Positions 1 through 18,423 of a stretch of 18,423 nucleotides of DNA are shown piece after piece. The stretch is from assembly GCA_046758705.1 (NCBI GenBank), contig JBHIAT010000063.1, positions 1 to 18,423 on the forward strand, written 5' to 3'. The stretch comes from Candidatus Bipolaricaulia bacterium. GTDB lineage: Bacteria > Bipolaricaulota > Bipolaricaulia > JBHIAT01. Below the pieces are notes generated by a model. It had not been told where the DNA came from. It saw only the letters and a list, made by a program, of their open reading frames with translations, and did no database searches. The position numbers and the translations under genes were made by a program. How positions within the stretch are numbered: the stretch's first letter is position 1; each line of letters begins with the position of its first letter.

Positions 1-636
1 AAATCTTTCTATCCTCTCCTCATCAAACGAATCAAATTTATCTAACCGCCCCCACGAAGCCAACGCAATATTTCTATCATTTTCAGGACGAGGAGTTAAA
101 ATTACACCTTGGGGATATTTTCTAGCAATAGCTTCTAACTTGGATTTAGTTTCTCTGTCAATATCTTTATAGCTGATCCAGATTCCACCATGCTCAAGAT
201 TATGAACCAATTGCTCATCCGGTAACGGAAACGAGTATACATCCCACTGAGCGGGTTGAGGCCAATGAGCTCCAGAGGTTGGTGGATTGGAATTATACGT
301 AATCCTTGTTCCTTCTGGTACATGGTTCGCACCTAAGATTGGAACGGCTTCGCCCGCTAAAGCGGAGATTTGATTGGTTGGGTTCTGCTTAAGCCCCACG
401 AACGCCCCGACAGCGATGAGAACCAGGGCGAGTCCCACTCCACCGGCGATGAACCAGCTTGTTGATGGGGCTTTACCGGTCTTGGCACGTGTTCGTTTCG
501 GTGGTTTGGCCTTGTTCTTGGCCCTGGTCTTCCCCTGCGCCTTTTTGGGGTGATGATTTGTATCCCGTTGGTGCTGAGTCAGGGCGGTCGCCGAGTTGAA
601 CGTCTTCCCACAGTGATCACAGCGATGCTCTGCCAT
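1..636 (-). CDS. C2H2 zinc-finger + TM anchor + DUF3105-like domain protein (3' end runs off the window)
   Basis: Not in the ORF track because it is open at the edge. ATG at 636 with RBS AGGAGGA (642-648). Translation: MAEHRCDHCGKTFNSATALTQHQRDTNH, a Lys/Arg linker, TM WFIAGGVGLALVLIAVGAFVGL, then YNSNPPTSGAHW...LVHNLEHGGIWISY...ALASWG, motifs typical of DUF3105. Confidence 0.85.
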   Translation of the reverse strand, partial: MAEHRCDHCGKTFNSATALTQHQRDTNHHPKKAQGKTRAKNKAKPPKRTRAKTGKAPSTSWFIAGGVGLALVLIAVGAFVGLKQNPTNQISALAGEAVPILGANHVPEGTRITYNSNPPTSGAHWPQPAQWDVYSFPLPDEQLVHNLEHGGIWISYKDIDRETKSKLEAIARKYPQGVILTPRPENDRNIALASWGRLDKFDSFDEERIERF

Positions 637-660
637 TTCTATCCTCCTAAAGTTGCAACT

Positions 661-1638
661 TCAAGCTTTCGCTTTGAGCCATTTGTCATTGGATGCCTCG
701 TAGCTTGTTGCGGGAGTTTTCACTCGATGGACCAGCAACCCAATGCCTGATAACGTTAACGACAGCGTCACAATTTGGGTCAGGTTGTAAAATGGGGAAG
801 CGCTTCCCACCATCCACACCGCCAGAGACGAAGCCGTGGTGGTCCCGAGAACAGTGGCGATCAACGGATAGATGGCTGGAGCACAACAGCAACAGAAGTT
901 GGTTCCCAAGGCCACAAAAGCGACACCTCCCAACGTGGCGCTCCCTCGGTAGCACGAAATCCGCTGGGCCAGCGAAACCGCCAGCAAGGCCAGGCTCATC
1001 CCGATCAGCGGCGCCAGGGTGAACACCACCATGGCCGTCCCCACAGAGATAGCTCCGAAAAGGGAGAGTTCCGGGATCCAAAACTCTATATCAGGCCAGA
1101 TGGCCAGCGGACCGTAGGCCTGGAAGGGGATCACGAACGCGGCCGTGCCCGGGGCCGGCATCTCGTCCGGTTCCGGTGGGGCGACCAGGTTGGTGCTCCA
1201 CAGGTAGAACCCGGCGTACAGGACCGCTGCAGTCAGGGCGAGCGCCAGGTAACGCCGTTGACCCAACACCGTCTTTATCGTGCTGCCGAAGTTGATCAGA
1301 ACGAAGCCCCAGACCGATAAGAGAGACAAGGGCAGCACCACGTACCCCATGGTCAAGAGCCAGCGGTCACCAGGCAGTAGATTTTGCAGGTACCCTAGAA
1401 AGAGCCAAATCAGCAGCACTCTTGCGACTATTCCACTGCCAGGTGGGAAGGGATTCCGGCTGCCGCGAGCCCACTGCAGTAGCGATAGGATGGACACGCC
1501 CAGCATGAAAGCCAAGGACACCGCCACCCCAACGAGTGACACCCAGTCTGCGGGGCCAGACCAGCGCTCAAGGGCATGTTCGATGGGATCACCATGGGCA
1601 AGAGCCGCTGACGGTGGTGAGGTCAGACTCAAGCCCAC
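661..1638 (-). CDS. Multi-pass membrane protein with CCCC motif, putative metal-binding
   Basis: 325-aa ORF with about 7-8 hydrophobic segments, TNFCCCCAP near the C-terminus and a signal-peptide-like ALA-HG. True start uncertain. Confidence 0.75.
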   Translation of the reverse strand: MGLSLTSPPSAALAHGDPIEHALERWSGPADWVSLVGVAVSLAFMLGVSILSLLQWARGSRNPFPPGSGIVARVLLIWLFLGYLQNLLPGDRWLLTMGYVVLPLSLLSVWGFVLINFGSTIKTVLGQRRYLALALTAAVLYAGFYLWSTNLVAPPEPDEMPAPGTAAFVIPFQAYGPLAIWPDIEFWIPELSLFGAISVGTAMVVFTLAPLIGMSLALLAVSLAQRISCYRGSATLGGVAFVALGTNFCCCCAPAIYPLIATVLGTTTASSLAVWMVGSASPFYNLTQIVTLSLTLSGIGLLVHRVKTPATSYEASNDKWLKAKA

Positions 1639-2113
1639 CGTCAGCGACGCACACGTTAGCCCGCGTCTGTATTTTAGTGAACACCTTTTTAAAATCGGAT
1701 GAAACCTCCGTAGAACAGGTTATACCAGATCAGGTAGACTCCGGCCCCGATGATGACAAACGCGCTGACCATCTGGACGTAGCGGATCAAAGGCCGGATG
1801 TAGCGGTAGATCGCCTCCCGCGAGAAGGCCATCACCACCGACAACGCGACCATCATCAACGTCATGCCCAAGCCGTACGAGGCAAAGCCCAACAGACCGT
1901 TGAACAGCCCCTGCGTGAAACTTTGGGTAACCACTACCATGAAGATCGGCAGGGTGCAGCTGGTCGAGGCGACGGCATAGCTGATTCCATAAAGGTAATA
2001 GAATGGCAGACGATCGTGCTGCCGAGGGTGTGGGTTGGGATTGCCTGCTCCGAGACCCAAGAATTCGAGAGCATGCTCCAGTTGCGGCAGGGAGAAGAAC
2101 TTGGCCTTATTAT

Positions 2114-2431
2114 CGGTCAATACACCGGACTTCAGTCCGCGTGGACTTTCTCCTCTTTCCATGGTATAATGATCACAGATCTTTGACAACGTATGGGGTT
2201 GTTGCCGCAACCCTGAGCAACGTAAAACGTTGTGGGTATAGCCAGGTGCATTTTGCCAGCGTTTTGCTGTTCAGCGAAACAGAAGCTAACAGCCGCGAAG
2301 CCTGGCCTAAAGAAACTAAAACGTTGTGTGTGAACTGGCCGGGCGCGGCCAGCGTGGAGGCGTGAACCGCTGCGAGAGCAAGTTCCGCCTGTGAAACGAG
2401 AAGCCCCGTACTTTAGTGCGGGGAGCGTCAC
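2114..2431 (+). mobile_element. Non-autonomous IS200/IS605-family mini-element (PATE-like), no protein gene
   Basis: Left subterminal hairpin CACCGGACT-TC-AGTCCGCGTG (2123-2143), preceded by AATA and target TTAT (2110-2113). Right end GAAG-CCCCGTACT-TT-AGTGCGGGG-AGCG-TCAC (2400-2431), the same architecture as the right end of the tnpB element at 14012-14044. It interrupts ccdA in frame. The left boundary is uncertain by a few nt (2111/2114/2117). Confidence 0.85.
2142..2170 (+). promoter_or_regulatory. Sigma70-type promoter inside the mini-element
   Basis: TGGACT (2142-2147), 17 nt, TATAAT (2165-2170), with extended -10 TGn. Confidence 0.75.
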
Positions 2432-2451
2432 TCAAAATCATCAATACGCCG
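2177..2451 (+). ncRNA. Putative stand-alone TnpB-type omegaRNA with an extra 5' domain; guide from flank 2432-~2451
   Basis: Follows the promoter and has no credible ORF. Stems: GGGTTG/CAACCC, GCAACGT/ACGTTGT, GCCAGG/CCTGGC, CTGGCC/GGCCAG, AGGCG-GAAC/GTTC-CGCCT and the terminal hairpin. Loop GGCGC can pair with GCGTC next to the terminal TCAC (pseudoknot). Confidence 0.6.
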
Positions 2452-2745
2452 AGGATCACCAACCCGACCCCGATCACAGACGCGACCCAGGGGATGTAGC
2501 GGGCGATGATGCTTCCCAGGGCGGATACGATCAACCCCAACCCCACGAAGATGGTGAAGAATCCGGAACTGACGGTTCCACCCAGCCTCAGACCTTTAAC
2601 GAGACTGGTGAACCAGTTGCGATCTGCGCCTCCCTCCCGTCCGATATAGTGGGAGACGTACGAGGGCAACATGGCAAATCCACAGGGGTTGAAGAACGCC
2701 GCCATCCCGGCGACGAACGCGAACGAAAGCAGACCCAAATCCATC

Positions 2746-3363
2746 CTAAGGGTTCACCTCCATAAATCCCGGTGAATCGGCCGCGGTGTGGGTGTTGTGG
2801 ACGAGAGACCTTCGCCCTCGCATTCCTAAAAACAGACCGATCCCGAGAGCCAGGCTGATACCGGCACCCAGACCGACGGGGAGCCAGGGAAAGCCTCCGC
2901 TTCCCGGGTTCAACTGGAAGTGCACCTCCGCCTTCTCTTTACCTTCACCCCCTGAATCTCGTGAGGTGGAGATCAGGAAGACCCAGGGGCCCAAGCGGTT
3001 CACCGGCAGCAAGACGGTATACAGCCCCAACTGATTCAACGTGTTCAGTGCCTGATACGGTCCGACGGTGATGAGCTCGCCGGTCTTTCGGTCACGCAGG
3101 CCGGCGATGGCGACCACCGAAGCATCGGTCACCCGATCGCCGGTCTCTGCATCCCAGACCTGGACGCTGACGTTCGCAGATTCCCCTTGGCCAAGCTCGT
3201 CCTCGGTCGGCATCTCCACGTGCACGGTGATTCGGTACGGGCCGACCTGCTGCTTGTTAATGTACGTTCCGCTGCCCGATCCGCCGTGCGCCCAGGAGGT
3301 GGAGGCCGCCCCGGCGACGAGCCATAGAGCCAGCGCCAAGGAGATCACACAACTATATCTCAT
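2746..3363 (-). CDS. Exported YtkA/FixH-like Ig-fold protein with C-terminal membrane anchor
   Basis: Signal peptide ending SWA-HG, a beta-rich body (VGPYRITV..VSVQVWD..VTDASV..GLYTV..GPW), and a C-terminal TM helix with basic tail. Confidence 0.6.
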   Translation of the reverse strand: MRYSCVISLALALWLVAGAASTSWAHGGSGSGTYINKQQVGPYRITVHVEMPTEDELGQGESANVSVQVWDAETGDRVTDASVVAIAGLRDRKTGELITVGPYQALNTLNQLGLYTVLLPVNRLGPWVFLISTSRDSGGEGKEKAEVHFQLNPGSGGFPWLPVGLGAGISLALGIGLFLGMRGRRSLVHNTHTAADSPGFMEVNP

Positions 3364-3812
3364 TGCAACGTCTTGATGTACGTGATAATCGCTCCGGCCT
3401 GTTCCTCGGTCGGCGGGTTGACCAGGGCCGAGGCCATGAGCCCTTCTGGAAATCCTAGCACCGTAAACGCAGACGGGTCGATGATCTTGGTGAGCAAGAA
3501 CTGGTCATCCACCGTCACCGTGCGGCCATCTGTCAACGTCTCTTCCTTGCCGTAGAGCCCTTGCCACGTGGGACCGATGCTGAAGCTCCCGTCTGCGGAA
3601 TGGCAGCTGATACAACCGAACCGCCTGGCCAGGGCCTTGCCTTCCTCAGCCGGACTAAGCATCGGTGGTTCGGGTTCGGGCTCGGGTTCAGGAGCTTCGG
3701 TTGTGACAGGCGGTGTGGGAGGCGGCGTTGATGCCGGCCTCCCACAACCTACAAGCAGAACAGCCACCACCAGGGATACCCCCGCCACGAGATACTGTTT
3801 GCCAGTGCGCAT
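3360..3812 (-). CDS. Monoheme cytochrome c lipoprotein
   Basis: ATG 3812 with RBS GGAGGG. Lipobox LVGC, Pro/Glu linker, CISCH haem motif, GPTWQGLYG and a distal Met (GLM). Resembles the cytochrome c domain of caa3 oxidase subunit II. Confidence 0.9.
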   Translation of the reverse strand: MRTGKQYLVAGVSLVVAVLLVGCGRPASTPPPTPPVTTEAPEPEPEPEPPMLSPAEEGKALARRFGCISCHSADGSFSIGPTWQGLYGKEETLTDGRTVTVDDQFLLTKIIDPSAFTVLGFPEGLMASALVNPPTEEQAGAIITYIKTLQ

Positions 3813-3814
3813 CG

Positions 3815-4564
3815 TTAACCCTCCGGGAAGACGGCCGGGTCGGTCAGGATGGTCCACAGGGCGCTGATCTGGGTGCCGGCTGGCATGTCGGGGCTCACCG
3901 TCACCCGGATCACCCGATACCAGGCCCCTTCCGCTGGAGCGCTGTAGATGAAACTTAAGCAGAAGCAGGTGAGCCACGTATCGGACTGGTGTTGCCCAGG
4001 CGACTCCTGGTGAGGCAAGGCCAAAAAGCCGACCTCCGCTGCCGTTGGGTTTTCAAACGCCAGCATGATCAGCCGACCCTCGCCGGGTTCCAGAAAGACG
4101 GTGTTATCCGCCACCGCCTCGCCTCGCGGCACCGGCTCACCCTTAGGCAGGGACTCCATCACCCACAGGTTGCTCACCTCAGGCTGAGGGACGTACACTT
4201 GAATTGCTTGATCCGGCAGAGGTTCCGGCAGATACTGGAAGCTGAGCTTCAGTGCTACCTTCCCGGGCGGTGGCTCCGGAACGACGGCCGTGCGGTTTAG
4301 CGCGTGGACACTCGACATGGCTGTAAAGCTGGAGATTCCCTCCTCCAGTTGGGCGACCCGCCCTTGCAAACCTTCGAGCGTGCCGGCCGTTTCCTCGATC
4401 TGCTGGCGCAGTGCGGTGACGATATCCGACAGCTCGGCGGGAGCCGGTTGAGCTGCGGGCGCGCCAGGACGCTGTAAGCCGGCGCAGCCGGCGGCCGCCA
4501 CCAACGACGTCCCGGCCACCATGACCACGAACAGCAGACGCAATCTCTTTCTGTTCCTGTTCAT
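3815..4564 (-). CDS. Lipoprotein with coiled coil and Cox11/CtaG-like CFC copper-chaperone domain
   Basis: Lipobox AAGC, a heptad segment, then LEPGEG...FENPT...P...TCFCL...VSPDMP, matching the Cox11 pattern by eye. Paralog of 4566..5288. Confidence 0.6.
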   Translation of the reverse strand: MNRNRKRLRLLFVVMVAGTSLVAAAGCAGLQRPGAPAAQPAPAELSDIVTALRQQIEETAGTLEGLQGRVAQLEEGISSFTAMSSVHALNRTAVVPEPPPGKVALKLSFQYLPEPLPDQAIQVYVPQPEVSNLWVMESLPKGEPVPRGEAVADNTVFLEPGEGRLIMLAFENPTAAEVGFLALPHQESPGQHQSDTWLTCFCLSFIYSAPAEGAWYRVIRVTVSPDMPAGTQISALWTILTDPAVFPEG

Positions 4565-4565
4565 A

Positions 4566-5288
4566 TCAGCCTCCTTGTGAGTTCAGCCGCACCACAGGCC
4601 ATACGACAATGGCCTTGGCGCCGGGCGGCGTATTGGGAGCTACACCGACCTGAATCGTGCGGTACCACGCTCCTCCGGCCGGAGCCGCAAATGGCACGGC
4701 GGCACACATACAACGAGCCCGCACCAGCGGAAGTGCGGGTTGCGGATCCAGCGTGGGCGCAACCACCAGGAAGTCCACCACTTCATCGGTAAGATTTTCG
4801 TAGACCACCTGCAACGTATAGAACTTCCCGGGCTCGACGAAGACGATGCCGTCTACCACCTCATCACCACGAGGAACAGGCTGTCCCGCCGGCACTGACA
4901 CGGTGGTGAACAGCCGCTCGGTCTCGGGCACCGGGAAATGGAATCGGAACTTCCCAGGGATTTCGTCGTTGACGTCGTCGGCGATGAACTGGACGGTCAC
5001 CATTCCAGGCGGAGGATTCGGCAGGAATTGAGCCCGACTCGTTCCCAATCGCCCGGGATCGAGCACCAACTGGCTGACAAACCCCTCCATCTCACTGACC
5101 CGGCTTTTCAATTGACCGGCGGTCTCAGCCAAGGCTGCCAGCTGTTGCTGGAGCTGTTGCAGGATCTGGGCCAACTCCTGTTCTTCCGTTGATCCATTGC
5201 TGCTATACGCAGTGGCAGCTGCCCACACCAGCAAAAACAACGATGCCCCTACAACCAACTTTCCCTTCCACAACATCCTCATACGCAT
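4566..5288 (-). CDS. Exported coiled-coil + Cox11/CtaG-like CxC protein (paralog of 3815..4564)
   Basis: ATG 5288 after GGGGGTG. Signal/anchor, Gln-rich coiled coil, then VEPGK...YENLTDE...RCMCAA...APAGGAWYRTI. Aligns with the neighbour's APAEGAWYRVI. Confidence 0.6.
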   Translation of the reverse strand: MRMRMLWKGKLVVGASLFLLVWAAATAYSSNGSTEEQELAQILQQLQQQLAALAETAGQLKSRVSEMEGFVSQLVLDPGRLGTSRAQFLPNPPPGMVTVQFIADDVNDEIPGKFRFHFPVPETERLFTTVSVPAGQPVPRGDEVVDGIVFVEPGKFYTLQVVYENLTDEVVDFLVVAPTLDPQPALPLVRARCMCAAVPFAAPAGGAWYRTIQVGVAPNTPPGAKAIVVWPVVRLNSQGG

Positions 5289-5366
5289 CGGCCACCCCCT
5301 TTGTGAAGTTTGAATCCGGTCTGTGTCAACATCAGTCCATCCGATCACCTCCTCGACACTGTAACC

Positions 5367-5385
5367 TATCCCTGGGTAGGGGATA
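5367..5385. promoter_or_regulatory. CsoR/RcnR-like operator, copy 1
   Basis: TATCCC-TGGGTAG-GGGATA palindrome with G/C tracts, 11 nt downstream of the -10 on the minus strand. Confidence 0.75.
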
Positions 5386-5396
5386 AGGATAGGATC

Positions 5397-5425
5397 ATTA
5401 TAATAATGATAATCATCTTTTGCAA
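5397..5425 (-). promoter_or_regulatory. Sigma70 promoter of the Cox11-like/ccdA operon, with a Fur-family box in the spacer
   Basis: TTGCAA (5425-5420), 17 nt, TATAAT (5402-5397). AATAATGATAATCATCTTT (5402-5420) matches 15/19 of the classical Fur box GATAATGATAATCATTATC. Confidence 0.75.
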
Positions 5426-5811
5426 ATGGGAGCCAACGAGCTTGAATTAGATGGGGCGCTGTATCTGGGGTAAATTCGGATCATGTGGTAATACGCGAAT
5501 CTGTTGCCCATGACGATGTCCCGATCGTAATCCCAGATTGCTCTCAATACGCCGGGGATCAGGGAGGAGAAGACGACCGTCGCCACGGCGATCTCCCTGA
5601 GGATACTGTGGTATATCCTGATCAACCCGTAGATCATCAGAGCAGATCCACCAATGAGCAGCAGCGCTTCATAGCGCACCAGAAACGTCAGCAGGCCGCT
5701 CCCTCCGATGCCAGCAGCGTGCCGCCGAGGAGCGATGCGATAATCGGACTGTTCGACATAACAGCATGGGCGTCGATCCTCTGAACATTGTTGATCACGT
5801 TCGTCCTGCAA
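5413..5811 (-). pseudogene. Possible frameshifted remnant of a small CC-containing membrane protein (MerT/MerC-like)
   Basis: PCCYV, then SPIIASLLGGT in another frame, then AAGIGGSGLLTFLVRYEALLLIGGSALMIYGLIRIY. No good RBS or start. Confidence 0.3.
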
Positions 5812-5812
5812 T

Positions 5813-6340
5813 CTATCCCAAAACTCCCGGGGGGAACGGCACCACCTTGCGCGCCGGCTCCGGGATGCCCCGCTCCAGCGGCTTCGTCCCTGGACCGCCC
5901 TTCGGCTCCCCGACGATGATCCGGCCGACCATCCCTAGAAACTCGTGGGGGATGCAGTAGTAGTCGTAGATCCCCTCGACCACGAACCGGTGTTCAAAGG
6001 TGGCGCCGACCTGGGTGAGCACCCCGGAGTTCCAGGGCTTCGCCCGCTCGGGGATCCTCAGCTCCTTGCCGAAGTTGTCGGGATGGTAAGCGGTTGTGCT
6101 GTGGACATCGCTCTCCAGGATCCAGCGAACCACCGTCCCCGGCTCAATCCACAGGCCGGTGGGGACGAATATGTAGTGGTTGCCGTTGGTGGTGAGCATC
6201 AGCACGTCCACCCGCCCCTGGCCGACCGCCGGTCTACCCGTTAACGACGCCAACGTCCCGCCCAGGGCGACGGCGCCGGTCATTTTGAAGAACCCCCGTC
6301 TCGTCAGATGCAATTTGGTGCTGCGTTCCAACGGAATCAC
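5813..6340 (-). CDS. Tat-exported blue copper protein (plastocyanin/halocyanin-like cupredoxin)
   Basis: Twin-arginine signal TRRGFFK; type-1 Cu ligands H(STT)...YYCIPHEFLGM. Confidence 0.9.
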   Translation of the reverse strand: MIPLERSTKLHLTRRGFFKMTGAVALGGTLASLTGRPAVGQGRVDVLMLTTNGNHYIFVPTGLWIEPGTVVRWILESDVHSTTAYHPDNFGKELRIPERAKPWNSGVLTQVGATFEHRFVVEGIYDYYCIPHEFLGMVGRIIVGEPKGGPGTKPLERGIPEPARKVVPFPPGVLG

Positions 6341-6408
6341 CTCTTCTCTATCGTTAACTAGACAGCGACAGCTGCCAGGCCACCTGCCCGAAGATCAAGG
6401 GAGTGGAT

Positions 6409-6448
6409 AGCCCGGTCATTCCTATCTGGCGATCGGGATGACCGGGCT
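6409..6448. repeat. Long GC-rich inverted repeat (terminator, processing or stability hairpin)
   Basis: AGCCCGGTCAT (6409-6419) pairs perfectly with ATGACCGGGCT (6438-6448), with further inner pairing. No U-tract. Confidence 0.6.
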
Positions 6449-6452
6449 TGAC

Positions 6453-6524
6453 TCAGGACCCCTCGCAACAGTTGGCGACGCGTCTGAGCATCCACCTCCG
6501 AGTGAAGACACTCTGCTCCAGCAT
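6453..6524 (-). CDS. 23-aa micropeptide MLEQSVFTRRWMLRRVANCCEGS
   Basis: Perfect RBS GGAGGTGA 6 nt before ATG 6524. The stop is followed immediately by the hairpin. Vicinal Cys pair. Confidence 0.5.
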   Translation of the reverse strand: MLEQSVFTRRWMLRRVANCCEGS

Positions 6525-6608
6525 CGGGTTTCACCTCCGTGTCTCTCTGTGTAGATGTCTGATACCAGATCCCTTTCTCATATTATTGTCGAGGCACTCA
6601 AACTCAGC

Positions 6609-7634
6609 TTAGCGTAGTGCCCCCAGCAGGCTGTTCGCCATCGCCTCCGCGTTGATGTACCTCAGGGCAAAGTAGCCGATGGGGATCGCGAACGCGATGT
6701 GCGCGATGAACGGGACGATCGGGAAGACCCGCCAGGGAAACTGGATCATCCGCATCATCGGCGGCATAGCGATCATCATCACCGCCCAGACGAAGATCCC
6801 CCAGGCGATCGCAAGTCCCCAGGACCCCTGGCCAACGAGCAGCGTGTAGGGGATGCCCAAGGAGATCCCGCCGATGAAGAAGTGCCAGACGTACCCCCGA
6901 AAGGCCGCGTGGAACAGGGAGACCCTTTCCTCCTGAAGCGTCCTCGAGTAGACCTCCTCTTCCATCATCTCCCGAAACATTGCCATCGGGATCCGGGGCA
7001 TTCCGCGCGGCTGTCCGTAGAAGCCCGGAGTGCCGTCCCCTATTGTGACCTCATCCATCGTGCGCATGATCGTCCGACGTGCTTCGCTCGGCATCTCAGA
7101 GAGAATCTCTACCTGGGTCCCGACCACCAACTTCCGTTGGTCCTTTGCCAACCTCTCTAGCCCTCGGCGCATGGCGCCGATGACCATGATCCGCTGGGCC
7201 TCGGGCATCTTTGCGATCGCTGACAGCCGCTCGGTCATCATCCTCCGCCTCTGAGCTTCGGGCATCTTGGCCAGTCTGGCCACCAGCGCCCCGATCATAT
7301 TCCGCTGGAGCTTGGGGCCGAGTCCCAAGGCGATCGCCCCGAACATGCGAGGCATGTCCATGGGAAACAGCTTGAATCGGACACCGATCAACCGGACGAT
7401 GTCCAGGGCCACCGTCCCCAGTATCCCGCCGACGGTCCCCCAGATGATGAGCGTGCATAAGGGTTCCCTAGCCAAAACCCCATAGATCGTGATCCCGGCC
7501 AGCACGATCAGGGATGGGGCCCCTACGACCTTGAACAGTTTGGGCGCCGGATAGCCCACAATCCGGTCGATGATCAGGATGCCCACCGGCGAAGCTGTAA
7601 GAACGAACGTAACCACCCACAATGGCCAGTTCAT
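6609..7634 (-). CDS. Membrane protein (341 aa) with an inserted 4 x 19-aa Met-rich helical repeat domain
   Basis: ATG 7634 with RBS AGGAGGTG and its own promoter. About 6 TM segments with His residues (WHFFIGG, AHIAF) and MMIAMPPMM. Repeats at ~7274-7047. Confidence 0.85.
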   Translation of the reverse strand: MNWPLWVVTFVLTASPVGILIIDRIVGYPAPKLFKVVGAPSLIVLAGITIYGVLAREPLCTLIIWGTVGGILGTVALDIVRLIGVRFKLFPMDMPRMFGAIALGLGPKLQRNMIGALVARLAKMPEAQRRRMMTERLSAIAKMPEAQRIMVIGAMRRGLERLAKDQRKLVVGTQVEILSEMPSEARRTIMRTMDEVTIGDGTPGFYGQPRGMPRIPMAMFREMMEEEVYSRTLQEERVSLFHAAFRGYVWHFFIGGISLGIPYTLLVGQGSWGLAIAWGIFVWAVMMIAMPPMMRMIQFPWRVFPIVPFIAHIAFAIPIGYFALRYINAEAMANSLLGALR

Positions 7635-7664
7635 AGACGGTGCACCTCCTGCCGTTTCATATCC

Positions 7665-7723
7665 CTTCCCCAGGTAGGGGATATAGGTATTAAAATTATA
7701 ACACTCCCACCTGCCGGTTTCAA
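7665..7723 (-). promoter_or_regulatory. Sigma70 promoter plus CsoR/RcnR-like operator, copy 2
   Basis: TTGAAA (7723-7718), 17 nt, TATAAT (7700-7695) with TGn. Operator TATCCCCTACCTGGGGAAG (7683-7665) lies 11 nt after the -10. Confidence 0.8.
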
Positions 7724-7737
7724 GCGGAGAGAGACCT

Positions 7738-8247
7738 TTACTCGCACTGACACTCACACAAGATCTCTTCCAGCTCCACCTTACCCGATTGTGTATCGTA
7801 GATGGCGAGACCTGCAGGCTTCCCGGCGACGTCCACGTTGCCGGGATTGACCAGGAGCGTGTCACCGACGCGCTCCTGCTTCACTCGGTGGGTATGGCCG
7901 AAGAAGACGACATCGTAGTTGCCCGTCGACGCCAGGGCGCGGGCGAAGATCGGCTTGTGAACGAAGGCGATCCGGACCCCGTTGAATGTCAGCTCTCCGA
8001 CGTCTTCATAGATGTGGATATTCTCGACGGAGTTGGCGAGGTTGAGCATCTTGAACTGATCGCCGTCGTTGTTGCCGAAGACCATGTGAAAGTTCATATT
8101 GACGGCTGTAAACTCTTCCAGCGCGCAGCAGGAGCCGATATCACCGCAGACGATCACCTCCTGGAGCCCCAACTTCTCGATGCGACGAAATACGCGCTTC
8201 AGATTGGGGAGGTGGTCGTGAATGTCCGAGATCACCGCAATTTTCAA
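7738..8247 (-). CDS. Metallophosphoesterase (YfcE/MJ0936 family)
   Basis: ISDIH, CGD, GNND, H, GHTH and NPG motifs of the calcineurin-like fold. Confidence 0.92.
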   Translation of the reverse strand: MKIAVISDIHDHLPNLKRVFRRIEKLGLQEVIVCGDIGSCCALEEFTAVNMNFHMVFGNNDGDQFKMLNLANSVENIHIYEDVGELTFNGVRIAFVHKPIFARALASTGNYDVVFFGHTHRVKQERVGDTLLVNPGNVDVAGKPAGLAIYDTQSGKVELEEILCECQCE

Positions 8248-9263
8248 CGCATTTTCACCTCCGCTTTTCCCTCGCGACTTTGGGATTTTAGCGCTTCCTG
8301 ATTGACCAGATTCGGCGGCTCCTCTCCCTTCAAGGCGGCGACCATATTCTCAGCGGCCATCACCGCCATCTTAATGCGGGTCTCCACCGAGGCGCTCCCG
8401 ATATGTGGAACCAGGACCACATGTTCCTCCAGCTTCACCAGCTCTGGATGGATCTTTGGTTCCCCCTCATAGACGTCCAAAGCTGCTCCCTTGATCTCTC
8501 CAGCCTTCAGCGCCTGAGCGAGCGCCTTCTCATCGACTACCGGACCGCGGGAGGTGTTGACCAGGATGGCATTGTTCTTCATCTTCTCAAACGCTTCCAT
8601 GTTGAACATATGTCTGGTTTTCTCAGTCAACGGGACATGGACGGTGATGAAGTCACTTCGCTCAAGCAGCTCATCGAAGCTGACATATTCAGCGTCCAGC
8701 TCCTGTTCGGCCGCTTCATTGCGCCGCTCAACATAATAGAGGATCTTCATGTCGAAGCCCCGATGACCTCGTTTAGCGACCGCGGTCCCGATACGGCCCA
8801 TCCCAATGATCCCGAGGGTTTTCCCGTAGATGTCCAGGCCGAGGTGCGGGTGCATCAGCTCCCACCCGTTGTACTTCCCGGCTCGGGTGAACCGATCGGC
8901 TTCAGGGATTCTCCTGGCAGCACTCATGAGCAGGGCAAATGCGAGATCGGCGGTCGTATCGGTAAGCACGTCAGGGGTGTTGGTTACCAGGATACCGCGC
9001 TCGGGGGCTGTATTCACATCGATGTTATCAAAACCAGCCGCAATGTTCGAGATAGCCTTCAATCTTGGACTTGCTTCCAGAATCTCGACGTCTATCCAAT
9101 CGGTGAGCAGACAGATGAGCCCATTCACATCCCGAATCTTTTCGATCAGCTCCGGCTTCGAAAGTGGAACGTCTAGCTCATTCATCTCGAAGCCGATCTC
9201 CTCGTTCTTGAGGATCTCCAACGCCTGGTTGAATATCTTCCGGGAGATATAGACCTCCTTCAT
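8244..9263 (-). CDS. gyaR: D-isomer-specific 2-hydroxyacid dehydrogenase (glyoxylate reductase / D-glycerate dehydrogenase)
   Basis: GFDNID, TNTPDVLT, GMGRIG, NTSRGPVVDE, LDVYEGEP and PHIGSA. ATG 9263 overlaps the upstream stop (ATGA). Confidence 0.88.
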   Translation of the reverse strand: MKEVYISRKIFNQALEILKNEEIGFEMNELDVPLSKPELIEKIRDVNGLICLLTDWIDVEILEASPRLKAISNIAAGFDNIDVNTAPERGILVTNTPDVLTDTTADLAFALLMSAARRIPEADRFTRAGKYNGWELMHPHLGLDIYGKTLGIIGMGRIGTAVAKRGHRGFDMKILYYVERRNEAAEQELDAEYVSFDELLERSDFITVHVPLTEKTRHMFNMEAFEKMKNNAILVNTSRGPVVDEKALAQALKAGEIKGAALDVYEGEPKIHPELVKLEEHVVLVPHIGSASVETRIKMAVMAAENMVAALKGEEPPNLVNQEALKSQSREGKAEVKMR

Positions 9264-9853
9264 CGAAGCCACACGCTCACATTTGGATTCTCATTGGCGT
9301 GACGCAACGCCGAAACGATCTGTGGGCTAGGCGCGATCGAGGAACGGCAGGCCGGTGGATCCACCTCGTGCCTCAGGCAATCCTCCAGATGGACCACCTT
9401 CGAGACGAGATCGTCCCCGACCAAATGGTAGCCAGTGCTGATGCCCATCGGCCTGACCGGTTGTGCGCTCTTCCCCTCCCAGGCGAATACCTCTCCCGTC
9501 TGGGTCACGGCGTACTTCGCCCCGATCAGGATGAAGCCGTCCCGCTTGAGCTTTCGGTATCGCTCCCTGCCCAATACATATTCTGCCAGTCGGTCGGCCT
9601 GGGCGTTTAACCGCTGCTGGTTGGAACGCCAGACCACCTGTTTCTCTCTATGTCGCCGTAAGGCGATCCAACGAATTGCGGTGAGGAACAGGGCCGTGCC
9701 GCTCAGCAGGAGCAACAGATACACCGTCCAGCTCCAGGACGAGATCTCGGGGAAGATCCAGATGGCGACGAACAGCCCGACTGCCAGAAAGCCCAACAGT
9801 CTCTGTCCGATGGCCAGCATCGGGTCCAGCCCACCTAACCACAGAGCGATCAC
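9260..9853 (-). CDS. Uncharacterised 2-TM protein with a soluble C-terminal domain
   Basis: Two N-terminal TM helices, a charged helix and an alpha/beta domain (GDDLVSKVVHLED..ALRHAN). Overlaps both neighbours by 4 nt. Confidence 0.7.
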   Translation of the reverse strand: MIALWLGGLDPMLAIGQRLLGFLAVGLFVAIWIFPEISSWSWTVYLLLLLSGTALFLTAIRWIALRRHREKQVVWRSNQQRLNAQADRLAEYVLGRERYRKLKRDGFILIGAKYAVTQTGEVFAWEGKSAQPVRPMGISTGYHLVGDDLVSKVVHLEDCLRHEVDPPACRSSIAPSPQIVSALRHANENPNVSVWLR

Positions 9854-10047
9854 CCTCCTTGGATCTGGCGGAGGATCAGCACCTCATCCTCCGCCTCTAC
9901 CTCGTCGATGCCGGCGCGCTGATAGCCGGAGGCCGTCCGCTTGAACAGGGTTTCGACCTGTTCTTGAAACGATCCCTCCAGCTTTTCCTTCGTCATCAGT
10001 TTGGTCGTATGTCCCTCGGTGTTGCTGGGACGGTAGACTTTGACCAT
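9850..10047 (-). CDS. 65-aa putative ubiquitin-like/beta-grasp protein ending in Gly-Gly
   Basis: ATG 10047 after GAGGTGG. C-terminus EDEVLILRQIQGG-stop resembles the ThiS/MoaD/Ubl terminal strand (D.v.i....GG). Confidence 0.6.
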   Translation of the reverse strand: MVKVYRPSNTEGHTTKLMTKEKLEGSFQEQVETLFKRTASGYQRAGIDEVEAEDEVLILRQIQGG

Positions 10048-10083
10048 CGAGACCACCTCTTTCTGGTTTTGCTTCAGATCAGA

Positions 10084-10560
10084 TCAGCGCCAGAACTGCC
10101 ACCAGTGCCTGCGTCTTTGCCTCTGTATTTCTGGCCTTGGACGGCTTGCGGCCATCGCCGGCTCTTTCATCCCCGACTCCATCATCGCCATCATCCCCTG
10201 GACCATCTTCTTGGCCCCCTCCGACAGGTTGGGCATCAGCGCCTGGATGAGCCCCATCTCCTTCATCCGCATCGCCTCGGGCATCTCGCCCATGAGCGCC
10301 ATGTGTGTTCCCATGAGCGTCTGACTCTTCTCCTCCGGGAATCCGGCCAGGATCTCAAGCCGGGTCTTGATCAGCTTCTTCATGTCCGCATCGGGGAGCT
10401 CACCGACGGCCATCATCATCTGCTTCATGGCCCCCTTCCGCTTCACCTCCGGCATCTCGTAGAAGATCTCGAGCCGGTCCTGCATCATCGCCTTCCGCTT
10501 CTGCTCGTTCATCTTGGCCAGCATCTCCACCATCTCCCGCATGGGGTTTTCTACCGCCAT
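10084..10560 (-). CDS. Soluble Met-rich protein of 6 x 19-aa helical repeats with a WWQFWR tail
   Basis: RBS AGGAGGTGA. 28 Met in 158 aa and no Cys. Exact 19-residue period; amphipathic C-terminal tail. Confidence 0.85.
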   Translation of the reverse strand: MAVENPMREMVEMLAKMNEQKRKAMMQDRLEIFYEMPEVKRKGAMKQMMMAVGELPDADMKKLIKTRLEILAGFPEEKSQTLMGTHMALMGEMPEAMRMKEMGLIQALMPNLSEGAKKMVQGMMAMMESGMKEPAMAASRPRPEIQRQRRRHWWQFWR

Positions 10561-10590
10561 TGAAGATCACCTCCTGATTGATTCTCCCAT

Positions 10591-11811
10591 CTACCCAAAC
10601 ATCGCCTCATCCATCGCCCGCATCAACGCCCGGCGTTCCTGTGAGGGCAGCTCAGCCATCACCTCGGTCCGGGCCTTCACCATCCGTTCCCGCCGTTCCT
10701 GATCCAGTCGGTTCAGGCCGTCGATCATCGCGCTCACCCGCGCCACCCGCGATCGCTCCGGGGCGGCGGCCATCGCGCCCATCATTCGACGCATCATCCC
10801 GTTGCGCTCGGCCTCCGGCATATCGGCCAGCAGGCCGATCATGATCCGGATCGTCGCCCGGAACTCGTTTCGCAACGCGGAGATCCGGACCGGCAGGATC
10901 AAGGCGACGCCGGCAACGACCAGCACCAGTCCGATGGCAAACCCACGCGGGTTCGTCGCAGGATGGGGAACCATGAACCTCCCCATGAACAGAGTGATAT
11001 AGCCGTAGATCAACGAGAGCGTGCCGGCCCACAGCCAGAGTTGCTTGATTACCATCTCGCCGGTCGTCTCGGCTCCCTCCTCCAGCCTGCGCTTGTAAAG
11101 CTCTCGGCCCAGCAGGATCAGGTAGGCGAGGACGATGAGGACGACGGCAACCGGGGCGCGTTCACCTTTGGGAAGCAGGTCGACGAACGGGACCCTCCCC
11201 ATAAACGCGTTCAAAAACCCGTACATCAGGATGAGCAAACCGACAAACAGCAGGGTGCCCCGAAAGACCGCGAACCCCACGTCGGTCCCGCCCTCGCCCA
11301 GGAACCGCCGGCGTCGTCCCAAGAGCATCTTGACCATCCCCCAGACCGGGATGATGGTGATGATCCCCCAGAAGGCGAGGACGAAGCCCCACCAGCTCCA
11401 CACCGGCAGCCGATACTCCGGTTGGAACATCAACATCAGCCCCAGACCGGTCAGGATCGTTCCCTTGACGTAGTTGACCCCGCCGGGCAGGATCAGATCC
11501 GGACGGAACGGCATCCCAGGTCTCAGCTCCAATCCCGGGACGTACTCCCCTTGAGTGTCCTTCAGGCCGAGCCAGGCGGCCGAAGCCCAGAAGCCGACGA
11601 GCCCGAGTAATAGCAGCGACGTCTTGGCCTCCAGTGACAGAGGCGCACGCAGGATGACGGCGATGAAGATGAACAGAGGCATGAAGATGACCCCGCCCAT
11701 GAACAGAGGTGGCTTGTAGTCGGTGTAGCGCCGGAGCCCGGCCGCCGGAAAGAGCATGATCGTCATCACCGTCGAGATCAACCCGATCCCGATGATGGGG
11801 GCGGCGCTCAT
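10591..11811 (-). CDS. ~10-TM membrane protein (406 aa) with a C-terminal 4 x 19-aa Met-rich repeat domain
   Basis: ATG 11811 with RBS AAGGAG, overlapping the upstream stop. Internal duplication GLLILMYGFLNAFMGR / GTLSLIYGYITLFMGR. Repeats at ~10830-10603. Confidence 0.85.
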   Translation of the reverse strand: MSAAPIIGIGLISTVMTIMLFPAAGLRRYTDYKPPLFMGGVIFMPLFIFIAVILRAPLSLEAKTSLLLLGLVGFWASAAWLGLKDTQGEYVPGLELRPGMPFRPDLILPGGVNYVKGTILTGLGLMLMFQPEYRLPVWSWWGFVLAFWGIITIIPVWGMVKMLLGRRRRFLGEGGTDVGFAVFRGTLLFVGLLILMYGFLNAFMGRVPFVDLLPKGERAPVAVVLIVLAYLILLGRELYKRRLEEGAETTGEMVIKQLWLWAGTLSLIYGYITLFMGRFMVPHPATNPRGFAIGLVLVVAGVALILPVRISALRNEFRATIRIMIGLLADMPEAERNGMMRRMMGAMAAAPERSRVARVSAMIDGLNRLDQERRERMVKARTEVMAELPSQERRALMRAMDEAMFG

Positions 11812-12011
11812 CGCGATCTCCTTGATTGCCGATACTTCACCACCGCTGCCAGGGTGACGGCCGCCGGCAGGGCGTAGGCGACCAAAGCCCCGCCGGCCAG
11901 CTGTCCATCCTCCAGCAGCGCGGTCATCCCCACCCACCAGCCGAGGAAGATCCCATAGACGGCGATCCAGGCGAGCAGCAGCTTTGCCACTGTCTGCCTA
12001 CTGGTTCTCAT
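11808..12011 (-). CDS. Small 2-TM membrane protein
   Basis: 67 aa with two hydrophobic helices; 4-nt overlaps with both neighbours. Confidence 0.7.
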   Translation of the reverse strand: MRTSRQTVAKLLLAWIAVYGIFLGWWVGMTALLEDGQLAGGALVAYALPAAVTLAAVVKYRQSRRSR

Positions 12012-12187
12012 GTGACAGCCCCTCCCTGCGCGCTCTCCTTAGCTTTGCTCGCAGCAGGTCCAACCGCCGCTTCCTCTTCCTGAAGTTCGGGCTCTTTTAC
12101 CCGTTCTTTCTTCCGAGGATCTTGCTCTCGCTCTTCGATGACTTCCAACGTCTCAGGGGCGAAAGGCATGCTGCAGCAGCCACACAT
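12008..12187 (-). CDS. Small protein with N-terminal CGCC motif and a charged, likely disordered tail
   Basis: RBS GGAGGGTGA before ATG 12187; MCGCCSMPF followed by E/K-rich sequence. Confidence 0.7.
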   Translation of the reverse strand: MCGCCSMPFAPETLEVIEEREQDPRKKERVKEPELQEEEAAVGPAASKAKESAQGGAVT

Positions 12188-12212
12188 GGTCAATCACCCT
12201 CCTTTCTATCTG

Positions 12213-12446
12213 CTATTCCTCCTCTGCCCGCTCAGCGGTGTAGTATGCAGAGAAGACTCGATTCTTTAAGATCCGCTCTTCATCGGTGACCTCAGCATCG
12301 AACGTCACCTCACCGGTTCCGTTCCCGTAATCGATCTCCGCCTTCACCACACCCTCGTCCTTCTCCAAGAACCGGGTGATGGTATCGGCGCACCCCTGAC
12401 AGGTCATCCCGGTGATCTTCAGCTTTGCCTTTTGTTGAGTTGTCAT
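12213..12446 (-). CDS. copZ: Heavy-metal-associated (HMA) domain chaperone, CopZ/MerP-like, cytoplasmic
   Basis: ITGMTCQGCA motif, 77 aa, no signal peptide, RBS GAGGTGA. Confidence 0.88.
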   Translation of the reverse strand: MTTQQKAKLKITGMTCQGCADTITRFLEKDEGVVKAEIDYGNGTGEVTFDAEVTDEERILKNRVFSAYYTAERAEEE

Positions 12447-12479
12447 CGTTACTCACCTCAGATGTAGAGATTGACAAGA

Positions 12480-12773
12480 TTACGGACGCCGAAACTGTCG
12501 CTTCCTCTCAGGAAGTGGTTTGATTTTAGTGCTGGATCGGGCCCGGATCTTCCAGCGCCAGCGTCTGAATCCCAGCCATCCCCCCACAGCGACGAGCACG
12601 ACCCCCAACCCGATGAGGTAGGGACTGGCAGCCGACAGGCCGGCGAGGATCGAAACTCCGCCCGTCGCCAGAATCCCCACCAGCAAGGGTATCCCCAGGC
12701 AGCAGGCCGGGAGGATCAACAGCCACAGGAATCTCCGGCTCCCGGATCGCCGGTTCGGATTGCTATGGTGCAT
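12480..12773 (-). CDS. Small membrane protein with an intramembrane CC pair (MerF/MerT-like)
   Basis: LLILPACCLGIPLL followed by a second TM. RBS AGGAGGTGA. Directly follows merA once the IS is removed. Confidence 0.6.
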   Translation of the reverse strand: MHHSNPNRRSGSRRFLWLLILPACCLGIPLLVGILATGGVSILAGLSAASPYLIGLGVVLVAVGGWLGFRRWRWKIRARSSTKIKPLPERKRQFRRP

Positions 12774-12857
12774 GGCTCACCTCCTGATTGCGCTCACGCT
12801 ACAGAAAAACACGGCAGAGGGCACCCGGATTCATCCGGGGGGTGAATGCCGCCGCTC

Positions 12858-12886
12858 TTGACAAACCTTCCCTAATCATGTATATC
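12858..12886 (+). promoter_or_regulatory. tnpB promoter (probably leaderless transcript)
   Basis: TTGACA (12858-12863), 17 nt, TATATC (12881-12886). GTG at 12893 lies at the expected +1 and has no RBS. Confidence 0.55.
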
Positions 12887-12892
12887 AGAGAT

Positions 12893-14011
12893 GTGAAAAC
12901 TTTTGAGTATCGCCTGTACCCAACCAAGAGCCAGCGTGCCTTGCTGATGGCCTGCCTCAAAGAATCCAGGAAGCTATACAACGAGATGCTGGCAATGACC
13001 AAAGTGCAGTACCGCCAGACGGGTCGCTTCCTGTTCAAATATGCACTGACCAAGGCATTTAAGGGGCGTGGACAAGCTGTGCCTGCCACAACCGTCCAAT
13101 GTCTCGCTGATCGGCTTGATAAAGCACTGCACAATTTCTTGGCTCGCAAAGAGTTAGGCCAGCCAGCAGGATTCCCACGTTTCAAACCGCCGAACCGCTG
13201 GCACTCCATCCATCTCAGACAGTGGGGCAAATATCGAGATGTCTTCTTTGACGGCAAGTATCTGAAGGTCCCTAAGAAACTGGGAGGTAAACTCAAAATC
13301 AAACTGCACCGCCCGTTTGAGGGTACCCCAAAGACCTGCCATCTTGTCCTACGCGCTGACGGCCATTGGTATGCCCTCATTCCCTGTGAGATTCCAACAC
13401 CCCCCCCAGATCCCTCTAAGCCAGAGATCGGGTTGGACATGGGGCTAAAACACTTTTTGGCCGATTCAAACGGCAACACCGTGACCGCCCCCCAATGCTT
13501 TCGCAAAAGCCAAGCCAAGCTCCGAGTCAAACAACGAACGATAAGCCGGAGACCAAAGGGCAGCAACCGCCGTCGCAAAGCGGCTAAAGAGACCGCTCAC
13601 GTGCATCTGAAGATTGCGCGGCAGCGGCGGGACTGGCTGTTTAAGGTGGCCAAGCCCTATGCTGAAGATTACAGCCGCATATTCGTCGAGGACTTGAACG
13701 TGAGCGGAATGCTCAAAAACCATCATCTGGCCAAGAGCATCTCTGACGCATCGTGGAGCATGTTCCTTGAGATCCTGGCTGCCAAGGCTGGGAGTGCTGG
13801 GCATGAGGTGATCAAGGTTCCTGCACGCTTCACGACACAGAAATGCTCGGCTTGCGGTACGCTGGTTCCCAAGTCTTTGAGCGTTCGCACGCATATTTGT
13901 CCTTTCTGCGGCTTCATCGCTGACCGCGATCATAACGCCGCGCTGAACATATTAACCGCTGGGGCGCAGCGGTCAGGCGCTAACGTCGAAGAAGAGTTCG
14001 GCGTTGCCTGA
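12893..14011 (+). CDS. tnpB: RNA-guided endonuclease TnpB
   Basis: KTFEYRLYPT N-terminus, GFPRFK, RuvC-I GLDMG, RuvC-II VEDLNV, Zn ribbon CSAC..CPFC and RuvC-III DRDHNAA. The D-E-D triad is intact. Start could alternatively be ATG 12878. Confidence 0.95.
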   Translation: MKTFEYRLYPTKSQRALLMACLKESRKLYNEMLAMTKVQYRQTGRFLFKYALTKAFKGRGQAVPATTVQCLADRLDKALHNFLARKELGQPAGFPRFKPPNRWHSIHLRQWGKYRDVFFDGKYLKVPKKLGGKLKIKLHRPFEGTPKTCHLVLRADGHWYALIPCEIPTPPPDPSKPEIGLDMGLKHFLADSNGNTVTAPQCFRKSQAKLRVKQRTISRRPKGSNRRRKAAKETAHVHLKIARQRRDWLFKVAKPYAEDYSRIFVEDLNVSGMLKNHHLAKSISDASWSMFLEILAAKAGSAGHEVIKVPARFTTQKCSACGTLVPKSLSVRTHICPFCGFIADRDHNAALNILTAGAQRSGANVEEEFGVA

Positions 14012-14064
14012 GAAGCACCCCGTTTCAACGGGGTGAGTCGTCACTCTATACAACAGCTCATCTT
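13930..14064 (+). ncRNA. TnpB omegaRNA (reRNA) overlapping the tnpB 3' end; guide = flank 14045-~14064
   Basis: Stems ACCGCTG/CAGCGGT, CAGGC..AACGTCGAA/TTCGGCGTT..GCCTG and the terminal hairpin. The location is as established for TnpB systems. The 5' end is approximate. Confidence 0.7.
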
Positions 14065-15444
14065 GGAGATATCCCGGTAGAACGCCTGAGCTGCCAGCTT
14101 GATCGCCTCGCTGAACGTCGGAAACACATGGACGGTGTCGATGATGTCATCGATCGTCAGCTTGTACTTGACCGCCAGCGCCGCCTCGTGAATCATCTCG
14201 GCGGCGACCGACGCGACGATATGCACGCCGACGACCTCGGTCGTCTGCGGATGGATCACCATCTTGACCAAGCCGCGGGTGTCCCCGACAGCCAACGCTT
14301 TGGGAACCTGGGACATCTCGACGGTCCGGCAGGCGCAGACGTTGAACCGCTCCATGAACTGCGCCTCGGTCATGCCAACGCTCGCCACCTGCGGGTTGGT
14401 GAACACGGCGTGGGGAATGCTTTGATAGTCGATCGTGTTGTGTTCCCCGGCCAATGCGTTGCGCGCCGCCACACTCCCTTCCTTAGCGGCGACTGTCTCC
14501 AAAAACGTTCTGCCGACCACATCACCTGCAGCGTAGATGTGGGGAGCAGTCGTCTGCAGCTCGTCGTTCGCCTGGACGAACCCTCGTTCGTCCAACTCGA
14601 CGCCAGTGGCCTCGAGGTTCAGTCCGTCGACGTTCGCCCGCACGCCGGTGGCGATCAGAAGCTGCTCCGCCTCGAAAGCCCGCGTCTTCCCCTCGACCTG
14701 AGCCTGGACCGTCCTGACACCGTCCGCTTCGGCGACCCTTTCGATCTGGACACCGGTGTAGAAAGAGATGCCTTCCTCCTCGAGATACTGTTGCAGCACC
14801 AAGGAGACCTCGAACTCCTCCAGAGGGAGGATGCGCGGCTCTTTCTCCAGCACAGTGACCTGGGTCCCAAAGTGGGCGTACATCTGAGCGAACTCCAGCC
14901 CCAGCGGCCCCGCCCCGACGATGATCATTGATTCAGGCTGCTTTTTGAGGCTGAGCGCCTCAACGTTGGTCAGGTAATCGACCTGATCGATGCCGTCAAA
15001 CGGGATGACGTTCGTCGACCCGCCGGTGGCGATCAGGATTCGCTCACCCCGCAACCGTTGGCCGTCGACCTCAACCTCGTTCTCGGAGACGAATCGACCT
15101 CGTCTCTCATAGAGCGTGGTCTGAGATAGATAGTCCAAAACATCGATGTAGTTGGACTTTTGGAGCGTCTCGACGAGCGCGTCCTTCTGTGTGATGGCCG
15201 TATTGAAATCAAAGTCGGCCTTCCGGCCACGGATCGCGTCGAAGTGGTTGCGTCCCGGGTAGTAGAGTTCGTTCCCAACCTCGAGCAGATGCTTGCTAGG
15301 GACGCAGCCGACGTTGACACAGGTGCCGCCGATCGGCAGGCCGGCGTTGACCATGGCCGTCTTGGCGTTGAGATCGTTGGCTCTGGTGGCCGCGGCGAAC
15401 GCCGCCGCCCCGCCGCCGATGATGACTAGGTCATACTTCTCCAT
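14041..15444 (-). CDS. merA: Mercuric reductase (core only, no NmerA domain)
   Basis: GGGAAA FAD motif, GGTCVNVGCVPSK redox centre, HVFPT, C-terminal SCCIE; RBS AAGGAGG. Confidence 0.9.
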   Translation of the reverse strand: MEKYDLVIIGGGAAAFAAATRANDLNAKTAMVNAGLPIGGTCVNVGCVPSKHLLEVGNELYYPGRNHFDAIRGRKADFDFNTAITQKDALVETLQKSNYIDVLDYLSQTTLYERRGRFVSENEVEVDGQRLRGERILIATGGSTNVIPFDGIDQVDYLTNVEALSLKKQPESMIIVGAGPLGLEFAQMYAHFGTQVTVLEKEPRILPLEEFEVSLVLQQYLEEEGISFYTGVQIERVAEADGVRTVQAQVEGKTRAFEAEQLLIATGVRANVDGLNLEATGVELDERGFVQANDELQTTAPHIYAAGDVVGRTFLETVAAKEGSVAARNALAGEHNTIDYQSIPHAVFTNPQVASVGMTEAQFMERFNVCACRTVEMSQVPKALAVGDTRGLVKMVIHPQTTEVVGVHIVASVAAEMIHEAALAVKYKLTIDDIIDTVHVFPTFSEAIKLAAQAFYRDISKMSCCIE

Positions 15445-15505
15445 TGAACAACCTCCTTGAAAGTTTGAGCAGAGCCACTGACCTGCAATTTTCCATCTTA
15501 AATCC

Positions 15506-15564
15506 CATCCCCCGGTAGGGGATCTTTCAACCCAAAGTATACCCTATCTAGAAAGCCTTGTCAA
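15506..15564 (-). promoter_or_regulatory. merA promoter plus CsoR/RcnR-like operator, copy 3
   Basis: TTGACA (15564-15559), 17 nt, TATACT (15541-15536). Operator GATCCCCTACCGGGGGATG (15524-15506) lies 11 nt after the -10. Confidence 0.8.
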
Positions 15565-15642
15565 GTGTTGAATCGATGGACCTTCCCTGTCCCGCTTGCA
15601 ACTCCCCCGAACATTTCAATGCATTCAGGCAAAGGCGAGATC

Positions 15643-15699
15643 TTGACAGCGGGAAATCTTTGGGGTATAATGTGCATAAGCACATGTGCCTATGCACAT
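15643..15699 (+). promoter_or_regulatory. Consensus promoter and 30-bp double-palindromic operator upstream of the DUF134 gene
   Basis: TTGACA (15643-15648), 17 nt, TATAAT (15666-15671). ATGTGCATAAGCACATGTGCCTATGCACAT (15670-15699) is a palindrome with one mismatched pair. Confidence 0.8.
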
Positions 15700-15714
15700 A
15701 AATGAGGTGGCAAA

Positions 15715-16065
15715 ATGCCGAGAATGAAGATGAGATACTGCGGCTACATGCCTAGGGCCATGGGATTTCGACCCATGCCCATGGGTCGAAGGGAACACCG
15801 GGAGCGTCGGAGCGAACATGAACAAGAGCAGCAGACTTCCGAGACGATCGAGCTGGGGATGGACGAGTTGGAGGCGATGCGGCTGGTCGACTATTTGGGG
15901 GAGGATCAAACCCAAGCGGGAGAGAAGATGGGCATCTCCCGGGGGACGGTCCAACGGCTTTTGTACTCGGGAAGAAGCAAAGTGGTTGAGGCCCTGCTTG
16001 AGGGCAAACCGATCAAGATCCAAACGGGCGAACATATCGAGATCGTGAACGATATTCACACATAA
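15715..16065 (+). CDS. DUF134 family HTH DNA-binding protein
   Basis: MPR N-terminus; DELEAMRLVDYLGEDQTQAGEKMGISRGTVQRLLYSGRSKVVEALLEGK; RBS GAGGTG. Confidence 0.88.
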   Translation: MPRMKMRYCGYMPRAMGFRPMPMGRREHRERRSEHEQEQQTSETIELGMDELEAMRLVDYLGEDQTQAGEKMGISRGTVQRLLYSGRSKVVEALLEGKPIKIQTGEHIEIVNDIHT

Positions 16066-16086
16066 TGAAGGAGGGAGGTGAGTGCG

Positions 16087-16287
16087 ATGTGGTGCTATCC
16101 CGCTGCAGGGCGCTACGGTTTGGGCAGTCGCCGGGGAGCAGCCTATGGCTACCCCGGCTGCTGGTATGGCCCTTGGGCTTGGAGATCTCCAACTGTGGAA
16201 GAGGAACGCGAGTGGTTGGAGGGATACAAAGAGGAGTTGGAAGTGGAGCTCAAAGAGCTTGAGAAAAGACTTGAAACACTAAAGTAG
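16087..16287 (+). CDS. DUF5320-like small protein (Gly/Tyr-rich N-terminus, C-terminal coiled coil)
   Basis: RBS GGAGGTGA before ATG 16087; EEEREWLEGYKEELEVELKELEKRLETLK; adjacent to DUF134. Confidence 0.65.
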   Translation: MWCYPAAGRYGLGSRRGAAYGYPGCWYGPWAWRSPTVEEEREWLEGYKEELEVELKELEKRLETLK

Positions 16288-16307
16288 ATTTGGGGGGATC
16301 AAGGAGC

Positions 16308-16344
16308 AGGCGGGGGATCTGGTCTATCCCCCGCCTTTGTTTTG
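16308..16344 (+). terminator. Rho-independent terminator
   Basis: 11-bp stem AGGCGGGGGAT/ATCCCCCGCCT followed by TTGTTTTG. Confidence 0.8.
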
Positions 16345-16382
16345 TGAGATATGATAACCGTTCGGGGTTCCCGTGCCGCTTG

Positions 16383-16432
16383 TTGACAGACTGGAGATCC
16401 TAGGATAAAATATTTTCGAAAATTCGATATTA
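16383..16432 (+). promoter_or_regulatory. Promoter of the glutaredoxin-DUF302-OsmC-DsrE unit, with a possible palindromic operator
   Basis: TTGACA (16383-16388), 17 nt, TAAAAT (16406-16411). TCGAA-AA-TTCGA dyad over the expected +1. Confidence 0.65.
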
Positions 16433-16459
16433 GTAGAGAAATTGAAGGAGGAGAAGCCG

Positions 16460-16701
16460 ATGGGCAATGTAGAGATCTACACCACTCCAACCTGCCCCTA
16501 TTGCGAGTTGCGAGGCGGTCAAAGCGTACTTTGCAGAGCGCGGGATCGATTACACCGAGTCCGATGTCGAAAGATCCGGAGAAGGCGAGGGAGATGATCG
16601 CCAAGAGCGGACAAATGGGTGTTCCGGTCATCGACATCGACGGTCGGATCATCATCGGTTTCAACAGAGTGGAGATTGATCAGGTGTTAGGAATCCGTTA
16701 G
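16460..16701 (+). pseudogene. Glutaredoxin (YruB/NrdH-like, CPYC), doubly frameshifted
   Basis: RBS AAGGAGG, then MGNVEIYTTPTCPYCE. A tandem 7-bp duplication (TTGCGAG x2, 16501-16514) precedes AVKAYFAERGIDYTESDV. An apparent 2-bp deletion near 16566 precedes SKDPEKAREMIAKSGQMGVPVIDIDG. Confidence 0.9.
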
Positions 16702-16729
16702 TTCAGTTTGAATGTAGAGAGGAGATTCA

Positions 16730-17116
16730 ATGAGTTACTATTTCAGCAAAGCTTTGGAAATATCATTCGACGAGGCCGTCGCCAAGGTGACAGAGGAGCT
16801 GAAGCAGGAAGGCTTTGGTGTCCTCACAGAGATCGACGTGAAGCAGACGTTGAAGAAGAAGCTGGATGTAGATTTCAGGAAATACAAGATTCTCGGGGCC
16901 TGCAACCCACCCTTTGCCTATCAAGCGCTGCAACTGGAAGACAAGATCGGTGTGATGCTGCCTTGCAACGTCGTTGTACAGGAGAATGACGAGGGCAGCG
17001 TGGAGATATCGGCTGTGGATCCCATCGTATCTATGTAAGCCATCGAGAATCTGAAGTTACGGGATGTGGCAGAGCAGGTGCGGGCCAAATTGAAGACCGT
17101 GATTGATCGTCTGTAG
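16730..17116 (+). pseudogene. DUF302 family protein with a premature stop
   Basis: GFGVLTEIDVK, YKILGACNP and MLPCNVVV motifs. In-frame TAA at 17036-17038 is followed by the family-like tail AIENLKLRDVAEQVRAKLKTVIDRL-stop. Confidence 0.85.
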
Positions 17117-17144
17117 ATGCTGTCGTTACCTGACAACATGTTTG

Positions 17145-17180
17145 AGGTGAAGCGCACGAGTGCCTCAGGGCACTTCACCT
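17145..17180. repeat. Imperfect intergenic hairpin (REP-like)
   Basis: AGGTGAAG (17145-17152) / CTTCACCT (17173-17180) with partial inner pairing. Confidence 0.4.
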
Positions 17181-17220
17181 TACCAATGAGGTCATAGAGC
17201 CAAGGGGATTTAGGATAAGG

Positions 17221-17757
17221 ATGAACAATCTCGACCGGGAGGCTCTCGAACGGACAACCGAGAGGTTCAAAGCGGACCCAGCCAAAGCCCGGGAGACCCG
17301 TAAGGTGATAGGACGTTGGGTCCTGGAGCAGGGAGCCCCCCAATTTCAGGCGGAGATCCCGTTTGAAACCGGAGTAGTCTCTTTAGAGGCCGACCAGCCG
17401 ACCCGCCGAGGGGGAAGCGGCGCACGACCCACTCCCCTGGATTACTGGCTTTTCGGTCTGGTCGCCTGTTATACCTCCGCCTTTGTTACGGTCGCCACCC
17501 TGCGTGGGATCAAACTGGAAGCGCTCTCGACAGAGATCGAAATCGATCGCAATTTGGCTTGGGTCTTTGACTTGGCGGAGGAGCCCCTGATCGAAGAGAT
17601 CCACCTGATTCTGCGTGTAGCGACTGAGGCCTCATCGAAAGCCCTCAAGGAGATCGAAGCCCTGGCGATGCAGCGATGTCCCGCCGTCTACGCCCTCCGG
17701 CATCCCATGGAAATTGTGGTTCACACAATCAAACAGTCTGGAGAGGAAGATCAATGA
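17221..17757 (+). CDS. OsmC/Ohr family protein
   Basis: EADQP..GG.G..PTPLDY....LVACY and RCPA two-Cys pattern. Confidence 0.88.
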   Translation: MNNLDREALERTTERFKADPAKARETRKVIGRWVLEQGAPQFQAEIPFETGVVSLEADQPTRRGGSGARPTPLDYWLFGLVACYTSAFVTVATLRGIKLEALSTEIEIDRNLAWVFDLAEEPLIEEIHLILRVATEASSKALKEIEALAMQRCPAVYALRHPMEIVVHTIKQSGEEDQ

Positions 17758-18107
17758 AAGTTCTGCTGATCATCAATGACGCTCCATATGGGTCGGAGAA
17801 GGCATACAACGCCTTGCGACTGGTCAGGACGTTGCAGAAAGAACACGCCGATGTCGAAGTTCGCCTGTTCCTTCTGGCGGATGCAGTGGCGTGTGCTTTA
17901 CCAAACCAGTCAACGCCGCAGGGCTTCTACAACCTGGAGTGGATGCTCAAGACGGTCATCAACCAGGGAGGACGGATCAAGGCCTGTGTCACCTGTGCCG
18001 ACGCTCGTGGCATCACCGAACTCGGCTTGATAGACGGTGTTGAAATCAGCATGTTGAGCCAATTGGCACAGTGGGTGGTTGAGTCAGATAAAGTTATCAC
18101 ATTCTGA
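17754..18107 (+). CDS. DsrE/YchN family sulfur-relay-like protein
   Basis: ATG 17754 overlaps the OsmC stop; IINDAPYGSEKAYNALRL, FLLADAV, CVTCADARG, SDKVITF. Confidence 0.9.
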   Translation: MKVLLIINDAPYGSEKAYNALRLVRTLQKEHADVEVRLFLLADAVACALPNQSTPQGFYNLEWMLKTVINQGGRIKACVTCADARGITELGLIDGVEISMLSQLAQWVVESDKVITF

Positions 18108-18136
18108 AATCCTAACGGAGGAGGAGATGATCGACG

Positions 18137-18370
18137 ATGATGTTTTGGGGAGCGGGGTCGATGTGGTGGATGTGGCTGTGGCCGCTGTTGTTCATCGCCC
18201 TGATCGTCTGGATTGTCCATGCGGTGACCCGGGGAACCCAGGCTCAATTACCTCACCCCCCGACTGAGAGAACGGGGGACGAGGCGATGGAGATCCTGAG
18301 GCGTCGGTACGCCCGGGGCGAGATCAGCGAGGAGGAGTTCGACCAGCACAGACGGATGCTTAAAGAGTGA
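18137..18370 (+). CDS. Small TM + SHOCT domain protein
   Basis: Met/Trp-rich N-terminus, one TM, AMEILRRRYARGEISEEEF; RBS GGAGGAG. Confidence 0.85.
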   Translation: MMFWGAGSMWWMWLWPLLFIALIVWIVHAVTRGTQAQLPHPPTERTGDEAMEILRRRYARGEISEEEFDQHRRMLKE

Positions 18371-18423
18371 TAACCACGATGATCGTACCTCCACCGGTTC
18401 CTGAGAGAGGAGTGATCGGCGTG

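What the first reader, a model, noticed from the sequence alone, without database searches (positions are those of the whole stretch)
2114..2451. Protein-free IS605-type mini-transposon that appears built to express a stand-alone guide RNA
Seen: a ~318-bp insert splits ccdA in frame. It has IS200/IS605 hairpin ends and no ORF, but a near-consensus promoter (TGGACT-17-TATAAT, extended -10) faces ~250 nt of densely base-paired sequence. The last ~100 nt mirror the omegaRNA end of the tnpB element in this window: a GGGCGC-loop hairpin, a long stem, GAGAAG, the terminal hairpin, then GTCAC, with the loop complementary to the 3' end. Established: TnpB omegaRNAs run through the right end and take their guide from the flank; non-autonomous IS605 derivatives (PATEs) and orphan omegaRNAs for IscB are known. 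Inference: this is more than a deletion scar; it may be an RNA-only element that borrows TnpA for mobility and TnpB for targeting. Its guide TCAAAATCATCAATACGCCG plus TTAT would match the empty ccdA allele. By the IS608 guide/cleavage pairing rule, AATA predicts TTxT (TTAT) and GAAG predicts TCxC (TCAC), both as observed.
Basis: partly seen in the sequence, partly recalled or inferred. Interest (0 to 1): 0.85.

Follow-up and report, generated by a model that had tools for sequence, protein, structure and literature searches.

The report
Gene-less transposon carrying a guide RNA
This is a small, multi-copy jumping element without any protein gene that carries its own promoter and a TnpB-type guide RNA, a kind of element already described, but here the RNA begins with a conserved folded domain that has not been described.

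Summary
The insert is 321 bp (2111-2431), not 318, and lies 3' of TTAT (2107-2110) in a weakly CcdA/DsbD-like membrane gene. It is a live repeat: the genome holds 6 identical full copies plus about 9 contig-end pieces, and at least five diverged protein-free subfamilies.

All subfamilies keep a promoter (here TGGACT-17-TATAAT) and a roughly 255-nt RNA. The last ~100 nt align with the 3' ends of resident tnpB elements. They keep a loop-to-tail pseudoknot that covaries, so this part is a TnpB omegaRNA core.

The middle is not a tnpB coding remnant, and no ORF is conserved. But it is a known kind: stand-alone omegaRNAs and omegaRNA-bearing PATEs are in print, and this scan has met them at least 8 times.

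What looks new is the first ~63 nt of the RNA (2178-2240). It is a compact stem-hairpin(-pseudoknot) domain with strong covariation. It has no Rfam match, occurs only in protein-free elements, and is shared with elements in Actinomycetota MAGs and others that carry different transposon ends.

Expression and TnpB use are untested, because no RNA data were available.

The parts
2107..2110 (+). Target / transposon-adjacent motif TTAT. It belongs to the host, not to the element.
   Evidence: TTAT precedes the element in 10 of 10 left flanks. The insertion point is fixed by paralogue C77 and by the X3 joint.
2111..2431 (+). Protein-free IS200/IS605 mini-element (PATE-like), 321 bp, subfamily A.
   Evidence: 6 identical full copies and 9 partials in the genome. 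It is a precise insertion with no target duplication. There is no conserved ORF.
2119..2143 (+). Left end: guide tetranucleotide AATA (2119-2122), then the imperfect palindrome CAC-CGGAC-TTCA-GTCCG-C-GTG (2123-2143).
   Evidence: Read from the sequence. The layout follows IS608 (PMC3201880 passages). The first 30-33 nt are shared with another element at the end of contig C115.
2142..2170 (+). Sigma-70-type promoter: TGGACT, 17 nt, TATAAT, with TG upstream. The start is predicted near 2177.
   Evidence: 10 of 12 matches. An equivalent CTTGACT-17-TATAAT/C sits at the same place in subfamilies B-E.
2178..2240 (+). Conserved 5' RNA domain. Stem P1 is ACAACGU/ACGUUGU. It encloses hairpin S2 (GUUGC/GCAAC) and a probable pseudoknot S1 (GGGUU/AACCC). 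GUAAAA is invariant.
   Evidence: Covariance model R1 scores 88.6 bits here. In 34 sequences, P1 has compensatory changes in 6 of 7 pairs and S2 in 5 of 5, and S1 is conserved. No Rfam match.
2241..2332 (+). Middle helices that, with the 5' end, close a first RNA domain. 5' AUCUUUG pairs with UAAAGA near 2308-2313.
   Evidence: RNAalifold on 6 subfamily members gave 78 pairs, 16 of them with compensatory changes.
2335..2431 (+). OmegaRNA core. It comprises the hairpin 2335-2352 with loop GGGCGC, a long stem, GAGAAG (guide GAAG at 2400-2403), the right-end palindrome 2404-2423, and the tail AGCGTCAC. The tail holds the pseudoknot partner GCGTC (2425-2429) and the cleavage motif TCAC (2428-2431).
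   Evidence: It aligns with the 3' ends of the tnpB elements on C274, C185, C27 and in the window. The pseudoknot is 92.7% paired, with 3 of 5 pairs compensatory across 11 sequences. There is a weak HgcC (RF00062) match of 14.1 bits, under its cut-off of 50.
2432..2451 (+). Predicted guide: flank transcribed past the right end.
   Evidence: This is inference from omegaRNA architecture. No terminator-like site lies in 1900-2700. TTAT plus this flank equals the uninterrupted site. No RNA data were available.
2432..2744 (-). N-terminal half of the interrupted membrane gene (CcdA/DsbD_TM-like, weak).
   Evidence: Pfam DsbD_TM E=1.4e-4, under the cut-off. Translation.
1689..2110 (-). C-terminal half of the same gene.
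   Evidence: It is collinear with the intact 251-aa paralogue L251:304-1059:-. The only family hit is a weak ArsG-family match, E=0.0028.
12799..14044 (+). Resident tnpB element (IS1341-like, no tnpA). Its right end and omegaRNA core resemble the mini-element. tnpB probably starts at GTG 12893. The left boundary is approximate.
   Evidence: Pfam OrfB_IS605, TNB and HTH domains. The left-end similarity to C18 begins at 12799. The right end was read.

Best explanation
The insert is a non-autonomous IS200/IS605 element (PATE type) whose only cargo is a stand-alone TnpB guide RNA gene.

How it most likely works
- A Y1 transposase made elsewhere recognises the two subterminal hairpins. It cuts after TTAT on the left and after TCAC on the right, and pastes the single strand 3' of another TTAT (inferred from the IS608 mechanism).
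- The element's own promoter starts an RNA near 2177.
- The RNA folds into a conserved 5' domain and a ~100-nt omegaRNA core, then runs through the right end into the flank.
- A TnpB made by a tnpB element elsewhere in the genome binds the core. It uses the flank as a guide and cuts the site TTAT+flank whenever the element has been excised. Repair from a sister copy then restores the element (inferred from published TnpB biology).
- The C185/C274 type, also flanked by TTAT, has the closest core and is the most likely partner.
- The 5' domain most likely stabilises or helps load the free-standing RNA. Its real role is unknown.

Shown here: anatomy, copy number, precise insertion, homology of the core, and covariation. 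Inferred: transcription, TnpB binding, and cleavage.
For: Mobility and ends
- The genome holds 6 identical copies plus 9 partials. Depth is about 20-fold over the flanks.
- TTAT is present in 10 of 10 left flanks.
- The 321-bp insertion is precise against paralogue C77.
- The promoter is a 10 of 12 match with TG. It is kept at the same place in five diverged subfamilies.

The omegaRNA core
- The core aligns with four resident tnpB 3' ends.
- The loop-to-tail pseudoknot has 3 of 5 pairs compensatory and is 92.7% paired, against 30-50% when the partner is slid.
- Subfamily D's core is nearly the same as that of tnpB C274. The C152 mini matches the tnpA-tnpB element on C27 in its left end and core.
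- The C185 tnpB has all three Pfam domains and is flanked by TTAT.

Not a scar, and not new in kind
- No tnpB coding remnant was found in the minis; the best tblastn E was 0.025, on the wrong strand.
- Stand-alone omegaRNAs acting in trans are published (PMC10691335 passages; PMC10055086 passages).
Against: - No RNA run holds the stretch, so neither a transcript nor its 3' end is shown.
- None of the 6 Y1 transposase hits in the genome has the subfamily-A left end.
- The only other element sharing that left end breaks off at a contig end.
- Subfamily A's core is only 79-83% identical to the nearest tnpB ends, so compatibility is not assured.
- One genome with four related minis (G050, 85% complete) shows no TnpB or TnpA at all.
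- In G151 and G152, the minis' 3' part has no nucleotide match on any contig with a TnpB TNB-domain hit, apart from the mini itself on G151:C104.
- The 5' domain, which is better conserved than the core, has no explanation in the standard omegaRNA model.
Confidence: 0.7

Rival explanations
1. The 5' domain is the real payload. On this view the RNA has a function of its own that does not need TnpB, such as a ligand- or protein-binding domain, a decoy, or a regulator. The omegaRNA-like end survives mainly because it overlaps the sequences the transposase needs.
For: - The 5' domain is the most conserved part across subfamilies and phyla, with 17 invariant bases and strong covariation.
- It is never found in a tnpB element. 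Across G000, G151 and G152, only 2 of the module hits share a contig with a TNB hit (G000:C63 and G151:C104), and both are separate elements.
- R1 gave no hit in the 4 tnpB loci searched.
- G050 has four such elements and no detectable TnpB or TnpA.
- Alternative pairings of the segment GUUGUGG are all kept: 93.8% and 98.8% paired. This would fit a switch.
Against: - The loop-tail pseudoknot lies ~90 nt from the end, outside anything IS608-type transposases are known to need. It still covaries in the minis in step with their tnpB counterparts.
- G050 is incomplete.
- No Rfam riboswitch or ribozyme matches.
Confidence: 0.15
2. The element is an inert, decaying deletion derivative of a tnpB element. 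Its promoter and RNA-like folds are leftovers without function.
For: The promoter sits where tnpB promoters sit, next to the left end. One family member (C80) has an internal deletion that removes the promoter and the 5' half. A copy of the 5' domain on C144 lies outside any recognisable element.
Against: - There are six identical copies and about 20-fold depth.
- There is no tnpB coding similarity.
- Compensatory changes occur in 16 of 78 predicted pairs among only 6 sequences, and in P1, S2 and the pseudoknot.
- The same RNA body is joined to at least five different left ends.
Confidence: 0.05
3. The element acts mainly as a mobile outward-facing promoter or antisense RNA that changes expression of whatever lies beyond its right end. 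In this window it would be antisense to the 5' half of the interrupted gene.
For: There is a strong promoter and no terminator before the flank. The RNA strand is opposite to the interrupted gene.
Against: A promoter alone would not need ~255 nt of conserved, covarying structure. Of the 6 full copies, only the window's spans a stop-free frame as long as a gene; the other five span frames of 45-154 aa, so the copies show no common neighbour.
Confidence: 0.1

Closest known systems
Stand-alone omegaRNAs of OMEGA systems (Altae-Tran et al. 2021, as summarised in PMC10691335) and omegaRNA-encoding PATE-like elements of Geobacillus stearothermophilus (Meers et al. 2023, PMC10055086)
   Same: A protein-free element bounded by IS200/IS605 ends, present in a genome that also has TnpB-encoding elements, carrying an omegaRNA that would need TnpB and TnpA in trans.
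   Different: Here the RNA has its own near-consensus promoter. It also has a conserved ~63-nt 5' domain plus ~90 nt of further helices that are absent from the resident tnpB elements. The same RNA body is joined to several unrelated left ends. I saw only passages of both papers. Their figures and supplements, which may show comparable 5' extensions, were not available.
IS608 (Helicobacter pylori) and the IS200/IS605 peel-and-paste family
   Same: Subterminal imperfect palindromes, a tetranucleotide target on the left that is not part of the element, a cleavage tetranucleotide inside the right end, a guide tetranucleotide 5' of each hairpin foot, and no target duplication (PMC3201880 passages).
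   Different: The target is TTAT, not TTAC, and the right motif is TCAC, not TCAA. The spacings are 12 and 8 nt instead of 19 and 10. There is no tnpA or tnpB.
PATEs of Haloquadratum walsbyi (Dyall-Smith et al. 2011, PMC3119063; seen only in a search listing)
   Same: Short, multi-copy, gene-less IS200/IS605 derivatives with palindromic ends.
   Different: Those were described before guide RNAs were known. I did not read the paper, so I cannot say whether they carry a promoter or a 5' domain.
IStrons (IS605/IS607 elements with a 5' group I intron and a 3' omegaRNA; bioRxiv 10.1101/2023.11.20.567912, passages)
   Same: One transposon RNA that combines a structured 5' RNA domain with a 3' omegaRNA.
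   Different: There is no group I intron signature here (no Rfam match). The 5' domain is far smaller. The element has its own promoter, and in this window it lies antisense to the interrupted gene, so it cannot splice out of that mRNA.

Membership tests
IS200/IS605 non-autonomous element (PATE) | Subterminal imperfect palindromes at both ends, with a guide tetranucleotide 5' of each foot | tested here: met
   Left: AATA + CACCGGAC-TTCA-GTCCGCGTG (2119-2143). Right: GAAG + CCCCGTAC-TTTA-GTGCGGGG (2400-2423). Read. Architecture from PMC3201880 passages.
IS200/IS605 non-autonomous element (PATE) | Insertion 3' of a fixed tetranucleotide, with no target duplication | tested here: met
   TTAT in 10 of 10 left flanks. 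The 321-bp insertion is precise against the intact paralogue C77 and a joining contig.
IS200/IS605 non-autonomous element (PATE) | No protein-coding gene | tested here: met
   No significant tblastn match of three TnpB proteins to six minis. Stop-free frames shift or break between subfamilies.
IS200/IS605 non-autonomous element (PATE) | Several copies at different sites (mobility) | tested here: met
   6 identical full copies on 6 contigs plus 9 contig-end partials.
IS200/IS605 non-autonomous element (PATE) | A matching Y1 transposase in the same genome | tested here: inconclusive
   The genome has 6 Y1_Tnp hits, but none is preceded by the subfamily-A left end. An element sharing that end is cut off at the end of C115.
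TnpB omegaRNA (stand-alone) | Scaffold homologous to the RNA encoded at the 3' end / right end of tnpB elements | tested here: met
   The last ~100 nt align with the tnpB ends of C274, C185, C27 and the window. Identity to C274/C185 is 79-83%.
TnpB omegaRNA (stand-alone) | Pseudoknot between an upstream hairpin loop and the bases just before the guide | tested here: met
   92.7% of cells are paired, and 3 of 5 pairs have changes on both sides across 11 sequences. Slid controls give 30-50%. That such a pseudoknot defines TnpB omegaRNAs is recalled from the ISDra2 structures, not read here.
TnpB omegaRNA (stand-alone) | Transcript runs through the right end and takes its guide from the flank | not testable with these tools
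   No RNA holder is listed. The only indirect point is that no terminator-like site was found in 1900-2700.
TnpB omegaRNA (stand-alone) | Bound and used by a TnpB nuclease | not testable with these tools
   Candidate partner: TnpB on C185, with three Pfam domains, flanked by TTAT. No binding or cleavage test was possible.
Rfam IS605-orfB-I/II, HEARO, HgcC | Score at or above the family's gathering threshold | tested here: not met
   0 matches at gathering thresholds in the whole window. In 2080-2480 at E<=10 the only match is HgcC at 14.1 bits, against a cut-off of 50.
IStron | Group I intron core in the 5' part of the element | tested here: not met
   No Rfam match of any intron family at E<=10 in 2080-2480.

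The most novel reading that the evidence does not exclude
The 63-nt 5' domain marks an independent, horizontally spreading lineage of RNA-only transposons. These are not repeated deletion products. The lineage keeps its own RNA body and swaps left ends and omegaRNA cores to exploit whichever TnpA/TnpB pair is resident, making it a parasite of a parasite. On this reading the 5' domain is a new functional RNA class. It might be a protective or loading module that lets a free-standing guide outcompete the nuclease's own guide, or a sensing domain.
Probability: 0.3. Interest if true: 0.7.

Novelty: new variant of a known kind. Interest (0 to 1): 0.45.

Why it matters
Stand-alone guide RNAs show that the parts of the TnpA/TnpB/omegaRNA system are modular, and that RNA alone can ride on it.

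This family adds two points. First, the same RNA body is found on at least five different left ends in one genome, and on IS608-like ends in other phyla. This suggests an RNA-only lineage with its own history, rather than occasional deletion scars. Second, it carries a compact, strongly covarying 5' domain that the nuclease-encoding elements lack.

If that domain raises the stability or loading of a trans-acting guide, it would be of practical interest for TnpB-based editing. It would also be an example of competition between guides for one nuclease. If it does something else, it is a new bacterial RNA motif.

Tried and rejected
Expression and read data
- No RNA holder is listed for 1900-2650, so expression could not be examined.
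- The runs laid were contigs only. The one contig that joins 2110 to 2432 may be the C77-type paralogue passing the 90% likeness, so I do not count it as proof of an empty allele in the population.

Searches for more family members
- A scan of metagenome contigs with a 26-position degenerate pattern of the 5' domain gave 0 hits. The same pattern on viral contigs also gave 0.
I screened all loci held from L041 on with a motif filter. None of the loci from that metagenome scan was a true family member.
- A 17-mer scan of genome contigs gave 34 stretches, about what chance predicts. By upstream context, 10 are true: 4 in an Actinomycetota MAG, 3 in a Bipolaricaulota MAG, 2 in Ca. Hakubella and 1 in an uncultured bacterium.

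Readings rejected
- A protein on the minus strand: frames are not conserved.
- tnpB coding remnants in the middle: nothing significant.
- IStron or ribozyme: no Rfam match.
- 'TTGACA' inside the 5' domain as a second promoter: the -10 is poor in this genome, and the region covaries as RNA.
- Off-target guide matches: 16-nt matches with up to 2 mismatches occur at about the chance rate. The only notable one is the C77 paralogue, preceded by TTGT.

Partner searches that led nowhere
- The subfamily-A left end continues into other sequence at the end of C115, but the rest is not in the assembly.
- The ends of the Actinomycetota minis could not be matched to a resident IS605. One locus is partly withheld as N and ends at a contig end.

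Literature
- Searches for a described 5' domain on stand-alone omegaRNAs found none.
- Supplements and figures were not available.

Full report
**What is there.** Window 2111-2431 is a 321-bp insert in a minus-strand membrane gene.

Three results move it to 2111:
- A second, uninterrupted copy of the gene on contig C77 (81-83% identical) aligns to the window up to 2108 and again from 2432, with nothing between. Its 251-aa product reads ..VLMILNKAKFF.. across the site. That is exactly what the window gives if 321 bases are removed, not 318.
- One contig of run X3 joins 2110 to 2432.
- All 10 left flanks in the genome read TTAT. 9 of them are followed by TAT and one by TGC, so those three bases belong to the element.

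The X3 contig may itself be the C77-type copy, because I laid at 90% likeness. I use it for the boundary only, not as proof of an empty allele. The gene label 'ccdA' is weak. DsbD_TM scores E=1.4e-4 for the N half and 0.0084 for the whole paralogue, both under Pfam's cut-off.

**It is a live repeat family.** The assembly (319 contigs, 3.7 Mb) holds 6 full copies at 100% identity and 9 pieces at contig ends. In the three runs that hold the locus, unitig depth inside the element is ~150-175 against ~7-9 in the flanks. The 3' flank begins with T in 10 of 11 copies, so the preferred site is TTAT^T.

Beside this subfamily A there are diverged, equally protein-free relatives:
- C120 and C45 (B), C106 (C), C244 (D), C159 (E) and a remoter one on C152.
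- An internally deleted copy on C80, and a stray 5' domain on C144.

These relatives share 75-89% identity over the RNA region, but their left ends are unrelated.

**Ends.** Both ends have the IS608 layout: a guide tetranucleotide, an imperfect palindrome, and a cleavage tetranucleotide (PMC3201880 passages).
- Left: TTAT | TATCGGTC AATA CAC-CGGAC-TTCA-GTCCG-C-GTG.
- Right: GAAG CCCCGTAC-TTTA-GTGCGGGG AGCG TCAC |.

It also fits the relatives found elsewhere (GAAT/TCAA, CAAG/TGAC). I did not read the rule itself in a paper.

**Promoter and RNA.** TGGACT-17-TATAAT with an upstream TG is a 10 of 12 match. No terminator-like site lies between it and 2700. Subfamilies B-E keep a CTTGACT-17-TATAAT/C promoter at the same place. 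From ~2177 to 2431 is about 255 nt. The fold is better than shuffles (z -2.9). RNAalifold on six subfamily members gives 78 pairs, 16 of them with compensatory changes.

**The 3' part is an omegaRNA core.** The last ~100 nt run as follows: hairpin 2335-2352 with loop GGGCGC, a long stem, GAGAAG, the right-end hairpin, and the tail. This stretch aligns with the sequence just after the stop codon of the tnpB genes on C274, C185, C27 and in the window.

The loop pairs with the tail just before the cleavage motif, and this pairing covaries. It reads GGCGC/GCGTC in A-C, GGCAC/GTGTC in D and in tnpB C274/C185, GACG/CGTC in E and G007, and GAAC/GTTC in C152 and C27. Across 11 sequences, 92.7% of cells pair and 3 of 5 pairs change on both sides. 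Slid controls give 30-50%.

Minis and tnpB elements come in matched sets:
- D shares its core with C274.
- C152 shares its left end and core with the tnpA-tnpB element on C27.
- B and C share a left-end type with C185.

The C185 TnpB has the HTH, OrfB_IS605 and TNB domains, and its element is flanked by TTAT. This is the best candidate partner for subfamily A, whose core is 79-83% identical to C274/C185.

**The middle is not a tnpB remnant, and no protein is encoded.**
- tblastn of three TnpB proteins against six minis gave nothing significant. The only collinear matches are the last ~10 residues, which overlap the core.
- Long stop-free frames exist on the minus strand, but a 1-nt indel shifts them between A and B, and D has stops.

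**The 5' domain.** The first ~63 nt of the RNA (2178-2240) are the best conserved part. The stretch GTAAAACGTTGTGGGTA is invariant in the 16 sequences first aligned.

A covariance model built from 15 sequences (R1) found:
- 13 matches in this genome;
- 4, 1 and 1 in three other genomes of the 151 sampled from the same phylum;
- 11, 18 and 1 in three genomes reached through the 17-mer scan;
- a second model (R2) found it in only 1 of 151 genomes sampled from the phylum of G151.

On 34 sequences aligned to the model:
- stem P1 (ACAACGU/ACGUUGU) has changes on both sides in 6 of 7 pairs;
- hairpin S2 (GUUGC/GCAAC) has them in 5 of 5;
- a third pairing, S1 (GGGUU/AACCC), would make an H-type pseudoknot. 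It is conserved but does not covary;
- overall 93.6% of cells pair, against 35-50% when the partner is slid.

That alignment was fitted to the model, which favours the structure. The independent MAFFT alignment of 16 sequences already showed 3 of 5 S2 pairs and one P1 pair compensated. Two alternative pairings of the segment GUUGUGG are also always possible, so a conformational switch cannot be excluded.

Rfam has no match.

The domain was never found inside a tnpB element:
- R1 had no hit in four tnpB loci.
- Across G000, G151 and G152, only two module hits share a contig with a TNB domain hit, and both are separate elements.

In the other genomes the domain again sits behind a promoter in short, gene-less elements with IS608-like ends, namely TTAC...TCAA and ...TGAC.

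**What this means.** It is, however, a known kind. Stand-alone omegaRNAs that are mobilised and work in trans are reported (PMC10691335 passages). Meers et al. state that PATEs 'often encode omegaRNAs' that need TnpB in trans (PMC10055086 passages). This scan has filed at least eight such elements in other genomes.

The new element is the conserved 5' domain. The pattern of one RNA body joined to many different ends also looks more like a separate RNA-only lineage than like repeated deletions.

**Weak points.**
- No expression data were available.
- No transposase with the matching left end was found.
- The element that shares the A-type left end is cut off at a contig end.
- G050 has four minis but no detectable TnpB or TnpA, at 85% completeness.
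- In G151 and G152 the minis' 3' part has no nucleotide match near any tnpB.
- The role of the 5' domain is a guess.
- Figures and supplements of the key papers could not be seen and may already show comparable 5' extensions.

Noticed in passing
G000:C77 (L251:304-1059:-): An intact second copy of the interrupted membrane gene (251 aa, 81-83% nucleotide identity). The site reads TTGT instead of TTAT. It is either a paralogue or a co-binned relative, and it may explain why the insertion is tolerated.
   Followed up: yes
window 12799-14044: A single-copy tnpB element without tnpA. Its left-end similarity to a solo left-end remnant on C18:6872-6956 (85%) begins at CTAC/CTAT, so its target motif is not obviously TTAT.
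   Followed up: partly
end of G000:C115 (11877-11923); window 2114-2143: The subfamily-A left end (30 of 30 bases, preceded by TTAT TGC) continues into unrelated sequence that looks like a -10 box, a ribosome site and an ATG. This may be the protein-coding parent or partner of subfamily A. The same loose end appears in all four runs laid (X1-X4), and the left-end bin has about 2.5 times the depth of the element's interior.
   Followed up: partly
G000:C144:4469-4531 (L013:1488-1550): A copy of the 5' domain (56.8 bits) lies between two small ORFs, with no recognisable transposon ends or promoter. It is either a decayed element or the domain in another context.
   Followed up: partly
G050 loci L033, L035, L037, L038: Four gene-less elements carry the same 5' domain, a different body and ends (...CGTTGAC). 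The genome shows no TnpB or Y1 transposase (85% complete). L035 carries a compensatory change in stem P1.
   Followed up: partly
window 2184-2189 and equivalents in L041, L056: The conserved start of the RNA contains TTGACA. In the Actinomycetota elements it is followed at 17 nt by CACAAT, a promoter-like arrangement inside the transcribed domain.
   Followed up: no
window 1536-2186 and 2391-2765, + strand: Removing the element would give a 310-aa stop-free frame on the strand opposite to the membrane gene. This is probably a shadow frame of a GC-rich gene.
   Followed up: no
G000:C80:9204-9349: A subfamily-B element with an internal deletion keeps the left-end hairpin and the last ~105 nt (the omegaRNA core). 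It has lost the promoter and the 5' domain.
   Followed up: partly

Follow-up and report, generated by a model that had tools for sequence, protein, structure and literature searches.

A boxA-like motif at the predicted transcript start of an ORF-less IS200/IS605-type mini-element in a Candidatus Bipolaricaulia genome

The mini-element and its insertion site

The window analysed here is the whole stretch of 18,423 nucleotides from a Candidatus Bipolaricaulia bacterium. In it, a DsbD/CcdA-like membrane gene on the minus strand is interrupted by an ORF-less, PATE-like mini-element of the IS200/IS605 type, located on the plus strand at 2112..2431 (320 bp). The C-terminal part of the gene lies at 1689..2111 and has 81% identity to a paralogue (C77:15003-15437), and the N-terminal part lies at 2432..2744, with 84% identity to C77:15437-15705. 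A weak Pfam match to DsbD_TM (PF02683; E 3.2e-4, 20.5 bits, under the 27.1 cut-off) was obtained for the N-terminal part, and no Pfam match for the C-terminal piece searched alone. The paralogous gene on contig C77 is uninterrupted and represents the empty site, joining window position 2111 to 2432.

Besides the window copy, the source genome (G000, 319 contigs) contains five further assembled copies identical over 326 nt, together with diverged copies of 75-89% identity and, at contig ends, fragments of additional copies. In each of the six identical copies TTATT (2107..2111 in the window) directly precedes the element and itself follows unrelated DNA, and the 3′ end, ...GAGCGTCAC at window position 2431, is common to all; the limits of the element are therefore 2112-2431. 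The TTATT flank is presumed to be a target or TAM-type site. It is not repeated on the 3′ side, there is no target duplication, and subterminal hairpins are present at both ends: reading of the sequence places an imperfect left-end hairpin, CACCGGAC-TTCA-GTCCGCGTG, at 2123..2143 and a right-end hairpin at 2404-2423, both on the plus strand. The diverged copies present another left-end hairpin, which resembles their own right-end hairpin.

Other copies of the element stand in unrelated contexts and orientations, and the DNA immediately 3′ of the element (2432..2450 in the window, plus strand) is different in every copy. This flank would be the guide if the RNA functions as an omega RNA of TnpB, in keeping with the known layout of TnpB guide RNAs. 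A small ORF beginning with the ATG at 2193 was rejected, since this codon is not conserved (AGG in copy C120, and no ATG in C244 and L108 either).

Promoter and boxA-like motif

A promoter is predicted on the plus strand at 2142..2170, with 10 of 12 consensus matches. It comprises a -35 hexamer TGGACT (2142-2147), a 17-nt spacer and an extended -10, TGgTATAAT (TATAAT at 2165-2170), and the RNA is predicted to start near 2177. The scan of positions 1900-2700 detected two promoter-like sites against 0.5 expected from shuffles, and no terminator-like site in the same region. A -35/-10 pair is found at the equivalent position of the diverged copies.

The initial annotation had placed a boxA-like antitermination signal about 7 nt after the -10 hexamer, at the predicted +1, and the coordinates agree with it: the motif, GATCTTTGACAAC, occupies 2178..2190 on the plus strand and starts 7 nt after TATAAT. 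It is thus on the sense strand, downstream of the predicted promoter, in a transcript that is untranslated in so far as a conserved ORF is absent. The pattern GRTCWTTGAMAA has a single exact match in the window, at the motif, against 0.02 expected, and any match at all occurred in 4 of 200 shuffles; with one mismatch allowed, 0.54 matches are expected per window and 84 of 200 shuffles contained one. The R at position 2 of this pattern was added so as to include the boxA of another host as well as the window copy, which has one mismatch to the stricter own-host pattern GGTCWTTGAMAA.

The 3′ part of the element and TnpB

According to BLAST matches to C80, C274 and C185 in the same genome, the 3′ scaffold of the element (2327..2431, plus strand) derives from a tnpB 3′ end together with the right end. 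C274 and C185 match the window element at 80-83% over its last 54-83 nt, and the C244 copy aligns over about 105 nt. Frame 1 of the scaffold reads ...ETRSPVL*, compared with TnpB C-termini that read ...EARSPVL* and ...EARSPCL*. In full-length TnpB elements this terminal region is the one known to give the guide scaffold, and TnpB is abundant in G000 (23 PF07282 matches). The earlier description of the RNA as a transposon TnpB guide RNA is supported for its 3′ part of about 105 nt, through the homology described, and not for the rest.

Rfam gave no match at the gathering score in the whole window and found no known ribozyme, intron or riboswitch in the element; with E up to 10 on 2100-2460, a weak HgcC match (RF00062) appeared at 2334-2442, with 14.1 bits and E 0.55 against a gathering score of 50.

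The 5′ module is attached to right ends and 3′ scaffolds that vary by lineage. One deletion copy, C80, is without the promoter and the 5′ module and retains the scaffold. As the full-length TnpB elements also exist without this module, the cognate TnpB scaffold does not need it.

In the available text of the preprint by Meers and coworkers (PMC10055086), ORF-less IS200/IS605 elements named PATEs are described as often encoding omega RNAs that are used in trans by TnpB. The element of the window resembles the PATEs of that text in its end hairpins, its fixed short insertion motif (here TTATT), the lack of genes, the homology of its 3′ part to the tnpB 3′ end and right end, and the presence of full-length TnpB elements with a similar right end in the same genome. 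It differs from them in that its RNA has a module of about 145 nt not derived from tnpB, and neither a boxA nor a dedicated promoter or common 5′ module is mentioned in the same portion of PMC10055086.

Homologues and conservation of the motif

Relatives of the element were sought in species-representative genomes with patterns for the downstream hairpin that excluded the motif. Of 80 loci fetched, 67 were chance matches to a 17-mer and were dropped on reading the upstream 70 nt. The pattern search identified homologues in four other genomes: G151 (the same as G186; 4 copies), an Actinomycetota MAG, a Ca. Hakubella and one unclassified bacterium. Locus L173 was dropped as a chance match, as was L197 (genome G051), which has many broken pairs and 38% GC. 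The metagenome scan with a gapped pattern returned no loci, and the sole metagenome match to the fixed pattern, L175, is AT-rich, unrelated and attributed to chance. A covariance model of the module recovered 12 copies in G000. Applied to two samples of 150-151 genomes drawn from the phylum and class, with some genomes in common, it also detected two diverged copies in G079 and one in G091. The boxA-like strings of G079 and G091 did not drive these matches, because the model aligned them out of register. The mini-elements of the four genomes reached by the pattern search are all ORF-less, each with a promoter, end hairpins of its own and an RNA 190-280 nt long; their 3′ scaffolds and ends vary by lineage.

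Positional conservation across element copies, by which the initial annotation proposed to judge the motif, was found. CTTTG occurs in the 5′ tail of 20 out of 21 distinct homologues, which come from seven genomes: 17 of the 18 module sequences aligned and all three copies of G079 and G091. The motif is always within the first 60 nt or so after the -10. The exception, L072 (ACGTTAACAAC), is apparently a decayed copy. One lineage deviates at a core position of the motif. C10, T12 and T13 are invariant among the 18 aligned distinct module sequences. Among the G000 copies, the left end and the promoter have diverged, and the conserved block starts exactly at the motif.

boxA sites of the host

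Known boxA sites are those of rRNA, of a few mRNAs and of CRISPR leaders. In G000, the 16S leader presents the boxA GGTCTTTGAAAAGTGGATAG after a promoter TTGACA-17-TATACT, and the 23S gene, which is separate and has its own promoter, presents GGTCATTGAAAAGTGAATAG in its leader. A genome mismatch scan with the rRNA sites located two more, both in CRISPR leaders: GGTCATTGACAAGTGAATAG at C3:32601 and GGTCTTTGACAAGTGAATAT at C115:553. Each stands after a promoter and ahead of an array, and both have the GACAA variant, as in the element. The arrays were confirmed, with 17 repeats on C3 and at least 4 on C115. Since these sites precede the 16S gene, the 23S gene and two CRISPR arrays, the host marks four untranslated transcription units with boxA, and their common form is GGTC[T/A]TTGA[A/C]AAGTG[G/A]ATA. 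The genome also encodes rho (627.9 bits) and nusB (123.5 bits), each over its own cut-off. One of the two boxA-led CRISPR arrays adjoins a gene for a TnpB-like effector.

Comparison with the rRNA-leader boxA of the host supports the boxA likeness of the window copy, which agrees with the 16S site at 10 of 13 positions and fits the C115 CRISPR-leader site better, at 11 of 13. For the diverged copies C120, C45 and C106, all GGTCTTTGACAAC, the values are 11/13 and 12/13, respectively. Similarity between the element and the CRISPR or rRNA leaders is limited to boxA, so that these comparisons gave no sign of capture from a host leader. All four host sites have in common a 3′ extension, GTG(G/A)ATAG, which is absent from the window copy, where GTATGGGG follows the core instead; AGTG of this extension is kept only by the G079 element, after a 1-nt insertion. 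We treat the extension as a feature of the sites of these hosts and do not claim it as a requirement of boxA.

In other bacteria, the B. subtilis consensus is AUGAUCUUUGAAA, for which NusB binding was shown, and that of E. coli is UGCUCUUUAACA, as given in the accessible part of PMC13753749. The window copy matches GAUCUUUGAAA at 10 of 11 positions. The available text of PMC5725501 (2017) gives a gamma-proteobacterial consensus, GYTCTTTAANA, matched at 10 of 11 positions by the G079 element and at 9 of 11 by the window copy, and describes boxA as acting outside rRNA also, on suhB.

Structure of the RNA and the 5′ module

A hairpin follows the start of the motif at 2186..2233 on the plus strand. 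Its outer helix, P1 (2186-2192 / 2227-2233), encloses P2 (2201-2205 / 2217-2221), with conserved internal loops ATGGGGTT and GTAAA and an apical loop CGCAACCCTGA. Among 18 distinct sequences, 98.6% of the cells are paired and 6 of 12 pairs have changed on both sides; the covariation score is 0.329 against 0.202 in shuffles, with none of 500 shuffles as high. The variation visible in P1/P2 is limited by the search patterns, in which the 3′ strand was partly fixed. Motif bases 2186-2190 pair with 2229-2233 in P1, and given the covariation of P1 these last five bases are part of a real helix. In 18 of the 21 homologues the 5′ strand of P1 is formed by the last five to seven motif bases, which could hide the site in the folded RNA, and the C at position 10 is required for a P1 pair. 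The partner strand is transcribed about 40 nt later. Part of the motif conservation is thus structural, because the 3′ bases are one strand of a covarying helix.

A long hairpin, P3, follows on the plus strand (GCCAGG 2241-2246 / CCTGGC 2291-2296), and after it TAAAGA at 2298-2303, within the interval 2241..2303. TAAAGA is a candidate partner of TCTTTG at 2180-2185, forming a putative helix P0. One compensatory pair between two lineages supports it, TCTTTG/TAAAGA becoming ACTTT/AAAGT in the Actinomycetota-type copies, together with wobble changes. P0 is inconsistently predicted: for the tail 2178-2185, thermodynamic and alignment folds give another partner in each lineage.

These structures are the substance of the strongest alternative, in which the motif is only a structural or protein-contact part of the RNA. 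Its 3′ half would serve as the P1 strand, and its 5′ half would close a three-way junction through P0, or serve as the binding site of a protein, specific to the element or not. Resemblance to boxA would then be coincidental, since U-rich single strands followed by GA are common. The strong covariation of P1/P2 fits such a role, as do the compensatory P0 pair, the wobble variants of C159, L103 and L108, and the minimum-free-energy fold of the window copy, which contains P0; the Actinomycetota-type copies moreover change boxA position 3 (T to A) along with the candidate partner. What it does not account for is the retention of the motif outside P1 in G079 and G091. In these genomes P1 is rebuilt from wholly different bases, TGCCGGT/ACCCGCA and GATCGGT/ACCGTTC (G079, 2 copies; G091, 1 copy), and it covaries between both. 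The boxA-like strings lie upstream of P1, GCTCTTTGACATAG in G079 and GGTCTTTGACAGCAG in G091, after a leader of about 28-51 nt with a small hairpin. In both lineages the motif is independent of P1. The G079 motif is moreover identical over the first 11 nt to the boxA of its host in the 16S leader, GCTCTTTGACAAGTGGATAG. Elsewhere, the partners of the tail vary by lineage, P0 is missing in L090 for want of a partner, and the whole module is absent from full-length TnpB elements and from C80. A structural role therefore explains part of the conservation of the motif and not all of it, and as a full explanation we consider it unlikely.

The reading of the motif as a boxA is further addressed by the host-matching counts. 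At position 2, the most variable, the element agrees with its host in three of five distinct types of G000, three of four of G151/G186, two of two of G079 and one of one of G091, and in none of one in G187 and none of six in G184; G185, whose rRNA leader was not recovered, is left out of these counts, which are weak statistics because the homologous genomes are few (seven) and related. The 16S leader boxA of G091 is GGTCATTGAAAAG. The Actinomycetota-type copies, GCACTTTGACAAC, as all six in G184, differ from the host site GTTCTTTGAAAAC at positions 2 and 3. The L090 element has an unusual T at position 12 in common with the boxA of its host, which breaks a P1 pair. This pattern is suggestive of element motifs tuned to the boxA of the host.

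Chance resemblance and signals in the DNA

A second alternative is that the resemblance is due to chance, the bases being merely the start of a transcript conserved through recent common descent. Loose boxA-like strings are indeed common in the 7.4 M positions of the genome, where 95 sites lie within 2 mismatches of the 16S 13-mer, 1044 within 3, and 196 within 1 of the 12-mer pattern, and the six identical copies of the element have to be counted once. The shorter TCTTTGAMAA occurs 30 times, in 9 element copies, 2 leaders and 19 places elsewhere. The strict 12-mer GGTC[AT]TTGA[AC]AA is found 10 times, in the 4 leaders, 3 element copies and 3 other places, with about one occurrence expected from base composition by hand calculation. 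Three element types thus match the strict 12-mer of their own host, against 3 matches without explanation in 7.4 M positions, and the expectation of 0.02 exact pattern matches per window points the same way. The left end, promoter and 3′ scaffold have, in addition, diverged past alignment between lineages, and the motif was retained. Chance alone is in our judgement very improbable.

Least probable of all, and hardly to be credited, is a signal at the DNA level, either an initially transcribed sequence that tunes promoter escape or a minus-strand -35, TTGTCA, that restarts the interrupted gene: the promoter scan does show TTGTCA-17-TACCAT on the minus strand at 2189-2161 (9 of 12 matches) and TTGACA is embedded in the motif at 2183-2188, but the distance from motif to -10 ranges from 7 to about 51 nt across lineages, so that the minus-strand hexamer pair is not kept, C120 has TACCAC as its minus-strand -10, and the surroundings and orientations of the other copies are unrelated. 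As a plus-strand -35, TTGACA at 2183-2188 was rejected, as CGCAAC is found 16-18 nt away and there is no -10.

Proposed role of the motif

Taken with the host comparisons, the evidence makes it reasonably probable, in our view, that the nascent RNA of this ORF-less IS200/IS605 mini-element carries a genuine boxA-type site in the motif. Because this RNA starts with a signal that the host uses on its rRNA and CRISPR transcripts, the element probably borrows the anti-termination machinery of the host. As a mechanism, the promoter of the element itself would drive a transcript whose 5′ part is an expression module, made of boxA, the conserved P1/P2 hairpin and the long hairpin P3. The NusB-S10 dimer of the host may bind G(G/A)UCUUUGACAA as the RNA emerges, and RNA polymerase would be converted to the Nus-modified form that is used on the rRNA and CRISPR transcripts of the host. 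The untranslated transcript could then be completed through the structured scaffold into the guide, at any insertion site. Its 3′ part, about 105 nt from the tnpB 3′ end plus the right end, would read out into the flank like a TnpB omega RNA, and the RNA would be used by TnpB supplied in trans.

It had also been argued that an element without a translated ORF would need such protection from termination, and here the evidence is divided. Indirect support comes from translated relatives. In the full-length TnpB element on C185, the closest to the mini-element in its ends, promoter, hairpin, ribosome-binding site and start codon are all present, and the 5′ UTR contains no boxA-like string; the 23 TnpB loci (41.3 kb of sense strand) contain 2 one-mismatch boxA-like sites against 1.1 expected, which is the chance rate. 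The properties of the RNA itself speak against the need. As it is about 255 nt long and structured, with G no less frequent than C and without any C-rich 78-nt window, Rho is no obvious threat within it; the RNA is a poor Rho substrate and the proposed need for protection is not evident. If Nus factors act on this RNA, help with folding or read-through into the flank is as likely a benefit as protection from Rho.

Comparison with known systems

Like the boxA of rRNA leaders, served by NusB-S10, NusA, NusG and SuhB, the motif has the core of the host 16S and 23S sites and lies in an untranslated transcript soon after a sigma-70-type promoter. It differs in its setting, an RNA of 0.25 kb from a mobile element instead of an operon of several kb, and in its position, at +1 to +13 in the window copy. 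It also overlaps an RNA helix in most lineages and is without GTG(G/A)ATAG, unlike the rRNA boxA of the host. boxA in the leaders of CRISPR arrays is reported to have been described by Stringer and coworkers in eLife in 2020, a study cited for this in PMC7862264. As in those leaders, the motif of the element stands ahead of an untranslated guide-RNA transcription unit. An array is long and repetitive, so that termination within it is a plausible problem, whereas the RNA of the element is a single short guide scaffold, borne by a transposon and not by a defence locus.

Phage lambda nut sites and the put RNAs of HK022 are RNA signals of mobile elements (a boxA plus a hairpin, or put RNA) that modify the host RNA polymerase. 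The element resembles these systems in having an RNA signal just after the promoter on a mobile genetic element. Unlike lambda nut, no N-like protein is involved or encoded, and the P1/P2 hairpin has no known binding partner. The small hairpin before the motif in G151, G079 and G091 recalls the rrn leaders of B. subtilis, as presented in the accessible part of PMC13753749. The case of suhB is different, for there, according to the available text of PMC5725501, the Nus complex represses translation of a coding gene, and the element has no ORF.

The literature searched, with most subscription journals outside its scope, contained nothing relevant on boxA with TnpB, omega RNA or transposon RNAs. 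Within it, a host-matched boxA on a transposon guide-RNA gene is apparently unpublished, although the signal and the element would each be of a known kind. We tentatively propose a wider reading, possible though in our view short of probable, in which a portable cassette formed by the promoter, the host-matched boxA and the P1/P2 hairpin has been joined, in genomes assigned by name to two phyla, to ORF-less IS200/IS605 mini-elements with lineage-specific ends and scaffolds, and recruits the host Nus complex to transposon guide-RNA genes, as the host does for its CRISPR arrays.

A transposon guide-RNA gene with a boxA tuned to its host would show a selfish element exploiting the elongation-control machinery of the host, and on the wider reading each insertion would represent a mobile, termination-resistant promoter reading into the flank. 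A mini-element in which the cassette is present would have to be regarded as a possible source of termination-resistant read-through into adjoining genes, and the cassette itself, of about 70 to 145 nt, would be a compact natural device for untranslated guide RNAs in bacteria. A host-tuned boxA would also tie the transcription of TnpB guide RNAs to that of the CRISPR systems that derive from TnpB, and Nus dependence of guide-RNA transcription would, on the wider reading, have arisen in transposons as well as in CRISPR systems.

Structure of the element RNA and its copies

The 5′ module of the predicted guide-like RNA comprises the boxA-like motif (2178–2190, plus strand), the helices P1 (2186–2192/2227–2233) and P2 (2201–2205/2217–2221), and P3. 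Both at 2193–2226 and in the homologues, conservation across all lineages is higher outside the helices of the P1/P2 hairpin than within them; the unpaired stretches concerned are (G)TATGRGGTT and GTAAAA, together with the loop CACAAnCCC. Some putative partner presumably reads these stretches.

One of the other genomes that carry homologues, which was reached twice (G151/G186), has four copies. Two of them, L069 and L085, present an extra local hairpin, CGATCTTT-TTC-AAAGATCG, about 130 nt into the RNA; the boxA core recurs in its 5′ arm, and its 3′ arm shows complementarity to the RNA 5′ tail. The shorter sister copies, L103 and L108, are free of this inserted hairpin, which may act as a decoy or a switch.

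Two decayed derivatives of the mini-element are also found in the host genome (G000). In the first (C80:9190–9350) the promoter and the 5′ module are gone, and the left-end hairpin remains together with the 3′ scaffold; the second (C144:4463–4620) retains the module in part, with neither promoter nor motif. The window itself encodes a full TnpB of 407 aa (12788–14011, plus strand) with OrfB_IS605, Cas12f1-like TNB and HTH_OrfB domains, the C-terminus of which is unlike the type that matches the mini-element.

On the minus strand, a promoter-like pair, TTGTCA-17-TACCAT (2161–2189), consists of the motif and the plus-strand −10 in reverse complement, and is oriented into the 3′ part of the DsbD/CcdA-like membrane gene that the element interrupts.

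boxA in the rRNA and CRISPR leaders

The 16S (C39:13735–15353) and 23S (C166:468–2689) rRNA genes of G000 lie on separate contigs, each with a separate TTGACA/TATACT promoter and boxA; for the 23S gene the match covers just 2222 nt, against 2925 model positions. Unrelated genes are located downstream of the 16S gene, and the two rRNA genes appear to be unlinked. The sequence GAGGGTGTCTGAAAAGTGG (C207:1–270 and C98:1–487), boxA-like at its end, does not represent a leader boxA; on C98 it forms the terminus of an IS5-like element, and on C207 it flanks a TnpB right end.

A CRISPR array (L176; C3:32500–33900) contains 17 repeats of the 30-nt unit CTTCTAATCGAACCAAGATGGTATTGAAAC, at a spacing of 65–67, and the boxA in its leader, about 140–200 nt upstream of the array, is flanked by the 25-nt direct repeat GTTGCGAAAAAGTCGTCGACCTCCT. 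At a second locus, L039 (C115:1–3200, minus strand), an IS607-like serine recombinase gene precedes a TnpB/Cas12-like ORF, behind which lie a promoter, then a boxA and finally a CRISPR array. The ORF is an open frame of 595 aa with a PF07282 match, and the array, truncated at the contig end, has at least four repeats of about 37 nt. This locus could represent a small type V-like system in which the transposon ancestry is still visible.

What the first reader, a model, noticed from the sequence alone, without database searches (positions are those of the whole stretch)
6609..11811. Three co-regulated proteins share an unnamed Met-rich 19-residue helical repeat domain: candidate new metal-handling system
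Seen: the repeats align without gaps at an exact 19-aa period. 7634 protein: LAKMPEAQRRRMMTERLSA/IAKMPEAQRIMVIGAMRRG/LERLAKDQRKLVVGTQVEI/LSEMPSEARRTIMRTMDEV. 11811 protein: LADMPEAERNGMMRRMMGA/MAAAPERSRVARVSAMIDG/LNRLDQERRERMVKARTEV/MAELPSQERRALMRAMDEA. 10560 protein: six units beginning LAKMNEQKRKAMMQDRLEI/FYEMPEVKRKGAMKQMMMA. The domain occurs free (28 Met/158 aa, with a WWQFWR membrane-targeting-like tail), C-terminal to a ~10-TM protein, and inserted in a loop of a His-containing ~6-TM protein. All three lie downstream of the same operator. Established: Met-rich motifs bind Cu(I)/Ag(I). Inference: a membrane complex assembled through, or passing metal along, homologous helical solenoids. 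I cannot assign it to a known Cop/Cus/Mer family.
Basis: partly seen in the sequence, partly recalled or inferred. Interest (0 to 1): 0.8.

Follow-up and report, generated by a model that had tools for sequence, protein, structure and literature searches.

The report
Met-rich repeat module in mercury loci
Three membrane-associated proteins share a methionine-rich helical repeat domain and travel together with mercury-resistance genes in many bacteria and archaea, which points to an uncharacterised, cysteine-free way of handling toxic soft metals.

Summary
The proteins at 6609-7634, 10591-11811 and 10084-10560 (all minus strand) share an ungapped domain (BLASTP E 3e-16, 1e-9, 4e-6). It has an exact 19-residue period: lag 19 is best in all three, and 0 of 2000 shuffles reach it.

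The domain is not strictly unnamed. It is a borderline relative of Pfam DUF3106, itself of unknown function. AlphaFold models are confident and show a generic alpha-solenoid with no specific solved relative.

The trio is a conserved, horizontally spread module. In 25 loci centred on the large membrane protein, 20 carry the small repeat protein, 14 carry the 6-TM protein and 10 carry a true MerA. In one class sample, all 5 module genomes have MerA, against 35 of the other 396.

In this genome a 22-nt palindromic operator occurs only twice: before merA and before the 6-TM gene.

No cysteine is conserved, but methionines and two histidines are. Topology suggests the domain is cytoplasmic.

Best reading: a mer-linked, thioether/imidazole-based soft-metal handling module. 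Metal binding, complex formation and transport direction are untested.

The parts
10591..11811 (-). P0002: 406-aa polytopic membrane protein (about 9 TM) with a C-terminal domain of four 19-residue repeats
   Evidence: Translation. Family of at least 132 relatives at E <= 1e-3, none with a Pfam domain on record. Alignment A1. TM and loop analysis.
10603..10830 (-). Repeat domain of P0002 (residues 328-403, 4 x 19 aa)
   Evidence: DUF3106 at 15.0 bits, below threshold.
11808..12011 (-). 67-aa two-TM ORF whose stop overlaps the P0002 start (ATGA). It is homologous to the N-terminal extension fused in the 505-545-aa relatives of P0002.
   Evidence: sequence; long homologs; A1 profile hit, E 3.1e-10; cluster 23.
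10084..10560 (-). P0003: 158-aa soluble Met-rich protein (28 Met). Seven helices (six 19-residue units), a low-confidence tail and a C-terminal HWWQFWR.
   Evidence: Family of 408 representative clusters at E <= 1e-3. Alignments A3 and A4.
10180..10521 (-). Repeat region of P0003 (residues 14-127, 6 x 19 aa)
6609..7634 (-). P0001: 341-aa six-TM protein with the repeat domain between TM3 and TM4. Invariant D78, R81, D93-M94-P95, H251, M286, M287, M290, M294, H312.
   Evidence: (pLDDT 96.6, pTM 0.91).
7047..7274 (-). Repeat domain of P0001 (residues 121-196, 4 x 19 aa)
   Evidence: DUF3106 scores 25.8 bits on the isolated domain (threshold 24.3) and 22.8 on the whole protein.
7661..7682 (-). Palindromic operator ATCCCCTACCTGGGGAAGGGAT, 12 nt downstream of the -10 box of the P0001 promoter
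   Evidence: (D9).
7695..7723 (-). Promoter-like site TTGAAA-17-TATAAT in front of P0001
   Evidence: 11 of 12 matches, TG extension.
15502..15523 (-). Second copy of the operator (1 mismatch), 12 nt downstream of the -10 box of the merA promoter
   Evidence: These are the only two matches in the 3.7-Mb assembly.
15536..15564 (-). Promoter-like site TTGACA-17-TATACT in front of merA
14041..15444 (-). merA: mercury(II) reductase, 467 aa, without an N-terminal HMA domain, ending in the C-terminal Cys pair (..MSCCIE)
   Evidence: TIGR02053 at 548.1 bits (cut-off 454.45). Sequence.
12788..14011 (+). IS605-family tnpB (OrfB_IS605 plus Cas12f1-like TNB) on the opposite strand, between merA and the downstream mer-type genes
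   Evidence: Contigs from three runs carry it, and no form without it was seen.
12213..12446 (-). 77-aa HMA-domain metallochaperone (GMTCQGC)
12480..12773 (-). 97-aa membrane protein with a vicinal Cys pair (PACCLG) in its first TM. It is a possible thiol-type Hg(II) carrier but hits no Mer family.

Best explanation
The three genes encode a conserved, horizontally mobile membrane module that is an accessory of mercury-resistance (mer) loci. Its parts are a roughly 9-TM protein (P0002), a 6-TM protein (P0001) and a small soluble or membrane-tethered protein (P0003).

All three carry the same alpha-solenoid domain. It is built from 19-residue single-helix repeats with the motif L-x-x-(L/M)-P-E-x-x-R-x-x-M, four units in the membrane proteins and six in P0003. 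The domain is a distant relative of Pfam DUF3106. By the positive-inside rule it faces the cytoplasm.

Proposed mechanism, which is inference: a cysteine-free, thioether/imidazole route for a soft metal at the cytoplasmic face of the membrane. The metal is most likely Hg(II), given the gene company, and possibly also Cu(I) or Ag(I). The invariant Met/His/Asp cluster in the inner half of the P0001 helix bundle would be the membrane site. The Met-rich solenoids of P0001, P0002 and free P0003 would be docking or relay surfaces that pass the metal between the membrane proteins and the cytoplasmic MerA/HMA machinery.

Shown here: homology, repeat architecture, confident folds, synteny, genome-level co-occurrence with merA, the shared operator and Met/His conservation.

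Inferred: topology, metal binding, complex formation and direction of transport.
For: Homology and period.

Conserved module in 25 loci from Thaumarchaeota, Heimdallarchaeota, Methanobacteriota, Acidimicrobiia, Anaerolineae, Nitrospira and Trueperaceae:
- small protein in 20 of 25 (17 within 700 bp of the P0002 homolog);
- P0001 homolog in 14 of 25;
- all three in 12 of 25.

P0001-centred metagenome loci (11, most of them short):
- 4 carry a P0002 homolog and 3 carry the small protein;
- one has a MerA-profile hit of 742 bits directly next to the P0001 homolog.

Mercury link:
- MerA above the TIGR02053 cut-off in 10 of 25 loci, all ending in SCC.
- MerB in 3 loci and ArsR-type regulators in 9.
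- In a 401-genome class sample the P0002 family is in 5 genomes and MerA in 40. All 5 have MerA, and 4 of the 5 have it on the same contig within about 1-8 kb.
- No MerT (0 of 5 genomes, and 0 in the window's own genome) and no MerC above cut-off (0 of 5) in module-bearing genomes.

Co-regulation:
- The 22-nt operator occurs only twice in the 3.7-Mb assembly, at the same 12-nt distance from the -10 box of merA and of P0001.
- ATCCC...GGGAT palindromes also lie 43-87 nt upstream of the P0001 homologs in L018 and L019.

Met and His selection:
- Met is the majority residue in columns 7, 10, 25, 45, 48 and 83 of the small-protein family, at 17-50% identity to P0003.
- Mean Met frequency is 7.1% in surface-like columns and 15.7% in core-like columns.
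- P0001 has invariant M94, M286, M287, M290, M294, H251 and H312 in 87 sequences. No Cys column exceeds 18% in any of the three families.

Cytoplasmic location:
- Arg/Lys-rich loops flank the domain.
- Relatives with an N-terminal two-TM anchor have RRPRP after TM2.
- P0003 has no signal peptide; a helix starts at residue 6.

Horizontal spread: the P0002 family is in 1 of 184 genomes of the window's phylum, namely this one.
Against: - No metal-binding test exists.
- Hg(II) prefers thiolates, and all known Mer transporters use Cys pairs, which these families lack.
- Most Met-majority columns are otherwise hydrophobic, so many of these Met may simply be core residues. I had no coordinates with which to measure exposure.
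- Classical Met-rich Cu(I)/Ag(I) sites are periplasmic, whereas this domain is predicted to be cytoplasmic.
- 15 of 25 loci show no MerA within the fetched DNA. Many of those contigs are short.
- In Acidimicrobiia the module also sits beside patatin, cyclopropane-fatty-acid synthase, an ECF sigma factor and PrkA.
- The window already encodes a Cys-pair membrane protein and an HMA chaperone that could carry Hg(II).
- P0002 and P0003 have no operator of their own.
- The genome-level test counts related genomes that are not independent.
Confidence: 0.45

Rival explanations
1. A protein-protein scaffold or membrane-stress module that does not bind metal. The Met-rich solenoids would be flexible hydrophobic docking surfaces, as in the Met-rich M domain of SRP54 (recalled). 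They would assemble or regulate a membrane complex for envelope or lipid homeostasis, and this module is merely co-selected in stress islands that also carry mer genes.
For: - The fold is a generic HEAT/ARM/MIF4G-like solenoid, a typical protein-binding scaffold.
- Each repeat has a near-invariant Arg and a P-E cap.
- Acidimicrobiia loci place the module next to patatin (7 loci), cyclopropane-fatty-acid synthase (4), an ECF sigma factor (6) and PrkA (3).
- Most Met-majority columns are hydrophobic positions.
- The small protein is tethered to the membrane in several different ways: an N-terminal TM pair, a C-terminal SPW-repeat TM domain or a Trp-rich tail.
Against: - It does not explain the invariant Met/His cluster inside the P0001 bundle.
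- It does not explain the operator shared only with merA.
- It does not explain that 5 of 5 module genomes carry MerA against 35 of 396 others.
Confidence: 0.28
2. A copper/silver-specific system. P0001 and P0002 would move Cu(I) or Ag(I) and P0003 would be a Met-based chaperone. The link to mer would reflect only the clustering of metal-resistance genes.
For: - Met/His sites are typical of Cu(I)/Ag(I) proteins (established knowledge).
- In the window a TAT-signal cupredoxin follows P0001.
- The C-tract/G-tract palindrome resembles CsoR-type operators (recalled, not tested).
- The genome has three full-length CsoR-family matches and one 25-residue fragment at a contig edge, all on other contigs.
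Against: - No CopA, CusA, CopZ or multicopper oxidase recurs in the 25 loci. The recurrent metal genes are MerA, MerB and ArsR-type regulators.
- The cupredoxin falls in no recurrent neighbour cluster.
- None of the CsoR genes lies in the window, and the operator is absent near them.
- The predicted cytoplasmic location is unusual for Met-based Cu sites.
Confidence: 0.15
3. A sacrificial methionine sink. The Met-rich proteins at the membrane would scavenge oxidants generated under Hg or Cu stress and be recycled by methionine sulfoxide reductases.
For: - Very high Met content: up to 19% in the family and 17.7% in P0003.
- Met is also enriched in surface-like columns.
- Thioredoxin-like and DsbD-like genes recur nearby, in 9 and 6 loci.
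Against: - No Msr gene was seen among the recurrent neighbours.
- A sink does not need position-specific invariant Met and His in a TM bundle.
- A sink does not need a precisely conserved 19-residue architecture.
Confidence: 0.07

Closest known systems
Pfam DUF3106 (PF11304), function unknown
   Same: It is the best Pfam hit for all three domains. It scores 25.8 bits on the isolated P0001 domain (threshold 24.3). 29 of 87 P0001 relatives and 32 of 82 small-protein relatives match at E <= 0.01. Both have a repeated L-P-E-x-x-R type helical motif.
   Different: Whole P0001 (22.8 bits), P0002 (15.0) and P0003 (16.6) are below threshold. DUF3106 has no assigned function, and a full-text search found it only in two Helitron-annotation papers (listing only). 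From memory, canonical DUF3106 proteins are secreted proteobacterial proteins, whereas this domain is predicted to be cytoplasmic and fused to membrane proteins.
Hg(II) uptake proteins of mer operons (MerT, MerC, MerF, MerE, MerH; MerP)
   Same: Membrane or small proteins encoded beside merA. Here P0001 shares merA's operator and the module co-occurs with MerA.
   Different: There is no sequence match to any Mer transporter family. There is no conserved cysteine, whereas those proteins act through Cys pairs (established knowledge). The proteins here are much larger and carry a solenoid domain.
Met-rich Cu(I)/Ag(I) proteins (CusF/CusB, CopC/PcoC, SilE/PcoE, Ctr1 Mets motifs)
   Same: Strong Met enrichment, partly with His. 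MxxM and MxxxM spacings lie on helices.
   Different: Those sites are periplasmic or extracellular and have other folds (recalled). No Pfam or NCBIfam hit to them. The module's gene company is mercury, not copper.
MgtE N-domain and FliG ARM-like helical repeats
   Same: A cytoplasmic all-helical superhelix attached to a membrane machine. Hits are weak: MgtE_N E 0.037, FliG_M E 0.8, Foldseek top hit the MgtE cytoplasmic domain at E 0.17, and VIA 2oux_B at Z 6.1, rmsd 3.6 over 94 residues.
   Different: All scores are in the range that the tool notes call common for helical repeats. There is no specific relationship and no Mg-related context.
Generic HEAT/ARM/MIF4G alpha-solenoids
   Same: Best structural matches: 4ks9_B at Z 8.7, rmsd 3.3 over 113 residues for P0003, and 6ozu_B (a MIF4G domain) at Z 7.6, rmsd 2.4 over 74 residues for the P0001 domain.
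   Different: The repeat here is 19 residues with one helix per unit, rather than 34-47 residues with two or three helices. The Z values are below the level the tool regards as meaningful for helical repeats.

Membership tests
DUF3106 (PF11304) | HMM score at or above the Pfam gathering threshold (24.3 bits) | tested here: inconclusive
   Isolated P0001 domain 25.8 bits (passes). Whole P0001 22.8, P0002 domain 15.0 and P0003 16.6 (all fail). 29 of 87 and 32 of 82 relatives match at E <= 0.01.
MerT/MerC-type Hg(II) transporters | Match to PF02411 (MerT), PF03203 (MerC) or the NCBIfam Mer transporter models | tested here: not met
   No such hit for P0001, P0002 or P0003 at E <= 0.1.
MerT/MerC-type Hg(II) transporters | Conserved cysteine pair(s) that bind Hg(II) | tested here: not met
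   The highest Cys frequency in any column is 0.15 (P0002 family), 0.05 (P0001 family) and 0.18 (small-protein family).
mer operon member (operational) | Encoded beside merA and co-regulated with it | tested here: met
   The operator is shared only by merA and P0001 in this genome. MerA lies within 10 kb in 10 of 25 loci. All 5 module genomes have MerA, against 35 of 396 others. P0002 and P0003 lie downstream of merA but behind an IS element.
mer operon member (operational) | Contributes to Hg(II) resistance or transport | not testable with these tools
   Needs a bench assay.
MgtE_N (PF03448) / FliG-like | HMM score above threshold (25.9 bits) or a clear structural match | tested here: inconclusive
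   15.0 bits, E 0.037, on the P0001 domain. 1 of 82 relatives matches at E <= 0.01. Foldseek E 0.17. VIA Z 6.1.
Met-motif Cu(I)/Ag(I) binding proteins (CusF, CopC, SilE/PcoE) | Family HMM match | tested here: not met
   No Pfam or NCBIfam hit at E <= 0.1.
Met-motif Cu(I)/Ag(I) binding proteins (CusF, CopC, SilE/PcoE) | Measured Cu(I)/Ag(I) binding through Met/His | not testable with these tools
   Conserved Met and His are present, but binding is unmeasured.
Anti-phage defence systems (PADLOC) | Match to any PADLOC model | tested here: not met
   0 families for P0001, P0002, P0003 and the 197-aa neighbour.

The most novel reading that the evidence does not exclude
The module is a new class of mercury (soft-metal) transporter/relay that works without cysteines. 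A Met/His-lined membrane protein (P0001), a large partner (P0002) and a Met-rich cytoplasmic carrier (P0003) would dock through homologous 19-residue-repeat solenoids. The module would take the place of MerT/MerC in Chloroflexi, Acidimicrobiia, Thaumarchaeota and other lineages whose MerA-bearing genomes lack known Hg(II) importers.
Probability: 0.3. Interest if true: 0.85.

Novelty: new variant of a known kind. Interest (0 to 1): 0.62.

Why it matters
Many MerA-bearing genomes outside the Proteobacteria and Firmicutes have no recognisable Hg(II) transporter. Here, 0 of 5 module genomes had MerT or MerC above cut-off.

A conserved, cross-domain, mer-linked membrane module with invariant Met/His sites is a concrete candidate for the missing function. 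If so, it would extend metal trafficking chemistry from thiolates to thioethers on the cytoplasmic side.

It also gives a first functional context to the DUF3106-like repeat and to two membrane-protein families that have no Pfam family and no solved relative.

A cultured carrier of the P0002 family, Terrihalobacillus insolitus (named), makes the question testable at the bench.

Tried and rejected
1. P0003 as the split-off C-terminus of P0002. P0003 lies in the same frame, behind a TAG. But read-through meets a second stop. The longer homologs (505-545 aa) are longer at the N-terminus and end where P0002 ends. Rejected.

2. Complex prediction with P0002, P0001 and P0003(1-132). Score 0.20 against a mark of 0.32, so no verdict. 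No conclusion drawn either way.

3. Foldseek against the PDB. No match at E <= 0.001 for either model.

4. VIA wide search. The best Z values are 8.7 and 7.6, within the noise range for helical repeats. Nearly all rows for P0001 cover only residues 114-201, so the TM part is barely tested.

5. Profile search of PDB sequences with A1, A2 and A4. Nothing below E 0.03.

6. ESM Atlas for P0002 and for P0001 residues 201-341. No usable hit.

7. The search for homologous proteins with P0003. No hit. Relatives do exist, so that blank was a limit of the word index.

8. Pfam scan of all A1 members.

9. CsoR as the local regulator. PF02583 genes are on other contigs only. The operator's regulator stays unknown.

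10. RNA evidence. No RNA holder is listed.

11. Reads. Contigs of three DNA runs cover the region including tnpB, and no joint without the IS was seen.

12. PADLOC. No hit.

13. Literature.
- The DUF3106 search gave two unrelated papers (listing only).
- Searches on mer operons with hypothetical, membrane or Met-rich genes (listings and abstract starts) found no description of this module.
- I read 12 of the 22 passages that a term search found in PMC8261052; none mentions such genes. Its supplements were not opened and may list neighbouring genes.

Full report
**1. Gene map**

The minus strand of the window carries these genes in order:
- merA (14041-15444). It scores 548 bits on TIGR02053, cut-off 454.
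- An IS605-type tnpB on the plus strand (12788-14011).
- A 97-aa membrane protein with a PACCLG motif (12480-12773).
- A 77-aa HMA protein (12213-12446).
- A 61-aa protein that begins MCGCC (12008-12193).
- A 67-aa two-TM ORF (11808-12011).
- P0002 (10591-11811) and P0003 (10084-10560).
- Three apparently unrelated genes: a 197-aa protein, a 2-hydroxyacid dehydrogenase and a metallophosphoesterase (7738-9853).
- P0001 (6609-7634).
- A TAT-signal cupredoxin (5813-6340).

**2. The observation**

The quoted peptides are present. The three proteins share an ungapped homologous stretch:
- P0001 vs P0002: 40% identity over 89 aa, E 3e-16.
- P0001 vs P0003: 35% over 81 aa, E 1e-9.
- P0002 vs P0003: 27% over 77 aa, E 4e-6.

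In each domain lag 19 gives the best self-similarity and lag 38 the second best. 0 of 2000 shuffles reach it. P0003 has 28 Met in 158 residues. The domains of P0001 and P0002 hold 10.8% and 14.1% Met.

**3. Families**

- P0001 has 97 database relatives at E <= 1e-3.
- P0002 has at least 132.
- All but one of the listed relatives (P0027, PF01972) have no precomputed Pfam domain, and nearly all are unnamed or called hypothetical. They come from Chloroflexi, Actinobacteria, Thaumarchaeota and related archaea, and one cultured Bacillota species.
- A word-indexed search with P0003 found nothing. A profile built from small proteins in related loci (A3) found 408 representative clusters at E <= 1e-3 and 132 at E <= 1e-10.
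- Some relatives are tandem duplications. Some are fused to a C-terminal SPW-repeat membrane domain. Others carry an N-terminal pair of TM helices.

**4. What the domain is**

Pfam's best hit for all three copies is DUF3106:
- 25.8 bits on the isolated P0001 domain (threshold 24.3);
- 22.8 bits on whole P0001;
- 15.0 bits on the P0002 domain and 16.6 on P0003.

29 of 87 P0001 relatives and 32 of 82 small-protein relatives match it at E <= 0.01. I read the domain as a distant relative of DUF3106, which itself has no known function.

AlphaFold2 gives confident models: P0001 at pLDDT 96.6 and pTM 0.91, P0003 at pLDDT 89.2 and pTM 0.79. Each 19-residue unit is one helix.

Structure searches give no specific relative:
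- Foldseek finds no PDB match at E <= 0.001.
- The VIA search gives only generic HEAT/ARM/MIF4G-type matches, with Z at most 8.7 and 7.6. MgtE's soluble part scores Z 6.1. These are in the range the tool calls uninformative for helical repeats.
- Nearly all rows for P0001 cover only residues 114-201, so the TM part is barely tested.
- Profile searches of PDB sequences found nothing.

**5. Conservation**

- In the small-protein family Met is the majority residue in columns 7, 10, 25, 45, 48 and 83, and near half in columns 36, 102 and 124.
- An Arg is present in 78-91% of sequences in repeats 1-3 and 5, 57% in repeat 6, and only 39% in repeat 4.
- Mean Met frequency is 15.7% in core-like columns and 7.1% in surface-like columns.
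- The P0001 family (87 sequences) has invariant D78, R81, D93, M94, P95, H251, M286, M287, M290, M294 and H312.
- No family has a Cys column above 18%.
- By helix positions in the model and the loop charges, these invariant residues lie in the cytoplasmic half of the bundle. This is inference.

**6. Topology (inference)**

- Arg/Lys-rich loops flank the domain in P0001 and P0002 (and inspection).
- N-terminally anchored small-protein relatives have RRPRP after their second TM.
- P0003 has no signal peptide.

All of this points to a cytoplasmic domain.

**7. Synteny**

A scan of one genome per species with the P0002 profile gave 25 loci from many bacterial and archaeal phyla. L027 and L028 are two contigs of one assembly.

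With profile searches on their ORFs:

| Feature | Loci of 25 |
|---|---|
| Small repeat protein | 20 |
| Small protein within 700 bp of the P0002 homolog | 17 |
| P0001 homolog | 14 |
| All three genes | 12 |

Nine of the 25 loci are under 8 kb, so these are lower bounds. In L013's genome the P0001 homolog lies about 15 kb away on the same contig. L023's genome has none.

Eleven P0001-centred metagenome loci were also fetched, most of them short:
- 4 carry a P0002 homolog and 3 carry the small protein.
- In L034 a MerA-profile hit of 742 bits lies directly beside the P0001 homolog. This profile is my own, built from the 11 MerA sequences.

**8. Mercury link**

- MerA above the TIGR02053 cut-off is in 10 of 25 loci. 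All ten end in the SCC motif. Four further flavoprotein reductases in the same cluster are not MerA.
- Other recurrent neighbours are ArsR-type regulators (9 loci), thioredoxin-like proteins (9), DsbD-TM-like proteins (6), patatin (7), an ECF sigma factor (6), cyclopropane-fatty-acid synthase (4), PrkA (3), HxlR (3) and MerB (3).
- In 401 genomes sampled from the class that holds L010, the P0002 family is in 5 and MerA in 40. All 5 have MerA, and 4 of the 5 have it on the same contig.
- By my own arithmetic the chance of that draw is about 8e-6. Related genomes are not independent, so this overstates the case.
- One of the 40 MerA genomes (G581) is flagged as unpublished. It is not among the 5.
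- MerT is absent from 5 module genomes and from the window's own genome. MerC is below cut-off in all 5.
- In the window's own phylum the P0002 family occurs in 1 of 184 genomes, this one. That indicates horizontal acquisition.

**9. Regulation**

- The palindrome ATCCCCTACCNGGGGNAGGGAT occurs twice in the window and nowhere else in the 3.7-Mb assembly at up to 3 mismatches. No shuffle of the window produced a match.
- Both copies start 12 nt after the -10 box of a strong promoter-like site: TTGACA-17-TATACT before merA and TTGAAA-17-TATAAT before P0001.
- A degenerate third copy follows a third promoter at 5397-5426.
- Similar ATCCC...GGGAT palindromes lie just upstream of the P0001 homologs in L018 and L019.
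- P0002 and P0003 have no such site or promoter-like site of their own. They depend on transcription from merA across the IS, or on an unrecognised promoter.
- The regulator is unknown. CsoR-family genes are on other contigs. A DUF134 HTH gene lies divergent from merA, with a different palindrome.

**10. Interpretation**

What is firm: a conserved, mobile, three-gene membrane module shares a DUF3106-like cytoplasmic solenoid and is linked to mer loci by neighbourhood, genome co-occurrence and a shared operator.

What I infer: it handles a soft metal through Met and His. Hg(II) is most likely, given the gene company. P0001 would supply the membrane site and the solenoids would act as relay or docking surfaces.

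The main rivals:
- a metal-independent scaffold or membrane-stress role;
- a copper/silver-specific role;
- a methionine sink.

The decisive experiments are metal-binding assays on P0003, and Hg sensitivity and volatilisation assays with and without merA.

Noticed in passing
window 11808-12011 (-): The N-terminal two-TM segment that is fused in most P0002 relatives (505-545 aa) is a separate 67-aa ORF here. Its stop overlaps the P0002 start codon (ATGA). 405-440-aa relatives without it also exist.
   Followed up: partly
window 12788-14011 (+): An IS605-family tnpB sits on the opposite strand between merA and the downstream mer-type genes. Contigs from three DNA runs all carry it, and no form without it was seen.
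   Followed up: partly
window 12008-12193 and 12480-12773 (-): Two small Cys-motif proteins in the mer cluster match no Mer family. One is 61 aa and begins MCGCC. The other is a 97-aa membrane protein with PACCLG in its first TM.
   Followed up: no
window 5362-5426 (-) and genes 3815-5348 (-): A third promoter with a degenerate copy of the operator precedes two paralogous proteins. They have a weak LIC11469/Lsa20-like C-terminal domain and are followed by a cytochrome c gene.
   Followed up: no
window 15670-15699 and 15715-16284 (+): A DUF134 HTH gene and a DUF5320 gene lie divergent from merA. They are preceded by a TTGACA-17-TATAAT promoter and a 30-nt palindrome (ATGTGCATAAGCACATGTGCCTATGCACAT). 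DUF302, OsmC and DsrE genes lie further on.
   Followed up: partly
proteins P0220, P0229, P0236, P0270: Relatives of P0003 are fused to a C-terminal SPW-repeat membrane domain, and some are tandemly duplicated. Trp-rich tails (WWxFW) recur in P0003, L006:2722-3195 and L014:8307-9182.
   Followed up: partly
related loci, directly after the P0002 homolog (e.g. L023:4803-4988, L014:6096-6281): A conserved single-TM ORF of about 60 aa directly follows the P0002 homolog in 7 loci (cluster 10). It has no counterpart in the window.
   Followed up: no
window 6409-6448: An 18-bp inverted repeat (89% complementary, 4-nt loop) lies between P0001 and the cupredoxin gene. It may be a terminator or a regulatory hairpin (I4).
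   Followed up: no
proteins P0319, P0328: The small-protein profile also hits long proteins built of about 38-residue LP-x-x-x-R/Q repeats (E about 1e-13 to 1e-14). These may be convergent solenoids or distant relatives of the same repeat.
   Followed up: no
window 1-636 (-): A DUF3105 protein with an N-terminal C2H2-type zinc finger runs off the window start.
   Followed up: no
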